Below, in pieces: positions 1 to 64,000 of a stretch of 64,000 nt of DNA. Positions within the stretch are counted from its first letter, which is position 1. The number at the start of each line of letters is the position of its first letter. A program made the translations under genes and the position numbers. The notes beneath the pieces were generated by a model. It made no database searches. It was given only the letters and a program-made list of their open reading frames with translations, and had not been told where the DNA came from. This stretch comes from Candidatus Multivorans sp. (GTDB lineage: Bacteria; Acidobacteriota; Thermoanaerobaculia; Multivoradales; Multivoraceae), in the NCBI GenBank assembly GCA_965224025.1, contig OZ245033.1, forward strand, positions 2,368,001-2,432,000, given 5' to 3'.

Positions 1-207
1 GCGGCCGGCGGCGTCGAGGCCGGCATCCTGGCGCTCGCCATCGACCGTCAGGTGCTGCCGGCGACGCTCAATCTGGACGAGCCCGACGAGGAGTGCGATC
101 TGGACTTCGTGCCCCACGAGCCCCGCGAGGCGAACGTCGAGGTCGCGCTGACCAACTCTTTCGGCTTCGGCGGCACGAATGGCGCCCTGATCATGGCTCG
201 GGCGTAG
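1..207 (+). CDS. fabF: 3-oxoacyl-ACP synthase II, C-terminal part (runs off window)
   Basis: Frame 1 reads ...[20 protein letters not shown]...[20 protein letters not shown], with the typical NSFGFGG KAS C-terminal motif. Confidence 0.9.
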
Positions 208-214
208 CGCAATC
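199..214 (+). repeat. attL-like 16-bp direct repeat CGGGCGTAGCGCAATC
   Basis: Identical copy at 15374-15389; overlaps the fabF stop codon. Confidence 0.85.
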
Positions 215-296
215 CGGCTGGCGGGGCGCCGGCGTTTCCGCTGCTTGTATCCGCGCGGGTTTCTTGGGCGAGTGCGCGACACGGTAGGACTGCGGG

Positions 297-530
297 CTAC
301 TCATCTTCGTCCTCAAAGTACCTCGCGACGGCGCCGCGCCCGGCCAGTTCGTTCGCGGCATAGCGGGTCGCGGTCGCGGCGTCGGTCCATCTTCCGGCCT
401 GCGTGAGCTCGGCGGTGGAGGCGCCGGCGGCGACCAGGGACTGAGCGCTGCCGACGCGCAGAGAGTGCCCGCTCACGCGGCCGGTGGCGCCGGCAATCGC
501 TGCACGAACCGCGGCGGCACGGCGGACGAT
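297..530 (-). pseudogene. Cre-like tyrosine recombinase C-terminal remnant
   Basis: Translates IVRRAAAVRAAIAGATGRVSGHSLRVGSAQSLVAAGASTAELTQAGRWTDAATATRYAANELAGRGAVARYFEDEDE*, showing HxxR, GRW and catalytic Y; in-frame TGA directly upstream, no start. Confidence 0.8.
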
Positions 531-579
531 TCATGGAGCGGCACGCTTGATGAACGTGTCGAGTTCTCGCACCTGGGTG

Positions 580-662
580 TGTAGAGGCGCGCGAGAAATG
601 GCCTCCGATCTCGTGTGAGAAACCCTGCGCAGCCGCGTAGGCACGGCCAACACACTGTTGGC
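580..662 (+). repeat. Left copy of an inverted terminal-like motif block
   Basis: 607-631 matches the reverse complement of 15285-15309 at 23/25; GTAGAG-N6-GAGAAA-N8-GATCTC spacing conserved; palindrome GCCAACA-CAC-TGTTGGC at 646-662. Confidence 0.7.
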
Positions 663-683
663 GCACGGGCGGGATGACGCTGC

Positions 684-1193
684 TCAGCCGGCGAACCGGA
701 GGCCGCGCGGCAGGCCCAGCGGGAACTCGGCCACCGGCGCCAGCAAGTACTCCACGTTGCGCCCCGGCAGTTCTTCGTCGTCGAGCATCACGGGGCGCAC
801 GGCGTAGTTCACCGTCGCTTCCACGACGCCCAGATTGTAGAGCCAGCGGGCGACGTCGCCGACCAGGTCGATCACCTTCGCCGGATGGCAGTGGTCGGCA
901 ACCACTCCGGCCTCGATGGTCGCCAGTCGCCGGGGGCCGGCCTCAGACAGCATCACTTTCACGACGCCGATTCGCCGGCCTCGCTGCACGGCGATCACCG
1001 CGCGCGCTCCGCTGGACCATTTCGCGTAGTCGGCCTCGCTGTCGGCGACAAGCTGGGCGGACAGTCCGGTGAGGATCGACAGGTAGGTGGGATCGGTAGG
1101 CTCCCCGTGGCGAAACGCGTCGTAGATCGCCTTCTCGTCCCCCCGCTCGCAGGGTCGATAGATCAGCGACTCCTCGGGAACGAGGATCCTCAT
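684..1193 (-). CDS. Hypothetical phage protein, possibly GNAT-like fold
   Basis: ATG overlaps the tail-tip stop (ATGA); LIYRPCERGDEKAIY and IAVQRGRRIGVV resemble GNAT strands. Confidence 0.55.
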   Translation of the reverse strand: MRILVPEESLIYRPCERGDEKAIYDAFRHGEPTDPTYLSILTGLSAQLVADSEADYAKWSSGARAVIAVQRGRRIGVVKVMLSEAGPRRLATIEAGVVADHCHPAKVIDLVGDVARWLYNLGVVEATVNYAVRPVMLDDEELPGRNVEYLLAPVAEFPLGLPRGLRFAG

Positions 1194-3826
1194 TCCCAGT
1201 CCCTCTCCCAGCGGGTCAGGACGCCGCCGGCGTCGCCGTAGAGGCGCATTCGGAACGTGCCGTCGCCGGCGTCTGCGACGGACACGCCGCAGACGTGCGG
1301 ACGGCCAGCGGGGCCGTGGGAGACGCCGCTCATTCCCCACAGGCCGGTCCCGCCGGCCGCTCGCCACGCTGGGTCGTCCAGGTCCTCAGGCATCAGGTTG
1401 AGCCATGGAAGGTACGTGCCGTGCCACCCGAGCGGATCGAGGGAAGCGTAGCGCATGTTGTTGGCGGCGGAGCCCAAACTCTGGGCGAACACAACGCTGG
1501 CGCCAAGGGCAGTGTACCGGATCGCCCATCCCGTGGTTGCGGCCCCCACCCACACATCAGCAGTGTTGTCGTCCCAGCGCTGGACCCCTCTTACTCCGGC
1601 CGCCACGTCGTCGATGTCGGCCAGGATCGGCGGCGTGACCACCGCGGGGGCGCCCCAGGCCCCCCAGGCCGCCGCCGGCGCGGGCTCCACCGTGAATGGC
1701 CCGGCGGCCGCGCTGTAGTCCGAGGAGCCGTTGCTGTTCCGCGATTGGACCCGGTACCAGTAGCTGCCGTCAGCGAGGTTCAGATCCGAGTACGAGGTCT
1801 GCGCGGCGGTGGCGATCGTGGCCCAGGCCCCGGACGTGCCCAGACGCCGCTGCAGCCGGTAGCTCGTCGCGCCTGTCGAGGCGTTCCACTCGACCGCGAT
1901 GTCGTCGTCGCTGACGGACCCGCTCAGCCCGGTCGGCGTCGCCGGCGGCCGCGGCGGCGGCGTGGTGTCGATCGTCCCGCTGGCCAATGCCGGCCCGGAC
2001 ACCAACTCATTGCCGTCGACGATCTGGACGGCGTAGACCTCCACGACGATCGTGGGGCTGTCGATCTGCTCCGAAAACAGGTGGAACGTCTGGGTCGGCC
2101 CGGCCTCACCCGGATCGACCGTCTTTGCGACGCCCCCGACCACTTCCAGGACGACCGTGTAGTTGTCGGCTTCGGCCACTTCGGTCCATTCGACAGTGAT
2201 CGCATTGTCCTGGACGTCGAGTCCGCCGAGCGGATAGCGCGAGTAGCTGCCGCTGATCGTGACAGGGCCGGGGCTGGGCAGGGCATCCTCGCCGTCCGCG
2301 CCGAAACGGCCGACCGCGACGGGTGCGCTCCACAGAGCCGCAACTGCGTCGCCGATCGCCGGGTTGCCGATCACGTCGCGCTCCGCGCGCATCAGGTAGC
2401 TGGCCTCGGGCGTCAGTTCGGGCGAGGCGCCGTCATGCCAGTTGAGCCCATCGACCGCCACCGGCCCAGCGTTCAGCTCATCGAACCCCCAGGTGTCGAG
2501 CGGTCGCTTGGACGCCGGCACGCTGTCCGAGGACCAAGCCGCGAACGCGTACTCCGGAGCGCCGTTGCCGTCGCTCCCGTCGCCTCCCTCGACCCCGTCC
2601 ACTCCGTATCGGGCGATGACGGTCGGCACGGTCCACTGATCGGCCACCGCCTGGCCCCTCGCGAGGGCGCCCCGCGGTGGCCGCCGCTGCGCACGCAGCA
2701 GCCGCGGGTACGCCGGGCTCAGGTCCGGCGCTGCGTCGTGCCAGGTCAGGCCGTTGACCGTGCCCGGCTCGTCGAACCCCCAATCGTTTGACGGCCGGCG
2801 ATTCGCCGGCAGGGCCTCGTCCGCGTACGCGGCGAACACGTACTCGGGCGCGTTCTCGCCGTCCTCGCCCGGAAGGCCGTCCTCGCCGGCCGCGCCCGGA
2901 ATGCCGTCCGCCGGGTCCTTGGGCGTGACGCCCACTTCGCGCGCCTCGGACCGAATCTCCGACGTGTCCACGTGGCGCACCGCCACCCGCAGCGCGTCCG
3001 TCCCGATCACGCCCGCTCGCGTAAACCCCGTGCCGGCGATCCCGCCTCGATAGGTCCAGCCGGCGGCGCTCACGAGCACGTCCGCCGTCGGCGGTCCTGG
3101 CTCGCCCACCCGATCGTAGATCTCGCTGTAGGCGTAGTCCGGCGCCGTCGACGGATTCCAGTAAGCCCAATAGCCCTCGGCAACGCCGACGGCCCCGAGG
3201 CCCGCCGGGGGATCGATCGAGTCCGATTTCCCGTCCGCGAGCGCCGGCGGGCTGGACGTCCACGCCGATCGCCGCCGCCGGCCCAGGAAGCGCGCACGCA
3301 CGCGGTAGCCACCCAGCGCCACGTCGCGCAACACGATGCTCCGAGCCGTCGTCCTTTTGAGCGGCTCCCACGGGCCGCGCGGCAGCACCGACCAGTCCCC
3401 CGCCGCTATCTCCGCCGGCGTCGCCCGCCGGCGCGGACGCTGAATGTGGTAGTTGAGGTGATCGATCCGAGGGTCGTCGCCACCCTGCACGCCGATCTCC
3501 AGCAGACTCCGCACCTGATCGCGGTCCACGTACGTCCGCTCCCTCACCGTCACCGCCGTCGGCGCCAGGATCGCCGCGGCCGGATCGACCAACGGCGGCG
3601 CCAGTCGCCGGCGCTGCTCGACAGCCGTGTATTTGCCCGCGTCGTAGCGGCGCGCCTCGACCTGCACCTCCAGCTTGTCCCGCTCTCCGACTCTGGTGAC
3701 GATCCAATCCACGCCGGCGTCAGCGTTCGTGACCAGGTCGCCGACGCTGAGGCCCGTCGGCGCGTCATCGGTCTGCAGGCGGTCGGCCGCCGGCGCCTCG
3801 AGCGACAACGTCGTCCCACTCGCGTC
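1190..3826 (-). CDS. Central tail fibre / tip protein J, C-terminal part (after the frameshift): FN3, collagen-like linkers, duplicated domain
   Basis: VEARRYDAGKY..., FN3 PATPTGLSGSVSDDDIAVEWNASTGATSYRLQR...YWYRVQSRN, GxD/GxE triplets. Confidence 0.75.
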   Translation of the reverse strand, partial: DASGTTLSLEAPAADRLQTDDAPTGLSVGDLVTNADAGVDWIVTRVGERDKLEVQVEARRYDAGKYTAVEQRRRLAPPLVDPAAAILAPTAVTVRERTYVDRDQVRSLLEIGVQGGDDPRIDHLNYHIQRPRRRATPAEIAAGDWSVLPRGPWEPLKRTTARSIVLRDVALGGYRVRARFLGRRRRSAWTSSPPALADGKSDSIDPPAGLGAVGVAEGYWAYWNPSTAPDYAYSEIYDRVGEPGPPTADVLVSAAGWTYRGGIAGTGFTRAGVIGTDALRVAVRHVDTSEIRSEAREVGVTPKDPADGIPGAAGEDGLPGEDGENAPEYVFAAYADEALPANRRPSNDWGFDEPGTVNGLTWHDAAPDLSPAYPRLLRAQRRPPRGALARGQAVADQWTVPTVIARYGVDGVEGGDGSDGNGAPEYAFAAWSSDSVPASKRPLDTWGFDELNAGPVAVDGLNWHDGASPELTPEASYLMRAERDVIGNPAIGDAVAALWSAPVAVGRFGADGEDALPSPGPVTISGSYSRYPLGGLDVQDNAITVEWTEVAEADNYTVVLEVVGGVAKTVDPGEAGPTQTFHLFSEQIDSPTIVVEVYAVQIVDGNELVSGPALASGTIDTTPPPRPPATPTGLSGSVSDDDIAVEWNASTGATSYRLQRRLGTSGAWATIATAAQTSYSDLNLADGSYWYRVQSRNSNGSSDYSAAAGPFTVEPAPAAAWGAWGAPAVVTPPILADIDDVAAGVRGVQRWDDNTADVWVGAATTGWAIRYTALGASVVFAQSLGSAANNMRYASLDPLGWHGTYLPWLNLMPEDLDDPAWRAAGGTGLWGMSGVSHGPAGRPHVCGVSVADAGDGTFRMRLYGDAGGVLTRWERDWE

Positions 3827-6465
3827 GAGAGAGAGAGAGCGACCAGCAACGTTCCGATCTCCGCCGTCTGCGCGGAGGACCACTCGTACGGAGCATCCGC
3901 GTCGCGCAGCGGGTTCTGCGCGTTGTCCGGAGGCGGCAGCGTGATCGACTGGCCGCCGATCTCCAGAATGAGGCGCCCATGCCTCTCCCACGCAGCCGGC
4001 AGATCGCCCGTCGCCCACAGCAGCAGGCGATTGTCCGCGGCGGTGTACTGGATTTCGATCGCCGTTATCTGGGGGCCGTCCGGCACGGCGAGCGACAGCG
4101 CGGACCACCGCGCATAGGTCACCAACCCGAGGTCCGTGGTCGCGGTGCTGATTTCGGGCACTCCGAGATCCCAGCTCCCCAGAGCCGCAGTGGCGGCCGC
4201 CACTGCCGCCGACTGACCCGCGCCCCACGCGATCCGTCCGCCGGCGGCCAGGCGCGGAGACGCCTGATCGAGCGTCAGCGTCTCCTGACCGGGCGTCGAG
4301 TCATCTATCTCGAGGATCCTGAACGCGGCGGGCGCCTCGTACCGCTGCTCGTCCGCGATCCTCACCCGGTCGCCGGGACGCAAGTGCATCCCCTCGAGCG
4401 CCATCCGGAACTTCACCGTTTCCGATTCGTTCTCCTGCTCGCTCAGCGCCAGCAGGCCCATCCTGTGGGCCTGGCCGCGCGACGTGCAGCCCACGGCCGC
4501 GACGTCGCGCTGCCGGAATTCGTACCGCGCCACCAGGCCGTCGCTCACCACCAGCTCGATGCCGGACCGGTAGGCGTCGTCAGGGTCCTGCCACGTCACC
4601 GCGACCGCCGAGTACCGCTCCTGCCAGCGCAGGCCCTGGTACTCGAACTCGCCGTCGACCACGTTCGCGGACCCCAGCGCGGCCGTGACGTCGCCCTCGC
4701 CGTCGATCGCCAACGACGCCGCGCCGGCGCTCCACAACGCACCCGCCCGGCACGCCGACAGGACCCAATCGACCGCCTTGCGCGCCTGCTCCCGCCGCTT
4801 GATCACCCCGTTGAAGCGCCACCGCGGCTCCATGTCCGCCGCGCTGTTGGGCGCCGGCACCAGCGCGTCGCAGCGCCGCGAGAGCTCGAGAAACTCCGCG
4901 CGCGCCGACCGGACGGCCTCCACCATGCCGGGGATGCCGCCCAGCCCGGCACGCCGATCCGTCAGGAGGTCGTAGACGACCCAGGCCGGGTTGTCCGTCC
5001 ACACCCGGCGCATGGTGCCGTCCCAGATCCCCGCACCGTACCGCGCCGCCGAATCAGACGTCGGCGCCGTCGGGTCCCACACCGCCGGCGGCGGCGCCAA
5101 CACCCTGCGGCCGTCGACCTCGTACTCCCGGCGGCTGACGTTCACGCCGTCGGCTCGGTCGGTCTCCATCACCAGCCCGATCACCGCCGAGTGCGGGTAG
5201 CTCTGCTTCACGTCCCGCAACCCCGCCAGGCGCTGCCAGTAGAACCCGTCCACCACCCGCGTCGACGTCGAGTCCTCCGTGAGGCGAGACACCTCGATCT
5301 CCCACGTGCCGCCCGTGCCGACGCTCTCCGGACGCTCCACCCGCCAGGACTGCTCCTGGACCTCCAACGAGAGGTCCCGCACCGTCTGCGTCAGCACCGT
5401 CGTCCAGTTCCCGCCGGACGGCCGCGACCTGATCCGGAGCTCCACCGCGGTCGCCGTTTCGTTGCCGCTCTCGTCGTACGCCGCCAGACGCGGCCACTGG
5501 AGCGTCACCCGCGCCGCGTCGTAGCCCGCCGGCACCGACCGCACCACCGGCGCGCCGCGGGAGACCTGCTCGCGCAGGTGCGTGCCGATGCCGGTCACCG
5601 TGGCGTCGAATCCCAGGAGAGCCTCCTGGCCCGACTCGTCGTGAGCCAAGCCCTTGCGCTCCTGGACCGTCACCCCCTCGATGTTGCGGTCGCCGGACGA
5701 ATCCTCGACCGCGACGCCGTCGATGAACACGGACTGGAGCCCGGCGACCAGACCCTCGATCTCGCCCTCGCCGAGCAGATCGATCACCCGGAGCACCGAG
5801 CGCTCCTCCGACGCCGCGCCGCCGGTCGTCGGCGGCTCCTCCGCGTCCCAATCCCGCCGCGGCCGCTCGGCGCCGGCCGGCAGCTCACCGCCCAGGCCGA
5901 TGTCGGGAGGCGCCGCGCTATCGCCGCCCGTCGGCCGCTCCTGGGTGATGCCGCCGGACACGACCGTCGACCCGACTCTCGTCCGACCGTAGATGAGAGG
6001 CACCGCGCCGCCCTGGGCGACCGAGTTCACCGGACCCGAGAACAGGGTGCGACCGCTGCCGGTCTCCAGGTGATCCGTGTCCGGGATGTCCGGAATCAGC
6101 GCCGGCAGGGCCGCGTAGCCCACGGCCAGACTGCCGATCGTCCACCAGACGGCCGCCGGCACCGCCGCAAGGAAGCCGCTGCCGGCCACCACCGGCGCCA
6201 CCGAGACGTACGCCCGGTCCGGCACTTGCACGTCGAGCTCGCGCGGGCCGATCGCCGTGCCGTCGACCGTGACCCGCCAGGCGCCGAAACGCAACAGCCA
6301 CTTCATCTCCGGCGCCTGCGGCGCCAGCAGCCGAAACGCCTCCGCCACAGAGACCGCATCGAGCTCGAGCACAGCCTCGCCGGTGCTTGAGCGCCGCGCC
6401 GACGCCTCGTCCAGGCGGTTCCGCACGCAGCTGGCCAGCGAGCCCTGCAGACGCAGCGTGATCAT
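3827..6465 (-). CDS. Lambda gpI-like ubiquitin domain fused to gpJ-like tail tip, N-terminal part
   Basis: MITLRLQGSL...VAPVVAGSG...FSGPVNSVAQGGAVPLIYG (gpI) continues in frame into VIDLLGEGEIEGL...WTDNPAWVVYDLLTD...GCTSRGQAHRMG (gpJ). Confidence 0.85.
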
Positions 6466-7235
6466 GCGCGGATCTCCCTGCCAGGCGGCCGGGCGACCTC
6501 GACCACGTGCCGCGCCAGCCGAGACGCCGCCGTGCGCCGCGACAGGCTGGTCGGATCGCACGGGCGCAGCGACGGGTGGTGCAGGAGCTGGCCGGCCTCG
6601 AGCAGCACGCCGGCGTGGTTCGCGGGCTTCGCGCCCCCCATCGCGAGCAGCACCAGGTCGCCGACCTGGGCGGAGGACGGCTCGATCCGCCGCCAGCCCA
6701 GGCGACGCCGCGACGACGAGTACAGGTCGAGCTCGGGCGACGTCACGTCCCAGCGCCAGTCGTACGCCACCGCCGGCAGCTCGATCCCGCACTCGCGCTC
6801 GTACCAGTCCCGGACCAAGGTGTAGCAGTCCGTGACGCCGTGACGGTACGGCCGGGCCAGATAGGGGCGGGACCGATCCGGCCAGAAGAACGGCTCACCG
6901 GCCACCGGCGCACCACAAGATGCAGTGGTGGCGACCGGCACCACGCCGTACGGCACGCCCGCCGCGATCTGGGACTCGAGGTCCTCCCGCGACGGGAACG
7001 ACGCGCCCGAGGGATGCGAGTGGATCACCGCGGCCGCGCCCTCGAGCGACCCCGGCTCGCCTTCGAAGCCGGACCGCGGGTCCGGCGCGACGTTACGCAG
7101 CCGCCGGTACTCGAGACGGCGCTCGAAGCCGCGGAGGCCAGGGCGCCGCACCAGCACGCCCAGCGACTCCTCGGGCCACGCCGTCACCGCGTGGTCCTGC
7201 ATCGCGGCGATCGCCTCGTGGTCGTGAGGGATCAT
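6462..7235 (-). CDS. Tail assembly protein K (JAB/MPN + NlpC/P60)
   Basis: IHSHPSGASFPSREDL JAB motif; GVTDCYTLVRDWY and NHAGVLL...LLHH NlpC/P60 motifs. Confidence 0.9.
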   Translation of the reverse strand: MIPHDHEAIAAMQDHAVTAWPEESLGVLVRRPGLRGFERRLEYRRLRNVAPDPRSGFEGEPGSLEGAAAVIHSHPSGASFPSREDLESQIAAGVPYGVVPVATTASCGAPVAGEPFFWPDRSRPYLARPYRHGVTDCYTLVRDWYERECGIELPAVAYDWRWDVTSPELDLYSSSRRRLGWRRIEPSSAQVGDLVLLAMGGAKPANHAGVLLEAGQLLHHPSLRPCDPTSLSRRTAASRLARHVVEVARPPGREIRA

Positions 7236-7927
7236 CGCCGCAATTGGCTCACCCCGGCGAAGCCGCCGAACGGCAGCACGCCGTCATCGCCAAACCTCAG
7301 CTTGCAGCCCGACAACCGGCGCGAGCAGACGTCGTTCGCCGGGTTCGACACCGGCTCGTCCTCAGCGTTCCAGAGCGCCGCGCCGCGATAGGGGCAGCCG
7401 TCGTCCTCGGCCGGATTCACCCAGGCGTTCCCCTCGCGGCGCCGGTAGGCCCACTGGCACACGTCGCGCAACACCTGCCGCCGCGGGATCATCGCCAGCT
7501 CCAGATCGAGCGGCGACGACAATTGCCACACCACTTCCTCGCGCCCCTGGCTCGACAGCCGGTCCACCACCCAGGATTCCGTCGGCCAGTGGCGGGTAGG
7601 GTCCGCCTCCGATCCACCGTCCAGATAGCGACCCAGCGTGCGCAGGCGCTCGATTGTGGCGCCCTGCCAGTCCGCGGGGAATGCCGCGCCGTCCAGCACC
7701 GACACGCGCAGCGTCGGCCGCACGGAGGCCCCGGAGGAGCCGAAGCCGGCGCCGTCCAGGGCGATCGGCAGCGGACGGTACTCCTGGCCGCCGTACATCG
7801 CCGACTCGACGCCCCGATGGCCCGTCGTGTACCGCTCGACCGTCCCGGACGGCAGCGTCACCGTGAACAGGTCCACCACCGGACCCGCGTCCAGCCTGCT
7901 CGCCTGGACCGATGACGTCGGGCTCAC
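7232..7927 (-). CDS. Minor tail protein L (lambda-like, Fe-S cysteines)
   Basis: CQWAYR...GCPY...DVCSRRLSGCKLRFG...LPFGGF. Confidence 0.9.
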   Translation of the reverse strand: MSPTSSVQASRLDAGPVVDLFTVTLPSGTVERYTTGHRGVESAMYGGQEYRPLPIALDGAGFGSSGASVRPTLRVSVLDGAAFPADWQGATIERLRTLGRYLDGGSEADPTRHWPTESWVVDRLSSQGREEVVWQLSSPLDLELAMIPRRQVLRDVCQWAYRRREGNAWVNPAEDDGCPYRGAALWNAEDEPVSNPANDVCSRRLSGCKLRFGDDGVLPFGGFAGVSQLRR

Positions 7928-8283
7928 GGACTGAAGTCCTCCACCAGATCCACCTCCATGTCCCGGCGCGTCGCCGACACGTACGACGGACCGCTGAAAC
8001 GCTCACAGCGCCACTGGGCGTCAGGCATCCCCGGAGGCAGCGGATCGGGCGACAGGAACGGCTCGTGGCCGCCGCGGGCCTCCAGGAACGTCTTGAGCGA
8101 TTCCGCGTCGGCCGCCAGGATGCTCCGGTACACGCACCGGTACCGCCGCTGCACGTTGTGGACGCCGTCCGCCGCCACCTGCTCGTAGCCGCCGCCCAGG
8201 CGAGCCCGCCGCAGCCTGAAGGCCGTTCGCGGACCCGAACCCTTAGACATGCCGATCGACGGCAAACGGATCGCCGCGGGCAT
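7924..8283 (-). CDS. Minor tail protein M (distal tail)
   Basis: RLGGGYEQVAADGVHN, FLEARGGHEPF; sits between tape measure and L. Confidence 0.8.
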   Translation of the reverse strand: MPAAIRLPSIGMSKGSGPRTAFRLRRARLGGGYEQVAADGVHNVQRRYRCVYRSILAADAESLKTFLEARGGHEPFLSPDPLPPGMPDAQWRCERFSGPSYVSATRRDMEVDLVEDFSP

Positions 8284-11243
8284 CAGGCCGCCCGGTCCGT
8301 GCGGTTGAGCGCCCCGCCGGGGCGCTGCTCGTCCAGCAACAACTCGCGGATCACCGGCCGCAGCGCCCGCGTCAGCCCGTAGGCCGCCTCGCGGCCGAAG
8401 GAATCGGGATCGTCGATGCCCGCGGGCGCCTGGACGGTGACGCCGCCGACATTGATCTCGATCACGCGGCCGCCGCCGCCGATCGCCTCCACGCCCAGAC
8501 GGCCGCCCACGCCGCGGCGAAGCGGCAGGATCGCCTCCAGACCCGCCTCGCCGGCGACGCCGCGGCGGCCGCCGCCGAAACCGAACTCGCTCCGCCGGTC
8601 GATGACGCCGCCGTAACGGAACGCCGTCGGCGGCGCCTGCGCGCGGATCGCGGCGATCTGGAGGGCGCCGGCCGCGGCGACCGCGGCGGCCAGGACGAAG
8701 TTGAGCGGCGGATCCTTCGCGAGCGCCCGGCTGACGCCTTCGGCCGTCGAGACGACGGCGGTTGCGAGCGACGCCGCCTTCTGAAACCGGAATGCGCGCT
8801 TGGACTGTCCGGCGAAGTGCCCCAGGCTCCCCGTGATGCGACGCAGCGCCTCGCCGGTCACGCCGAGCGCTTCGTCCAGGCCGCTTACGGATGCCGTGTA
8901 CCCAATCGTGCCGCCCGTCAGATCCGGCAGCATCTCCAGGCTGCCGGCGGCCGCCGTCTGGACCTTCTCTCGCGCTGCCGACTCGGCCTCCAGCGCGGTG
9001 ACGAGCTCGCCGCGGCGCAGCGTTTCCTCGTACACCGCGTTGATCACGTCCGGCGCCGCTTGCGGATACCGCTCCAGGATGTCCTGCAGCAGCTCCCGCT
9101 CCTCCCGCTCACGTTCGATCCGCTGGAACGCGACCTCCCCGCCCGCCGCGATGCGCGCGTTCTCGTCAGCGAGCTGCGCCAGGACATCGATCGCGGCCTG
9201 CCGATTCGCCGTCGCCTTCGCCTCGGCCGCCGCGAGCTTCTCCGCGGCCGCGGCGGCGCGCTCGTATACCTTCTCGACCGACGCATCCCGGATCCGAGCG
9301 GCTCGCTGCAGCAACCGCTCGCGCTGCTCGCCGTCCGCTACCGACTCGATTTTCCGGACGTTCGCCTGGTAGTCGAGCTGAATCCGCTCCCGCTCCGTCG
9401 CGAGCTGCCGCTCGAGCCTCAGCACTTCGGCCAGACGATCCCCCTCCGCCTCGACGGCGCGGTCCAGGTCCTCGGCTGCGAGCTCGCCGCCGCCGGATCC
9501 GAACTCGCGCGCGGCGAGCCTGGCGACCGTCACGCCGTCCTCGGTCGCGATCCTGATGGCCGAAACCGCCGCCGCGGCAGACGCCTCGACCAGGTCGACC
9601 TGGGCGGCCGAAAAGCGGCCGAGCCGCTGCCGGAGGGCGTCCAGATTGCCCTGGACAGTGTCCACCTCGGCCTCCGCCAGGGACACCCTCCGTGCGTCGA
9701 CGAGATTCGGATCGCCGCCGAGCCGGCCGCCGGCCCCGACACCGCCGATCCGCGCCCGCAGCAGACGGTCCCGGGCGTCCTCGAGCTCCTGGACAGCCGC
9801 GTCGATCCGGTCCTCGATGCCGATCCGCACCGCCTCCCGTTGCGCTTCGGTCAGTGCCTCCAGTTCCTCGCGGGTCTCTCTGATCGAGTCGCCCCAACGG
9901 TCAAAACCTTCCGGCAGAACGGCCAGGCTGTCGTCGAGATCCCGGTTCGCGCGCACGAGCTCGACCACGCCGTAGGCGGCGAGCAGCGCCAGGCCGACCG
10001 GACCACCCAGGAAAGCCATCGCGGCGCTCAGTCCGCGCGTGGCCGTCGTCGCAGTGCGCGTGGCCGCCGTGTACACCCCGGCCGCGACAGCTCCCCGCTG
10101 CTGAGCGATCGCCTGGGCGCGCGTCGCCTGGGCCGCGGTCAGCGCCGCGGGCCGCAGCGCCTCGAGTGCCCGGCGGCCGGCATCCGTCGCCGCCGCGTAC
10201 CGGAGCAGCCGAACAACAGAGATTGCAGCCGTCGCCTGCGCAAGCGCGGTCAACGCGCGCGGATTGATCGTCTCGAGCACGGACGCCACGCCGCCGAGAG
10301 AAGCGGAGGCTAGATCCGCGGCGAGCGACGTCTCCGCCGACCGCCCGATCAGGACCGTGAGAGCGTTGTCGATCCTCGTCCGCGCCTGGTCGAACGTCGC
10401 CCCGGCCCGGTCGAACTCCGCCTGCAGCTCCGGCAAGCCGGCCTCGATCGCCTCGAAGAACTCCCGGCTCTCCACCTCCCCGTCACGGACCTGTTGCCGC
10501 AACCGCGCCACCGAGCCGCCGGCGCCGTCAATGTGCCTGGCGGCCACCCGCAAGAGCACGGGCATGCCGTCGATCAGGCTGTTGAACTCCTCCGCCTCGA
10601 CCCGGCCGCTTCCGAGCGCCTGGGCCAGCTGCAGCAGCGATCCCCCCGCCTGCGCCGAGGAGGTGCCCTGCACCGCGAGAGACTGCGAGACGCCCTCCGT
10701 CACCGCGAGCAACCGCGCCTGCGACGCATCGAGTTCGGACGACGACAGCTCCAACCGCTGGTACAACTGGGCGACCCCGCCCAGTGAACCGCGGGTCCGT
10801 TGCGCCACGGCGTACACGGCCTGCAGCGTCTCGGCGTAGTTGCCCTCGGCCGCCGACGCCTGCCGCGCGCTGTTCGTCACCTGGGTGTAGGCGTCCGCGC
10901 GGCGGATCACCGATCCGATGCCGCGGCGGAGGACTTCCACGCCCGCAAACCCGGCCAGGTATCGGACGTGACGGCCATGAGCTTCCAGGAACGTCTTGCC
11001 GGCCCGGTCCGTCGCCTCCGTCACCTGGTCGGTTGCCCGCGCCATGCCCCGCGACACCGTCGATACGACCTGCCCCTGGGCCCCGTAGAGCCGGAACGCG
11101 CCGGCCGCGCCGCGCGATGCCGCGGCGCCCCGGACCTGGGCCGCCGACAAGCGGTTGACCTGGCCTTCCAGGGCCCTGATGCGGGGCTGGCCGTTGACGT
11201 CGACGTCGACGCGAATTCCCAGGCGAAGATCGCGCTCAGGCAT
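8283..11243 (-). CDS. Tail tape measure protein
   Basis: 986-aa Ala-rich helical ORF; QLAQALGSGRVEAEEFNSLID N-terminal domain; VAGEAGLEAILPLRR C-terminal motif. Confidence 0.92.
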   Translation of the reverse strand: MPERDLRLGIRVDVDVNGQPRIRALEGQVNRLSAAQVRGAAASRGAAGAFRLYGAQGQVVSTVSRGMARATDQVTEATDRAGKTFLEAHGRHVRYLAGFAGVEVLRRGIGSVIRRADAYTQVTNSARQASAAEGNYAETLQAVYAVAQRTRGSLGGVAQLYQRLELSSSELDASQARLLAVTEGVSQSLAVQGTSSAQAGGSLLQLAQALGSGRVEAEEFNSLIDGMPVLLRVAARHIDGAGGSVARLRQQVRDGEVESREFFEAIEAGLPELQAEFDRAGATFDQARTRIDNALTVLIGRSAETSLAADLASASLGGVASVLETINPRALTALAQATAAISVVRLLRYAAATDAGRRALEALRPAALTAAQATRAQAIAQQRGAVAAGVYTAATRTATTATRGLSAAMAFLGGPVGLALLAAYGVVELVRANRDLDDSLAVLPEGFDRWGDSIRETREELEALTEAQREAVRIGIEDRIDAAVQELEDARDRLLRARIGGVGAGGRLGGDPNLVDARRVSLAEAEVDTVQGNLDALRQRLGRFSAAQVDLVEASAAAAVSAIRIATEDGVTVARLAAREFGSGGGELAAEDLDRAVEAEGDRLAEVLRLERQLATERERIQLDYQANVRKIESVADGEQRERLLQRAARIRDASVEKVYERAAAAAEKLAAAEAKATANRQAAIDVLAQLADENARIAAGGEVAFQRIEREREERELLQDILERYPQAAPDVINAVYEETLRRGELVTALEAESAAREKVQTAAAGSLEMLPDLTGGTIGYTASVSGLDEALGVTGEALRRITGSLGHFAGQSKRAFRFQKAASLATAVVSTAEGVSRALAKDPPLNFVLAAAVAAAGALQIAAIRAQAPPTAFRYGGVIDRRSEFGFGGGRRGVAGEAGLEAILPLRRGVGGRLGVEAIGGGGRVIEINVGGVTVQAPAGIDDPDSFGREAAYGLTRALRPVIRELLLDEQRPGGALNRTDRAA

Positions 11244-11260
11244 CTGCTACGCTGTCCTCG

Positions 11261-11455
11261 ATGGCCCGGGACAAGATGGCGGAACGCTTCGTCGGCATCG
11301 GCACCGGCGTGGTGCTGGGCGGGCTCGTGCTCTCGGAGATCTGGCCGGCCGCCGGCGCGGCGCTCGTGTTCGCGGTCGGTGGCGCGCTCGCCTTTTCCGG
11401 CCTCTGCTTCCTGCTCGGCCTGATGGGCGCCCTTTCCGGCCCCGTCCGGCGCTGA
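11261..11455 (+). CDS. Small two-helix membrane protein (moron-like, opposite strand)
   Basis: Two hydrophobic segments; lies between the chaperone and tape measure genes. Confidence 0.5.
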   Translation: MARDKMAERFVGIGTGVVLGGLVLSEIWPAAGAALVFAVGGALAFSGLCFLLGLMGALSGPVRR

Positions 11456-11571
11456 CCGCGTTCTTCAGCCTGAGCCGGCATCGTCGGCCGCCTCGGTTGC
11501 GGCCGTCGCGGCCAGCAAACGCGCGAGCCGTTCGCGCGGTGCAGGGCCTGCAGACCAGCCCGATCGCATCA

Positions 11572-11967
11572 TCACCATTGCCTCCCCTCGTCAGCAGTCG
11601 CTCGGCGATCGAGCTCCTTCAGCACCGCGGCCTCGATGGCGCCCACGCCGGCGAACACCCGGCGCCAGCGCAGCCGCCGGCCGCGCCTCTCCATCCCGCC
11701 GCCGTCCGCCCTCACCGCCCGAAGCGCGGCCCGGACCGCGGCGTAGTCCAGGCCGACGTATCCCGCGGGACCTGTCCGCCACTGTGTCTGCGCAGCCAGA
11801 AACACCCGCACCGCATCCCAGTTTTCCGGCAGCACCCAACATGAATCGTCCTCGCCCGGGAGTTCGCCCTCGATCCGGATTCCCAGCGCCGCGGCGTCTG
11901 CCGCTACCTCGTCGCCCCCTGAGCGGCCGGCGCACCAGTGCCGTCCGACGGCACGGAGGTTTTTCCC
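11572..11967 (-). CDS. Tail chaperone GT extension (DUF1799-like), reached by -1 frameshift
   Basis: VLPENWDAVRVFLAAQTQWRTGPAGYVGLDYAAV; entered through slippery G GGA AAA. Confidence 0.8.
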   Translation of the reverse strand, partial: GKNLRAVGRHWCAGRSGGDEVAADAAALGIRIEGELPGEDDSCWVLPENWDAVRVFLAAQTQWRTGPAGYVGLDYAAVRAALRAVRADGGGMERRGRRLRWRRVFAGVGAIEAAVLKELDRRATADEGRQW

Positions 11968-12281
11968 GGCAGGCCAGCCTGGAAACGCGCGTGAGCGTTG
12001 ATCGCCGCGCGCACGAAGTAGGGAATCCGCGCCAGCAGAGCGATGGTCTCGGGCGTGCACTCCAGCGGCTTGCCCTCGGCGTCCGAGACTTCGTCCCAAT
12101 CGTCGATCGCCGCCGCGAGATACGCCTCGTCGCTCTCGAGAGCCAGCTCACGGGCCCGGTCCGCGGACAGCAGCCGGAAGTGCAGCGTGCATTCCTGGCG
12201 CTCCGTACCGCCGGACGTCGGGACGTCGATCGGCGCCGGCGTCGGGTACGTCGCGTACGGATCGGCCAACCTGAACGTCAT
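11904..12281 (-). CDS. Tail assembly chaperone G
   Basis: MTFRLADP...IDDWDEVSDAEGKPLECTPE...LPGKT; ATGA-coupled to the tube gene. Confidence 0.8.
   Translation of the reverse strand: MTFRLADPYATYPTPAPIDVPTSGGTERQECTLHFRLLSADRARELALESDEAYLAAAIDDWDEVSDAEGKPLECTPETIALLARIPYFVRAAINAHARFQAGLPGKTSVPSDGTGAPAAQGATR
11961..11967 (-). promoter_or_regulatory. Programmed -1 ribosomal frameshift heptamer G GGA AAA
   Basis: CCG GGA AAA ACC (PGKT); the -1 frame gives GKNLRAVGRHW, as in lambda G/GT. Confidence 0.8.
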
Positions 12282-13264
12282 CGGACCGACACCGTGATCT
12301 CGTCGTTGCCGGCCATCGGGAGCGCCCGGAACGGGATGCTCACCTGCTGGATGCCGCTGTCCTCGCCGTACGTCGGCTCCCCGATCTGGATGCGCGGACA
12401 GTCGATCTCGATCAATTTGCCCACGCTCGCGGCGGTGTCCGGACCGCCGTGGACGATCTCGAGCGCGTCCGTCGTGCCCGCCGCGGCCACGTCGAACGGG
12501 TTCCAGGTGGCGAGCGGCGACATGTCGAGCACGATCGTCCCGCTGGGATCGCGGTCCACGATCACCACCTCGTTGTCGGCGCCGATCACCTCGCGGTGCG
12601 TCACCTCGGCGGCCAGGTCGAGTTCGAACGACCGCATCTTGAGATTCGCCTGGCCGAACAGGCTCACGGTCGGCGTGTCCCGCGTCGACCCCGGGCGCGG
12701 CGCCTTGAACGCGGCGTAGTCGCCGGCGATCGCCGCCACGCTCGACGGAACCCGCCAGAGGCCGGTCAGCGTGAACCGCAGTCTCGGGATGTCCGCGGCC
12801 CGCAGGCTGAGCGCCACGCTGCCGCGGCAGCCGGCCAGCACGTGCTGCTGGCCGTCCCAGTTGCCGCGCACCGTCAGCGACGGCTCGGAGCCGGTGATCG
12901 GCTTGTACTCGACGAGGTTGTTGTGCGGATCGGCGGCGGCCTTCTTCTTCGAAGTCTCCGAGAATCCGCACGCGCGCAGCAGCCGGCCCCACCTCGGCGC
13001 CGTGATCGCCTTGGCGGCCGGATCGTATTTCCCGGGGCCGGCCAGCTCCACGCCGAACTCGATCTGTTGGTGGGTGTTGACCGGGATCTGGTCCGAGGAG
13101 CCGTAGTAGCTCCGCACCAGGTCACGGTCGGCCGTGCCGCCCGTCAGCGGCGTCAGCGACGGGTCGTGGGCAAGCATCGCGTCCGCGCCCGCCGTGGCCA
13201 CGGTGGTGCCGTAGACGGCCTCGATCGCCGCCAGGATCAGCTTTCGTCTCGCGCTCAGCGCCAT
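12278..13264 (-). CDS. Major tail tube protein
   Basis: MALSARRKLILAAIEAVYGT...ADRDLVRSYYG...; position upstream of the chaperones. Confidence 0.8.
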   Translation of the reverse strand: MALSARRKLILAAIEAVYGTTVATAGADAMLAHDPSLTPLTGGTADRDLVRSYYGSSDQIPVNTHQQIEFGVELAGPGKYDPAAKAITAPRWGRLLRACGFSETSKKKAAADPHNNLVEYKPITGSEPSLTVRGNWDGQQHVLAGCRGSVALSLRAADIPRLRFTLTGLWRVPSSVAAIAGDYAAFKAPRPGSTRDTPTVSLFGQANLKMRSFELDLAAEVTHREVIGADNEVVIVDRDPSGTIVLDMSPLATWNPFDVAAAGTTDALEIVHGGPDTAASVGKLIEIDCPRIQIGEPTYGEDSGIQQVSIPFRALPMAGNDEITVSVR

Positions 13265-13277
13265 GACCGTCCCTCCG

Positions 13278-13706
13278 TCATTCCTGCTCCACTTCCTGCT
13301 CCCGCAGCTCCGTCACGTGCCAGACGTCCAGCCACCACTGCTCCTCTTTCCTCGCGGCCGGCTGCAGCCGGCCGCGGCGGTGCTCCACCCGCCCCCACGC
13401 CGAGTCCGGCTGCCAGCCCAGCACGGCCCGGCGCACCTCGGAGCGGGCCGCCTCGATCTCCGTCGCGGCGCCCTCGCCGCGGTCGTCCCGCCGGTTGCGC
13501 GCCCTGAGCAGGACGCCGATCTCGACATCCACGACCTGACGGACGAGGCCGACGACATCCGAGGGGCGCGAATCGTCCGCCAACAGGAACACCCAGGCGG
13601 AGTCGCGTCGCGCCGACCGCTGCGCCGCCGCCTCGCTCAGGGCGCCGCGCACCTCGAGGTCCGTCCGCGCGCGCAGCCGCGCCGCGAACTCCGACACGAG
13701 GGTCAC
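13278..13706 (-). CDS. Tail terminator / completion protein (Mu gp37-like)
   Basis: ...VRRAVLGWQPD...WWLDVW; GTG start overlaps the upstream fragment stop. Confidence 0.65.
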   Translation of the reverse strand: MTLVSEFAARLRARTDLEVRGALSEAAAQRSARRDSAWVFLLADDSRPSDVVGLVRQVVDVEIGVLLRARNRRDDRGEGAATEIEAARSEVRRAVLGWQPDSAWGRVEHRRGRLQPAARKEEQWWLDVWHVTELREQEVEQE

Positions 13707-13810
13707 CGCGCATAGCCGCCCCCGGACGGCGAGTCGACGAAGCCGGCCAGCGACCGGCGCGTGAAGACGCGCTCCGGCGCGTCGATCCGGATGCCGCTGC
13801 CGGCGTCCGC
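13703..13810 (-). pseudogene. C-terminal remnant of a Mu gp36-like (DUF1320) head-tail adaptor
   Basis: ADAGSGIRIDAPERVFTRRSLAGF...YAR*; in-frame stop just upstream at the junction. Confidence 0.55.
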
Positions 13811-14347
13811 CTACTGCCGGCTGACTGGGTGCGCCGCGCAAACCTCGGACCCGGCGTCACGGTGAGGGCGGCCGGCCGCTCAAAGCGACGGAGCGGCTCC
13901 TACTCCTCGGCGCACAAGCACGTCAATATCTACGCTGGAGCGGACGACAGTACTCTGCTGCACGAGTACGTCCATCATCTCCAGGAAATGCACCCCGACA
14001 TCGACGGGCTGTTCTACGCCTTTCATCGCCGGCAGACACGAGCCGGGCGCGGCCGGTACGTCGGCACTTACCGGTTCAGAGGCTATGCCGAAACCGAGTA
14101 CGACTACCGCGGCTGGCCAAGTTACGGCAGTGTAGTCGGCGGCGTCGAGGCGATGGGGCGCGCACGCTACGGCCCACGACGAGGCGCTGCGGACGAAGCC
14201 GGTCTCTACGGACATCCTAAGGAACTGATGACGACAGCGCTGCGGTCCATCCTCACCGGATGGCCGCCTGGATCGCTGAACAAGATGATCATGGAAGATC
14301 GCGAACTCTTCGAGTTCGTCCTTGGCCTGCTAGGATGGGAACCGTGA
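13811..14347 (+). pseudogene. C-terminal zincin metallopeptidase domain of a MuF-like head protein (5' truncated)
   Basis: LLPADWVRRAN...LLHEYVHHLQE...PKELMTTAL; lies upstream of gpG as gpF does in Mu-like phages. Confidence 0.6.
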
Positions 14348-14718
14348 GGCACGCAATCGAACATGTCCGAAAGGGCGTCTGGGCACCGGCCGTCATGGTC
14401 TGGGACGACCTGGCCGGCACCCTTGAGTGGACCCGCGGACCGGACGTCGAGGACCCGATGAATCCGATCCTGATGCAGGCCGTGGTCGACTCGGTCGAGC
14501 GGGTCCGCAGAGAGGGCCGCATCGTCCTCCAGACAGAACCCGAGCCCCACCGCTTCGTCCTCGAGGACGCCGCCCACGACCCGGCCGACTTCCTGCGCCT
14601 GATCGACTATGAACAAGGCTGGATTCGCTGCGGCGACGTACGCCTGCCGCCGTCGCTCCAGGACGTTGAGATGACGCCGCCCGAGGTCTTCGATCTGCCG
14701 CCCGGCGTGATCGCCTGA
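14344..14718 (+). CDS. Hypothetical protein coupled to the MuF-like domain (possible partner/immunity)
   Basis: GTGA overlap; 124 aa ending LPPGVIA. Confidence 0.55.
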   Translation: MRHAIEHVRKGVWAPAVMVWDDLAGTLEWTRGPDVEDPMNPILMQAVVDSVERVRREGRIVLQTEPEPHRFVLEDAAHDPADFLRLIDYEQGWIRCGDVRLPPSLQDVEMTPPEVFDLPPGVIA

Positions 14719-14747
14719 CGGCCCGGGACTGAGGAGCCACGCCTCAA

Positions 14748-15206
14748 TTGACGACGATCGACATCACGGTCGACGACGACGCGGTCTCCTCGGCGCTCGG
14801 TCGGCTCCAGCAGCGCGCCTCCGATTTGTCGCCCGCGATGGCAGTCGTTGCCTCCCTGCTGCGCGAGAGCGCCGAAGAGAGTTTCGAGCGCCAGGCCGCC
14901 TCCGACGGCACGCCTTGGGCGCCGCTCGCGCCGGCCACGGCAGCCCGTAAGGCCCGCAAGGGCTACTCCCCCCTGGCACTTGTGCGCGACGGTTACCTGC
15001 GCAGCCTCACCGCGCTGTCGACCCCTACTACGGCCGTCGCCGGCACCAACCTCATCTATGCCGCCACCCATCAGTTCGGCCACGAGCACGACAACCTGTT
15101 CGGCCGCGGCATCGAGGCCACGATCCCCGCTCGCCCCTTCCTCGGCCTGCGGCGCGACTACGTGGACGACATCGTCGACGTCATCATTCAGCACCTCACG
15201 GCCTAG
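14748..15206 (+). CDS. Phage virion morphogenesis protein (Mu gpG-like)
   Basis: DGTPWAPLAPAT, GTNLIYAATHQFG, IPARPFLGL. Confidence 0.9.
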   Translation: MTTIDITVDDDAVSSALGRLQQRASDLSPAMAVVASLLRESAEESFERQAASDGTPWAPLAPATAARKARKGYSPLALVRDGYLRSLTALSTPTTAVAGTNLIYAATHQFGHEHDNLFGRGIEATIPARPFLGLRRDYVDDIVDVIIQHLTA

Positions 15207-15245
15207 AAACGTCCCGCCAGATTCCGCGAAATTCCCGTTGGTACC

Positions 15246-15336
15246 GCCAACACCCTGTTGACGCCGTCCCTTCGGTCGCCGATTTGCGCAGCGTTTCTCG
15301 CACGAGATCTCTGCGGGTTTCTCCAATTTCTCTACT
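15246..15336 (-). repeat. Right copy of the inverted terminal-like motif block
   Basis: Mirror of 580-662, including GCCAACA-CCC-TGTTGAC at 15246-15262. Confidence 0.7.
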
Positions 15337-15373
15337 GTGTGAGCCACTAGCTGAGCCGCCCCCCCGCGTCCGA

Positions 15374-15389
15374 CGGGCGTAGCGCAATC
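15374..15389 (+). repeat. attR-like 16-bp direct repeat
   Basis: Identical to 199-214. Confidence 0.85.
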
Positions 15390-15391
15390 AC

Positions 15392-15421
15392 TTGACACCC
15401 CAGCGCCTTCCGGTGTCTAAT
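15392..15421 (+). promoter_or_regulatory. Sigma70-like promoter of the aro-his-trp operon
   Basis: TTGACA (15392-15397), 18 nt spacer, TCTAAT (15416-15421). Confidence 0.6.
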
Positions 15422-15466
15422 CCGGCGTTCTGGAACACTTCGGTTCCCAGCGACCTTCGCCACGCC

Positions 15467-15571
15467 ATGAATACACCGGCCCGCGACATCGTGATCTCGA
15501 CCGTCTCCGTCGCTTCGACGACCAGCGTCGCGTCGAAGGTCTGGTGGGCTCACGGTCACGGCAAGGGCTGA
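15467..15571 (+). CDS. Leader peptide with WW and HGH control codons
   Basis: MNTPARDIVISTVSVASTTSVASKVWWAHGHGKG*, directly upstream of his and trp genes. Confidence 0.8.
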   Translation: MNTPARDIVISTVSVASTTSVASKVWWAHGHGKG

Positions 15572-15573
15572 AT

Positions 15574-15649
15574 CCGGGCCAAGTCCCGGTTCGTGGTCCG
15601 GGACGAGGGTGAACTAAGAAGACCTCCTTTCGGATCGAAGGAGGTCTTC
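15574..15649 (+). promoter_or_regulatory. Attenuator with SD-sequestering hairpin
   Basis: Perfect 12-bp stem 15618-15629/15638-15649 buries AAGGAGG 7 nt before TTG 15652; competing stems upstream. Confidence 0.75.
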
Positions 15650-15651
15650 CG

Positions 15652-17193
15652 TTGCACTCGACAACCGACGAACCGCGAACCGCCACGCCTGCGGAGGTCG
15701 CGCGGAGCGCGACGTTGGTTGCGTCGTTGACCGAGGCGCCCAGCGCGTCCGGCGACGAGTTGCGCGTGCTCTCGGAGCGCGCCGACTGCCTCGAGGTGCG
15801 CGTGGATCTGGTCGGTGAGATCGGCGCCGAGTGGTTGCGGGAACGATTTGCCGGCGAGCTGCTCTACACCTTGCGCAGCGAAGCGGAAGGCGGCCGCGGA
15901 CCGGTCGATGCGGGTCGGCGGGCCGTGCGGCTGGCTGCGGCCAACGGGTACGACCTGGTCGATCTCGAGGCAGACCGGGATCTCGGCCGCGACTCGCTGG
16001 CCGCGGTCGAGCCGAGCCGCCGGCTGGTGTCATGGCACGGCCGCGGCGCCAGCCTCAGGGCGCTGCGGGGCCGGCTCAGACAGTTCTCGGACGCGGAGGC
16101 GCGCCTCTACAAGCTCGTCACCGCTCCGAAGAGATCGGGTGAGGAACTGGCGCCGCTCGAACTGCTGCTCGAAACGGGCCGCACGGACGTCGCCGCGTTC
16201 GCGATGGGCGCCATCGGCGCCTGGACCCGGCAGGTGGCGCCACGGCTCGGGGCGCCGTGGGTCTACGCCGCCGCGGGCTCGGTCGCCGCCGCGCCCGGTC
16301 AACCGTCCATCGAGCGGCTGCGGGCCGACTACGGCCTGCCGGGCCTGCCCCAGGTGTCGAGGTTGTTCGGCGTCGTCGGGCGCCCGGCGGCGCACAGCCT
16401 GTCGCCGCGGCTCCACAACGCCGGCTACCGCGACCGCGGCGAGGCCGCGCTCTACGTCGCCTTCGACGCGCCGTGCTTCGAGACGTTCTGGAGCGAGGTC
16501 GCGCTGAGCGACTTCTTTGAGCGTGCGGGCATACCCCTGAGCGGCCTGAGCGTCACCGCGCCGCACAAGGCGGCGGCTCTGGCCGCCGCGGCGGAGGCCG
16601 GCGGCCTGGCGGCGCGAACCGGGGGCGCGAACACGCTGCTCCCGGGCCCCGGCGCCGCCGCCGACAGGCAATGGCGGGCCGAGAGCACGGACCCGGAGGG
16701 CGTCGTGGGGCCGCTGCGCCGGCGCGGGGTCGAGCTTTCGGGCCGCACTGTCGTGGTCATCGGCGCCGGCGGCGCCGGCCGGGCAGCGGCGGCGGGCCTG
16801 GCCGCCGCGGGCGCGGAGGTCGCGCTCGCCAACCGCACCGTCTCCAGCGGCCGGGCCGCCGCGGAGTTGCTCGGCGTGGCCTTCGTCCCGCTCGACGACC
16901 TGGCGCCCGGCGCGTTCGACGTCGTCGTCAACGCCACCTCGCTCGGCCACGATCCGGACGACCCGCTTCCCTGCGACCCGGATGCGCTGGGCGCCACGGC
17001 TGCCGCGGTGGAGCTGGTCTACGGCGGCGGACCGACCCCCTGGCGCCGGGCGCTTCGCGCGCGCGGCGTCCGGGTCGTGGACGGCCGGGAAGTGTTGCTG
17101 CACCAGGGTCTGGCGCAGTTCGCGGCGATGACGGGGAAGCGGCTTCCGTTCGAGGTCGGCGCCGCGGTGCTGGGGTTGGAGGCGACCCGATGA
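15652..17193 (+). CDS. aroDE: Bifunctional type I 3-dehydroquinate dehydratase / shikimate dehydrogenase
   Basis: LEVRVDL, YTLRSEAEGG, LVSWH, YKLV, APGQ (AroD); HSLSPRLHN, SVTAPHK, GAGGAG (AroE). Confidence 0.9.
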   Translation: MHSTTDEPRTATPAEVARSATLVASLTEAPSASGDELRVLSERADCLEVRVDLVGEIGAEWLRERFAGELLYTLRSEAEGGRGPVDAGRRAVRLAAANGYDLVDLEADRDLGRDSLAAVEPSRRLVSWHGRGASLRALRGRLRQFSDAEARLYKLVTAPKRSGEELAPLELLLETGRTDVAAFAMGAIGAWTRQVAPRLGAPWVYAAAGSVAAAPGQPSIERLRADYGLPGLPQVSRLFGVVGRPAAHSLSPRLHNAGYRDRGEAALYVAFDAPCFETFWSEVALSDFFERAGIPLSGLSVTAPHKAAALAAAAEAGGLAARTGGANTLLPGPGAAADRQWRAESTDPEGVVGPLRRRGVELSGRTVVVIGAGGAGRAAAAGLAAAGAEVALANRTVSSGRAAAELLGVAFVPLDDLAPGAFDVVVNATSLGHDPDDPLPCDPDALGATAAAVELVYGGGPTPWRRALRARGVRVVDGREVLLHQGLAQFAAMTGKRLPFEVGAAVLGLEATR

Positions 17194-18212
17194 AGATCTC
17201 CGCCGGCCTGCCGACCGGAGTGTCGGCTGCCCTCTTCGACAGCGTGAAGCGCCGCCGCCGGCTGGAGGCGCGTTTGACCGGGCTGCTCGAGCAACGCGGC
17301 TTCGGCGAGGTCCTTCTGCCCATCCTCGACTACTTCGAGCCGTACCGGCCGCTGCTGCAGGGGCGCCGGCTGGAGCAGCTCTACCGCTTCGTCGACCGGG
17401 ACGGTCAATTGCTCGTTCTGCGCGGCGACTTCACGCCGATGCTCGCGCGGCTGTTGGCCCCCCACCTGGACGACCTGGAACTGCCGCTCCGGCTCTACTA
17501 CCGCGGCGACGTGGTGCGGCACCAGCCTCTACGTCCCGGCCGGATGCGCGAGTACTCGCAGTTGGGCGCGGAGCTCTTGGGCGGCGACCGCACCGAGGCG
17601 GACGAACAGATGCTGACCCTGTTCCTCGACCTGCTGCTACAAGCCCGCGGCGGCGTCCCTGCGAACCCGGGTGGCGCGATCCGCGCACCCGGCGAAGTGG
17701 ATGACGCCGCGCTCCGGGTCGTCCTCGGCGTCGCCGGCGCCCTCGACGAGCCCCTGCTCTCCGCGGCCGGAGATGGCGCCGCCGGCGAACTGGCGCTGCG
17801 GATCGCAAGCCGCGACCGGCGGGCCGCGCGCCGGGCCGGTCTCGCCGATGTCGTAGAGGGCGGCTATCCGGAAGACGTCTCCGTGCTCGGGGGCGCCGCC
17901 GCCGCGGTGGCTGAACTGCTCTTGCTCCGCGACCGGCTTTCCGCCGAGTACCGCGACCTCGGCATCGAGGTAGAGGTCGATCTCGCCGAGTTCGCCGCCG
18001 CCGCCCTCGATCCGAGGGTCGGTGTTTCGGCTGGGCCGCGCGGCTACTACGACGGCCTCATGTTCGCGGCCTACGCGCCGGGTACGGCCTTGGCCTTGGG
18101 GGTCGGCGGCCGGTACGACAGGGTGTTCCGGTCGCTCAGCGGCGACTGCTCGGCGGTCGGCTTCTCGTTCGGCCTCGACCTGTTGACCGAACTGGCGGAG
18201 GGCCCGGCATGA
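17190..18212 (+). CDS. hisZ: ATP phosphoribosyltransferase regulatory subunit
   Basis: YRFVDRDGQLLVLRGDFTP, REYSQLGAELLG, GYYDGLMF, GGRYD. Confidence 0.9.
   Translation: MKISAGLPTGVSAALFDSVKRRRRLEARLTGLLEQRGFGEVLLPILDYFEPYRPLLQGRRLEQLYRFVDRDGQLLVLRGDFTPMLARLLAPHLDDLELPLRLYYRGDVVRHQPLRPGRMREYSQLGAELLGGDRTEADEQMLTLFLDLLLQARGGVPANPGGAIRAPGEVDDAALRVVLGVAGALDEPLLSAAGDGAAGELALRIASRDRRAARRAGLADVVEGGYPEDVSVLGGAAAAVAELLLLRDRLSAEYRDLGIEVEVDLAEFAAAALDPRVGVSAGPRGYYDGLMFAAYAPGTALALGVGGRYDRVFRSLSGDCSAVGFSFGLDLLTELAEGPA
17657..17694 (+). repeat. REP-like module A, in frame within hisZ
   Basis: CCCTGCGAACCCGGGTGGCGCGATCCGCGCACCCGGCG; encodes PANPGGAIRAPG. Confidence 0.8.
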
Positions 18213-18847
18213 TCACGTTCGGCCTGCCGAAGGGACGCAACCTGGGACCGGCACGCGACGCGCTTGCCGCCGCGGGCATGGGTCTCACCGATCTCGATGC
18301 CTCGCGCCTGCGCCAGCGCTTCGGAGGCGTTGGGGTGTTGGGGGTCGAGGTCGAGGTGCTGCTGCTCAAGGACTGGGACCTGCCGCTCTATGTCGAGCAC
18401 GGGATCGTCGACTGCGCGATCGTCGGCAGCGACGTGCTGGAGGAGACCCGGCCCGACGTCTTCCAGCCATTGCGCCTCCTGGACGGCCGTAGCCGCCTGT
18501 CGTTGATTGCCGAGACGCCGGAACTGCCGCGGCGGAGCGGCCAACTCCGCGCGGCGACGCGCTATCCGGCGTGGGCGGCGCGGCTTCTTGCCGCCCGCAA
18601 CCTGCACGTCGAGGTGCTGAGCCTGACCAGCTCGATCGAACTCGGGCCCCTGCTCGATCTCACCGACATTGCGGTCGACATCGTGCAGACCGGCGCCACG
18701 CTCAGGACCCACGACCTGCACGAGGTCGAGGTGCTGGCAGAGGTGGCGCCGACCTTCGTGGTCAACCGGGCTTCGCTCCACGCCCACCGGCGCCGGCTGA
18801 GCCGGCTGCTGCGCGCGCTCGAAGAAACGGGGGCCGCCGGTGACTGA
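18209..18847 (+). CDS. hisG: ATP phosphoribosyltransferase, short form
   Basis: LPKGR, DLPLYVEHG, ATRYP, DIVQTGATLR. Confidence 0.93.
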   Translation: MITFGLPKGRNLGPARDALAAAGMGLTDLDASRLRQRFGGVGVLGVEVEVLLLKDWDLPLYVEHGIVDCAIVGSDVLEETRPDVFQPLRLLDGRSRLSLIAETPELPRRSGQLRAATRYPAWAARLLAARNLHVEVLSLTSSIELGPLLDLTDIAVDIVQTGATLRTHDLHEVEVLAEVAPTFVVNRASLHAHRRRLSRLLRALEETGAAGD

Positions 18848-20276
18848 GGTCCGTAGCGGGGGAGCGTTGCAGGTCCTGGCGGCGGACAGCCGTGCCGGGC
18901 GGGAGCGCCTGGGACTCCTCGACCGGCGCGGCCGGGGCGGTATCGCGGCCGAGATCGGCCGTGCCGCCGCGGAGATCGTCGACCGTGTCCGCAGCGGCGG
19001 GGACGCGGCCCTTGTCGAGGCGGTCCGCCGCTACGACGGCTTCGACGCGCCTTCGGCCGGCGCGTTGCGACTAGGCGGCGCCCCCGGGAACCCGGGTGAC
19101 GCGATCCGCGCCATTCGCGAACCACTCCGTGCGCCCGTCATCGGGCGCACGGATGGAACGCGGGCGTCTCGCCCGCATCCGGATTCTGAGAGCATCGACC
19201 CCGCCGTCCTCACCGCCATCGAACGCGCACGGACCGCCATCGACGTCTACCACCGCGCACAGCCGCACGGTCCGGGTGTCCAGCGCCTGGAACGGGACGG
19301 CGTGTCGATCGAGGAGCGCCGGCTGCCGATCCGCCGGGTCGGGATCTATGTGCCGGGCGGGCGGTTCCCCTATTCCTCTACGGTCCTGATGACCGCGGTG
19401 CCGGCACGGCTCGCGGGCGTCGAGGAACTCGTCGTCGCCACGCCGCCCGGTGCCTACCTCGAGAGCCCGGTGCTGCGGCACGTGCTCGACCTGGTCGGAG
19501 TGGACGAGGTCTGGGGGATGGGCGGCGCGCACGGCATTGCGGCGCTGGCCTACGGCACCGAGTCGGTCCGGCCGGTCGACCTGATCGCCGGCCCCGGGAA
19601 CGCCTGGGTGGCGGCCGCGAAGCAGCACGTGGCGGTCGACGTGGGCGTGGACCGCGACGCGGGTCCGTCCGAGGTCGTCATCGTGGCGGCCGATGGCGCT
19701 CCCGCCGGCTGGGTCGCGGCCGACCTGCTGGCCCAGGCGGAGCACGATCCCCTGGCGGTCGCGGTCCTGGTCACGGACTCCGCGGCGCTTGCCGACCGGG
19801 TCGCGTCGGAGGTGGACGGGCAGCTCGCGCAGCTTTCCACCGCCGACACCGCCGCGGCGGCGCTCGAAGCGCACGGCGCGGCCTTCGTCGCGGCCGACCT
19901 GGACGGTGCGCTCGTGCTGGCCGAACGGCTGGCGCCGGAGCATCTGCAACTGATCGGCGCGGACGCGGAAGCGCGCGCGGACGAGGTGCGCCATGCCGGC
20001 GCGGTGTTCGTGGGAGCTCCGTCGCCGGTGGTGTTCGGGGACTACGTGGCCGGACCCAGCCACGTGTTGCCCACGGGCGGCAGCGCTCGCTTCGCCTCCG
20101 GTCTCGGGATTGAGGACTTCGTGCGGCGCAGTCACACGGTTCGCTTTTCCGACGAGGCCTCGAAGGCTTGGGCCGGCGCCGCCGCGACGCTGGCGGCCAC
20201 CGAGGGCCTGGCGGCCCATGCCGCGGCGGCCAGATTGCGTCTCGGTGGGGGAAAGTGTCGGGAGGAAGAGCCGTGA
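18840..20276 (+). CDS. hisD: Histidinol dehydrogenase
   Basis: GIYVPGG, AGPGNAWV, AGPSEV, LAQAEHD, APEHL, GDYVAGPSHVLPT. Confidence 0.95.
   Translation: MTEVRSGGALQVLAADSRAGRERLGLLDRRGRGGIAAEIGRAAAEIVDRVRSGGDAALVEAVRRYDGFDAPSAGALRLGGAPGNPGDAIRAIREPLRAPVIGRTDGTRASRPHPDSESIDPAVLTAIERARTAIDVYHRAQPHGPGVQRLERDGVSIEERRLPIRRVGIYVPGGRFPYSSTVLMTAVPARLAGVEELVVATPPGAYLESPVLRHVLDLVGVDEVWGMGGAHGIAALAYGTESVRPVDLIAGPGNAWVAAAKQHVAVDVGVDRDAGPSEVVIVAADGAPAGWVAADLLAQAEHDPLAVAVLVTDSAALADRVASEVDGQLAQLSTADTAAAALEAHGAAFVAADLDGALVLAERLAPEHLQLIGADAEARADEVRHAGAVFVGAPSPVVFGDYVAGPSHVLPTGGSARFASGLGIEDFVRRSHTVRFSDEASKAWAGAAATLAATEGLAAHAAAARLRLGGGKCREEEP
19081..19182 (+). repeat. REP-like composite (A+B+C), in frame within hisD
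   Basis: 102 nt encoding [33 protein letters not shown]; matches the intergenic copies. Confidence 0.85.
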
Positions 20277-21385
20277 GCGCCTCCAACCAGGGCGCCGGCG
20301 CCTTCGTCAGGCCTGAGTTCCACCGCCTGCCGGCGTACTCGCTCCACCGGGTGACGTGCCGCTACCGGCTCGACCAGAACGAGGCGCCGTGGGATCTGCC
20401 GCGCGCGCTCAAGCGCGAGGCGCTGGCGCGTCTGGCCGAGCGCACCTGGGCCCATTACCCGGACTTCCACGCCGAGCGTCTGCGGCGTCTGCTCGGCGGC
20501 CTCAACGACTGGCCGGCGGAGGGCGTGCTGGTCGGGAACGGTTCCGGCGAGCTCCTCACGACGGTGCTCGAAGGCGTCGTGCGCCCCGGCCAGGAGGTGC
20601 TCGCCTGCGAGCCGTGCTTCAGTCTCTACGAGACCTTCGTCCGGCGGGCCGCCGGCGTGCCGCGGTTCCTCGAACCGGCGCCGGACCTGGCGCTGCAGAC
20701 CGACGAGCTCCAGGCCCAGACCGAGCGCGACCCGAGCCGGCCGGTGATCCTGTGTACGCCGAACAACCCGACCGGTACGGCCGCGGATCCCGCTACGGTG
20801 GAGCGCCTTCTGGGCGCACTCGAGGCGCCGCTGCTGCTCGACAACGCGTACGGCGAGTTCTGCCGCCACGACTACCGGCCGCTGCTGCGCGGCCACTCGA
20901 ACCTGATCCTGTTCCGGACCCTGTCCAAGGCCTGGTCCCTGGCCGGTATCCGCCTCGGCTACGTGCTTGCGGACCCGGACCTGGTGGCGGAGCTGATCAA
21001 GGTCAAGCTGCCTTACAACGTCGGCCACGCGGCGGCGGTCATCGGCGAAGTGGCGCTCGAACACGCCGACCGGCTTCTGCCGCGCGTCGCCCAGGTGCGG
21101 GCGCGCAGGGAGCAGTGGGCGGTCATGCTGCGGGAGTTCGGTTTCGAGGTCCTCGACTCGGAGGCCAACTTCCTGCTCGCGCGCCATCCCCGCTGCGCCG
21201 AGATCCGCGACGGTCTTGCCACCGGGGGTGTGCTGGTGCGCGACGTGAGCCGGTACCCGGGTCTGGCCAACTGCCTGAGAATCGGAATCGGCGGCGGTCC
21301 GGCGTTGCGCGCGACGCGACGCGCCCTGGTCGGGATGCTGACGCCGACCGGAAGCGACGGCACGAGTGAGGGAGAGATGCCATGA
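20273..21385 (+). CDS. hisC: Histidinol-phosphate aminotransferase
   Basis: LDQNEAP, GNGSGE, PNNPTG, RTLSKAWSLAGIRLGY. Confidence 0.95.
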   Translation: MSASNQGAGAFVRPEFHRLPAYSLHRVTCRYRLDQNEAPWDLPRALKREALARLAERTWAHYPDFHAERLRRLLGGLNDWPAEGVLVGNGSGELLTTVLEGVVRPGQEVLACEPCFSLYETFVRRAAGVPRFLEPAPDLALQTDELQAQTERDPSRPVILCTPNNPTGTAADPATVERLLGALEAPLLLDNAYGEFCRHDYRPLLRGHSNLILFRTLSKAWSLAGIRLGYVLADPDLVAELIKVKLPYNVGHAAAVIGEVALEHADRLLPRVAQVRARREQWAVMLREFGFEVLDSEANFLLARHPRCAEIRDGLATGGVLVRDVSRYPGLANCLRIGIGGGPALRATRRALVGMLTPTGSDGTSEGEMP

Positions 21386-21981
21386 GACGAGCGTCCATCG
21401 ATCGAAAGACGTCCGAAACCCACGTCCGCGCCGACCTGTCGCTCGACGGCGGCCCGTGCCGGCTGGACACGCCGAACGGTTTCTTCTCGCACATGCTGGA
21501 CGCGCTGTCGCGCCACGGCGGTCTCGGGCTCGACCTCGAAGCCCACGGCGATACGGACATCGACCTCCACCACACGGTGGAGGACGTAGGCATCGTGCTC
21601 GGCGACGCGCTGCGGGAGGCCCTCGGCGACCGCGCCGGGGTGCGGCGCTTCGCCCACGCCTTCGCACCGCTCGACGAGGCGCTGGCGCGCGCCGTGATCG
21701 ACCTCTCGGGCCGCGGCTCGTTCCACTTCCGGTTGCCCGCGGAGCTGGAGCACGCCTGGGTCACGACCGAGTTCCCGCTCACCCTGATGGGCGACTTCTT
21801 CGGCGCCTTCGCCGGCCGCGGACGGCTGACGCTGCACCTGGACGTCCTCTGTGGCCGCAACCCGCACCATGTCGCGGAGGCGTCGTTCAAGGCGGTGGCT
21901 CTGGCGCTGCGGGAGGCGGTGTCCCTGCGGCCGGGGAATGCGGCCGAGGCGCCGAGCACGAAGGGGAGCCTGACGGCATGA
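21382..21981 (+). CDS. hisB: Imidazoleglycerol-phosphate dehydratase
   Basis: FFSHML, HHTVED, PLDEAL, NPHHVAEASFKA. Confidence 0.95.
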   Translation: MRRASIDRKTSETHVRADLSLDGGPCRLDTPNGFFSHMLDALSRHGGLGLDLEAHGDTDIDLHHTVEDVGIVLGDALREALGDRAGVRRFAHAFAPLDEALARAVIDLSGRGSFHFRLPAELEHAWVTTEFPLTLMGDFFGAFAGRGRLTLHLDVLCGRNPHHVAEASFKAVALALREAVSLRPGNAAEAPSTKGSLTA

Positions 21982-22676
21982 CCGGAGCGGCGAGCAATAC
22001 CCCGGCGAGCAACCCGGCAATCCACGCGACGGTGATCGACGCCGGCGTCGGCAACATCGGCAACCTGGTGCGGGCGCTCCGCCACTTGGGCGCCGAGGTC
22101 GAGACCACCTGCGACCCGGCGGTGATTCGCAAGGCTCGCTGCCTGGTGCTGCCGGGCGTCGGCGCCTTCCGGCCGCCGCGCGAAGTACTGCGCGGGGCGC
22201 CCGAGGAGGCGATCCGGACCGCGCTCGAAGACGGCGCCTGCCTGCTCGGCATCTGCATCGGCTACCAACTCCTGTTCGACAGCAGCGAGGAGTTCGGCAT
22301 GACGGACGGTCTCGGCCTTCTCACAGGCCGCGTCACCAAGTTGCCGGGCGGCGTGCCCTTGCCTCACATCGGCTGGAACCGCGTCTTCGGCGTCGCGGAT
22401 CATCCCCTGCTCGCCGGCGCGGCCGAGGACGACCACTACTACTTCGTCCACTCGTTCGCGCCCGAGGCCGTGCCGGAGGAGAGCGTGCTGGGCCGCTGCC
22501 GGCACGGCCGCAGTTTCCCCGCGATCACGGGCCGCGGCCGCATCGCGGGCACCCAGTTTCATCCCGAGAAGAGCGGCGCCGCCGGCCTGGGGCTGTTGCG
22601 CAACTACCTGGCCTGGGCCGGCGGCGCGGCTGACGGAGCCGACGGAGGAAACGGTGCAACTGCTGCCGGCGATTGA
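21978..22676 (+). CDS. hisH: IGP synthase glutaminase subunit
   Basis: LPGVGAF, GICIGYQ, PHIGWN, YFVHSF, QFHPEKSG. Confidence 0.95.
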   Translation: MTGAASNTPASNPAIHATVIDAGVGNIGNLVRALRHLGAEVETTCDPAVIRKARCLVLPGVGAFRPPREVLRGAPEEAIRTALEDGACLLGICIGYQLLFDSSEEFGMTDGLGLLTGRVTKLPGGVPLPHIGWNRVFGVADHPLLAGAAEDDHYYFVHSFAPEAVPEESVLGRCRHGRSFPAITGRGRIAGTQFHPEKSGAAGLGLLRNYLAWAGGAADGADGGNGATAAGD

Positions 22677-23412
22677 TCTGCGCGGCGGTCAGATCGTGCG
22701 TCTCGAACGCGGCGACGACGGTCGGCGCACGGTCTACGGCGCCGATCCCTGTAACGCGCTTCGCCGCTACCGCCAGGCCGGGGTGTCCCGTATCCACATC
22801 GTCGACCTGGACGCGGCGTTCGGCGGCGCCCAACAGCGCGAACTGGCCGGGGAACTCGCGCGGCGGGCTGCGCCCGGCGGTATTCAGCTCGGTGGCGGCC
22901 TGCGCGACCGCGAGTCCGTCGAGTGGGCCTTCGCCGCCGGCTGCGAGCGGGCGGTGGTGACCTCCCTGATCGTCCGCAACTTCGACGTGTTCGCCGGCCT
23001 CTGTCGCGACTACCCGGGGCGCATGGTGGCGGCGCTCGACATCGACGGCGGCGAAGTGCGGCTGGCGGGCTGGACCGAATCGGCCGACCGCTCGCCCGCC
23101 GCCCTGTGCGCGCAACTTGCCGGACTGCCGATCGCGGCCGTGCTGGTCACCGACATCTCGCGCGACGGGATGATGCAGGGCCCGAACATCGACCTGGCCT
23201 GCGAGATCGGCGCCATGGCAGGCGCGCCGGCGATCCTCTCGGGCGGCGTGCGTTCGGCGGCTGACCTGGAGGCCGCGGCCCGGCGACCCGAGCTCGAAGC
23301 CGCGATCGTCGGCCGCGCGCTCTACGACGGTTCGCTGACCCTCGACCAGGGGATAGCGGCCTGCGACGGGGCGGGAACACGCGCCGGAGCCGCTTCGGGG
23401 AGCGCGTCGTGA
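22654..23412 (+). CDS. hisA: ProFAR isomerase
   Basis: [30 protein letters not shown]. Confidence 0.95.
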
Positions 23413-24197
23413 GAGCCACCATCGAACCGACCGGCCTCACGCGCCGCATCATCCCCTGCCTGGACGTAGCCGCCGGCCGGGTGGTCAAGGGCGTCCAGTT
23501 CAAGAACCTGACCGATCACGGCGACCCGACCGAGGCCGCGGCCCGCTACGCCGCGGAAGGCGCCGACGAGATCGTGTTCCTCGACATCACCGCCGCGCCC
23601 GAGCGGCGCGACACGGACCTCGACTGGGTGCGCCGGACCGCCGAGCAGGTGTTCATTCCGCTCAGCGTCGGCGGCGGCGTGCGCAGCACGGGCGACGGCC
23701 GCAAGTTGCTCCTCGCCGGCGCCGACAAGCTGGGGATCAACACCGCCGCGGTCGCCGAGCCCGAGCTGCTGACGCGCCTCGCCGAGCGCTTCGGAAGTCA
23801 GTGCGTCGTGCTCTCGGTCGACGCCAAGCGGCACCAGGAAGCCGGGGCCGACCAGAGCTGGGAGGTCGTCACGCACGGCGGCCGCACGCCGACCGGGCTC
23901 GACGCGCTGGAGTGGATCGAGGAGGGAATCGAGCGCGGCGCCGGCGAGATCCTGCTCACCAGCATCGACAGCGACGGCATGAAGAGCGGTTACGACCTGG
24001 AGCTGCTGCGGCGGGCGTCGGCGCTGTCGCCGGCGCCGGTCATCGCCTCCGGCGGCGCCGGCACCCTGGAACACCTGGCCGACGCCCTGGAGACCGACGC
24101 CGCGGCCGTGCTCGCCGCGTCGATCTTCCATCAGTCCACCTACTCGGTGGGCGCGGTCAAGGAGTACCTCGGCCGCCGCTATCCGATCCGCATGTGA
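23409..24197 (+). CDS. hisF: IGP synthase cyclase subunit
   Basis: RIIPCLDV...[33 protein letters not shown]. Confidence 0.96.
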
Positions 24198-24220
24198 TGA
24201 GGAATCGAGGAGACCAGGAC

Positions 24221-24283
24221 ATGACGGCGACGGCGATCGACCCCGCGGCGCTCACCTACTTCGACCGAGGTCTGCTGCCGTGA
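24221..24283 (+). other. 20-codon diverged duplicate of the hisIE 5' end
   Basis: MTATAIDPAALTYFDRGLLP* versus MTATAIDPAALAYDDRGLLP; its TGA overlaps the hisIE GTG. Confidence 0.85.
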
Positions 24284-24933
24284 CCGCAACCGCCATCGAC
24301 CCGGCGGCTCTCGCCTACGACGACCGGGGCCTGCTGCCCGTCGTGGTTCAGGACGTGCTCTCGGGCGCGGTGCTGATGCTTGCCTGCGCCAACCGGGAGG
24401 CGGTGGAGCTCACGCTCGCCACCGGCGAGGCCCACTTCTACAGCCGCTCGCGGCAGGAGCTCTGGCGCAAGGGCGCGACCTCGGGCAACACGCTGGCAGT
24501 GGTCGAAGTGCTCCAGGACTGCGACCGGGACGCGCTCCTGGTGCGGGCGCTGCCGGCCGGTCCTGCCTGCCACAACAACACGAGGAGCTGCTTCGAGCCG
24601 AACGCCGCCGAGTGCGAACTCGGCTGGCTGGCGCGTGTGCTCGCCGAACGGGCGTCCGCGTCGCCGGAGGCGAGCTACACGGCCCGCCTCCTCGACCAGG
24701 GAGTCGACCGGATCGCACGCAAGGTCGCGGAGGAAGCGGGCGAGACCGTGATCGCCGGCGTCCGGGCCGACGCCGAGCCCGAGTCAGCCGAGCGCCGCGC
24801 CGATCTCGCGGCCGAAGCCGCCGATCTCGCCTACCACCTTCTGGTGCTGCTCCAGGCGACCGGCGTCGGGATCGCCGACGTGGCCGCCGAGTTGGGTCGC
24901 CGCCACCACGCCGCGGGAAGGTCGTCGTCATGA
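24280..24933 (+). CDS. hisIE: PRAMP cyclohydrolase / PRATP pyrophosphatase
   Basis: YSRSRQELWRKGATSGN, DCDRDALL, PACH, SYTARLL, EAADLAYH. Confidence 0.95.
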   Translation: MTATAIDPAALAYDDRGLLPVVVQDVLSGAVLMLACANREAVELTLATGEAHFYSRSRQELWRKGATSGNTLAVVEVLQDCDRDALLVRALPAGPACHNNTRSCFEPNAAECELGWLARVLAERASASPEASYTARLLDQGVDRIARKVAEEAGETVIAGVRADAEPESAERRADLAAEAADLAYHLLVLLQATGVGIADVAAELGRRHHAAGRSSS

Positions 24934-24948
24934 GCGCGCGCGGCAGTG

Positions 24949-24982
24949 CCCCTGGGAACGCGGGCGTCTCGCCCGCACTCCG
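24949..24982 (+). repeat. REP-like module C between hisIE and trpE
   Basis: CCTGGGAACGCGGGCGTCTCGCCCGCA, inside a 23-aa bridging mini-ORF 24930-25001. Confidence 0.8.
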
Positions 24983-24997
24983 AGCCGGGAGTCCATC

Positions 24998-26487
24998 ATG
25001 AGCCGGCCCGCCGCGGCCATCGCCCATACGCGGGAGTTCCTGGCCGACACCTCGACGCCGCTCGGCGTCTACAGCAAGCTGGCCGCGCATGCGGAGGGCG
25101 ACTCCGGGGCGCGGCGCTTTCTGCTCGAGAGCATCACCGGCGGCGAGCACGTATCGCGCTACAGCTTTCTCGGCGCGAGCCCGTCCCAGGTCTGCCGCGT
25201 GTACATCGACCGGCTCGAGACCCTTGACCTCCGTTCCGGCGGCGGCGTTCAGGTGGAGGCCGGCGATCCACTGCCGAAGCTGCGGCGTCTGCTCGACGGT
25301 GTGACCGCGCATCCGCCGCCGCCGCTGCCGTTCGCGGGGGGTTGGACCTTTGCCTTCGGCTTCGACGCGATCCGGCTCGTCGAGCCGTGCCTGGTCGATC
25401 ACTCGGCCGGCCGGCCACCCGACCCGTTCGGCCTGCCGATCGCGATCCTCGCCCGCTTCGACGACGTGCTCGTGTTCGACCACGCCCGCCAGCGCATCGT
25501 CGCGGTGGCGAACGAGATCGAGGGCGAGTCGACGGCAGCGGAGGCCGAAGTCCGGCTCGATGCGCTGCAGGCGGTTCTCGAGAGCCGCGGTGAGGCGATG
25601 GCGGCGAGGGTCGAGGACCTCGGCGTCAAGGCGGAGACCGCCGACCCCACCCTGAACGACGAGGAGCACAGCCGGGCGGTCAACGCAGCGAAGGAGTACA
25701 TCGCCGCCGGCGACATCTTCCAGGTCGTGCTGGCACGGCGCTGGAAGATCGACCTGGACGTGCCGCCGGCCACCGTCTACCGGGCGTTGCGCCTGGTCAA
25801 CCCGTCGCCGTACATGGTGCTCTTCGAGGCGCCGGAAGTGTCGTTGATCGGTGCTTCACCCGAGATGCTGGTACGGCGCACGGGGAGGCGCCTCGAGGTG
25901 CGGCCGATCGCCGGCACCCGCCCGCGCGGCAGGACCGCGGCGGAGGATCGGGTCCTGGCCGAGGAGTTGATGGCGGACCCGAAGGAGCGCGCGGAGCATG
26001 TGATGCTGGTCGACCTTGGCCGGAACGACCTCGGGCGGGTGGCGTCGCCCGGCGGGGTTTCGGTCGCCGACTTCATGGTGATCGAGCACTACAGCGACGT
26101 GATGCACATCGTCAGCTCGGTCGAGGCGGAGCAGTCCGCCGAGGCCGGAAACGGCGCCGGCTCGGCCCTCGACGCCCTCTTGGCCTGCTTCCCGGCCGGC
26201 ACGCTGTCCGGGGCGCCGAAGATCCGCGCGGTCGAGATCATCGACGAACTCGAGCCGGAGGCGCGGGGCATGTACGGCGGCTCGGTGGGCTACTTCTCGT
26301 TCGGCGGCGACATGGATGCCTGCATCACGATCCGGACGCTGGCGGTCGTGAACGGCGAAGCCTCGATCACCGCCGGCGGCGGCATCGTCGCCGATTCCGA
26401 CCCGGCGCGCGAGGCTCAGGAAACCCGCGACAAGGCCGCGGCGTTGCTGCGGGCGGTGGCGCTGGCGCGTGACCTGGAGGGCCGGGC

Positions 26488-26491
<4 letters not shown>
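24998..26491 (+). CDS. trpE: Anthranilate synthase component I
   Basis: FLLES...SRYSF, GDIFQVVL, NPSPYM, SPEML, EHVMLVDLGRND, GAPKIRA. Confidence 0.95.
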
Positions 26492-27093
<602 letters not shown>

Positions 27094-27219
27094 CTAGGCG
27101 CGACGATGGAACATGCCGGGCTGTACCTGACTGAGGAGCAACGACTCACGCGCGATGCACCGCCGGTCGAATGCCGCGGAGTTTCTCCGCGGACTGCCGG
27201 AACTACTGTGAGGCGACGA

Positions 27220-28260
27220 ATGACTGATCTCGATCTTTCGACCCTGTTGCGAACGGCGATCGCCGGCGAGGACCTCCCCGCCGCGACGGTGGAGGAGCTG
27301 TTCGGCCGCCTGATGGACGGCGAACTCTCCGAGGTGTGGAAGAGCGCGTTCCTGGTCGCGCTGGCGGCCAAGGGCGAGTCGGTGGGCGAGATCGCAGGCG
27401 CCGCCCGGGCGATGCGGGCGCGGGCGGCGCGGGTGCGGCGCACGAGTTCCGGGGTGATCGACACCTGCGGCACTGGCGGCGACGGCCGGGGCACGTTCAA
27501 CATCTCGACCGCGGCCGCGCTGGTGGCGGCGGCGGGCGGCGCGCGGGTGGCCAAGCACGGCAACCGCGCGGTGTCGAGCCGCTCCGGTTCGGCGGACGTG
27601 CTCGACGCTCTCGGCGTGCAGCTCTCCGGCGACACGGCGGCGCTCGGGCGTTGCCTCGACGAGGTCGGCATCGCGTTTCTGTTCGCGCCCATGCTCCACC
27701 CGGCCATGGCCCAGGTGATGCCGGTGCGGCGCGAGCTCGGCGTGCGCACGCTGTTCAACGTGCTGGGGCCGCTGACCAACCCGGCGGGCGCGAAGCGGCA
27801 GTTGATCGGCGTCTTCGCGTCGGAGTTGGTCGAACCGATCGCGCACGTGCTGCTCGAGCTCGGAAGCGAGCACGCCCTGGTCGTTCACGGCGACGGTCTG
27901 GACGAGATCACGACCACCGGGACGACCGCGGTCGCCGAGGTGCGGGGCGGCGAGGTCCGCACGTTCGAAGTTCATCCGCGCGACTTCGGGATCGCCGAGG
28001 CGTCGCCGGACGACCTGGTCGGCGGCGACCCCGAGCGGAACGTGGAGCTGATGCGGGGCGTGCTGGGTGGCGGCGGCGGCGCCCTTGCCGACATCACCTG
28101 CCTCAACGCCGGGGCCGCGCTCTTGGTCGCCGGCAGGGCGGACGACCTCGCCGCGGGTGTTGCCGCCGCATTCGAGGTTCAGCGCTCGGGAGCGGCCGCC
28201 GGCAAGCTCGAACAGCTCGCGGGTTGGTCCGGCTGGGAGCACGGAGGCGGTGGAGACTGA
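27220..28260 (+). CDS. trpD: Anthranilate phosphoribosyltransferase
   Basis: DTCGTGGDG, FNIST, KHGNRAVSSRSGSAD, GPLTNPA. Confidence 0.95.
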   Translation: MTDLDLSTLLRTAIAGEDLPAATVEELFGRLMDGELSEVWKSAFLVALAAKGESVGEIAGAARAMRARAARVRRTSSGVIDTCGTGGDGRGTFNISTAAALVAAAGGARVAKHGNRAVSSRSGSADVLDALGVQLSGDTAALGRCLDEVGIAFLFAPMLHPAMAQVMPVRRELGVRTLFNVLGPLTNPAGAKRQLIGVFASELVEPIAHVLLELGSEHALVVHGDGLDEITTTGTTAVAEVRGGEVRTFEVHPRDFGIAEASPDDLVGGDPERNVELMRGVLGGGGGALADITCLNAGAALLVAGRADDLAAGVAAAFEVQRSGAAAGKLEQLAGWSGWEHGGGGD

Positions 28261-28261
28261 G

Positions 28262-29230
28262 GTGTCCGAAGTACCCGACATCCTGCGCCGCATCTGCGAA
28301 CAGCGTCGCCAGCGCGTCTCGCCCGCATCTGGCTCCGCCCCTGGGAACCCGGGTGGCGCGATCCGCGCACCCGGCGCGCCGACGGGGCTCGGATCGCGCC
28401 ACCCGCGAACCACTCCGGGCACCCGTCATCGGGCGCCCGGATGGCACCCGGGCATCCTGCCCGCATCCGGCTCTGCCTCGCCAGGCCTCGCCGCCGACGC
28501 TCCCGGCCGCCGTTTCCTCGACGCCATCTCCACCCGTCGCGGCCGTGCCGTGATCGCCGAGATCAAGATGGGCTCGCCCAAGCTCGGCGACCTCCGCGGC
28601 CTCTTCGACCCGGTCGCGCGGGCCGAAACCTACGCGGCGGCCGGCGCCGCCTGCCTGTCGGTGGTGGTCGAGCCGGACCACTTCTACGGCAGCTACGAGC
28701 TGCTCGCGGACTGCGCCGCCGCCTCCGGCCTGCCCGCGGTGGCGAAGGATTTCGTGGTCTCCGACGTGCAGCTCGAATGGGCGCGCGACGCCGGCGCCTC
28801 CGCGGTCCTCCTGCTCGCCGCGCTCTACGATGCCGCGGAGCTGCGGCGACTGGCGGCGCTTGCCCGGGGCTTGAGTCTCGTGCCCCTGATCGAGGCTCAC
28901 GACGACGAGGACTTCGAGAAGCTGCGGCCGAGCGGTCGCGACGGAGACGGGGGCGGCGACCACGAATGGGAACTCGTCGGGATCAACAACCGCGACCTCC
29001 GCACCTTCGAGGTCGACCTGGAACGGAGCGCCGACCGCGTCGGCCGCCTGCCGGCGTCCGCTCTCAAGGTCGCCGAGTCCGGGATTCACAATGCCGCCGA
29101 CGTTGCGAAGCTGCGCAGGGCCGGTTTCGACGCCTTCCTCATCGGCGAACGCCTGGTGCTCTCCGGCGACCCGGCGGCCGCGCTCGCGGAACTGCTGGGC
29201 GAGCCGGCAATCTCCGGAGTGACCCCATGA
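28262..29230 (+). CDS. trpC: Indole-3-glycerol phosphate synthase with N-terminal repeat insertion
   Basis: VIAEIKMGSP, KDF, GINNRDLRTFEVD, VAESGI, FLIGE. Confidence 0.92.
   Translation: MSEVPDILRRICEQRRQRVSPASGSAPGNPGGAIRAPGAPTGLGSRHPRTTPGTRHRAPGWHPGILPASGSASPGLAADAPGRRFLDAISTRRGRAVIAEIKMGSPKLGDLRGLFDPVARAETYAAAGAACLSVVVEPDHFYGSYELLADCAAASGLPAVAKDFVVSDVQLEWARDAGASAVLLLAALYDAAELRRLAALARGLSLVPLIEAHDDEDFEKLRPSGRDGDGGGDHEWELVGINNRDLRTFEVDLERSADRVGRLPASALKVAESGIHNAADVAKLRRAGFDAFLIGERLVLSGDPAAALAELLGEPAISGVTP
28314..28470 (+). repeat. REP-like composite, in frame within trpC
   Basis: Modules C-A-A'-B-C; modules B/C are read in a different frame than in hisD. Confidence 0.85.
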
Positions 29231-29864
29231 AGGTCAAGATCTGCGGCGTCACCACGCCCGCGGACGCCCGGCTCGCCGTCGACCTCGGCGCCGACTTCGT
29301 CGGCCTCAACTTCTACCGTCCCAGCCCACGCTGGATCGCCGTCGACGAGGCCGCCCGCATCCGCCGCGCAGTCGGGGACCAGGCGCAAGCCGTCGGCATC
29401 TTCGTGAACCTCCCGCGCGAGCAGGTCGAGGCGATCGACCGGCAGGTCGGCCTGGACTACCTCCAGTTCAGCGGCGACGAGAGCCCGGAACTTGTTGCCG
29501 AGTTCAGGGACCGCGCGATCCGCGTCCGCCGCCTCGGCGGCGCGGCCGCCGCTCCGGCCCCGATCTCCGAGGAGGACTGCTGGGCGGTCCTGATCGACCG
29601 GGCCCACGACCGCCTCTACGGCGGTTCCGGCGAGAGCTGGAACTACGCGGCGGCGGCCGATCTCGCGCTGGCGCCGGCCGGGGAAAGGGCGCGGCGCGTC
29701 TTCATAGCCGGCGGCATCGGCCCCGGCAATATCGCGGAGGTCGTCGCGGCAGTGCCCGGCGCCTACGCCGTCGACACATGTTCGGGGGTCGAGTCCTCGC
29801 CCGGACACAAGGACCGCGCCAAGCTTGAGCAACTGTTCGCCAACCTCGCCGGGAGACCCGCACG

Positions 29865-29868
<4 letters not shown>
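29227..29868 (+). CDS. trpF: Phosphoribosylanthranilate isomerase
   Basis: [41 protein letters not shown]. Confidence 0.95.
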
Positions 29869-31156
<1,288 letters not shown>

Positions 31157-31160
<4 letters not shown>

Positions 31161-31987
31161 GCCCTCTCCGCAAGCGCTCGTCCCGCAACGGCGCCATCGC
31201 CGCCGCATTCGCCGGCTGCTCCAGGCAGAAGCGAGCCGCCTTCATCCCCTTCCTGGTCGCCGGCGATCCCTCGCTCGACGCCACGCCCGACCTGCTGCGC
31301 GCCCTGGTGGCCGGTGGCGCCGACGTGATCGAACTCGGCGTCGCCTTCAGCGATCCGATCGCCGACGGGCCGACGATCCAGCGTGCCTCGCACCGCGCCC
31401 TCGCCGCCGGCTCGTCGCTCAGCACCGTGCTGGGAATCGTCGAGCGCCACCGGGACGAACTCGGCGTTCCGATCGTCCTCTTCACCTACTACAACCCCGT
31501 CCACGCCCGCGGCGCCCTGACCTTCGCCGCTCAGGCCGCCGACAGCGGCGTCGATGGCGTGTTGTGCGTCGACCTGCCGCCCGACGAGGGCCTGCGCGAA
31601 CTCCAGCCGGCCCTCTCAGAGAGCGGCGTCGACTCGATCTACCTGATCGCCGCCACCAGCACGAAGAAGCGCATCGACCGCGCTTCCGCGGCATCGAACG
31701 GCTTCGTGTACTACACCGCCCGCTCCGACGTCACCGGCGAGCGCGACGACCTGATCCCCACGCTGGCGCGGGAAGTGAAGCGCGTACGCCGGCGGGTGCG
31801 CCTTCCCGTCGCCGTCGGCTTCGGCATCTCGACGCCTACGCAGGTCGAGGAAGTGGCCCAGGTGGCCCACGGCGTCGTCGTCGGCAGTTCCCTGGTGCGT
31901 CTGGTCGAGGAGAACGCAGCCGAGCCGGATCTGGCGGCGCGGCTCGAACGCCGCGTCGGCGAGTTGACGGCTGCCCTGGGCCGCTAA
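31157..31987 (+). CDS. trpA: Tryptophan synthase alpha
   Basis: [32 protein letters not shown]. Confidence 0.95.
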
Positions 31988-32369
31988 CGCCGCTCTCGGC
32001 GGCGTCAGCCGCGCAGAGGAACGCGGCCGTTGTCGGCGCCTGTGGACGCCGGACGACCGGCGAGGGGGAGGAAAGTGACCGGATCTGGCCCGTCTTGAGT
32101 GAAAATGGCCGAGATCTGCTAGATAGTGGCCGGTTTTCTGCCGTGCGCCTCTCTAGGTCTAGGCTGTCGAGGCAGTAACCACTACAACATTCGTGTAGGA
32201 CCGTCTGTTTGCGAGATGTGGGAGAGAATGGCTGAGGCTTGTTGGGAGCGTTACGAGCGCTGTCAGGAAGCGAACCCGCATTCGCGCCGACCATGCCAGA
32301 ACATCAGAGAAGAATGCTAGGGCTGGCCGAAGGCCGCGTTCCTTTGAAGCGGAGAGGCGCTGCGGACAA

Positions 32370-32417
32370 GAAGGTGCGAGGCTGACGCCTCGCGCAGTGT
32401 TTCTCGGAAAGCCGGCC
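32370..32417 (+). repeat. Dispersed repeat family B, copy 1
   Basis: 44/48 identical to 47276-47323. Confidence 0.75.
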
Positions 32418-32578
32418 GGAGTCCGGCGTACCCAGCGGGAGACCTCGCTGGAACTACGGCCGCAGAGTTGAACGACATGCTCGTCGGTCTGAGGCGAAGC
32501 CTCGCTAGCTCTAGCGGCAGGCTCCGCGCTGCGAGCGCCGGCCTCCGGCTCCAGTCTCCATACTGGGTGTGGCGGCGG

Positions 32579-32998
32579 TCAGAATGGGTTGACGACGGTC
32601 AGCGATTCGATCTCCTGGCCGTCCTGGAGGTCTTCGCTGTAGAGCACCTTGCAGTGCGACTCCAGGGCCGCCGCGACGATCAGCGAATCGTAGAAACTGA
32701 ATCGCCACCGCCGGTGGAGCGAGAGCGCCGTTTCGTAGAGGGAGATGCTGGGGAAGACAGAGCACAGCGGATCCAGCACCTCACGCAGGTAGCGGAGCGC
32801 CTGTTCGTCCGAGAGAGGGCGCTCGAACTTCCGCAGGGCAACGTTCAGGAACTCCTGCACGACCTGGGAACTCACCACTCCATCGCCGGTCCCCAGTGCA
32901 CGTTCCACCAGGCCGCGGGCGCGAGCTTGCTTTGCGGGGTCCCGTCGATCGAAGGTGTACACGAAGATGTTGGTGTCCAGAAAGAACTCAGCGGGCAT
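32579..32998 (-). CDS. vapC: PIN-domain toxin
   Basis: FLDTNIFVY, SSQVVQEF, SFYDSLIVAAA, LYSEDLQDG. Confidence 0.92.
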   Translation of the reverse strand: MPAEFFLDTNIFVYTFDRRDPAKQARARGLVERALGTGDGVVSSQVVQEFLNVALRKFERPLSDEQALRYLREVLDPLCSVFPSISLYETALSLHRRWRFSFYDSLIVAAALESHCKVLYSEDLQDGQEIESLTVVNPF

Positions 32999-33215
32999 TC
33001 ATCTCATCCCGCGAGAATCGACGGCCAGGCGAGACCTCCGTCGTCGCCTCCATGAATCGGCGGTAGTCCTTGACCCGGCGTTTGCCCTGCTGGTTGCGGG
33101 CGTACTGTCCGAGCCAGACACGGAACTCCGCGTTCAGAGTCGTCCTTCTCCGCCGGGCCTCTTCGCGAGCGGCCTCTATGAGTTTTTGGTCGGCACTGAG
33201 GGTGATGTTTCTCAC
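32988..33215 (-). CDS. Antitoxin (RHH-like) paired with vapC
   Basis: MRNITLSADQKLIEAAR...FSRDEMNAR; overlaps the toxin start. Confidence 0.8.
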   Translation of the reverse strand: MRNITLSADQKLIEAAREEARRRRTTLNAEFRVWLGQYARNQQGKRRVKDYRRFMEATTEVSPGRRFSRDEMNAR

Positions 33216-33315
33216 GGCTTCCTCACTATTGCAGTGTACACGATGTCATAGTGTACACGAGTGCCGTGGGCCTAGCAGCGTGCGCGGCAGAACTCCGAGA
33301 GGGCGGCGCTTCGCG

Positions 33316-33417
33316 CCGGATGCGGGGCAGGGTTGCCCGCGCGCCATCCGTGCTCCCGATGACGGGCGCACGGAGTGGTTCGCGTGTGGCGCGGGTCGCG
33401 CCGCACGGGTTCCCAAG
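33316..33417 (-). repeat. REP-like composite A+B+C, intergenic
   Basis: Reverse complement matches the hisD insertion. Confidence 0.8.
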
Positions 33418-33442
33418 TCAGATCGTCCTACCGCGCACGCTC

Positions 33443-35221
33443 CTAGCGTCCCTCGGTCGCGGTGTCCCCGGAGGGCACGGTCACCGGTTCACGAACCAGC
33501 GACATCACTCCCGTCGTCTCGTCCCGGACGCCGACAGCGACCTGGTATCCGCCCTCCGGCAGCTTCATCGCGACTTCGACACGGTAGATGCCGTCCACCG
33601 CCGGGACACCCGTTGCGCCGCCGACGGTGACCGTCTTCTGGCGGACGGTGGTGCGGGCACCCTTCTCGTCTTTGACGGCGACGAGCCAGAACCGGAGCTG
33701 GGCCGTCGCGTTGCGCGTTTCGCCGTCCTTGCCGGGAAGCGTCACAACGGACTCCGCGGGCACGCTGACGGCGACCGTCAACTCGTGGACCTTCTTTTCT
33801 TTCGGCGTCGTGCCGCCGAAATCGATGGCGGCGGCGAGGGGGTTCTCCGCGTTGCCAAGGTAGGCGACGGAGAGAAGCCGCTCGGCCAGCCGTTCGTCCA
33901 GCGACTTGTCGCGGTAGGTGCGCCGGTACTCGATCCTCCGCCCCTTTTCGGCCCCGGGTGCGAGCAGAACGGAGAGCTGCCGAACCTGGCCCAGTTTGCG
34001 TTCCTCGGAGAAGAATCCCAGAGAGTACGAGGCGGAGAGTTGTCCGGTCATGTCGTCGAGGAGGATCGCCAGATCGTTCGCGTTGGTCAGTGCCTTGCCG
34101 CCGGTCTCATGGGCCAGCAGGTGGAGCCCGCTCTGCGCGTTCATTGCCCGCAGGCTCACGTTGCGGAAGGAGGGTGACAGTTGGGGGTTGTCCAGCGCGA
34201 TATCGGGGCTGGCGCTCCTGAGGCCGGCAGCATCCAGAGCGTAGAAGGTGACGCGATTCGAGTTGGCATGAGCCGAGATCCGGTTGAACCGGCGGCTCTC
34301 GTCGTACTGCGTCATCTCCGACATCATCTCCGAGGGTGCGGTGGGGCGCGGGTCCCTGCAGAGTTCGTTTCCCAGGTAGTCGAGAAGGGAGATACCCGGC
34401 CGTTGGGGCAGGCCGTCCGTGACGTACACGACGGCCTTCTTGCCGGGCACGCCAGCCAGTGTCGTCACGAGATCGGCGAGACCGTCGACCGCGATCGCCG
34501 TGTTCGTCGCCTGGTTGTCTGCGTACTGGCGCGCCAGCGAAAGCAGTTCACCCCAGTTGTCCTCGCATGGGCGGCAGTAGGGCGCCATTCTGCAGAACTC
34601 GTGGCTGTCGATCAGGCTCTTGATGGCGAAACGGTGAGCGCCATCGCCGTTCTGGATCGCCCGCGGAGACCCTTTCGGCACGGCCGCCACGCCCTCCACG
34701 ATCGCATTCAGGTCGGGCGTCGGCGGCACGAGGACCTCGAGGCGGTCGACGAACCGGGCGAGCATGAAGCTCGCGTCCATGGTTCGCCACGGTCCAATCG
34801 CAGCCTCCAGCCGTCGCAGCAGACGAGTGCGGTGGGGTGGGAAGATGTTCAGGTCGTCGAGGTAGAAAACGACGGTGAGCGGACCTTCGTCCGCAGTGCC
34901 GGGCCTGGCTTCGTTGCGGACGGCAGGGCGTTCCCTGTTGCGTCGGCCGGTCCGTTCCTCCACGTAGATCGCCGACTCGAAGAAGTTCGAGATCTCGACC
35001 GGCTGACCATCCACGTACAGTTCGAAGTCTCCGCGGGTCAAGCCCTTGACCGGGCGGCCCTTCCTGTCCGTGACGACGGCATCGACTTCGACCACTTGCA
35101 CATCGACGGAGTCGACGAAGGGTTGGGTCGGCTGTGCCCGCAGCAGTGTCGAGCCGGCGAGGCTCAGCAACAGCGCCGCAAACAACGGAGCGGATCCGCG
35201 ATTGTGGTCAGTGAGTGTCAC
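33443..35221 (-). CDS. Exported VWFA-related (acidobacterial-type) domain protein; start uncertain
   Basis: Signal peptide, VVEVDAVVTDRKGRPVKGLTRGDFEL, KKAVVYVTDG, LAHETGG. Confidence 0.8.
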   Translation of the reverse strand: MTLTDHNRGSAPLFAALLLSLAGSTLLRAQPTQPFVDSVDVQVVEVDAVVTDRKGRPVKGLTRGDFELYVDGQPVEISNFFESAIYVEERTGRRNRERPAVRNEARPGTADEGPLTVVFYLDDLNIFPPHRTRLLRRLEAAIGPWRTMDASFMLARFVDRLEVLVPPTPDLNAIVEGVAAVPKGSPRAIQNGDGAHRFAIKSLIDSHEFCRMAPYCRPCEDNWGELLSLARQYADNQATNTAIAVDGLADLVTTLAGVPGKKAVVYVTDGLPQRPGISLLDYLGNELCRDPRPTAPSEMMSEMTQYDESRRFNRISAHANSNRVTFYALDAAGLRSASPDIALDNPQLSPSFRNVSLRAMNAQSGLHLLAHETGGKALTNANDLAILLDDMTGQLSASYSLGFFSEERKLGQVRQLSVLLAPGAEKGRRIEYRRTYRDKSLDERLAERLLSVAYLGNAENPLAAAIDFGGTTPKEKKVHELTVAVSVPAESVVTLPGKDGETRNATAQLRFWLVAVKDEKGARTTVRQKTVTVGGATGVPAVDGIYRVEVAMKLPEGGYQVAVGVRDETTGVMSLVREPVTVPSGDTATEGR

Positions 35222-36191
35222 CGTCTTGCCTCCTGCGCCCTTTCCCCGGAGCCGGTTTGTTCCCTTGACGGAGGAACGCAGCAACTTCTGTGCCTGATAG
35301 TCGCCCCCGGCGCTCAGGAGTCCCGTCCCCATGGACGAACCGCTCGACTTCTCCGTGAACCCGCTCCACGGTGCGCCGCGAGGGGCCGGGCGTGACCGTC
35401 GATACGGCGATGGCCAGGAGCGTGTTCACCGTCAGTCCCCACAGCCCGCCGTGCATGCCGAGCGGATGCGCGTCCCATGGCAGGTCGACGCCGAGGTCGA
35501 GGCCCAGAGTCAGTGCGAGGGTGACCAGTCCCGCCCCCAGTCCGACGACCACTCCGGCGCGGCTGAGAGAACGGCCGCCGGGGAAGCAGACGCCGACGAT
35601 CGCGGGCATCAATTGCAGAGCGCCGGCGCCGGAGAGGGTGACGATCGCCACCAGCAGATCGCTCTCCGTGATCGAGAGCGCGAACGCCACGGCCAGCAGG
35701 GCGACGACGATCAACCGGCCGATCAGCACGTAGTGCGCCTGACTGCGGCCCTGCGCCACGTACCGCTGGTACACGTCCCGGGTGAGGACGGTCATGTTCG
35801 CGTGCAGGATCGAGTCGAGCGTGGACATCGCGGCCGCGGCGGCGCCGGCGAGGATGATCCCGGTCAACCAGGCGGGCGCATACCGGAACAGGAGCTCCGG
35901 AAAGATGCGATCCGCCTGCGCGAGTTCGGGCAGCACGACGGCGCCGCCCAGCCCGACCAGCGCCGCCGGGATGTAGAGGGTCATCAGGTAGATCGGCGTC
36001 GTCGCGCCGAGCAGCTTGAGGGTCTTGCCATCCACGGCGGTATAGAAGCGGATCATCATGTGGGGCTGGAAGACGATGCCGAACGACAGGGTGACCACCA
36101 TGCCGACCCACATGCCGGGGGTGAAGAACCCCTCGGGTCCGGGCAGTGTCAGCATCTCGGGCCGCTCGGCGGCGACCCGTTGCCAGAGTTC
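35208..36191 (-). pseudogene. Sodium:solute symporter, C-terminal half only
   Basis: ELWQRVAAERPEMLTLPG...AAAMSTLDSILH; N-terminal helices absent. Confidence 0.75.
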
Positions 36192-36349
36192 AAGCGGGCC
36201 CGTCTTCGACGTCCTTGGCGCGCGATGCCGCGAAGCTGTCTTTGCGATTCCGCCGTTCGCCGACGTCGAGTTCGTAGCCTTCGTCGGCGCGGATGGCGCG
36301 AAAGTCGGCGAAATTGGTCCGCGAGCGTCTTCCCGGTGGGTTCGTTCAC
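36190..36349 (-). pseudogene. Small antitoxin-like fragment with a 1-nt frameshift
   Basis: VNEPTGKTLADQF / ADFRAIRADEGYELDVGERRNRKDSFA join if one base of AAA 36311-36313 is removed. Confidence 0.35.
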
Positions 36350-36388
36350 AACTACTACGATACAGGCTTGTCCCAGGGCCCTTTGCAG

Positions 36389-37375
36389 ATGACCCCCCGT
36401 TCCACGGCCGCGCTTCAGGCCGTGGTCGCCGGCATTCTGTTCTCGACCGGGGGCGCGGCGGTCAAGGCCACTGAGCTCGATGCCTGGCAAGTGGCGGGGA
36501 CACGGTCCCTGGTCGCCGCGGCAGTGCTGCTGATCGCGATTCCGGCGGCGCGGCAGTGGTCCGGCGGTCCGGGACGAACCGCTGGAGCCGCCGTCTCCGC
36601 CTGGTGGCGCAGAGCGGCGCGGCGGCGCGCCCTGCTCCTGACCCTGGGGACCGGCTGCTGCTACTGCCTGACCCTGGTGCTGTTCGTGCACGCGAACAAG
36701 CGGACCACGGCCGCCGAGACGATCTTCCTGCAGTCGACTGCGCCGCTGTTCGTGCTGCTGCTGGCGCCCATCCTGCTGCGCGAGCGCCCGGGGGCGAGGC
36801 AGCTTCTATTCGTGCCGCTGTTCGGCGCCGGGTTGGTGATGGCGTTCTTCGGCGGCGCCGATGCGGCGGCGACCGCGCCCGATCCCCGGACCGGGAACGT
36901 GCTCGCCACGTTCTGCGGTCTGGCGTACGGCCTGACCCTGATGGGTCTGCGCGCCGCCGGCCGCCCGCCGTCGGCGGCAGCAATCGGTACGCCGGGCGAA
37001 GTGTCCTCTGCAGGGGACGGCGGTGCTGTCCGCGCGCCGGGCATCGCGGCCGCGGCCTGCGGCAACGTGATCGTGTGCCTCGCCTGCCTGCCGGTCATGG
37101 CGCCGCTCCGTGGCGTCGATCCCGGGGATCTGGGGATCGTGGTGCTTCTCGGGCTGTTCCAGGTCGCTCTCGCGTATGTCTTCGTGACCCGCGCCGCCCG
37201 CATCCTGGAGGCCCCTGTTCTCGCGTTGCTGCTGCTCCTGGAGCCGGCGCTCAGTCCGCTCTGGGCGATGTGGTTCCACGGAGAACATCCGCATCTGCTG
37301 ACCTGGCTGGGCGGTGGGATCGTCGCGCTGGCCACGGTGCTGCTGGCGACGGTGGTGCGGTCCGCTGAGGAGTAG
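36389..37375 (+). CDS. DMT/EamA family transporter
   Basis: LFSTGGAAVK, IFLQSTAPLFV, LLEPALSPLW; about 10 hydrophobic segments. Confidence 0.88.
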   Translation: MTPRSTAALQAVVAGILFSTGGAAVKATELDAWQVAGTRSLVAAAVLLIAIPAARQWSGGPGRTAGAAVSAWWRRAARRRALLLTLGTGCCYCLTLVLFVHANKRTTAAETIFLQSTAPLFVLLLAPILLRERPGARQLLFVPLFGAGLVMAFFGGADAAATAPDPRTGNVLATFCGLAYGLTLMGLRAAGRPPSAAAIGTPGEVSSAGDGGAVRAPGIAAAACGNVIVCLACLPVMAPLRGVDPGDLGIVVLLGLFQVALAYVFVTRAARILEAPVLALLLLLEPALSPLWAMWFHGEHPHLLTWLGGGIVALATVLLATVVRSAEE

Positions 37376-37490
37376 CGCCGCCAAACCCGTCGCAGGCTCC
37401 GTGTTTGGCCCCATCCCCCACCTCACCAATAGCTCGCGCCGCAGAACTCGCTTCGCGTCGTTTTCTGCTGCGCAAGCTCTTGGAGCGCTA
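37374..37490. repeat. Dispersed two-hairpin element C, copy 1
   Basis: 37374-37428 matches 58788-58842 with 3 mismatches; followed by a long hairpin. Confidence 0.75.
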
Positions 37491-37581
37491 CGGTCTGCTA
37501 AACAATCGCCTCCTGCGGCGTCTTCACCACTGAACCCACCGGCGCGCCGAGCCGGTACACCCGGAGCCAAGGAGACGCCGT

Positions 37582-38184
37582 TTGACGATTGCAAGCCTGA
37601 TGACCGCGGAGCCGCCCGCAGCGCCTCCCCCGATGCCGGACTCCACCGGGGCGGGGCCGCAGGAGCTGTTCGAAGAGCATCACCAACTCATCTTCCGCAC
37701 TGCCTGGCGGGTCACCGGCAACGCGAACGACGCGGAAGACGTCCTGCAGACGATCTTCCTGCGGCTCCTGAAGCGGCCCCCCGCGGCGCTTGAGACGGGA
37801 AACGCCGGCGGCTACCTGCGGCGGGCGGCGATCAACGCCTCGCTCGATCTGATCCGGGCCCGCAAGCGTTCCCGCCTGGTGGCGCTCGATCAGCATTTCA
37901 TCGAGGAAATGGAACCGGCCGGGGACGGAGCGAGCGACCCGGGTCGGCGCTTTGCCTCCCTGGAACTGCGCGACCGGCTGCGGCGGGAGCTGGCGAAGGT
38001 GAACCCGCGGGCGGCGGAGATGTTCGTTCTCCGCTACTTCGAGGGCTACCGAAACTCGGAGATCGGCCCGATGATGGGTACTTCGCGCATGACCGTGGCG
38101 GTGACGCTGCATCGCCTCCGCAAGAAGTTGAGACTGACGCTGGCGGACGAGCGAGGACAGAAAGGAAAAGGAGTGCAGACGTGA
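37582..38184 (+). CDS. ECF RNA polymerase sigma factor
   Basis: DAEDVLQTIFLRL, AINASLDLIRAR, FVLRYFEGYRNSEI; AGGAG SD before TTG. Confidence 0.92.
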   Translation: MTIASLMTAEPPAAPPPMPDSTGAGPQELFEEHHQLIFRTAWRVTGNANDAEDVLQTIFLRLLKRPPAALETGNAGGYLRRAAINASLDLIRARKRSRLVALDQHFIEEMEPAGDGASDPGRRFASLELRDRLRRELAKVNPRAAEMFVLRYFEGYRNSEIGPMMGTSRMTVAVTLHRLRKKLRLTLADERGQKGKGVQT

Positions 38185-41015
38185 GCAATCGCAACCAGAT
38201 GAACCGGACCCTGATCGAAACCGCCCGGGCGATCGCCGCCGAGCAGCCGCCGGCCGATTCCGCCGCCGCGGCGGCGGAGCGGGTGCGCGGCGCCCTCGCC
38301 GCCGCCATGGCGGCCGCCGCGGACCCGAGCGACGCCTCAACAACGACGCAGACCCTGACTTCCTGCGCCGACTACCGGGCGCGGATGCCGGCCCTGGTCG
38401 CGGGCACCCTGCCCGAGGCCCGGCGTCTCCTGGTCGAGGACCACACCCGCGAGTGCATTCCCTGCCGTAAGCACCTGCAGGCCGTGCGCGCGGGCCGCGC
38501 CGTGTCGGACTCGCTGTCCGGGCCGGCGGCGCCGGCGCGGGTCGGCCGCTACTACGCTGCCGCAGCCGCGGTCGTGGCCGTTGCCTCGGCAGGCGTCTGG
38601 ACCTCTCAGCGGGTGCTGCAGCCGCCCCAGGACGGGATCGTCCAGGTCCAGAGCGTCGACGGCCGGATGTTCCTCGCCGGCGCGGGCGCCGGCTCGGACC
38701 TGGTGCCGCTCGAGCCCGGCGACGCGATCGACGGCGGCGACCGGATTCGCACCGGCGCTGGCAGCCGCGCGGTGTTCGAACTCGCCGATGGTTCCCGCGT
38801 CGAAGCCGCGGGGCTCACCGCCTTCCGGGTCGACGCCCGCCGGCGGGGTCACCGCGTCCGGGTCGACCGGGGCAGCGTGATCGTCCAGGCGGCGAAGCAG
38901 GTGAACCGGTCGCTGGTCGTGTCGACCCAGGAGATGCTGGTGTCGGTCAAGGGCACGATCTTCGCGGTGACCCACGGCGTCAAGGGTTCTCGCGTGTCGG
39001 TGATCGAAGGTGAGGTCGAGGTCGAGAAGGGCCGCGAGCGGCACAACCTGCTGGCCGGCGATCAACTGCAGAGCCGGACGACGCTGGCGGCGCTGACTCT
39101 CCAGGAAGAGATCGGTTGGAGCCAGGACGCCGACCGCTACGTGGCGTTGCTCGAGGAGTTCAAGTCGCTGCGCAGCGACCTGAACCAGTTGATGGAGGCG
39201 GCCCCGGTCCGCTACTCGACGCGGCTGCTCGACCTGATGCCGAGCGATACGACCGCGTACCTGGCGATGCCGAACGCCTCGGCGACGCTGAGCGACATGT
39301 ACGAGTTGGTCCGTTCGCGGATGGACTCGAGCCAGTTGCTCGCCGAGTGGTGGGCGGAGGTCGAGGCGTCGGGCGTGGTCGACACGATCGACGACCTGGT
39401 GGGGAACCTGGGCGAACTCGGCGACGCGATGGGCGACGAGACCGTCGTGGCCTTTGCGCGCGGCGCCGGCGACGAGGAGTTCACGCCGCTGGTGGTGACC
39501 GATGTGACCGACGCCGCGGCCCTGCGTGAAGCGCTCGAGGAGCACATCGAGGATCTCCTGGAGGGGGGCGACGAAGATCCGATCCGCATTCTCGACGACC
39601 TCGACTCGGCGACCGAGTCCGACGGCGAACTCCTGGTCTGGATCGCCGGTGACATCGCCGCGGCCTCGACCTCGCTCGCGACGGTGCGGACCGTGGCCGC
39701 GAATGCGGACGGCGCCACCAACGCCTTCGTGGACTCCCGCCTGCACGGCCGGCTCGCCGAGCGCTACGCCGCCGGCGCGGAGCTGCTCGCTGCGGTCGAC
39801 CTGGCGACGTTCCTTTCCGGCATGGGCGATGGCGACGAGGGCGACGAGGCCGACGACGACGCCGACATGCTCGCGTTCACCGGGCTCGACAAGGTCCAGG
39901 ATATGGTCGTCTCCCGTACCCAGGACGGCGATCGCGCGAACGTCACGGCGACCCTGAGCTTCGACGGCGCCCGCTCCGGCGTCGTCTCGTGGCTGGCCGA
40001 ACCGGGGGCCAACGGGGCCCTGGACTTCTTCTCGCCCGACGCCTCCTTCGTCAGTGCCGGCGTGATCGAGGATCCGTTCACCATCTACGATCAGGTCGTG
40101 GATGCCCTGGAGGATGCAAGCGTGGACGGCGACGAGGCTCTGCACGAGATCGAGGCCGAACTCGGCCTTTCCATTCGCAACGACTTCTTGGTGCATCTCG
40201 GCGGCGAGTACGCGGCCGGCATCGACGGGCCGGTGCTGCCGTCGCCGGCCTGGCTGGCGGTGGCGTCGGTCTACAACGCGGAAGCCCTGCAGAGTTCGAT
40301 CGAGACGCTGGTGGACAAGGCGGCAGAGCTGCTGGCGGAGGCCGAGGAAGACGGCGTCGGCAGCCTGACCCTGGAAGAGCAGGAGTCGAACGGCCGCACC
40401 GTCTACAGCCTTGCGTTCGAACTTGGCGCCAGCGACGACGGCAAGGAGGACGACGACCTCGAGGATGTGCTCGAGAGCCTCTTGGAAACTCCCGAGATCT
40501 TCTACACGTATTTTGATGGGTACATGGTGAGCGCCTCCAACCTGGCAACGATCGACACCGCGATCCGGTACCGCGGCAGTGGCGCGTCGCTCACGGACAG
40601 CCGGCAGTTCATCGAGCTGCTGCCACCGAACGGGTACACGGACTTCTCCGCGATGGTCTACAACCGGCTCTCGGAGACGGCGAGCGAACTGTTCGAGCTG
40701 CTGCCGACCGATGTCGTGGACGACGATCGGCAGGCCGTTGTCCAGGCGATCGAGGAGTCGCTCAGCAGCCAGGGGCCGTCGCTCTACACGGTGTACGCGG
40801 GCCGCAGCGAGATCGTCGTGACCTCGAGCGGTCCGAGCCTGCTCGCCTTCTCGGGGTTGGGTCAGGTCCTCGGCCTCGGCGCTTTCCTGCAAGGATTGGA
40901 GTTGATGGAAGAGGCTGGCGAACCGGCGACCGCGCCGGCGCCGGCGACGGACTCGCGGGTTGTCGCCGACCGATTGGAGCCGGTCGATCAACTACTGCTG
41001 AGGCCGGCCGCTTGA
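38181..41015 (+). CDS. Anti-sigma factor: zinc site, TM, FecR domain, large acidic extracytoplasmic domain
   Basis: HTRECIPC (HxxxCxxC), [33 protein letters not shown]. Confidence 0.8.
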
Positions 41016-41971
41016 CGGAGGAAGCCGCCGCGCCGCCGGTCATCGACCTCGAGGCCCTAAGCGTCCGCTTCGGCCGGCACCAGGTCCTGGACGACCTGCG
41101 CGGCGCCTTCTCGGGCCGCGCGATCGGTCTCCTGGGGCCGAACGGCGCCGGCAAGACGACGCTGCTCAACACCCTGCTCGGCTTCTACAGGCCGAGCGCC
41201 GGCACCGCCCGCCTGTTCGGCATGGACATCTCGGCCCAGGGCCGGGAACTGCGGCGCCGGGTCGGCTACATGCCGGAGCGGGACGCCTTCATCGCCGGCA
41301 TCTCCGGCGTCCGCTTCGTGCGCCTGATGGCGGAGCTCTCCGGTCTGCCGCCCGAAGCGGCGCTCGAACGCGCCCATGAGGTCTTCTTCTACGTCGGTCT
41401 GGGCGAGGCCCGCTACCGCAACGTGGAGACCTACTCGCTGGGCATGAAGCAACTGCTCAAGCTGGCGCAGGCGATCGTCCACGGGCCGAGCCTCCTGTTT
41501 CTCGACGAACCCACGAACGGGCTCGATCCGCCGGCCCGCCTCCGGATGCTGCGCCTGATCCGGGAGATCCGGGACTCGGGGAAGGCGAGGGTCGTCGTGT
41601 CGTCGCATCTGCTGCGCGACGTGGAGGAATGCTGCGAGGAGGTGCTGGTGCTCAACCGCGGGCGGATCGCCACATACTGCAATCTGGCGGAGGAACGCCG
41701 CGCCAACCGGCGGTTCCTGGAGCTCGACCTGGCCGCCGAGCGCGAGGGCGCGGGAAGCGGCTTTCGAACCGCGATCGAAGGGCTGGGCTGCGAGGTCGCG
41801 GTGGTGAACCGCCGCCGGATCAAGGCCGTCCTGCCGCCGGGCATCGAGGTGCGCCACATCTACGCCTCGGCGATCGAGCAGGACATCACGATTCGCCGCC
41901 TGGACTACAAGCGCACCTCGCTCGAGGACATCTTCCTCAAGGCGATGGAGGGCGACGATGGCCGTCTATGA
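41012..41971 (+). CDS. ABC transporter ATP-binding protein
   Basis: [28 protein letters not shown]. Confidence 0.93.
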
Positions 41972-42830
41972 CCACGGCTACAGGGGCTACAGCGGCCCGT
42001 TGATGCCGGCGCGGAGCCGGTTCCTGGTCATCAGCCGCTACGGCCTGCGCGATGTCTTCGCGTCGCGGTTGTTCCTTGCCTTCTTCGCCTTCTGCTTCGC
42101 CTGGCCGCTTGTGTTGCTGGTCGCCATGTACTTGCGCTACAACGCGGAGGCGCTGGCCCTCATCAACATCAGCGCGACCGACTTGCTGGAGTTCGTCCAG
42201 GTGAACACCTGGTTCTTCCAGAACCTGTTCCTTCGGGCCCAGTTGTCCCTCGCCTTCGTCGTCGTCCTGGTGATCGGGCCGTCCCTGGTGTCGGCGGATC
42301 TCCGCAACCAGGCGATGCCGCTCTATCTCTCGCGCCCGCTGACGCGGACCGACTACGTCCTCGGCAAGCTCGTCGTCCTCGGCGTTCTGGTTTCCGCGAT
42401 TACCTGGGCGCCGGGGTTGCTCCTGTTCGTGATCCAGGCCTCCCTTGGCGGCCGCGAGTGGCTGGTGGAGCACTGGCGGATCGCGCCGTCCCTGGTCGTC
42501 GTGTCGATGGTGTGGACTCTCTGCATGTCGGTGCCCATGCTGGCCATCGCTGCCTGGGTGAAGTGGAAACCCTGGGCGCGAATCGTGTTCATGGGGGCCA
42601 TCCTGATCGGAACTGCCTTTGGCGAGTTCTACAAGCAGTTCTACGACTCCTGGCTGGGCAGCATGGTGGTGGCGTTCGACGTCACGGCGGCGCTCTCGGC
42701 CTCTGTCTTCGGTACCGAAGGGAACGTCCAGATGCCGGACGCGGCCGCCTGGCTGGCGGCCGCCGGGCTGGTGGCGGCGTCGGCGGCGTTGCTGTACCGG
42801 CGCGTACGCGCCTTCGAGGTCGTCTCGTGA
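41958..42830 (+). CDS. ABC-2 type permease
   Basis: [16 protein letters not shown]; multiple TM segments. Confidence 0.85.
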
Positions 42831-43843
42831 GCCGCAACGTCCTCCTGGGAGCGCGGGCGTCTCGCCCGCATCCGGGGCGCAATGCCCCTGGCGACGACCG
42901 CAACATCGTGCTCCACGATGTCTCGAAGTTCTACGGCGACGTGCTGGGCGTCAACGGCGTCGACCTGGTGATCGAGCCCGGGATCACCAGCCTCGTGGGG
43001 CCGAACGGTTCCGGCAAGAGCACGCTGATGAACCTGCTCGCAGGCCTGTTGCGGCCGACCCGTGGCGAGATCGGCATTCTCGGGGTGCCGGTCAGCCGGC
43101 CGCAGGATCTGTTCCGGAGCTTCGGCTACTGCACCCAGTACGATTCCTTTCCGCGCGGCGTCACCGGCTGGCAGTTCGTCTTCTCCTACCTGCTGCTGCA
43201 CGGCCTGGACCGCAGCGCGGCGGAGCGCTTCACTGCACAGGCGCTGGAGCGGGTAGGCCTGATCGACTCGGCCCACCGCCGGATCGCGGGTTACAGCAAG
43301 GGCATGCGGCAGCGGATCAAGCTGGCTCAGGCGATCGCGCACAGGCCCCGGGTCATGGTGCTCGACGAACCGCTCAACGGTCTCGATCCGATGGTGCGCG
43401 CCGAGACCATCGAACTGTTCCGTCAACTGGCCGGTGAAGGCCAGCACGTCCTCATCTCGAGTCACATCCTGCACGAGGTCGACCTGCTCTCGGACCGAGT
43501 CATCCTGATCTCGAACGGGTACATCGTGGCGGAAGGCGAAGTGCCCGGGATGCGTGCCGAAGTCGAGGAGGTCCGCGAACAGCCGATGCAGGTGTTCGTG
43601 CGGTGCAATCGTCCCCAGTGGCTCGCCGGCCGCGCCTTCGAACTCGACCACGTCACCGAGGTCCAGCTTCACGACGACGGCGGTGGCCTTCACCTGCGCA
43701 CGCGCGACGCGGACCGCTTTCTGCGTCTGGTCGGTCAACTGGTCGCCGAGGGCGGTGTGGAGGTGGAAGCGGTCGGCCCCGCCGACAGCGACCTGCAGGC
43801 CGTCTACCGCTACCTCATGGTCGAAGAGGACGAACCGTCATGA
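42827..43843 (+). CDS. ABC transporter ATP-binding protein
   Basis: [26 protein letters not shown]. Confidence 0.92.
42844..42875 (+). repeat. REP-like module C in the ATPase N-terminus
   Basis: CCTGGGAGCGCGGGCGTCTCGCCCGCATCCGG; encodes [11 protein letters not shown]. Confidence 0.75.
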
Positions 43844-44694
43844 CCGTGGTTCCCGGGGCCGCCGCTTCCCAGGGCTTCGACTGGGCACTGCTAGGCCGGC
43901 AGGTCGGCGGACTGGTGCGCCTCGAACTGCGCCGGCTGCTGATGACCCGCCGGGCTGTGATCCTGGGGCTTGCAGCGCTGGTGCCGGTGGGGATCGTCCT
44001 GCTGGTCGGCTCGATTCCCATCGGCGGGGAGACGGTGCTGGAACGGTTTGGCAACCGAATGGTCTACGAGACCATCTTCGAGACCGTCCTCCTCGGCGCG
44101 ATCCTGTTCTTCGGTTGCCTGTACGTGTTCTTCAATCTGTTCCGCGGTGAGATCCTCGAGCGCAGCCTGCACTACCTGTTGCTGACGCCGATCCGCCGCG
44201 AAGTGGTGGTGGTGGCGAAGTACGTCGCCGCGGTAGCCGCCGTGGCGTTGTTGTTCATGGCCAGCACGGTCCTCAGCTACCTGTTGATCTACATGCCGGT
44301 GGGTGTCTCGGGAGCCGTCGAGGATCTGACAGCCGGCCCGGGCGGCGCGCATCTCGTCGCCTACCTCGGCGTCACCCTGCTTGCGTGCATCGGCTACGGC
44401 TCTCTGTTCACGCTGATCGGCATGGTGTTCCGGAACCCGATCATCCCGGCCGGCGCCCTCTACCTGTGGGAGATGCTTCACTTTCTGCTGCCGCCGGCGC
44501 TCAAGAGACTCAGCGTGATCCACTACCTGAAGGGCCTGCTGCCGGTGCCCCTCTCCGACGGCCCGTTCGCCGTGGTGGTCGAACCGCCGCCGGTGGCCGT
44601 CTCCGTCCTCGGCCTGCTCGCCCTGACCGCGGTCGTGCTTGCGGTGACCGCCCTGATCATCCGGCGCATGGAGATCCGGTACACCGAGGACTAG
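43840..44694 (+). CDS. ABC-2 type permease
   Basis: [17 protein letters not shown]; multiple TM segments. Confidence 0.85.
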
Positions 44695-44702
44695 CGATCC
44701 AG

Positions 44703-44760
44703 TCCGTGCGTCCGTCATCGGGCGCACGGATGGCACGCGGGCATCCTGCCCGCATCCGGG
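44703..44760 (+). repeat. REP-like modules B+C, intergenic
   Basis: TCCGTGCGTCCGTCATCGGGCGCACGGATGGCACGCGGGCATCCTGCCCGCATCCGGG. Confidence 0.8.
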
Positions 44761-44810
44761 CGACGCCGCGAAGCGGCGAGCCGAATCGCCGCATCTGAGA
44801 GCATAGGCCC

Positions 44811-45236
44811 ATGGCCACCATCGACGTCGGCGGCCTCGCGATCCCTGCAGCAGCGCTCACCTTCAAGTTCGTCCGCTCCTCCGGACCGGGCGGTCAGAAC
44901 GTGAACAAGGTCGCGACGGCCGCGCAGTGCCGCCTCGACCTCGACGCGGCCGGCATCGAAGGCCCGTTGCGCCAGCGCCTGGAGGGCGTGGCTGGCAAGC
45001 GCCTCACCGTCGCGGGCGAGATCGTCGTGTCCGCCGATACCCACCGCACCCAGGCGCGCAATCGAGCCGAGGCGCTTTCGCGGCTCTCGGCGATGATCGA
45101 AGAGGCCCGCGCCGAGCCTCGTCCGCGCCGGCCGACGCGGCCCTCCGCCCGCGCCAAGGCGAAGAGACTTTCGGACAAGCGTCGGCGCGGCGAGACGAAG
45201 CAACGCCGCGGCCCGGTCGATGCGGGTCACGAATAG
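44811..45236 (+). CDS. arfB: Alternative ribosome rescue peptidyl-tRNA hydrolase
   Basis: RSSGPGGQNVNKV, RTQARNR, basic tail RRPTRPS. Confidence 0.93.
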   Translation: MATIDVGGLAIPAAALTFKFVRSSGPGGQNVNKVATAAQCRLDLDAAGIEGPLRQRLEGVAGKRLTVAGEIVVSADTHRTQARNRAEALSRLSAMIEEARAEPRPRRPTRPSARAKAKRLSDKRRRGETKQRRGPVDAGHE

Positions 45237-45246
45237 CATCGTCCGG

Positions 45247-45278
45247 CCTGGGAACGCGGGCATCCTGCCCGCACCCGG
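45247..45278 (+). repeat. REP-like module C, intergenic
   Basis: CCTGGGAACGCGGGCATCCTGCCCGCACCCGG. Confidence 0.8.
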
Positions 45279-45308
45279 CGCATAGCGCCGGTCCGGTTGG
45301 AGGTGGCG

Positions 45309-45707
45309 CTACCGGAGCGCCTTCCGGCACGAGACGGTCGTGAACCGCCCGCGGTCCTCGGTCTCCAGATCGATCTCGATGTCCTGGCCGCGAGTCAGCT
45401 CATCCCACACCGCATGGTCGCGTTGAGGGCAGGCGATCTCGGCGGTCATTCGGTCTCGCTGGCGGCCGGTCATGTTCATCAGGTCGCCGGCGAACTCGGG
45501 GATCACCTGAATCCGGTGAATGAGACGGTCCACCCGTTCCAGTTCTCGGCCTACCCACACCCGGTTCCAGCCCGGACGCAACCGTGTGGGTGGAAAGTCC
45601 TGGCCGTGGCGGTAGACCAGATCGGCGCTGACGTGTGGCGCCGTGTTGCAGGCCGCGGGCAATAGCGCGGCGACGAGCAGCGGCGGCAGCAGAAGCAAGC
45701 GGCGCAT
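45309..45707 (-). CDS. Putative lipoprotein
   Basis: MRRLLLLPPLLVAALLPAAC lipobox-like signal. Confidence 0.6.
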   Translation of the reverse strand: MRRLLLLPPLLVAALLPAACNTAPHVSADLVYRHGQDFPPTRLRPGWNRVWVGRELERVDRLIHRIQVIPEFAGDLMNMTGRQRDRMTAEIACPQRDHAVWDELTRGQDIEIDLETEDRGRFTTVSCRKALR

Positions 45708-45751
45708 CACGGCGGAGAAACTACCGCACTCTGCGGGAACGCGACAGTGCA

Positions 45752-45853
45752 CCCCTGGGAACCCGGGGTGGCGCGGTTCGCGCCACCCGTGAACCATTCC
45801 GTGCGCCCTTCACCGGGCGCGCGGATGGAACGTGGGCGTCTCGCCCGCATCCG
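45752..45853 (+). repeat. REP-like composite A+B+C, intergenic
   Basis: Same three hairpins as the hisD insertion, with stem substitutions. Confidence 0.8.
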
Positions 45854-45894
45854 CCCGCGGTGCGTCGCTACGGTCCGAAGCTATGCTTCCGCCG

Positions 45895-47235
45895 ATGAAA
45901 TCGACAGCCCTCTTCGCGGCGTTTACCCTCACGCTCGCGGCGCCGGTCGTCCACGCCGACGACTGGCCGCAGTGGCGCGGCGCCGAACGCCGCGGCGTCT
46001 GGCACGAGGACGGCATCCTCGACCGCTTCCCCGAGGGCAGCCTGCGCTTCGTCTGGCGAGCGCCGATCGGCCCGGGCTACGGCGGCCCGGCGGTCGCCGC
46101 CGGTCGCGTCTTCGCGACCGACTTCGAGCGCTTGCCCGGGAACCGCGGTCGTGAGCGCCTCGTCGTGCTCGAGGAGACCACCGGGAAGCAACTCTGGGCG
46201 CACTCCTGGGAGACCGACCTCGCCGGTCTCATGCCCGCCTACTCGAACGGCCCGCGCGCCACGCCGACCGTCGACGGCGACCGCGTCTACGTGCTCGGTT
46301 CGGCCGGTTACCTGGCGGCGCTGGCGGTGGAGGACGGCCGGGTGCTCTGGCGGCACGACCTCGCCCTGGACTACGGTGCGGCCGTGCAGCCGTGGGGCTT
46401 CGTCGGGGCGCCGCTGGCCGATGGCCGCCAGATCATCACCCTGGTCGGCGGCGAGCCCGACGCCATGGTCGTGGCCTTCGACCGCGATTCGGGCGAAGAA
46501 CGCTGGCGATCGATGGAGGCACTCAACGAGCCCGGCTACAACCCGCCCGTGATCTACGAGTTGGGCGGCCGGCGGCACCTCATCATCTGGCACCCGAAGG
46601 GCATCGCCGGCCTCGACCCCGGCGGCGGCGAAGTGTTCTGGCAGTTCCCCTACGAGGTGGAGTACGGGCAGACCATCGCGACCCCGATCCAGGCGGGGAA
46701 CCAACTCCTCGTGTCATCCGCGTCGCACGGCTCGACCCTGATCGAGGTCGCCGAGGCGGGCGGCGTTTCTGGATCGAGCAAGCCGCAAGCCAGGATCGTC
46801 TGGAAGGGGAAGAGCTCCAGCAAGGCGGATGTCGACGGCCTGCACGCCTTCAACTCGACCCCTGCCTTCGACGGCGACATGATCTACGGCATCGGCGGCC
46901 TGGGCGCCCTGCGCGCCCTCGACCGCGCCACCGGCAAGGAGGTCTGGGCGACCTTCGAGCCCAGCGAGGACGCCCGCATCGCCACCGCGTTCCTGGTCAG
47001 GAACGGCGACCGCTACTTCATCAGCAACGACCGCGGCGAACTGATGATCGCCCGCCTGAGCCGCGACGGCTACCACGAGATCGACCGTACTCAGCTCATC
47101 GAACCGACCACGCCGAGCAGGCGCGTCCGCCGCGAACTGGGCAAGCTGCTCTGGGTCCACCCCGCCTACGCCAACGGCCACATCGTGCATCGGAACGACC
47201 AGGAGATCGTCCGCGCGTCGCTCCTGGCCGAGTAG
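45895..47235 (+). CDS. Exported PQQ-like beta-propeller repeat protein
   Basis: Signal peptide, ADDWPQWRG, GPRATPTVDGDRVY, TGKEVW repeats. Confidence 0.88.
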   Translation: MKSTALFAAFTLTLAAPVVHADDWPQWRGAERRGVWHEDGILDRFPEGSLRFVWRAPIGPGYGGPAVAAGRVFATDFERLPGNRGRERLVVLEETTGKQLWAHSWETDLAGLMPAYSNGPRATPTVDGDRVYVLGSAGYLAALAVEDGRVLWRHDLALDYGAAVQPWGFVGAPLADGRQIITLVGGEPDAMVVAFDRDSGEERWRSMEALNEPGYNPPVIYELGGRRHLIIWHPKGIAGLDPGGGEVFWQFPYEVEYGQTIATPIQAGNQLLVSSASHGSTLIEVAEAGGVSGSSKPQARIVWKGKSSSKADVDGLHAFNSTPAFDGDMIYGIGGLGALRALDRATGKEVWATFEPSEDARIATAFLVRNGDRYFISNDRGELMIARLSRDGYHEIDRTQLIEPTTPSRRVRRELGKLLWVHPAYANGHIVHRNDQEIVRASLLAE

Positions 47236-47275
47236 GCGCTCCCTCCGCCACTGGGAGGGGCGGGGCGCCGAAGAG

Positions 47276-47323
47276 GAAGGAGCGAGGCCGGCGCCTCGCG
47301 CGGTGTTTCTCGGAAAGCCGGCC
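47276..47323 (+). repeat. Dispersed repeat family B, copy 2
   Basis: 44/48 identical to 32370-32417. Confidence 0.75.
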
Positions 47324-47361
47324 TCCGGCCGGCATCCGGGCCGAGCCGCGAAGCGGCGAGG

Positions 47362-48147
47362 CTACGCCTTCGGCCCGGCGCCCACTTCCCCCGTCACGCC
47401 CACCGACCCAGCATCCACCACCACCGCAGCCTCCCGCCGCCTCCGCCGGGCACGAGACACCGCCAAGGTCACCAATCCCACCACCAACGCCACCACAGGC
47501 ATCAGCGGAGTCACAGTGGTCATGAGCGACTCGGGCGCCTCCTCGATCTGGTTCAACCCGTCCCGGGCGAAGTGCAGAAAGAAGATCGACGTAACCGGCA
47601 CGCTGAACCAGGGGTCGCGAAGAGTGGCTTCGACCGGCGATTCCGGCTCGCCCGCCTGCTGCGCCTCGTCCGCCTTGTCCGCGTCGTCGCCGTCTGAGCG
47701 CTTCTTGGAGGCAGCGCCGCCAGTCAGACCGAACGCCATGGCAAGCGTCGCGATCCCCAGCGCCGCCAGGAACCACACGGCGCGGTCCGTTGCCGGCGGC
47801 TCGGCGACCAGGTCCATGACGAACTGCGAGAAGAGGATGAACACGCAGAAGATCGCGGAAACCTGATACCAGGGATCGGTGAACAGCGTCGACTCGTGCC
47901 AGACAGGGCTTGTACGCGGCGCGGCTTCCTCTCCTGCTGGTTCGCTGTGGATACGTCGCAGGAGGAACGCCAGTGTCGCGACCGCCGCCGTTGCAAGAGC
48001 GACCGCGTACGCCATGGAGACGGGCGACGTGCGCAGCGCCTCGATGCTCAACAGACCGGCGTCCTCGCCGGTGAAGAGGAGGCCCATCAGCACGAGGAAC
48101 CGGGCCGACGGCTTGGACTCGTCGTGCTTCTTCTTATCTGCGGTCAC
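47362..48147 (-). CDS. Membrane protein with repeated helical-hairpin units
   Basis: Three pairs of hydrophobic segments; DPWY/DPWF repeats; GTGA-coupled to the RDD gene. Confidence 0.55.
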   Translation of the reverse strand: MTADKKKHDESKPSARFLVLMGLLFTGEDAGLLSIEALRTSPVSMAYAVALATAAVATLAFLLRRIHSEPAGEEAAPRTSPVWHESTLFTDPWYQVSAIFCVFILFSQFVMDLVAEPPATDRAVWFLAALGIATLAMAFGLTGGAASKKRSDGDDADKADEAQQAGEPESPVEATLRDPWFSVPVTSIFFLHFARDGLNQIEEAPESLMTTVTPLMPVVALVVGLVTLAVSRARRRRREAAVVVDAGSVGVTGEVGAGPKA

Positions 48148-48593
48148 CGCTCCAACACCAACGTCCGGGCGACCTTGTCGTGGAGGCACTGCCTCTTGTC
48201 CGTGAAGAGGTTCATGACGTAGCCCAACTGGAACGTGAAGAAGCAAAGATACTCGGCGAAGTGGCGGCCTGTTGCGTGGCCGAAACTGATTCGATTCCCT
48301 TCCAGGTCAGTCACGTTGATGCCAACCAGCATCTTCCCGAGCGTGGCCTGTCTATGCGACGACTCCATCACTGCGGTGTACAGCCAGACGGTCAGAACCA
48401 CGACAACCGAAGAGGCGGCATACGCGGGCGTTGTCCGAGGCGGCTCTGGCGGGAACGGGTCTCCGAGAAGCAGGAAATCGACCGCGATGAAGAAGGCCCA
48501 GAGAACCAGACCGTCGATCAGTTGAGCCACGACCCGAATCCAGAACCCCGCGTAAGTCACCCACCGAGTACCGATCTGGCCTGGGTCACCCAT
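48144..48593 (-). CDS. RDD family protein
   Basis: YAGFWIRVVAQLID, QATLGKMLVGI, KRQCLHDKVARTLV. Confidence 0.92.
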   Translation of the reverse strand: MGDPGQIGTRWVTYAGFWIRVVAQLIDGLVLWAFFIAVDFLLLGDPFPPEPPRTTPAYAASSVVVVLTVWLYTAVMESSHRQATLGKMLVGINVTDLEGNRISFGHATGRHFAEYLCFFTFQLGYVMNLFTDKRQCLHDKVARTLVLER

Positions 48594-48799
48594 TCGTCCG
48601 CCTTCATCGAGCCATCAGTCGTTGTCGCTGGTCAGACTACTCTATTCGTCGCTGCGCCGGCGCCTCCGCACCGTGCTCAAGGCGGAGAGCGCTCCGATGA
48701 GGGGCAGGATCACGAGGAGCATGGCGAACCGGGACGGACGACCGGGACTCGTCTGACAGTCTTCACGAGGGAGGTTGTGACGTTGACTCCAAGGCTGCG

Positions 48800-49257
48800 T
48801 CAGTACTCTCGGGGCGACCCCCGAAACACCTGCTCACGGTGCCAATCGATGAAGTCGGTGTCGGGGCGCTGCTCGGCGCGCTGTGGGTGCCGGATCGGCC
48901 GACCGCTGCAGTCCAGGAGTTGCCGGAAGGCTCGGCTCTGGCCGTTCACCGCATCCGACACAAGCAGCCGGAAGCCATTGGCCGCACGCTCGAGACCGAT
49001 CGCGCCGCGGTCGAAGGTCCGGTGGTGAAGGATGCAGAGCGCCAGCCCGTTGCGCACGTCGTCAGGTCCGCCGGCGGCATGCCAGCGGATGTGGGCCGCG
49101 TCGAGCCCCACCAGGTCGTCCTCGATCCTGATATCGAAGTCGCACACGGCACACCGCCGCTCGTAGGCGGTGAGAACAGCGTGGCGAAAGTTGGGGTCGC
49201 GGGGCGTTCGTGCTCCTGACGAAACGCCCCTTTCGGCAGGTCCGGTAGCCGCTGTGC
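48800..49257 (-). pseudogene. HNH endonuclease C-terminal fragment
   Basis: RDPNFRHAVLTAYERRCAVC, DAAHIRWH, NGLALCILHHRTFDRG, WHREQVF; no N-terminal domain or start. Confidence 0.75.
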
Positions 49258-49989
49258 CTACGCCCGCCGGCAGACGAACAGTTCGTACTCGCGCGGTTCG
49301 ATCTCCGAGTGATCGCAGTCCACGGCCTCTGCCTCGAAACCGACGTCGGCCAGGAGACGGAGCCACTCGGCGCGGCGGAAGAGACCGGTGATGTGGCGAT
49401 CATGCACGACCTCGACGCTGCCGTCCTCGGAGCGCAGCACGAAGGCGTAGTCGGTGGTGATCGTTGTGTCCGTGGGGTCAGGGTCCCAGCAACACTCGAG
49501 GTAGTGGGCGCTGCGGTCCTCACCGTCGCAGCCGCCGCAGTCGGTCCTGGGCCGGTAGTTCTCGCGCAGGTGGTCGGGAGCGAAGAGGGCGGCGCCGCCG
49601 GGACGGCAGTGGACGTAGGCGGTCTCGATGGCGGCGCGCAGGTCGTCGATGGTCGTCATGTAGTCGATCGCGTCGTGGACGAAGACGCAGTCGAACGTCC
49701 GGTCGAGGCGGATCGTCCGCATGTCGCCCTCGACGTGCCGGCACTCGGGGTTGAGTTGCCGGCTCATCGCCAGCATCCCGGGTGACAGGTCGACCAGGGT
49801 CATCTCGAAGTGCGCCTTGAGGTGGGAGGCGTTGTGGCCGCCGCCGCTGCCGAGTTCGAGGGCGGTGCGGGGGGTGCTGGCAGAGGCTTCGAGGAGATGG
49901 CGGCGGTAGATTCCGGCTTCCTCTTCGTACTCGTGGGGCGGCGAGATGAGGGGCCACCAGGGAGCGATTTCGGCGTAGAGCTTGGGCAT
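49258..49989 (-). CDS. Class I SAM-dependent methyltransferase
   Basis: LELGSGGG, VDLSPGML, GDMR, HDAIDYM. Confidence 0.9.
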   Translation of the reverse strand: MPKLYAEIAPWWPLISPPHEYEEEAGIYRRHLLEASASTPRTALELGSGGGHNASHLKAHFEMTLVDLSPGMLAMSRQLNPECRHVEGDMRTIRLDRTFDCVFVHDAIDYMTTIDDLRAAIETAYVHCRPGGAALFAPDHLRENYRPRTDCGGCDGEDRSAHYLECCWDPDPTDTTITTDYAFVLRSEDGSVEVVHDRHITGLFRRAEWLRLLADVGFEAEAVDCDHSEIEPREYELFVCRRA

Positions 49990-50436
49990 GATCGGACGAG
50001 GATACTGGCGGGGCTCTCGGTGGCTTTCCACCGCAACCGGCAGGCTGTCGTCGACGGCCTAGAGCGAGCGCGGCGTCTTTGGTGGCGCGTGGCCGAGCAG
50101 AAGGACCGGCCTCGGACCGCTCCCTCCGTCCGATGGCCTGGCGTCTACTCCCAACCGCTCGGAGCGCGGGGGCGCCGCCGGTGAACCGCTCCGCTTCAAC
50201 GCAAGGACCATCGGGAGTCGGCCCGACGAGCGCGTCGGGCAGTAGAAGATGAGACTCGACCGTCGAAGACGGGTGATGATGCTACGCATCAGTCATCCTT
50301 GAGCAACATGTGGGCATGGTAGCCGCACAGACCATCCCTGCCATCACGATAGTCGTCCAGAGTCAGCGCCTCATGGCAAATGGCGCAGTCGTAGTTCGGC
50401 AGGCTGAAGCCGCAATCCGGTGCCAGACACTTTTCC

Positions 50437-51934
50437 GCCTCTTTCGAGTTGCGAGTGGGTAGGGCGCGGGCGAGTGCAGATGCTGAGGGGGTCTTGGGAT
50501 AGCGGCCTCCGCCGCCGTAGCCGCCGCCGTCGGGCTGTGGAATCTGCGGAAGACCGGTAGCGGCGAGGGCGCAAGCTGTCCGGTGGGGAGGGCGTTCGCG
50601 GCGATTTCGGGTGGCGGCTGTAGTCGCGGGCGATCGGAATGAGCAAGACTCGTCTCTCCTGTTCCGACTGAAGGAGGACGAGAGATGCAGAGGGAATTGT
50701 TCGCGAGAGCGCTGGGCGTGTCGGCGCCGTGGTTCGTTGACGGCGTGGACTTCTGTGAGAGGGAGCGTCGGTTGACGATACGGATCGACTTCAGGAAGGG
50801 CAGCCGATTCGCCCACGAGGGGGACGGCGGTTCTCATCCGGTGCACGACACGCAGATCAAGCGCTATCGGCACCTCAACTTCTTCCAGCACGAGTGCCTG
50901 CTCGAGGCGCGAGTGCCCCGTGTGCGACTCCCCGACCAGCGGGTGGCGTTGGTGACTCCGCCCTGGTCGGGCAGATTGTCCGGCTTCACGCTGCTGTTCG
51001 AAGCCTTGATTCTGGCCATGTGCCGAGACATGACCTTCGCTGCGGTGGCCCGGTTGACCGGGGTGTCGTGGCATCGGGTGCACGCGATCTGCAAGCGCTA
51101 CGTCGAGCTGGCGGTCGACCGGGACGACCTCTCCGAACTGCGCCACGTGGCCATTGACGAGACTTCCCGCGCCAAGGGGCACGACTACGTGACCGCGGTC
51201 GCCGACAGCGAGCGCCGGCGCGTGGTGTTCCTCGCCGAGGGACGCAAGTCCGGCACGATCGAGGAGTTCGCCGACGATCTGCAAAGGCGCGGCGGCGATC
51301 CCGCCGCGATCAGCCGGGCGTCCATCGACATGTCGGCCGCCTTCCTCAAGGGCGTCGCCGAGAATCTCCCCAACGCCGAGGTGACCCTCGACAAGTTCCA
51401 CGTCATGGCCCTGGCCTCGAAGGCGGTGGACGAGACCCGGCGCCTCGAACAGCGCCTCGATCCGTCGCTGAAGGGCCTGCGCTGGACGCTGCTCAAGAAC
51501 CGCGACTCCCTGACGCCGGCCCAACGGGCCGACCTCGACCGCTTCGTCAAGAGGGTCGCCAGCCGACGCACCGCACGCGCCTGGCTCTATCGGGAGCAAC
51601 TCCGCGAAATTCTCAACCGCAAGCAGATCAACGTCGTGCTGCGAATGCTCCATCAGTGGTGCACCAACGTGAACCGCTCCAAGGTCGAACCCATGAAGGC
51701 CGTCGCCCGCACCATCCGAAAGCACCTGCAAGCGATCGCTGCCTGGGCGCGAACCCGGCAGACCAACGGCTTCCTCGAAGCCCTCAACGGACTCTTCCAG
51801 TCCGCCAAACGCAAGGCCAGAGGCTACAAGCGATTCGACACCATACGCATCGCCTTCTTCCTCATCGCCGGCAAACTCGACTTCCACACGCTCAACCCGC
51901 ACACCGCTTGACCCACTCGCAATTCAAAAGAGCC
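50437..51934 (+). mobile_element. ISL3-family insertion sequence
   Basis: 24-bp terminal IRs (21/24; right end AGAGCC); 8-bp TSD ACTTTTCC/ACTTTTCT. Confidence 0.92.
50685..51911 (+). CDS. ISL3 transposase
   Basis: AIDETS, SIDMS, DKFHV, TNGFLEALN, KRKARGY. Confidence 0.95.
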   Translation: MQRELFARALGVSAPWFVDGVDFCERERRLTIRIDFRKGSRFAHEGDGGSHPVHDTQIKRYRHLNFFQHECLLEARVPRVRLPDQRVALVTPPWSGRLSGFTLLFEALILAMCRDMTFAAVARLTGVSWHRVHAICKRYVELAVDRDDLSELRHVAIDETSRAKGHDYVTAVADSERRRVVFLAEGRKSGTIEEFADDLQRRGGDPAAISRASIDMSAAFLKGVAENLPNAEVTLDKFHVMALASKAVDETRRLEQRLDPSLKGLRWTLLKNRDSLTPAQRADLDRFVKRVASRRTARAWLYREQLREILNRKQINVVLRMLHQWCTNVNRSKVEPMKAVARTIRKHLQAIAAWARTRQTNGFLEALNGLFQSAKRKARGYKRFDTIRIAFFLIAGKLDFHTLNPHTA

Positions 51935-52824
51935 ACTTTTCTTCGGCGAGAACATACGTCGCTCTAAGACACTCAGGGCATTCCTCAAGCACTGGATCGC
52001 TACCTTCCTTTGCTGCTATGTAGCTTTCAGCCCAGAGGCTCTTCTCAAGCGCGGCCTCGACCACATCCTCGAGATCGGCAAGCTCGCCGCATCGGGAACA
52101 GACCAGCGTCAACTCCTGCGGATCTCTCGCTTCGACGCTGTCGTTTCGCAGAAGGCTGCTGGAACACCTTGGGCACCGGAAGTCCTGGAGGGCTACCTCG
52201 AGCGTCGTGCTTTCCCAGTTGACCCCGGCGAAGCTCGACCGACACGCGTCTCGCTCTTTCTTGAGCACATCGGCTTCCTTCAACAGTAAGTTCCAAGAGT
52301 CCTTACCCAGCAACGAAGCAGGTGTCTCTTTGAGCTCTCGGACGATCAGATCGCGAATAATCGGCATTGCGGCGGCGATCGCTTCCCGAATCAACTCTGG
52401 GGCATGTTTGGCGTGTCTGTGCTCAATGTCGTTTCGGATCTCGGCCAAGCGATCTAGGCCCGACAGATCGGCGTCCAACTGAAGCTGCCGAAAGATCCTC
52501 TGCGTCTCGTGGCGATTGATCGTGTTCCTGCCATGTCCGACGAGCTTGGCGCCTCCCTTCTCGTCCCGCACTGCTCTCTTGTGGGCACGGACGAGAAGCT
52601 CGTTGGAGTTGGGCGGCGACCAGCGTCGCAACACCTCCTTGGCGAGCAAGAGGACGCCCGCGTACACATTCCGCGCGGCTGAGACGACGCGGCGTTGGTC
52701 GTCCGCCGCGAAGTCCTCCAACCCAAGCTGAATCGAGACAACAGCGTTCTTCAGCAGCGGGTTCATCGGGCGTCTGCGGTCTTTGCCGGGTACGAGGAGA
52801 ACTCGGGCCTCTGGGAGGCCAGAA

Positions 52825-53028
52825 TCAGGGAGTGATCGGGTGGGCGTGCCGGGCTGTGTGGGTCATCTCCGGCCTGTTCAAGAGCGCCGTCAGTCTCTCA
52901 GTCTTGGCCAGGATACGGTGCTGTTCGGCGAGCGGGGAGGGCCACAGGTGGCCGGGCGCGATGAACCGCGTGCTGCTCGGCGAGATCGGCGGCCACGTAG
53001 GAGCGGCTTCGGCGTTGAGCTTGGGCAT
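52825..53028 (-). pseudogene. Chimeric remnant: methyltransferase 5' copy plus HsdS-like C-terminal fragment
   Basis: MPKLNAEAAPTWPPISP followed by PLAEQHRILAKTERLTALLNR. Confidence 0.6.
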
Positions 53029-53143
53029 TGTGCCGGGAACGTAAACGGGTCGCCGTTTCGCGGTGCCGCTCGGGTGCGGGCCAGAAGGCGCGCGTACTCA
53101 GAGAGGCGGCGTCGTGCCGGTGGGGTCTTCTCGACTGGAGCGC

Positions 53144-53857
53144 TCAGTTGGAGTTCGAGGAGGTCGAGGCGGCGATGATGGCGGGCATGGCGGCGGCCGC
53201 TGCGACTGCCGCTTGGGCGGCATCGACGGCAGCCGAAGTGGCTCTGCCGATCACGTCACCCTTAGCAAGGCTCTTCAGGCGCTGCTTCCGGGGTCGGAGC
53301 TCCCTGCGGCCGAAGATCGGGTTGAGCAGGCCGACCGCGTGGGCCAGCGCGACCAGGACGACGGTTCGGGGCTCGACTTCCCGGTCATCGCTGAAGATCG
53401 CGGCGCGCAGGCGGGAGTGGATCTCCTGCTCGGGACCCGGGTCGATCTCCGGAAAGACGCGTCGCTTGAAGATGAGCAGGATCTCCTGCTCGTCCGCCCG
53501 CAGGATGCGCCGTGCGCAGAGTTGTTCGGCGACCCGGTGGTGGAGCTTCCTCATGGAGGAGAAGCGTGTGATCCATGTCTGGACCGAAGCCCGCCGCTTG
53601 GCGGAACGGATTCTCTTCAGGCACTCGTTGAGGATGGAGTCGTCGGTGCGGCGGATGTCGCGGACCTCGACCAGCTTGCGCCAGCGGCGCGATTCGTCGA
53701 TACGGACGCGCTCCTGGAGCAGAAGTTCGGCCGCGATGGCGCCGCCGAGGCCGATGCTCGTGTGGGTGCCGGTGACGGTACCCTTCGTGTCGTGCAGGGC
53801 GAGGAGCATGAGCTCTTCGTGGAGGTGAAGGGAGGTGTTCTGCGGTGCTTGCGCCAC
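53144..53857 (-). CDS. GPP34 (GOLPH3-like) family protein; start uncertain
   Basis: LHEELMLLALHD, LGGAIAAELLLQERVRI, DDSILNECL. Confidence 0.8.
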   Translation of the reverse strand: MAQAPQNTSLHLHEELMLLALHDTKGTVTGTHTSIGLGGAIAAELLLQERVRIDESRRWRKLVEVRDIRRTDDSILNECLKRIRSAKRRASVQTWITRFSSMRKLHHRVAEQLCARRILRADEQEILLIFKRRVFPEIDPGPEQEIHSRLRAAIFSDDREVEPRTVVLVALAHAVGLLNPIFGRRELRPRKQRLKSLAKGDVIGRATSAAVDAAQAAVAAAAAMPAIIAASTSSNSN

Positions 53858-54056
53858 TCTCGTCTCCGAACTCTGCGGGCGGCTCGCGTCTGCTTCTCCT
53901 CGAGCGCGGCCTGAGCGTAGCAGCGTCTCACCCGGCCCCTTGACCGGGAAGCGCAACGGGTGCAGGATCGTCTTGGTTGGTGAGCTCGGTCGACCTGCTT
54001 CTGTGCGCCGACATGCTTCACCTGTGGTCGAGCCGAACTCGCTGAGTGGCGACCAG

Positions 54057-55868
54057 ATGGCAACTACTTCTCTTACTCGGACAATCGCCGGCGGGGAGAG
54101 CGGCCCGTCGACCGAGACTCGCGGCCGCTACGGCTTGGTGACGGAGGAGAAGGGGGGCGGCGTTACGTATACGCCGACCTTGCTCGCCGCGTTCGTGGCC
54201 CGGCAGATCGGCGGGATGATCGGGCGGCTTCCTACCGATCGGCCACTCCGGCTGCTGGACCCGGCTGTGGGCCATGGCGAACTGTTGCTTTCCCTGCTTA
54301 AGCAACTTCAGCGACGGCGACTTCGCGTCGAAGTGGAGGGCTTCGAGGTCGACGAGGAGGCACTTTCTGTAGCAGGAAAGCGGCTCCGCGGAGAGTTTCC
54401 TGGCGTTCCTACAAGGCTTAGAAGCGCCAGCTTTCTGGACCACCTGACGGCGGACGGAAGCGGCCAGATGGAGTTACGGCCTGCCGCCTATCTGCAGCCG
54501 TACGACTTGATCATTGCGAATCCACCCTATGTCCGTACGCAAGTCATGGGTTCGAAGAGGTCCAGAGCCATCGCCCGACAGTTCGGCTTGTCCGGGCGAG
54601 TCGATCTGTACTACGCCTTCGTGCTAGGTATCGCTGAAGTGTTGGCGCCCAGCGGCGTTGCGGGCATTATTGTGTCGAACCGGTTCATGACGACGAAATC
54701 GGGCGCTCCGGTTCGGCGACGTCTCCTGGAACGGCTCGCGATAAGGCATGTCTGGGATCTTGGAGACACGAAGCTCTTCGATGCTGCCGTTCTACCGGCG
54801 GTGCTCCTAGCTCGCGGACGAGGCCACCGCCGGAAGGACCCGATCGCCTTCACGTCGGCGTACGAGACTCGGGAGCCAGCGGTCGAGTCGGCACCAGATC
54901 CGATCGGGGCACTCAAGCGTTCCGGCGTAGTGGCATTGCCGGACGGTCGCCGTGTCAGAGTGCGCCAAGGCAGGTTGCACAGAAGTCGAGGCGGGGGTGA
55001 TGTCTGGCGCTTGGCCACCGACGCCACTGATCGTTGGCTCAGCGAAGTCAAGCGGCGCACTTGGGCGAAGTTCGGAGACTTGGGGAGGATCCGTGTGGGT
55101 GTAAAGACCTGTGCGGACCGCGTCTTTATCCGGAATGACTGGGATCAGATGGGGGGGGCGGAGCGGCCGGAGCTCTTGCGGCCGCTTGCTACGCACCGGA
55201 TTGCGGGCCGGTTCAGGCCGCGTGCCGAGCCAAGTTCGACCATGATCCTTTACCCGCACGAGATCGGCGGCGGCGGCCGTCGCGCGGTCGATCTGAGGCG
55301 GTATCCGCGGAGCGCGGCCTACTTAGAAGAGCACCGCGCGACGCTTGAGGCGCGCCAGTACGTGACGGACGCGGGGCGCAAGTGGTACGAAATCTGGGTG
55401 CCGCAGGATCCGGGAGCTTGGGAGTTGCCCAAACTGGTGTTCCGGGACATTACTGAACGACCGACGTTCTGGGTGGATCTCGGAGGTTCTGTCGTAAACG
55501 GCGACTGCTACTGGCTGGCGTGTGAGGACTCGCGTGACGTGGAGTTGCTATGGCTGGCGGCGGCAGTGGGGAACTCCTCGTTCATTGAGCAGTTCTACGA
55601 CATCAGGTTCCCGAACAAGCTCTACGCTGGGCGCCGACGCTTCATTACTCAGTATGTACGGAAGTTCCCGCTTCCCGACCCCGATACGTCGCTAGGCCAG
55701 GAGATTGTTGACGGCGCCCGACGGCTTTGTGGGAACGGACAGGCAGCGGGCGACGAGCAACTCGAGCGAGAGGTGGACGGTATGGTGTGGCGAAGCCTGA
55801 CCGGCTCGGAGAGCCCTTCGGGACGGGAAAGCGGCCGACACTGTCAAGGCACCGGCCAGTCAGCCTGA
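54057..55868 (+). CDS. Amino-DNA methyltransferase (gamma class, TaqI/Eco57I-like)
   Basis: YTP, LDPAVGHGELL (motif I), IIANPPY (motif IV), DLYYAF, C-terminal TRD-like region. Confidence 0.9.
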   Translation: MATTSLTRTIAGGESGPSTETRGRYGLVTEEKGGGVTYTPTLLAAFVARQIGGMIGRLPTDRPLRLLDPAVGHGELLLSLLKQLQRRRLRVEVEGFEVDEEALSVAGKRLRGEFPGVPTRLRSASFLDHLTADGSGQMELRPAAYLQPYDLIIANPPYVRTQVMGSKRSRAIARQFGLSGRVDLYYAFVLGIAEVLAPSGVAGIIVSNRFMTTKSGAPVRRRLLERLAIRHVWDLGDTKLFDAAVLPAVLLARGRGHRRKDPIAFTSAYETREPAVESAPDPIGALKRSGVVALPDGRRVRVRQGRLHRSRGGGDVWRLATDATDRWLSEVKRRTWAKFGDLGRIRVGVKTCADRVFIRNDWDQMGGAERPELLRPLATHRIAGRFRPRAEPSSTMILYPHEIGGGGRRAVDLRRYPRSAAYLEEHRATLEARQYVTDAGRKWYEIWVPQDPGAWELPKLVFRDITERPTFWVDLGGSVVNGDCYWLACEDSRDVELLWLAAAVGNSSFIEQFYDIRFPNKLYAGRRRFITQYVRKFPLPDPDTSLGQEIVDGARRLCGNGQAAGDEQLEREVDGMVWRSLTGSESPSGRESGRHCQGTGQSA

Positions 55869-55900
55869 TTGGTCGCGTTGCTCACCTTTTGCCAGCGGGC

Positions 55901-56960
55901 CTACGGGTGCGAGAAGAACGTCGATGGCAAGTGAAGCTGCAGCTTGGCATTGACGACCTGTCCTTGGAACTGCGGAAAACGATAGAAGAAGTCTCTCCCC
56001 GTAGTTGCGTAGAAGTGAGTAAGCACTACTGAGTCCCGGTCCTTGAACCCACAGAACAGCGCGTAACGGACGTCACAGTAGCGAATGACGGCGCCCTCGA
56101 TCTTGGGCATGGCGGACATCGGGTCGAGGCTGTCCGGCCTCACGCGGCCAAGGTCTATCGTCGGTGAGGTCTGGAGCTTCAGTTCGAGGAGCTGGTGTGG
56201 GACGTCGGGGAACTGGCCGTCGTCCTTGTAGCTGGAGTAACCGAGCCGGGCGCAGACCAATCGGTGCAGAACGGCGCCCCGGTGGCGCTCCTGATCATGG
56301 CCGACGTCGGCGATTCGCTGGCGAAGAAGCGGCTTCAAGCGGTCGAAGACCTCGCCGATGGGCAGGAGTTGGCCCGGGTGCGGTGCCTGGGTTGGTTCAC
56401 TCGCCGGGCCTGGGTCGAAATGGGTTTCGAGCCAGGGCAGGAGGCGGTCGGTGTCTACACGACTCACGAGTTCCGGGAAGGGGCCCCGTTGGATCAGACG
56501 GGCCTGGTACTTCTTGGTCAGGACGCCGGTGGTGTCGAAGGGTGAGAGCGTCTCGCCAGTCACGACACGTACGGTCAGTACGTTGTCGTCCGGCCCCAGA
56601 CGTACCAGGGCGTAGCGGCGGTCAGGTTCCAGTTCGCTGTTCCAGATCTGGAGATTGTCGGATTTCTGTGTGTACACATCCAGCCCTTGGGCCGGAAAGC
56701 GCGGTTGCGTGCGTTTGAAGGAGGGGGGCACGGGGTAGCCAAGAGCTCGGCAGACGTGCTGCTTGACCGCCTTGGACCGCGTGCGAAGCGGCAGGCCCGT
56801 GAAAGACATGCCCGTTAGGGCACGGTCGAGGATGAGTTCGAGGCGGTCAGTGGGGATCCAAAGGTCGCTGTGATGGGGGGACGAGCGGATCGTAAATCGA
56901 CAGGCCGCTGCGGCGGATCGCGTCGACCACGGGATCGATGTTGGCTGTTCCTCTGCTCAT
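55901..56960 (-). pseudogene. Putative type II restriction endonuclease, frameshifted at G6
   Basis: FPDV...LELKLQTS PD-(D/E)xK-like; ATG 56960 with SD; frame joins if one G of 56875-56880 is removed. Confidence 0.7.
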
Positions 56961-56975
56961 TTCTTCCTCTGTGGA

Positions 56976-58772
56976 CTAGAACGCCTCGCTCCAGGGGCGG
57001 CTGAGCCGTAGCGCGGAGTTGATCAGGCCGACCATGGAGTAGGTCTGGGGGAAGTTGCCCCAGAGTTCGCCGGTCTCGGGGTCGAGGTCCTCGGACAGGA
57101 GGCCCACGGGGTTGCGGCGTTCGAGCATCTGTTCGAACAGCTCGCGGGCCTCTTCGCTGCGGCCGAGGGCGTTGATCGCGTCGATGTACCAGAAGCTGCA
57201 GACGGCGAAGGAGGTGGTGGGGGCGCCGAACTCGTCCTCCCGGTAGCGGAAGAAGTTGCTGCCGGAACGGAGCGGTTCAAGCGACTCGACGGTGGCGGCG
57301 AAGCGGGGATCGGCGGCGTCGAGGAAGCCGAGATCGTGGAGCAGCAGCAGGCTGGCGTCGATGCCCTCGCCGTCGAGGGTGGCGGCGAGGCGGCCGCCGG
57401 TCTCGGCGCTCTGAAGGATGTGCTTGCGGATCGCCTCGGCCCGGCTCGTCCAGTACGTTTGACGATCGGTCAGCCCGAGCGCCTTCGCGATGCGCGCCAG
57501 GCGGTCGCAGGCGGCCCAGCACATGACGCTCGAAAAGGTGTGGACGGCGCTGCGCTGCCGGAACTCCCAGAGCCCGGCGTCGGGCTGGTCGAACAGGGCG
57601 GCGGCCTGTCCGCCAAGTTGCTCCAGCCAGCCGAACACGCGGGGGTTGCCGGGTTTGACCAGCCGGCGGTCGAAGAAGCTCTGGGTCACGGCGAGGATCG
57701 CGCTGCCGTAGTTGTCGTTCTGTAGTTGGCGCCAGGCGTCGTTGCCCACCCGCACCGGTCCCATGCCACGGTAGCCAGGCAGGTTGTCGACGGTGCGCTC
57801 GGTCAGTTCCCCTTCGAACTTGATCCCGTAGACGGGTTGCAGCACGCCGCCCTCGGCGGCGGCCGCCAAGTCGGTGATGTAGCCGAGGTAGCCCTCCATG
57901 GTGCGGGTCGCGCCCAGACGGTTCAGCGCCTGCACGACGAAGTGGGAGTCCCGGAGCCAGCAGAAGCGGTAGTCCCAGTTGCGGCCTGTACCCGGCGCCT
58001 CGGGGATGGAGGTGGTCATCGCGGCCAGCACCGCGCCGGTTTCCTCGAAGCTGCACAGTTGCAGCGTGATCGCGGCCCGGATCACGGCCTCCTGCCATTC
58101 GAACGGCACGGCGAGATGGCGCACGAACTCGCGCCAGTAGCTCTCCGTTCGGCTTCGGAACTCGCGCGCCACGGAGTCCACCGGCTCGGTCAGGCTCTCG
58201 TCCGGCCCGAGCAGCAGGGTGAGGGGCTGCTCAAGGACGAAGGTGATCCCGTCGGTGATGAAGGAAACCGGGGTGTCCGTGGTCAACCGCAGGGCGAGTC
58301 GCGGGCCGACAAAGCGGATGTGGTTGCTGCCCCGGGTCAGTTCGGGGCGGCGCGAGCCGTAGTCGAAGCGCGGTCGCAGACGGATGCGGATGCGCGGTTC
58401 GCCGCGTAACCGTTCGATCGTGCGGACGATCATTGTGGGGCGGAAGGAGCGGCCGAACTGCTCGAACCGGGGCGCGAAGTCGGTGATGCGGACCGCGGCG
58501 CCGTTGCCGTCGCGGAGCGTCGTGACGAGGATGGCCGTATTCTCCACGTAGTGCTGCTCGCTGTACCGGAACCCCTCGAGCAGCACGTCGAAGAAGCCGC
58601 CGGCCTCGGGGTCGCCCTCGTCAGCTTCGTCCAGGAGCGAGTGGAACACCGGGTCGCCGTCGAAGTGCGGCAGGCAGGCCCAGCAGATGCGCCCGCGCGG
58701 ATCGATCAGCGCGCCGAAGCTGCAGTTGCCGATCACGCCGCCGTCGAGCGGCCGGACTTCGTCACGCGTCAT
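56976..58772 (-). CDS. GH15 glycoside hydrolase (trehalase-like)
   Basis: RNWDYRFCWLRD, DAGLWEFR, LWGNFPQTYS. Confidence 0.92.
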   Translation of the reverse strand: MTRDEVRPLDGGVIGNCSFGALIDPRGRICWACLPHFDGDPVFHSLLDEADEGDPEAGGFFDVLLEGFRYSEQHYVENTAILVTTLRDGNGAAVRITDFAPRFEQFGRSFRPTMIVRTIERLRGEPRIRIRLRPRFDYGSRRPELTRGSNHIRFVGPRLALRLTTDTPVSFITDGITFVLEQPLTLLLGPDESLTEPVDSVAREFRSRTESYWREFVRHLAVPFEWQEAVIRAAITLQLCSFEETGAVLAAMTTSIPEAPGTGRNWDYRFCWLRDSHFVVQALNRLGATRTMEGYLGYITDLAAAAEGGVLQPVYGIKFEGELTERTVDNLPGYRGMGPVRVGNDAWRQLQNDNYGSAILAVTQSFFDRRLVKPGNPRVFGWLEQLGGQAAALFDQPDAGLWEFRQRSAVHTFSSVMCWAACDRLARIAKALGLTDRQTYWTSRAEAIRKHILQSAETGGRLAATLDGEGIDASLLLLHDLGFLDAADPRFAATVESLEPLRSGSNFFRYREDEFGAPTTSFAVCSFWYIDAINALGRSEEARELFEQMLERRNPVGLLSEDLDPETGELWGNFPQTYSMVGLINSALRLSRPWSEAF

Positions 58773-58787
58773 GGCCGCTCGCCCGCA

Positions 58788-58893
58788 AGCGCCGCCAAAC
58801 CCGTCGCGGGCTCCGTGTTTGGCTCCAGCCCCCACCTCACCATGAGTCTGCGCGCCAGAACGCACCATACTGCGTTTCTGCCGCGCAGATTCA
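58788..58893. repeat. Dispersed two-hairpin element C, copy 2
   Basis: Matches 37374-37428; long hairpin ATGAGTCTGCGCG...CGCGCAGATTCAT. Confidence 0.75.
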
Positions 58894-59649
58894 TAGCGTG
58901 TCGCAGAGGGCCTCCAGCCAACGATGGAGTTCGCGCACGCCGCTCAAGCCGTAGTTCGCGACGCTGGTGCGGTCGCAGCCTGGCTCCAGGCCGACCACGA
59001 TCGCGGCGCCGCCGACGCTCTGCGCGGCGGCAAAGCCGTCCTCGTCGGTGATGTCGTCGCCGATGAAGACCGGGACGCGGCCACGAAACGGCGCTTCGGC
59101 CATGAAGTCCTCGACCACTGTGCGCTTGTTCGGGCGATGCGGTTTCAACTCGAACACCATCTTGCCCTCCTGGACCCGGTATCCGGCGCCCAGGGAGGTT
59201 CGGACCTTCTCCATCACTTCGCGCGCCGCGACCTCGGCGCCGGCCGCGCGCCGGTAGTGGAGCGCCAGGGTCGCCGACTTGTCTTCGAGCAGGGTACCGG
59301 GGTGCTTCGCGGCAAAGCGCGCCAGTTCGCGGCGGGCCGGACCCATGGCCCCAGCGCCGTCGACCCGGCTGACGGATCCGTCGGCGGACCTGCGTTCCAG
59401 GCCGTGCAGCCCGGCGGCCGGCAGCTCGAGAGGCGAGAAGAAGCGGTCGAGAACGTTGAGCGAGCGTCCGCTGGCGAGGGCCAGCGCGCCGCCGAGCCGG
59501 CAGCGGAGTCGTTCGAGCAGGCCGCCGATCCGCTCGTCGACGTGGACGGCATCGGGCGCGTCCGCGATCTCGATCAGGGTGCCGTCGACATCCAGGAACA
59601 GGGCCCAGGAGTGAGGCGGCGGGATGTCGGAAGCCGGTTCCAGCAGCAT
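58891..59649 (-). CDS. otsB: Trehalose-6-phosphate phosphatase
   Basis: FLDVDGTL, SGRS, AGLHGLE, ALHYR, GKMVFELKP, GDDITDEDGF. Confidence 0.92.
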   Translation of the reverse strand: MLLEPASDIPPPHSWALFLDVDGTLIEIADAPDAVHVDERIGGLLERLRCRLGGALALASGRSLNVLDRFFSPLELPAAGLHGLERRSADGSVSRVDGAGAMGPARRELARFAAKHPGTLLEDKSATLALHYRRAAGAEVAAREVMEKVRTSLGAGYRVQEGKMVFELKPHRPNKRTVVEDFMAEAPFRGRVPVFIGDDITDEDGFAAAQSVGGAAIVVGLEPGCDRTSVANYGLSGVRELHRWLEALCDTL

Positions 59650-59724
59650 CCAGGCGGCGTGCGGAGGATGCGCTTTCTGGTTCACAGGGCTCAGCCTCCG
59701 AGATCCCTTACGATACAGAAACCG

Positions 59725-61122
59725 ATGGGTTCTCAAGATCTGCCGGCTGCCCGGCAGTCGGAGCTGGTGATCGTCGCCAACACGCTCCCCGTGCGTCGCG
59801 AGGAGGTGGATGGGGAACTGGGCTGGGCGCAGAGCCCCGGCGGTCTGGTCAGCGCCCTGTCGCCGATCGTGCGCGAGGCGGGCGGCTGCTGGGTGGGCTG
59901 GTCGGGCGGCGCCGACGACGCGCCCGAGCCGTTTCGCCACGAGGGCATTCTGAACGTGGCGGTGCCGGTGTCGGAGGCGGAAGTCGCCGGTTCGTACCAG
60001 GGGATGTGCAACTCGACCCTGTGGCCCCTGTACCACGATGCCGTGCGGCCGCCCGAGTACCACCGGCACTGGTGGAACCCGTACGTGGCGGTCAACCGGC
60101 GCTTCGCCGAGGAGGCGGCTCGCCGCACCGCCCCCGGGGGCCGCGTGTGGATCCAGGACTACCACCTGCAGCTCGTGCCGCGGATGCTGCGCGAGCTGCG
60201 GCCGGACATCAGTTCCGGCCTCTTCCTGCACATTCCCTTCCCGCCGATCGAACTGTTCCTGCGCCTGCCGTGGCGGCGGACGGTGCTGGAGGGCCTGCTA
60301 GGCGCGGACGTGATCGGCTTCCAGACCCCGGCCGGCGCCTACAACTTCACGCGGCTCGCCGACCGGCTGATCGAGGCGGAGCCTCAGGGCGAAACGATCC
60401 GCTACCAGGGGCGCGACATCCGGGTCGGCGCCTTCCCGATATCCATCGACACGGACCGCTACGCGAACGCGGCGCTGGCGCCCGAGATCCGGGAGCGGGC
60501 CGAACAGCTCCAGCAACTCCGCCGCGGCCGGAAGATCATCCTCTCCGTCGACCGCCTCGACTACACGAAGGGCATCGACCTGCGGCTCAAGGCGTTCCTC
60601 GAATGGCTGGGGCGCAAGAACCGGTCGATTCGCGACGCGGTGATGGTCCAGGTCGCCGTGCCGAGCCGCGAGCGCATCTCGGAGTACCAGATCCTGCGGC
60701 GCGACGTGGAGGAACTCGTCGGCCAGATCAACGGTGAGTACGGCGAACTCGGCGTCGTGCCGGTCCAGTACTTCCGGCGCAACCTGCCGTTCGAGGAGCT
60801 GATCGCGTTCTACCTGGTCGCCGACGTGATGCTCGTGACGCCGCTGTGCGACGGCATGAACCTTGTGGCCAAGGAGTACGTCGCCACCCGCCTCCAGGAC
60901 GACGGCGTCCTCGTGCTCAGCGAGTTCGCGGGCGCGGCCGCCGAGCTGCCGGACGCCCTGCTGGTGAACCCGCACGACGTGAACGCCATGGCGGCGACGA
61001 TCGAACGGGCGATCACGCTCGACGCGGAGGACGGGACGCGCCGCATGAGGGCGATGCGCGAGGTGGTCCGTCGCCACTCCGTCCACGAGTGGGCGGCGCA
61101 GTTCATCGAGGCGTTGGCCTGA
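59725..61122 (+). CDS. otsA: Trehalose-6-phosphate synthase
   Basis: GGLVSAL, IQDYHL, HIPFP, VDRLDYTKG, DGMNLVAKEY. Confidence 0.95.
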   Translation: MGSQDLPAARQSELVIVANTLPVRREEVDGELGWAQSPGGLVSALSPIVREAGGCWVGWSGGADDAPEPFRHEGILNVAVPVSEAEVAGSYQGMCNSTLWPLYHDAVRPPEYHRHWWNPYVAVNRRFAEEAARRTAPGGRVWIQDYHLQLVPRMLRELRPDISSGLFLHIPFPPIELFLRLPWRRTVLEGLLGADVIGFQTPAGAYNFTRLADRLIEAEPQGETIRYQGRDIRVGAFPISIDTDRYANAALAPEIRERAEQLQQLRRGRKIILSVDRLDYTKGIDLRLKAFLEWLGRKNRSIRDAVMVQVAVPSRERISEYQILRRDVEELVGQINGEYGELGVVPVQYFRRNLPFEELIAFYLVADVMLVTPLCDGMNLVAKEYVATRLQDDGVLVLSEFAGAAAELPDALLVNPHDVNAMAATIERAITLDAEDGTRRMRAMREVVRRHSVHEWAAQFIEALA

Positions 61123-61150
61123 CGCGCATGGAACGGCAGGGCGTGCGACC

Positions 61151-61672
61151 GTGAAGGCCGGGCCGCAGTCCGGAGAACGCCCCGTCAGCGATGCCGAAGC
61201 GGGGTTCGAGGTAGGCGAGGGGTTCGAACGCTTCTCGCAGAAGGACGACATCTTCTGCCGTTCGTTCTGGGACCCCGAGGTGAGGACCTCCCGCTCGGAC
61301 ATGTTCTACGAGACCTACCGCACGCCGGAGCTGCGCTGGCGCCCGGTCGACGGGTTCACGCGGCGCGACTACGCGCTTCGCAACGCTTCCTGGCACGTCA
61401 CCGATCTGTTCGCCGAGCTCAGGGGAGACGCCGACCGTCGCGAGGGCTTCCTCGACCCCTACACGGTGCTCCGGGACGGTCCCGGTCCGCCGGACGAGAG
61501 CGATGAACCGGAGGAGGTCCTCGCCGCTCGACTCGCCGCCGATCTCGAGACGGCCGCCCGCGCGTTGGGCGCCGGCCGGCTGGTAGGGTTGAGCGAGCAC
61601 CCGGCCGCGGAGCGCGGGAGAACAGGAGGACACGCCGACGGGAATGGCGGCCAGACCGTTCCGCTCGGTTGA
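61151..61672 (+). pseudogene. N-terminal fragment of a reductive dehalogenase-like / Fe-S protein
   Basis: ERFSQKDDIFCR...DYALRNASW...AARALGAGRLVG, then degenerates; no Fe-S motifs. Confidence 0.45.
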
Positions 61673-61676
61673 CACG

Positions 61677-62774
61677 ATGTGGATCAAGAAGCACGACCCC
61701 GCCCGTTACCTCCCCTCGGACTCCGGTATCGCGCTGCCGAGCCGCGAGCCGACGCCGCGGGAGGTCTACATGGACCGCCGCAAGTTCGTGGCCGCGGCCG
61801 CGGTCGGCATTGCCGGCGCGTCGCCTCTGGCTTCGCAGTTTCGCCTCCGCCAGCAAGTGTCGGCGCCGCCGCCCGCGCCGCCGATCGAGGACAAGCTGAA
61901 GCCGGCCCTCGAGCGGCCCGACGTCTACGGCGCCGAGCCCAGCGCGCGGCCCAAGCGCAACACGAAGTTCGCGGGTCCGCCGGAGAGCGTCGGCGGCGAG
62001 CTGACGCCGCGCGACTTCGCGGGCAGCCACAACAACTTCTACGAGTTCCTGCCGGGCCGCGGCGGTCCGGTGTGGAAGTTCGCCGGCAAGTTCACCGTCG
62101 AGCCGTGGAAGGTCGAGGTCACGGGCCTGTGCGACAACCCGATGACGCTCGACCTCGACGACATCTTCGGCATCGAGCACGAGGAGAGGCTCTACCACTT
62201 CCGCTGCGTCGAGCGCTGGGCGATGAACGTGCCCTGGAGCGGCTTTCCGCTGAGCAAGCTGATCGAGAAGGCCAGCCCGAAGTCCTCTGCCAAGCATGTT
62301 CGCTTCTTCACCGCTCTCAAGAGGGCCCAGATGCCAGGCGTCAGGGAGGCCCATTGGTACCAGTGGCCTTACTTTGAAGCCCTGAGGCTGGAGGAGGCGA
62401 TGAACGAACTCGCCTTTGTCGCGACCGGGATCTACGGCGAACCGCTGCTCAAGCAGCACGGCGCGCCGCTGCGCATCGTGGTGCCCTGGAAGTACGGCTA
62501 CAAGAACCCCAAGTCGATAGTCAAGATCGAGTTCGTGGCCGAAGAGCCGAAGATCTTCTGGCAGGTCCAGCCGCACGAGTACGGCTACCTCTCGAACGTG
62601 AACCCGTACATCCCGCACCCGCGCTGGAGCCAGGCGACCTCGCACTGGCTGCACAACAACCAGCCGTTCGACACGCCGATCTTCAACGGCTACGGCGAAC
62701 AGGCCGCCAAGCTCTATCCCGACGAGCCGACCACGATGCAGCGGCCGCTGCGGATGGGTCAGATCGCCCGGTAG
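61677..62774 (+). CDS. msrP: Methionine sulfoxide reductase catalytic subunit
   Basis: Tat motif DRRKFV, NNFYEF, FRCVERW, QHGAPLR, PWKYGYK, HPRWSQA. Confidence 0.93.
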   Translation: MWIKKHDPARYLPSDSGIALPSREPTPREVYMDRRKFVAAAAVGIAGASPLASQFRLRQQVSAPPPAPPIEDKLKPALERPDVYGAEPSARPKRNTKFAGPPESVGGELTPRDFAGSHNNFYEFLPGRGGPVWKFAGKFTVEPWKVEVTGLCDNPMTLDLDDIFGIEHEERLYHFRCVERWAMNVPWSGFPLSKLIEKASPKSSAKHVRFFTALKRAQMPGVREAHWYQWPYFEALRLEEAMNELAFVATGIYGEPLLKQHGAPLRIVVPWKYGYKNPKSIVKIEFVAEEPKIFWQVQPHEYGYLSNVNPYIPHPRWSQATSHWLHNNQPFDTPIFNGYGEQAAKLYPDEPTTMQRPLRMGQIAR

Positions 62775-62785
62775 GGCGCTAGCGC

Positions 62786-63091
62786 CTAGGCCACCATCTG
62801 CCGAGGCTTGACCCTCTCGGCAATGTGGCGACCGGCCTCAATCTCCGCGCGGCGAAGCTCCCAAGTCTTCTGGAGGTTCAGCCATAGCTGCGGCGTCGTG
62901 CCGAAGTAGCGCGCCAAGCGAAGCGCGGTGTTCGCGCTGACACCACGCTGACCGTTGAGTATGGCCGTGACGCGATTGACCGGCACGTCCAGGGCCTTCG
63001 ACAGAGCGTTGGCCGACATCCCGAGTTCATCGAGCTCTTCTCGCAGAATCTCGCCGGGATGCACCGGCCTCATTCCGTTTCTCGGCGTCAT
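62786..63091 (-). CDS. higA: HigA family antitoxin
   Basis: PVHPGEILREEL, TALRLARYFGTTPQLWLNLQ. Confidence 0.92.
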   Translation of the reverse strand: MTPRNGMRPVHPGEILREELDELGMSANALSKALDVPVNRVTAILNGQRGVSANTALRLARYFGTTPQLWLNLQKTWELRRAEIEAGRHIAERVKPRQMVA

Positions 63092-63172
63092 TCCACCATC
63101 GTAAAGGAGAATGGCCGCAACTGGAGTGCGGGGGGAGGCTGCGACGGCACCACATGCCGACTCCATTCGCCT

Positions 63173-64000
63173 CTACGACCCGTCGGGAGCCTCGGTTCCC
63201 ATCGAGGCCCCTGCACCGCGTCTTGCCGCTTGCACGGCCGCCGTGAACAAGCCCATCGCGGCGCCGAACGCCAGGAGCCCACCGAGCTGCACCCAGCCCA
63301 GGGCGTCGGAAGGCGTGGCGATCGCCAGGAGTTCGGAGGCGTAGTTGAACGACGCCGCCTCCTCGGTGCGCTTGGCTCTCAGGCCCGCGAGTCCCGCCAG
63401 CAGGAGGCCGGCGCCGATGACGCTGAGGATCCCGAAGGCCGTTCCGCTCGCGGCAAGCTGCCCGGCGGTCTTCGGTGGCAGCGGTTCCGGACGGCGGATC
63501 TCGAAGACCGGTTCGCGGGCCCGTGGCGAGACGAACCGTGAGAGCATGTAGAGCCCTGGGATGCCGAGCGGCATCGTCATCAGGAAGAAGTTCGACCATC
63601 CCACGGCGTCGACCGTGATCCCGGCCACCGGCCCCGAGAAGATGCGGCCGAAGCCGAACAGGGTCGAGAACAGCGCGTACTGCGTAGCCGAGAAGCGCTT
63701 TTGGGTCATCCGCAGCAGCAGCACCGAGAAGGCCCCGGTGCCGAGCCCCTGACAGAGGCTCTCGAAGCCCATCGCGCCGTAGAGCACCAGAGAGTGATTC
63801 GGCACGTTGGCCAGCAGCACGTAGCCGAGGTTCGAGAAGATCTGGAGCGAGCCGAAGGTCCAGAGCGCTCTGCCGAGGCCGATCGAGTTCGTGGCCAGGC
63901 CACCGATGATCGCGCCGCCGATCGTCGTGGCCAGACCGATGGTCCCGAGAGCGACGCCGCGGTCGTATGCGGAGTACCCCATGTCGATGAGGAAGGGCCG
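63173..64000 (-). CDS. ampG: AmpG-like MFS permease (runs off window)
   Basis: GLGTGAF...KRFSATQYALFS; TM pattern. Confidence 0.8.
   Translation of the reverse strand, partial: RPFLIDMGYSAYDRGVALGTIGLATTIGGAIIGGLATNSIGLGRALWTFGSLQIFSNLGYVLLANVPNHSLVLYGAMGFESLCQGLGTGAFSVLLLRMTQKRFSATQYALFSTLFGFGRIFSGPVAGITVDAVGWSNFFLMTMPLGIPGLYMLSRFVSPRAREPVFEIRRPEPLPPKTAGQLAASGTAFGILSVIGAGLLLAGLAGLRAKRTEEAASFNYASELLAIATPSDALGWVQLGGLLAFGAAMGLFTAAVQAARRGAGASMGTEAPDGS

Follow-up and report, generated by a model that had tools for sequence, protein, structure and literature searches.

The target duplication of phage Mu is 5 bp long. Defective Mu prophages and mini-Mu elements retain both ends but have lost the transposase, and deletions have shortened their interior; to move, they depend on a helper. 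Among Mu-like siphoviruses, the RcapMu group of Rhodobacter capsulatus and the Pseudomonas phages D3112/B3 join a non-contractile, lambda-like tail to head and early genes of Mu type; such phages have inverted-repeat ends with repeated motifs, leave short target duplications and insert inside host genes. Lambda-like non-contractile tail genes without capsid and packaging genes are described for the F-type pyocins of Pseudomonas aeruginosa and the Listeria monocin. According to one study, F-type pyocin clusters occupy one fixed locus, trpE-trpG, in all strains, encode PrtN/PrtR and a complete lysis cassette, and have no detectable tail terminator (10.1101/2021.02.16.431561).

We analysed a stretch of 64,000 nt (the window) from Candidatus Multivorans sp. 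(GCA_965224025.1, contig OZ245033.1, positions 2,368,001-2,432,000, forward strand). A sequence-only reading had described a headless but nearly intact tail module between att repeats, either a domesticated tail weapon or a recently deleted prophage. We conclude that this headless tail cluster is very probably the tail arm of a decaying, defective Mu-like (transposable) siphovirus prophage, and that the reading as a domesticated tail weapon (tailocin) is poorly supported. The earlier description stood for the tail genes, the att repeat and the integrase stump; it failed in calling the module nearly intact, in the identity of the gene at its right limit, and in missing the head-gene stumps and the ends of the unit.

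Results

The unit that holds the tail module measures 14.76 kb (580-15336), and its own ends lie inside the att repeats (Table 1). The boundaries of the unit follow from a comparison of two copies at its left end and three copies at its right end. The inverted repeats are imperfect, run in register for ~52 nt with a 23/25 core and contain repeated GAGAAA(C/T) motifs. Positions 580-651 match the end of a second remnant in the same genome (G000), locus B, at 100%, and the head-side end recurs at G000:C1:2261899 and 2918218. Similar ends lie beside tail genes in G007, G009, G017 and G008, in G007 on both sides. Matching 3-bp flanks were found in all three elements with both ends, namely GTG in the window and CTC both at locus B and at a full-length phage in G007. 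The head-side end reads ...CTCTACT in 3/3 copies, whereas the G007 phage ends ...CA on both sides; this difference may impair transposition. A DDE transposase and its AAA+ transposition partner are missing from the unit and from G000. Since G007 has both (homologues occur in G046 and G055), the window copy is a non-autonomous derivative. The window holds several traits of Mu-like phages: inverted-repeat ends, a short target duplication from insertion that is not site-specific, and Mu-type head genes (gpG, MuF', gp36').

Table 1. Positions of the unit, its genes and its surroundings in the window
Feature	Position	Strand	Evidence or remark
fabF-like ketoacyl-ACP synthase gene, 3' end (left flank)	1-207	+	weak KAsynt_C_assoc match
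attL-type 16-nt direct repeat CGGGCGTAGCGCAATC	199-214		fabF stop codon included
Tyrosine-recombinase-like C-terminal stump, ~82 codons	~298-546	-	translation ...SGHSLRVGSAQ...GRWTDAATATRY...(stop)
Target-site duplication GTG, left copy	577-579		matches 15337-15339
Tail-side terminal inverted repeat	580-631		TGTAGAGG...GAGAAAT...GATCTCGTGTGAGAAACCCTGCGCA
Last tail-arm gene, 169 aa	684-1193	-	coupled to J via ATGA overlap
J, C-terminal part	1190-3826	-	frame differs from N-terminal part; fn3-like region
(CT)6C dinucleotide tract, J frame change	3827-3839	-	sequence
Fused I-J, N-terminal part (I-like, then J)	3840-6467	-	phrog_31 8.5e-131, phrog_32 8.3e-16, PF24801, PF13550
K-like tail tip protein	6462-7235	-	JAB + NlpC/P60
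L-like minor tail protein	7232-7927	-	PF05100 8e-38; phrog_18 2.1e-58
M-like minor tail protein	7924-8283	-	PF05939 8.9e-11
Tape measure protein, 986 aa	8283-11243	-	TMP_3 PF20155 6.5e-47; 22 PHROG tape-measure families
Chaperone G-T, T frame	11572 to ~11967	-	DUF1799
Tail assembly chaperone G	11904-12281	-	phrog_313, phrog_569, phrog_680 + DUF1799 jointly for G/G-T
Tail tube protein, 328 aa	12278-13264	-	PF18906 (Phage_tube_2) 3e-21
Tail terminator, 142 aa, GTG start	13278-13706	-	PF23840 1.5e-17
gp36', stump of Mu gp36-like head-tail adaptor gene, last ~33 codons	13707-13807	-	DNA alignment to G041
MuF', stump of MuF-like minor head gene, C-terminal HExxH-containing extension only	13808-14347	+	tblastn
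Small gene between MuF and gpG, no assigned function	14260-14718	+	29% identical to locus B gene, same position
Mu G-like virion morphogenesis / Neck1 gene (gpG)	14748-15206	+	Phage_tail_S PF05069 3.3e-30; phrog_26 2.5e-34
Head-side terminal inverted repeat	15285-15336		reverse complement AGTAGAG...GAGAAAC...GATCTCGTGCGAGAAACGCTGCGCA
Target-site duplication GTG, right copy	15337-15339		matches 577-579
attR-type 16-nt direct repeat CGGGCGTAGCGCAATC	15374-15389		exact copy
aroD/aroE-like fusion gene (right flank)	15652-17193	+	DHquinase_I + shikimate dehydrogenase domains

The 16-nt att repeats reported earlier are real, and the integrase is indeed a remnant of which only the C-terminal stump is left. 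This stump has no Pfam match at E ≤ 0.1, and a ~200-nt piece of it recurs at three other places in G000 (87-94%) as well as in other genomes. Both had been taken as parts of the tail-bearing prophage, but the tail unit has its own ends and 3-bp duplication and is nested in an island relic, of which only ~400 bp would remain without the unit. An att-bounded integrase prophage is therefore not supported as owner of the tail genes, and we regard the stump as a relic of an older integrase island, separate from the tail unit. This island had entered the 3' end of fabF, producing the 16-nt repeat; the empty site on contig C2 of G000 has one copy of it.

Pfam and PHROGs confirmed that terminator, tube, G/GT, tape measure, M, L, K and I-J are present and coupled. 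All tail genes are on the minus strand, ordered terminator, tube, G/GT, tape measure, M, L, K and fused I-J, with a small gene closing the series, and their junctions are overlaps of the type ATGA, GTGA or TGATG. Except for J, they are full length compared with relatives, tightly coupled and host-like in GC3 (0.85-0.96). M, for instance, aligns across residues 1-117 of its 117-residue homologue in G007, and K across residues 7-257 of the 261 residues in G009. The tube protein is 84% identical to its homologue in G041 and 31-37% identical to those of RcapMu-group phages; RcapMu, RC1, Rhodovulum phages and vB_ThpS-P1 are among the phages that it matches best. The slippery heptamer of G/GT (GGGAAAA, 11967-11961) is intact, with a hairpin at 11938-11954. 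The integrity of the tail genes, J excepted, and the retained G/GT site fit a recent deletion but also selection. The last tail-arm gene (GC3 0.82-0.86) has no Pfam or PHROG match; its GNAT-like fold, with DUF1999 and N-acetyltransferase as nearest Atlas clusters at 0.95, is a lead only. A consensus scan of 200-15700 for sigma-70 sites found no sigma-70-like promoter, which is a weak test in an acidobacterium.

The description as nearly intact misses a frameshift of J at the (CT)6C tract. The N-terminal part of J, with an ATG start at 6467-6465, contains FNIII-A_GpJ and Phage-tail_3 domains and, according to alignments, a ~140-aa insert not found in the J proteins of G007 or G009. The C-terminal part aligns at 50-59% identity with residues ~786-1137 of J in G009 and G007, where J is a single ORF; identity to lambdoid J is ~30%. 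A Logan contig over 622-6028 showed no differences in two runs of a single sample, and the J tract was unchanged.

As stated earlier, the stretch between the att repeats yielded no capsid, portal, terminase, replication, repressor or lysis gene in Pfam and PHROGs. The cluster is headless in this sense, but stumps of two head genes, gp36' and MuF', remain together with an intact gpG (head/neck morphogenesis). The alignment to the 3' end of G041 gp36 begins at 13807, and full-length gp36 homologues match PF07030 in G009 and phrog_195 in G007. MuF' alone has no Pfam or PHROG match; in tblastn, residues ~375-545 of the 549-aa MuF of locus B align to it at 38%. At 13807/13808, the last ~33 codons of gp36 and the C-terminal third of MuF abut head to head, and a Logan contig over 11284-14785 spans this scar with no differences. 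Compared with the G007 phage, the unit has the same layout less one stretch, a deletion of ~25 kb judged by the G007 map that covers capsid, protease, regulators, transposase, lysis genes, terminase and portal. The right-limit gene of the module is the plus-strand gpG, not the terminator, and 14756-15336 is 98.8% identical to locus B. The mapped scar, gp36 stump against MuF stump, supports the alternative of a recently deleted prophage.

The full-length relative in G007, a genome of the same genus, is a ~50-kb Mu-like transposable siphophage located away from fabF. Its two divergent arms run outward from a central regulatory region. One comprises protease, scaffold, capsid, gp36, terminator, tube, G/GT, tape measure, M, L, K and I-J; the other Gam, transposase (phrog_310), MuB-like ATPase (the transposition protein, phrog_296), GemA, endolysin, large terminase, Mu portal, MuF and gpG. 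G009 has a partial layout, a remnant in G041 extends from capsid through L', and Portal_Mu, Phage_Mu_F, Mu-like_Pro and Phage_Mu_Gp36 were found across loci B, C and relatives.

G000 carries more remnants of this family, with deletions of differing extent. Locus B (6.6 kb, both ends, no transposase) runs from TerL' residues 552-608 through gpG, and locus C from TerL' 342-608 through gpG. Locus B is inserted in a CarboxypepD_reg-family gene, and its flanks overlap by exactly 3 bp on the uninterrupted homologues in L036, L039 and L034; given its short length, both ends and the clean 3-bp duplication, it either moved after the deletion, or the deletion came after insertion. The third remnant, E2, kept the whole tail arm, is ~66% identical to the window unit at the DNA level and is unrelated to it by descent. 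Its deletion ends within ~0.5 kb upstream of the terminator. The I-J of E2 (1893 aa) is intact, and the element has two inverted copies, 100% identical, that lie ~35 kb from each other. Two endpoints that spare the tail arm, in the window unit and in E2, are somewhat unexpected if decay is random.

When G000 was searched with the G007 proteins (tblastn, E ≤ 1e-6), no transposase, B, Gam, capsid, protease, scaffold, gp36 or endolysin was found, and PF05065 and phrog_1005 gave no matches. There are 20 phrog_310 matches in G000, but they cover the central part of the profile only, and most fall into groups of identical-length repeats; we therefore read them as insertion sequences.

An alternative is that the unit is a helper-dependent 'mini-Mu' tail cassette: a non-autonomous element moved, switched on and perhaps packaged by an infecting full phage of the family. 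The unit has both ends and a matching 3-bp duplication, as does locus B within a host gene, and E2 exists in two identical copies in a genome with no family transposase. The cassette would then supply alternative tail parts or ride along, with the (CT)n tract of J as an on/off switch, and the J frameshift does lie in one of only 8 dinucleotide repeats of at least six units in 5.14 Mb. Yet G000 holds no helper, the ...CTCTACT end may impair transposition, and no tract length variant of at least 5% is listed in the Logan contigs, which drop rare variants. Deletions after insertion account for the structures more simply, and we consider the cassette unlikely.

A domesticated F-type tailocin would be a headless non-contractile killing tail kept by the host, under a host promoter and with lysis functions encoded elsewhere. 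All structural families of a non-contractile tail are present and coupled, with none missing between terminator and tail tip, while capsid and packaging genes are absent; GC3 is host-like, the G/GT frameshift site is retained, and E2 provides a second headless tail arm, in two identical copies with intact I-J. But the frameshift splits the central fibre gene, the module is bounded upstream by a scar where two gene stumps meet instead of by a promoter region, and it still carries head-side pieces of no use to a tailocin (MuF', gpG) as well as the two transposon ends. No ORF in 215-15373 matched a regulator family in Pfam or PHROGs, the unit has no lysis cassette, and tblastn found no homologue of the G007 endolysin in G000. 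Nor is the headless unit conserved at fabF in related genomes. The 3' end of fabF is 85-91% conserved among same-genus genomes, and aroDE adjoins it in 16 of 24. Tail DNA was present at the site in none of the 24: it is empty in 16 (gap ≤1.6 kb), holds an unrelated 4150-aa gene in four, and has its flanks on different contigs or far apart in four. Most relatives show an empty site, and G007 has a full-length phage elsewhere; by the refuting condition set in the sequence-only reading, this speaks against a tailocin. F-type pyocins differ in their fixed locus, PrtN/PrtR, full lysis cassette and lack of a recognisable terminator (10.1101/2021.02.16.431561). We hold a tailocin to be very improbable.

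An assembly artefact, with phage and chromosomal contigs wrongly joined in this metagenome-assembled genome, is scarcely credible: the contamination score is 5.66%, the 76-kb contig C2 has an empty-site version at 86-88% identity, and 389-621 and 15337-15542 are unbridged among the Logan contigs listed, but Logan contigs from two runs cover 622-15062 in overlapping pieces with no differences (one repeat-derived piece excepted) at a depth of 37-44 (X1), close to the 34 of the fabF flank, and a misjoin would yield neither precise ends with a matching 3-bp duplication nor an exact att duplication.

Discussion

Our analysis upholds the recently deleted prophage of the sequence-only reading, but neither its tailocin alternative nor the assignment of att repeats and integrase to the tail-bearing prophage. 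We propose that one large deletion removed the middle of a Mu-like phage and that the tail cluster is what remained. The tail operon would have lost its native promoter, activator and lysis genes as well as the transposase, and by itself should therefore be neither inducible, nor released, nor mobile. The unit probably survives as inert cargo at an early stage of decay, with J as the first tail gene struck, presumably by slippage at the hypermutable repeat.

Compared with F-type pyocin clusters, the locus differs in having no regulator and no lysis gene, in its lack of conservation and in its retained terminator; moreover, its central fibre gene is disrupted, and it still carries transposon ends and stumps of head genes.

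A close match is to Mu-like siphoviruses of the RcapMu and D3112/B3 type, whose combination of genes recurs in G007 (Mu portal, MuF, gpG, Mu I protease, gp36, Gam, GemA, and DDE transposase with AAA+ partner, next to the lambda-like tail). However, the tube protein is only 31-37% identical to that of any deposited phage, the structural genes of the G007 phage are placed on two divergent arms with gpG near one end, and the window copy is missing all that lies between gp36' and MuF'. In 3/3 elements here the duplicated target is 3 bp long, unlike in Mu itself. Defective Mu prophages and mini-Mu share the retained ends, the lost transposase and the interior reduced by deletion, but here a complete tail arm has been retained and not an arbitrary marker, in a genome without a helper. 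Finally, the tail corresponds to that of phage lambda (U, V, G/GT, H, M, L, K, I, J) in gene order, families and the GGGAAAA-type -1 slippery site, whereas I and J form one reading frame here, in G007 and in G009, and the tube protein belongs to Phage_tube_2 instead of the lambda V family.

Results

The boundaries of the headless tail module were traced through self-BLAST, which gave three matches elsewhere on contig C1 of the genome carrying the window (G000): positions 580-651 are 100% identical to C1 2268419-2268490, 14756-15336 are 98.8% identical to C1 2261899-2262479, and 15033-15336 are 100% identical to C1 2918218-2918521. Each boundary carries one arm of an imperfect inverted repeat of ~52 nt; the two arms are in register and read inward as TGTAGAGG..GAGAAAT..GATCTCGTGTGAGAAACCCTGCGCA at the left end and AGTAGAG..GAGAAAC..GATCTCGTGCGAGAAACGCTGCGCA at the right end. 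The outer three bases are GTG at the left end and GTG at the right end. Given its own ends and the flanking GTG/GTG, the tail module belongs to a transposon-type unit spanning 580-15336. At locus B, a further remnant of the same phage family in G000, the flanks overlap by exactly 3 bp on the uninterrupted homologues L036, L039 and L034, and the full-length element of the same-genus genome G007 begins TGTTGAG... at either end, with CTC flanking it left and right. That is, a 3-bp target duplication was found in 3 of the 3 elements with both ends (window unit, locus B, G007); the target duplication of Mu is 5 bp.

The att repeats and integrase remnant that the sequence-only reading had placed at fabF were both seen. 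The 16-nt CGGGCGTAGCGCAATC, which includes the fabF stop codon, occurs at 199-214 and 15374-15389; we found it by reading the flanks and an empty site, a general repeat scan of 1-17000 being swamped by high-GC noise. The empty site lies on the 76-kb contig C2 of the same assembly, where window positions 215 and 15377 adjoin and the core is present once. Its fabF-aroDE junction (C2:37787-39856) has no insert and is 86-88% identical to the window, and C2 probably derives from a relative present in the sample (genome contamination score 5.66%). Repeat, empty site and recombinase stump together indicate that an integrase island did integrate at fabF. The tail genes had been taken as part of this prophage; with their own ends and 3-bp duplication they are instead nested in its relic, and once the unit is taken away only ~400 bp of island remain between the att repeats. 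Since the ~200-nt tyrosine-recombinase-like piece (window 282-552) is also present at three other places in G000 (C1:1280856-1281055, 1291097-1291279 and 1461153-1461340) and in other genomes (82-94% identity), the stump is a common relic; many same-genus genomes have the piece at 77-93% identity. It sits in short stumps (ORFs of 80-189 aa), two of the other three G000 copies having a large, host-like ORF beside them, and is either a small repeated element or a relic of unusual uniformity.

With frames chosen by third-position G+C (the window being 67-74% G+C), Pfam and PHROGs matches upheld the earlier list of tail genes, and junctions overlapping by ATGA, GTGA or TGATG bore out their coupling. 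The G/GT slippery site GGGAAAA (11967-11961) is followed by a hairpin (11938-11954), the -1 frame being that of DUF1799. The gene at the right limit previously given to the tail module (14748-15206) lies on the + strand and is Mu G-like (gpG, a virion morphogenesis gene).

Features of the tail unit and of its flanks (window positions)
Feature	Position	Strand	Match or remark
fabF-like gene, 3' end	1-207		
Recombinase-like C-terminal stump	~298-546	-	
Last gene of tail arm	684-1193	-	169 aa
I-like part fused in frame to J	start 6465	-	Pfam/PHROGs
K	6462-7235	-	Pfam/PHROGs
L	7232-7927	-	Pfam/PHROGs
M	7924-8283	-	Pfam/PHROGs
Tape measure	8283-11243	-	Pfam/PHROGs
Chaperone G	11904-12281	-	Pfam/PHROGs; DUF1799 T frame runs to 11572
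Tube	12278-13264	-	Phage_tube_2
Tail terminator	13278-13706	-	PF23840
ORF with HExxH motif	13829-14347	+	between terminator and gpG
Second ORF	14260-14718	+	between terminator and gpG
Mu G-like virion morphogenesis / Neck1 gene (gpG)	14748-15206	+	PF05069, phrog_26
aroD/aroE-like fusion	15652-17193		

Between the T frame and the tape measure gene, on the strand opposite to theirs, is a 64-aa ORF (11261-11455, +) that shares the high-GC3 phase. By the look of its sequence it encodes a hydrophobic membrane protein, which is without a family match; opposite-strand ORFs of similar size and position occur in the same-genus genomes G041 (232855-233094) and G007 (443586-443819). A moron, for example an exclusion gene, is one possible identity.

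The tail had been called nearly intact, which holds for the other tail genes but not for J. The frame containing I and the J N-terminus becomes arginine-rich nonsense past ...GTLLVALSLS, and the J C-terminus resumes in a different frame from ...SLDASGTTLSLEAP. The switch falls inside a (CT)6C tract (3827-3839), one of only 8 dinucleotide repeats of at least 6 units in the 5.14-Mb genome. Homologous I-J genes are single ORFs of 1804 aa (G009, also of the genus) and 1703 aa (G007), with which both halves of the window gene align; J in the window carries a ~140-aa insert absent from these two, and the tract lies at the end of this insert. A Logan contig over 622-6028 had 0 differences in 2 runs, both from one sample, probably that of the window's origin, which excludes only a slip by one assembler. 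No length variant of the tract was listed among Logan contigs from 3 runs of one sample, contigs that drop rare variants.

We then compared the unit with its relatives. Tail modules in same-genus genomes share 65-74% DNA identity with it, and none lies at fabF; the nearest relatives of the tail genes are phages at 70-77% identity, against which dN/dS would speak of phage life and not of the period after the deletion. A tube homologue (E<=1e-10) is present in 11 of the 42 genus genomes, G000 counted. In G007 the element, ~50 kb long, occupies contig 10 from about 407.4 to 457.3 kb, and two arms leave a central region. Arm 1 carries protease, scaffold/cement, major head protein and gp36-like adaptor, then the tail genes in the order terminator, tube, G/GT, tape measure, M, L, K, I-J, then small genes, and finishes at an end resembling window 580. 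Arm 2 comprises Gam, transposase (phrog_310), transposition ATPase (phrog_296), GemA-like gene, endolysin and large terminase (TerL), followed by Mu portal, methyltransferases, the minor head gene MuF, gpG, some cargo and the other end. As this end lies ~7 kb beyond gpG, gpG does not always adjoin the head-side end. The same gene families occur in G009, and G041 retains capsid to a truncated L, without J. RcapMu, RC1 and further Mu-like siphophages are among the best tube matches in deposited phages (31-37% identity), and J is ~30% identical to lambdoid J. By these comparisons, the source of the unit is a Mu-like transposable siphovirus lineage.

In a subgroup with tubes 54-55% identical (G017, L017:7578-9732, with similar layouts in G008, G046 and G055), two fn3-domain proteins (317 and 353 aa) stand between the central regulator gene and the terminator, replacing protease, capsid and gp36; in G055 this interval also holds an IS21-type insertion (rve + IstB).

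In window orientation a full phage is expected to run from one end through the tail arm (-), the centre and the early/packaging arm (+) to the other end, and the unit is this layout less one stretch. Homology to the 3' end of G041 gp36 extends from the terminator to 13807, and from about 13808 the + strand encodes the C-terminal part of MuF (locus B residues ~375-545, 38%). A Logan contig (11284-14785) spans this junction with 0 differences. A gp36 stump meeting a MuF stump indicates one deletion, of about 25 kb by the G007 map. With it went the genes for capsid, scaffold and protease, the regulatory centre, Gam, transposase, the MuB-like ATPase, GemA, endolysin, TerL and portal, together with the greater part of gp36 and two thirds of the MuF gene. 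In place of a promoter region, the terminator now has a gene stump in antisense upstream of it; scanning for consensus sigma-70-like sites, which is weak as a test in this phylum, gave 0 in 200-15700.

Transposase, MuB-like ATPase, Gam, capsid, protease, scaffold, gp36 and endolysin were not found in G000 by tblastn with G007 proteins (E<=1e-6). PF05065 had 0 matches in G000, and so had phrog_1005, a weak negative as this profile is silent in all control genomes too. The 20 phrog_310 matches in G000 cover the central part of the profile only, most in repeated groups of identical length; from this partial coverage and repetition we tentatively read them as insertion sequences.

Locus B (C1 2261899-2268490) has the same two ends as the window unit and lies inside a CarboxypepD_reg-family gene. 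It contains a TerL stump, Mu portal, a 366-aa gene, a Tle1-like gene, MuF with an HExxH extension, a small gene and gpG. Locus C (~2918218-2924793) keeps only the right end and extends from TerL, truncated to residues 342-608, as far as gpG. Both loci keep the same set; the Tle1-like gene is of the DUF2235, phospholipase type, and its pairing with MuF-HExxH looks like phage-borne toxin cargo. A sharp mosaic boundary separates window 14756-15336 (98.8-100% identical to loci B and C) from 13808-14755, where the MuF stump and small gene share 38% and 29% protein identity with locus B, which suggests recent recombination or gene conversion between remnants. Leaving out the first three codons, gpG of the window and locus B differ by 3 non-synonymous and 3 synonymous changes, too few to assess selection. 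The gpG-side end (window 15330-15336; C1:2261899 and 2918218) reads ...CTCTACT in all three copies, its terminal base thus departing from the TG...CA pattern; the other unit end starts TGTAGAG, and both G007 ends start TGTTGAG.

Another headless Mu-type unit, E2 (~15.3 kb, C1:4994736-5010084), has ~66% DNA identity to the window tail genes. A second copy, 100% identical and inverted, lies ~35 kb away across the contig end and start (C1:5045413-5047675 and C1:1-13084). E2 is bounded by its own inverted-repeat ends, in which GTGCGAGAAA motifs recur. It contains a GemA-like gene and what appears to be a full tail arm, whose I-J runs unbroken for 1893 aa, and as a candidate tailocin or mini-Mu it surpasses the window unit. 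The flank pattern expected of inversion by replicative transposition between the copies was not demonstrable at the E2 flanks.

A headless unit conserved at fabF in related genomes had been proposed as a check on a tailocin; in our survey of 24 same-genus genomes (species representatives), tail DNA lay between fabF and aroDE in none. The two genes are 157-1603 bp apart in 16 genomes and ~13.4 kb apart in 4 (G006, L029; G021, L030; G005; G020), and in a further 4 the flanks lie on separate contigs or far apart. The ~13.4-kb gap is one 4150-aa ORF in the two genomes examined, and none of 9 window tail proteins has a match in any of the four (E<=1e-3). Logan contigs (3 runs, one sample) included none joining fabF to aroDE and no long piece over 389-621 or 15337-15542, and say little on excision or phase variation.

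Discussion

The window unit is most probably a deleted Mu-like transposable prophage and not a tailocin. Of the two origins offered from the sequence alone, that of a recently deleted prophage is supported by the single internal deletion at 13807/13808 and the full-length G007 relative; a full prophage or an empty site in relatives, named beforehand as speaking against a tail weapon, were both seen. On the simplest account, an integrase island at fabF would have decayed to a stump, into which a Mu-like phage transposed; one internal deletion would then have removed lethal and head functions. The time since may have been too short for the tail arm to decay, and slippage in the repeat would have broken J.

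Two observations speak against this deleted-prophage reading. The other tail genes are well preserved, and E2, an independent element, also retains a tail arm in full, its deletion stopping no more than ~0.5 kb from the terminator. They leave some weight on other origins, among which a helper-dependent cassette is unlikely. In a broader version, less likely still, the window unit and both E2 copies would represent a class of non-autonomous, transposon-ended Mu-type "tail cassettes" in these Acidobacteriota, each keeping an entire siphovirus tail arm. They would be moved and activated in trans when a full phage of the family infects, or serve as tailocins, and the (CT)n tract, which lies in the inserted domain of J, would switch the receptor-binding half of this tip protein by phase variation.

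The main value of the deleted prophage is cautionary: a headless, well-preserved tail cluster between att repeats resembles a tailocin, and it took relatives and the unit's own ends to reveal a deleted transposable prophage inside an older island relic. The case also documents a Mu-like siphophage lineage in Acidobacteriota, probably in Candidatus Multivorans, whose genes lie in two arms and whose target duplication is 3 bp, and it shows that several remnants of such phages, each deleted differently, can share a single genome. Among the literature matches listed (titles and abstract starts), none dealt with prophages or tailocins of this genus.

A domesticated tailocin, which the same preserved tail genes and E2 would favour, is very unlikely. 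The clusters of F-type pyocins have a single fixed position, PrtN/PrtR, a complete set of lysis genes and no recognisable terminator (10.1101/2021.02.16.431561); the window unit matches them in none of these features.

What the first reader, a model, noticed from the sequence alone, without database searches (positions are those of the whole stretch)
15467..15654. Candidate dual Trp/His ribosome-stalling translational attenuator
Seen: a 34-aa leader absent from the ORF track, ending KVWWAHGHGKG*, precedes a fused aro-his-trp operon. A perfect 12-bp hairpin (15618-29/15638-49) buries the AAGGAGG SD of aroDE and has no U-tract. The stems are mutually exclusive: segment 1 CCGGG 15574-78 pairs with segment 2 GTCCCGG 15583-89; segment 2 also pairs with CCGGGAC 15598-604; segment 3 (15595-608) pairs with 15623-36 at 13/14 including GU. 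Known: trpL and hisL each sense one amino acid, classically through a terminator. Inference: a ribosome at the leader stop masks segment 1, so 2:3 and the sequestrator form (OFF). Stalling at either Trp or His codons frees segment 1, so segment 3 opens the SD (ON). This would be an OR gate for two pathways.
Basis: partly seen in the sequence, partly recalled or inferred. Interest (0 to 1): 0.92.

Follow-up and report, generated by a model that had tools for sequence, protein, structure and literature searches.

The report
Dual tryptophan/histidine leader-peptide attenuator
A short upstream reading frame carrying both tryptophan and histidine codons, followed by alternative RNA hairpins that hide the ribosome-binding site, appears to switch on a fused shikimate-histidine-tryptophan operon when either amino acid runs short.

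Summary

It is not chance. The leader and stems recur upstream of the same operon in nearly all congeners (apparently 'Candidatus Multivorans', class Thermoanaerobaculia, Acidobacteriota) and in 66 of 110 genomes from other genera of the order.

Leader codons track operon content:
- Operons containing his genes: 2-5 His codons in 54 of 54.
- aroDE-trp-only operons: 0-3 His codons, mean 1.1, n=9.
- Separate his operons: His-only leaders.
- A chorismate mutase gene: a Tyr/Phe leader on the same RNA scaffold.

Both alternative folds keep about 93% pairing, with compensatory changes.

One correction. In other genera the hairpin is followed by a U-tract, so it is an intrinsic terminator that also contains the ribosome-binding site. 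In the window's genus the U-tract has decayed and the stem is longer. Translation-only control is therefore plausible here but unproven.

Multi-amino-acid leaders are already known (thr, ilv). I rate this a new variant of a known kind. Nothing here is experimental.

The parts
15392..15421 (+). Promoter-like TTGACA (15392-97), 18-nt spacer, TCTAAT (15416-21)
   Evidence: Read by eye. The same TTGACA-N17/18-TCTAAT is found upstream of the leader in 8 Multivorans-type and 13 other attenuator sequences by a regex. The consensus scan tool did not call it. Inferred, not shown.
15467..15571 (+). Leader ORF, 34 codons + TGA: MNTPARDIVISTVSVASTTSVASKVWWAHGHGKG*
   Evidence: Conserved in 61 of 62 congeneric loci (39 distinct sequences). 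The last 30 nt vary at no more than 2 of 39 sequences per site, whereas the preceding 36 nt vary at 3-23 of 39.
15542..15547 (+). Two Trp codons (TGG TGG)
   Evidence: WW is present in 36 of 39 distinct congeneric leaders, a single W in 2, none in 1.
15551..15559 (+). Two His codons (CAC GGT CAC)
   Evidence: Two His codons in 37 of 39 distinct congeneric leaders. His-codon number tracks the presence of his genes in the operon across the order.
15574..15578 (+). Segment 1 (CCGGG), starts 5 nt after the first base of the stop codon
   Evidence: Pairs 5/5 with 15585-89. The corresponding alignment columns 45-50/63-68 are 93.2% paired in 54 sequences, and 4 of 6 pairs show double changes.
15583..15589 (+). 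Segment 2 (GTCCCGG), pairs with either segment 1 or segment 3
15595..15608 (+). Segment 3 (GGTCCGGGACGAGG): its 5' part pairs with segment 2; the whole pairs with segment 4. It resembles the SD-bearing arm and acts as the anti-sequestrator
   Evidence: 2:3 is 7/7 and 3:4 is 13/14. Helix 2:3 is 96.0% paired and helix 3:4 is 92.2% paired. A transcript cut at 15637 folds into exactly 1:2 + 3:4 as its MFE. Upstream complementarity to arm 4 exceeds shuffles.
15618..15629 (+). Segment 4: 5' arm of the hairpin (anti-SD, GAAGACCTCCTT)
   Evidence: Helix 4:5 is 91.6% paired, and 8 of 11 pairs show double changes.
15638..15649 (+). Segment 5: 3' arm of the hairpin, containing the SD AAGGAGG (15638-44)
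15652..17193 (+). aroDE (type I 3-dehydroquinase fused to shikimate dehydrogenase), TTG start
   Evidence: Pfam. The start position is conserved in relatives.
17190..24933 (+). his genes: hisZ 17190-18212, hisG 18209-18847, hisD 18840-20276, hisC 20273-21385, hisB 21382-21981, hisH (GATase domain within the 21366-22676 frame), hisA 22654-23412, hisF 23409-24197, hisIE 24280-24933
   Evidence: Pfam.
24998..31987 (+). trp genes: trpE 24998-26491, trpG 26488-27093, trpD 27106-28260, trpC (within 28067-29230), trpF (within 28441-29868), trpB 29865-31160, trpA 31157-31987
   Evidence: Pfam.

Best explanation
This is a ribosome-mediated leader-peptide attenuator of a fused aroDE-his-trp operon. It reads the supply of two amino acids through Trp and His codons placed 4-9 codons before the leader's stop.

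Proposed working (inferred):
- OFF: with both charged tRNAs plentiful, the ribosome reaches the stop codon and covers segment 1, which begins 5 nt after the first base of the stop codon. Segment 2 then pairs with segment 3, and segments 4 and 5 close into the 12-bp hairpin that buries the aroDE SD. In other genera that hairpin also terminates transcription at a U-tract.
- ON: if the ribosome stalls at a Trp or a His codon, segment 1 stays free and pairs with segment 2 as it emerges. Segment 3 is left to capture segment 4, so the SD (segment 5) stays open and no terminator forms.
- The decision must be made co-transcriptionally, because the OFF fold is the more stable one.

In the window's genus the U-tract is degenerate and the stem is 4-5 bp longer. 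There the main output is probably control of translation initiation, possibly with Rho-dependent polarity as a consequence.

Shown: the sequence anatomy, its conservation, the pair conservation and covariation, and the match between leader codons and operon content.

Inferred: leader translation, stalling, the order of folding, and the response to starvation.
For: 1. Anatomy confirmed.

2. Conservation within the genus. 61 of 62 loci examined carry the leader (39 distinct sequences). WW is kept in 36 of 39 and two His in 37 of 39.

3. Spread. A covariance model of the element (R1) gives full-length hits upstream of the operon in 66 of 110 genomes from other genera of the order. It hits 56 of 151 genomes sampled across the class, including two further families in other orders: f14 19/35 and f19 6/16.

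4. Codons track cargo.
- Attenuated operons that include his genes have 2 (n=4), 3 (n=33), 4 (n=16) or 5 (n=1) His codons in the last 14 codons. This is 54 of 54 after correcting G081.
- aroDE-trp-only operons have 0,0,0,1,1,1,2,2,3 (n=9). Mann-Whitney p = 2.8e-6, not corrected for phylogeny.
- The drop is seen within each of the three families that hold both types: f10 3.33 vs 0.33, f8 3.22 vs 1.0, f9 2.62 (uncorrected; includes the G081 zero) vs 2.0.
- Both separate his loci examined in the order (G032, G064) carry His-only leaders with their own terminators.
- In family f14, his-only operons have leaders such as ...RHHHHHHVM* (7 genomes; operon content checked in G296 and G320).
- One closed genome (G320) holds three elements on the same scaffold: WW (aroDE-trpE), HHHHH (his operon) and YYYGYF (chorismate mutase, Pfam CM_2).

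5. Structure, on an alignment not fitted to structure (A1, 54 sequences).
- OFF helices: 93.3% paired against 36-63% when slid; 11 of 18 pairs with double changes; 0 of 500 shuffles reach this.
- ON helices: 92.6% paired against 37-69% when slid; 6 of 16 pairs with double changes; 8 of 500 shuffles.
- L074 changed segments 1, 2 and 3 in concert: GCCGAAG / GCTTCGG / CCGGAGC.

6. Balanced energies outside the genus: 1:2 -15.5, 2:3 -17.2, 3:4 -20.2, 4:5 -20.0 kcal/mol on average.

7. Complementarity of the upstream region to arm 4 exceeds shuffles. Mean z is -2.97 (class, n=14), -2.92 (genus, n=33) and -1.98 (order, n=46).

8. In the window, the transcript truncated before arm 5 has exactly the ON fold as its MFE.
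Against: - No experimental or expression data. No RNA run is listed for this sequence, which says nothing either way.
- In the window, stem 1:2 is only 5 bp (-8.1 kcal/mol) against -14.4 for 2:3. A rival 8-bp pairing of segment 1 with segment 3 appears in partial transcripts. OFF (-34.2) beats ON (-26.1). The genus version is therefore tilted towards OFF, and the switch rests on kinetics I cannot test.
- No SD is visible before the leader ATG, and the 5' UTR is about 45 nt here, so leader translation is assumed.
- Exceptions to the codon rule. G032 keeps 3 His codons on a trp-only operon although its his genes have their own His leader elsewhere. G338 has 5 His codons before aroDE, a weak hisZ-like hit and trp genes. 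One congeneric leader has lost both Trp codons.
- 44 of 110 order genomes, including all 20 of family f5, have no full-length model hit, so the element is dispensable.
- Covariation is modest because the sequences are highly conserved, and relatives are not independent.
- Leaders for the His count were chosen by Trp content, so the Trp counts themselves are not a test.
Confidence: 0.8

Rival explanations
1. The mechanism of sensing is the same, but the output in the window is still mainly premature transcription termination (intrinsic or Rho-dependent), as in relatives. SD sequestration would then be only a by-product of the SD lying in the terminator stem.
For: In 46 distinct attenuator sequences from other genera the identical hairpin is followed by a median of 6 T in 9 nt, i.e. 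a canonical intrinsic terminator. The window keeps a very stable GC-rich stem (-19.8 kcal/mol) whose 3' arm ends in TCTTC followed by CGTTG. An untranslated aroDE message would be open to Rho (established knowledge, recalled).
Against: The window has only 3 T in the 9 nt after the stem. Congeners have a median of 3 (n=33), and part of the former T-run is now base-paired with a new GAAGA. The terminator scan finds nothing. This pattern, U-tract lost and stem lengthened across the whole genus, looks like selection for sequestration rather than termination.
Confidence: 0.35
2. The leader senses tryptophan only; the two His codons are a conserved but functionless remnant.
For: There are only two, non-adjacent His codons in the window, whereas classical hisL has seven in a row (recalled). 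G032 keeps 3 His codons on a trp-only operon, which shows that His codons can persist without his cargo.
Against: All 54 attenuated operons containing his genes keep at least 2 His codons near the leader's end, across 9 families. Those that lost the his genes have a mean of 1.1. Separate his operons carry His-only leaders. Two His are kept in 37 of 39 distinct congeneric leaders.
Confidence: 0.07
3. The conserved RNA is a ligand- or protein-binding element (riboswitch, T-box-like, or a target of an RNA-binding regulator), and the short ORF is incidental.
For: The very high nucleotide conservation of GGGACGAG, and of the last 30 nt of the leader including synonymous sites, is more than codon identity requires. 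I could not explain it: a 'segment 0' pairing was tested and not supported.
Against: No Rfam family matches, even at E up to 10. The ORF is kept open with its stop abutting segment 1 in all lineages, while its N-terminal part drifts. The amino-acid identity of its last codons changes with the cargo (W, H, W+H, Y/F) on an otherwise shared scaffold. That is the signature of ribosome-mediated sensing, not of a fixed ligand pocket.
Confidence: 0.04
4. Chance: an unrelated hairpin and a spurious small ORF at the edge of a prophage.
For: The region directly follows phage-like genes. GC-rich DNA forms many stems and open frames.
Against: The arrangement recurs in 66 of 110 genomes from other genera of the order and in two other orders, always before his/trp/aro genes. 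Pair conservation is far above the slid and shuffled controls.
Confidence: 0.01

Closest known systems
E. coli trp operon leader (trpL; Rfam Trp_leader)
   Same: A short leader ORF with tandem Trp codons about 4 codons before its stop, overlapping alternative stems, and ribosome position deciding which stem forms (recalled textbook knowledge).
   Different: Here there are four successive helices, not three, so the logic is shifted by one: a ribosome at the stop masks segment 1, not segment 2. His codons are present as well. The final hairpin contains the SD of the first gene. No U-tract in the window. No Rfam match, even at E up to 10.
Salmonella/E. coli his operon leader (hisL; Rfam His_leader)
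   Same: His codons in a leader, and a longer chain of alternating helices than in trpL (recalled).
   Different: hisL has seven consecutive His codons and no Trp. A his-like 'segment A' upstream of segment 1 was tested here and is not supported. No Rfam match.
Multivalent attenuation: thr leader (Thr + Ile) and ilvGMEDA / ilvBN leaders (Ile, Leu, Val)
   Same: One leader peptide carries regulatory codons for more than one amino acid, so shortage of any one relieves attenuation.
   Different: Those pairs belong to one branched pathway. Trp and His come from different pathways, joined here only by operon fusion. I found no paper describing a Trp+His leader.
Translational attenuators such as ermC / cat leaders
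   Same: A stalled ribosome on a leader ORF re-pairs downstream stems so that a sequestered SD is exposed (recalled; ermC is mentioned as a translation-controlling leader in passages of PMC2965389).
   Different: Those stall on a drug-nascent peptide signal, not on a hungry codon. In them the stalled ribosome masks a stem arm, whereas here the terminating ribosome does the masking.
Leaderless leader-peptide attenuators of Deinococcus deserti and mycobacteria
   Same: In other genera of this order the leader ATG lies 9 nt (8 of 13 cases; 11 of 13 within 6-11 nt) after the -10 hexamer, implying leaderless or near-leaderless leader ORFs. This matches the 14 putative leader peptides of D. deserti (passages of PMC4007540 read) and the polycysteine sORFs of mycobacteria (10.1101/834739, search listing and abstract start only).
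   Different: The window's genus has a 5' UTR of about 45 nt instead. The D. deserti list is in a supplementary table that I could not open, so I cannot say whether any of those leaders mixes Trp and His.
Actinobacterial leader-peptide and SD-sequestering elements (Seliverstov et al. 2005, PMC1262725)
   Same: Comparative prediction of leader peptides, with and without terminators, and of structures overlapping ribosome-binding sites, outside Proteobacteria (abstract seen).
   Different: A different phylum and different operons. No Trp+His leader is mentioned in what I saw (abstract only).

Membership tests
Ribosome-mediated leader-peptide attenuators (trpL/hisL type) | A short ORF upstream of a biosynthetic operon with codons for that operon's end product(s) clustered near its end | tested here: met
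   WW and two H lie in the last 9 codons. The operon makes Trp and His. The codon-cargo match holds across relatives.
Ribosome-mediated leader-peptide attenuators (trpL/hisL type) | Overlapping, mutually exclusive helices, the last of which is the 'off' structure | tested here: met
   both conformations are about 93% paired in 54 sequences, with compensatory changes.
Ribosome-mediated leader-peptide attenuators (trpL/hisL type) | The 'off' hairpin is an intrinsic terminator (GC-rich stem followed by a U-tract) | tested here: not met
   Window: 3 T in 9 nt and no call by the scan tool. The feature is met in other genera, with a median of 6 T in 9 nt, n=46. The window therefore works like the family but lacks this feature.
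Ribosome-mediated leader-peptide attenuators (trpL/hisL type) | The leader is translated, and stalling at the regulatory codons changes expression | not testable with these tools
   No RNA or Ribo-seq data; no RNA holder listed.
Rfam Trp_leader / His_leader families | A match to the curated covariance models | tested here: not met
   0 matches at gathering score over the whole window, and 0 at E up to 10 on 15350-15720.
Translational attenuators (SD sequestration relieved by a ribosome stalled on a leader ORF) | The SD and/or start codon of the regulated gene lies inside a stable hairpin with an alternative pairing partner upstream | tested here: met
   AAGGAGG lies in the 3' arm of the 12-bp helix, and segment 3 pairs with the 5' arm at 13/14.
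Translational attenuators (SD sequestration relieved by a ribosome stalled on a leader ORF) | Regulation acts on translation initiation without change in transcript level | not testable with these tools
   Needs transcriptional versus translational fusions, or in vitro assays.
Multivalent attenuation | Regulatory codons for two or more amino acids in one leader, each able to relieve attenuation | tested here: inconclusive
   Both codon types are present, conserved and cargo-linked. Independent action of each is inferred only.

The most novel reading that the evidence does not exclude
In the 'Candidatus Multivorans' lineage, an ancestral terminator that already housed the ribosome-binding site has lost its U-tract and gained 4-5 base pairs. 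A hungry-codon leader peptide would then gate translation initiation, not transcription termination, of a 17-gene, 16-kb operon, and would do so in response to two amino acids from unrelated pathways. The element would be one member of a class-wide 'plug-in codon' attenuator platform (W, H, W+H, Y/F leaders on one RNA scaffold) that recorded operon fusion and gene loss in its codons.
Probability: 0.35. Interest if true: 0.75.

Novelty: new variant of a known kind. Interest (0 to 1): 0.62.

Why it matters
Leader-peptide attenuation is a classic mechanism, but it has been documented mostly in Proteobacteria, Actinobacteria and a few others.

This element extends it to an uncultured class of Acidobacteriota. 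It also offers a clean natural experiment: one RNA scaffold whose sensing codons change with the cargo.
- Fused aro-his-trp operon: Trp+His codons.
- Separate his operon: His-only codons.
- aroDE-trp operons: Trp-only codons.
- Chorismate mutase: Tyr/Phe codons.
- Lineages that dropped the his genes: His codons decaying.

This is unusually direct comparative evidence that the codons are the sensor. It also shows how a regulatory input is gained or lost when operons fuse or shed genes.

The terminator that contains the SD and start codon, and its apparent conversion into a pure sequestrator in one genus, gives a testable case of a shift from transcriptional to translational attenuation.

Practically, it provides annotation for a 200-nt 'intergenic' region in hundreds of metagenome-assembled genomes. 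It also hints that several lineages are histidine auxotrophs.

Tried and rejected
- Rfam: no family matched at gathering score or at E up to 10.
- Expression: the look-up of sequencing runs listed no RNA holder, only two DNA contig sets of one study. Read laying was not used, because contigs cannot show ends.
- 'Segment 0' (a his-leader-like helix between the W/H codon region and segment 1). It appears in the window's MFE, but complementarity is no better than shuffles. Mean z is about +0.2; 0 of 33 congeneric and 1 of 46 other sequences (one of them gave no value) reach z < -2. Rejected as unsupported.
- Prediction that residual His codons on trp-only operons mark genomes that keep his genes elsewhere: not upheld. 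hisD (PF00815) was found in G032 (3 His) and G064 (0 His), but not in G168 or G098 (2 His each).
- hisG protein search in five trp-only genomes found nothing. I followed it with the Pfam hisD search, which has controls (14 of 14).
- Outside the class: 4 weak model hits among roughly 140 other Acidobacteriota genomes sampled. None of the four showed a W/H leader before his/trp genes when read, though one (L290) has a WW-containing ORF of unclear meaning. The class-level hit in family f22 (L276) also showed no leader.
- The consensus scan called neither a promoter nor a terminator at 15200-15800. The promoter in 'parts' is my reading.
- Automatic leader picking gave false positives in G107, G050, G182 and G055, which I removed after inspection. 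It also picked wrong frames, which I re-did. One search failed on a script error.
- My first labels 'hisBH' and 'trpCF' were wrong. Pfam shows separate hisB and trpC in other frames. The tblastn queries under those names therefore detect only hisH and trpF.
- Literature: no paper on a Trp+His leader, a his-trp operon leader in Acidobacteria or Thermoanaerobaculia, or 'Candidatus Multivorans' was found. The library lacks most subscription journals. Supplementary Table S9 of PMC4007540, which lists the D. deserti leader peptides, could not be opened.
- Genome G160, flagged unpublished, enters only the tally (aroDE in 242 of 251 genomes). No sequence from it was read and no other claim rests on it.
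Full report
**1. The observation**

- The leader ORF runs from ATG 15467 to TGA 15569-71 and encodes MNTPARDIVISTVSVASTTSVASKVWWAHGHGKG*. TGG TGG lies at 15542-47 and CAC at 15551-53 and 15557-59.
- A script that checks the pairings base by base confirms four helices. The perfect 12-bp helix is 15618-29/15638-49, whose 3' arm begins with AAGGAGG, 7 nt before the TTG start at 15652. Stem 1:2 is 5 bp (15574-78/15585-89). Stem 2:3 is 7 bp (15583-89/15598-604). The 3:4 pairing is 13 of 14 with three G-U (15595-608/15623-36).
- Only 3 of the 9 nt after the stem are T, and the terminator scan calls nothing.
- The region folds better than 199 of 200 shuffles, z = -3.2.
- Pfam shows that one long operon follows: an aroDE fusion, hisZ, G, D, C, B, H, A, F, IE, then trpE, G, D, C, F, B, A, to 31987.
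- My early labels 'hisBH' and 'trpCF' were wrong. hisB and trpC are separate genes in other frames.

**2. Who it is**

Close relatives of the aroDE protein (72-89% identity) carry record titles 'Candidatus Multivorans', Thermoanaerobaculia, or Acidobacteria(ota) MAG. I take the window to be from that genus, class Thermoanaerobaculia. The genome itself is unnamed.

**3. Conservation in the genus**
- Of 62 congeneric loci examined, 61 carry the leader's end, in 39 distinct sequences.
- The tail WWAHGHGKG* is nearly invariant. WW is kept in 36 of 39, a single W in 2, none in 1. Two His are kept in 37 of 39.
- The N-terminal two thirds drift: 3-23 of 39 sequences vary per site, against 0-2 of 39 in the last 30 nt.
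- That includes synonymous positions, which codon identity alone does not explain. I tested one explanation, a pairing between this region and segment 1, and it is no better than shuffles. This stays unexplained.

**4. Beyond the genus**
- aroDE homologues exist in 242 of 251 sampled genomes of the order.
- I read the upstream and downstream DNA of 110 genomes from other genera.
- I built a covariance model from a MAFFT alignment of 54 attenuators (A1; R1). Full-length R1 hits lie upstream of the operon in 66 of the 110. None of the 20 genomes of family f5, nor the sampled f2 genomes, has one.
- Across the class, 56 of 151 sampled genomes have a hit, including families of other orders: f14 19/35 and f19 6/16.
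- Outside the class I found nothing I could verify.

**5. The codons follow the cargo**

This is the main result.
- Leaders were chosen by the model hit and by Trp content, so the His count is an independent read-out.
- Attenuated operons that contain his genes have 2 (n=4), 3 (n=33), 4 (n=16) or 5 (n=1) His codons among the last 14. The 54th, G081, is truncated in my locus, and its count (4) comes.
- The nine attenuated aroDE-trp operons without his genes have 0,0,0,1,1,1,2,2,3. Mann-Whitney p = 2.8e-6, but relatives are not independent.
- The contrast repeats inside each of the three families that contain both operon types: f10, f8, f9.
- Full operon content was checked by tblastn over 15-20 kb in 20 genomes.
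- In two genomes (G031, G034) aroDE lies outside the unit, and the W+H attenuator sits directly before hisZ.
- Seven of the nine trp-only genomes have no detectable hisD at all (PF00815; controls 14 of 14). The other two (G032, G064) keep a separate his locus, and both loci are preceded by a His-only leader (VSRRAHLHHLHHGH..., VIAARLHHRHAHS...) with its own terminator.
- In family f14 of another order, seven his operons carry leaders such as MNTNFAQTRHHHHHHVM*. One aroDE-trpE operon carries MNASRNSWWFRRS*. Four genes for chorismate mutase (Pfam CM_2, checked for one further example, the G320 locus L287) carry Tyr/Phe leaders such as MNHDALRYAYYYGYFT*. All sit on the same RNA scaffold.
- A single closed genome, G320, has all three types.
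- Family f19 has the complete aro-his-trp fusion with MIFISRHWHVHHS*.

Exceptions exist and are listed under evidence against: G032, G338, and one congeneric leader without Trp codons.

**6. The RNA**
- On the alignment that was not fitted to any structure, the OFF pair set (2:3 and 4:5) is 93.3% paired. Eleven of 18 pairs have changes on both sides (0 of 500 shuffles; 36-63% paired when slid).
- The ON set (1:2 and 3:4) is 92.6% paired, with 6 of 16 pairs changed on both sides (8 of 500 shuffles; 37-69% paired when slid).
- One lineage (G029) changed segments 1, 2 and 3 together. This is what a segment 2 that pairs alternately with both neighbours predicts.
- Segment 3 resembles the SD-bearing arm (CCGGGACGAG vs CCGGAAGGAG), which explains its conservation: it is a decoy for the anti-SD arm.
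- Complementarity of the upstream region to arm 4 exceeds shuffles in all three groups.
- Outside the genus the four helices have similar stabilities, -15.5, -17.2, -20.2 and -20.0 kcal/mol, as a switch needs.

**7. Terminator or sequestrator**
- In other genera the hairpin is followed by TTTTCGTTTTG-like runs (median 6 T of 9, n=46), and the TTG start lies in that run. It is a canonical intrinsic terminator that also contains the SD.
- In the window's genus the run reads TCTTCCCGTTTG (median 3 T of 9, n=33). Its first bases are paired to a new GAAGA, lengthening the stem.
- In the window stem 1:2 is weak (-8.1 kcal/mol), and OFF (-34.2) beats ON (-26.1). Yet a transcript that ends before arm 5 folds precisely into ON. 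Any switch is therefore kinetic, and the ON state is metastable.
- Whether the output here is translational only, or also Rho-dependent, cannot be decided from sequence.

**8. How it most likely works**
- OFF: a ribosome that reaches the stop covers segment 1, which starts 5 nt after the first base of the stop codon (2-8 nt in relatives), but not segment 2. Stems 2:3 and 4:5 then form.
- ON: a ribosome held at a Trp or His codon, with the last His 4 codons before the stop, leaves segment 1 free. Stem 1:2 forms first, segment 3 takes arm 4, and the SD stays open.
- Either amino acid can trigger this. That is the known logic of multivalent attenuation (thr, ilv; recalled) applied to a new pair.

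**9. Comparison and novelty**

The element works like trpL and hisL. It fails one defining feature of that family in the window (no U-tract) and matches no Rfam model. It shares SD sequestration with ermC-type attenuators. I found no description of a Trp+His leader, nor of this attenuator family, in the searchable literature, with the limits stated under Tried and rejected. I rate it a new variant of a known kind.

**10. Verdict**

The finding is real and regulatory (confidence 0.8). The dual-sensing reading is well supported by comparative evidence. The 'purely translational' reading is open (about 0.35-0.5). Interest 0.62.

Noticed in passing
window 8283-15206: Phage-like genes lie directly upstream of the attenuator's promoter: tape measure (8283-11243, -), tail tube (12278-13264, -), and a Phage_tail_S virion morphogenesis gene (14748-15206, +). 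The operon's regulatory region sits at the edge of a probable prophage.
   Followed up: partly
G000:C2:38140-49040 (L080, L233): A second copy of the attenuator (leader MNSQASDSAITMPTVTGVVAQAWWAHGHGKG*, 86 bits with R1) and of aroDE, hisD and trpE (87-92% amino-acid identity) lies on a 76.7-kb contig of the same assembly, whose contamination estimate is 5.66%. It may be a true duplication or a second strain in the bin. A relative with a closed chromosome (G041) has two attenuator copies 25 kb apart.
   Followed up: partly
L264-L287, L292-L296 (class-level loci): There is a class-wide family of attenuators on one RNA scaffold with exchangeable sensing codons: His-only before his operons, Trp-only before aroDE-trpE, Trp+His before the fused operon, and Tyr/Phe before chorismate mutase. 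All three single-pathway types occur in one genome (G320).
   Followed up: yes
Loci L073, L076, L081, L083, L087, L109, L114, L115, L117, L183, L194 (other genera of the order): Where a TTGACA-N17-19-TCTAAT-like promoter is recognisable, the leader start codon lies 6-11 nt (mostly 9) after the -10 hexamer in 11 of 13 sequences. This implies leaderless or nearly leaderless leader ORFs. In the window's genus the distance is 42-47 nt.
   Followed up: partly
window 15542-15571 and congeners: The last 30 nt of the leader are conserved at synonymous sites (at most 2 of 39 distinct sequences differ at any site), while the preceding 36 nt vary freely. A pairing with segment 1 does not explain it. Unexplained.
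   Followed up: partly
G029, G054, G206, G098, G104, G168, G073 (whole genomes): Seven of nine genomes whose attenuated operon is aroDE-trp only have no detectable histidinol dehydrogenase (PF00815; completeness 89-98%; controls 14 of 14). These may be histidine auxotrophs that deleted the his block from the fused operon.
   Followed up: partly
L063 and L038 (congeneric records): Two natural variants. L063 keeps the SD hairpin, but the leader and segments 1-3 are replaced by other sequence. By elimination (not read directly), L038 appears to keep the leader with its Trp codons lost (...PVQAHGHGKG*). They could serve as natural mutants.
   Followed up: no
L173 (G220) and L191 (G065), between aroDE and a hisZ/hisS-like gene: A tRNA-like sequence with what looks by eye like a GTG (His) anticodon loop lies between aroDE and a HisRS-like gene in two genomes that lack the attenuator. 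Not checked with the tRNA tool.
   Followed up: no
window 15428-15466: The roughly 40-nt 5' UTR of the leader contains a small hairpin (CTGGAAC...GTTCCCAG) and no obvious SD before the leader ATG. Congeners have similar inverted repeats at that place.
   Followed up: no
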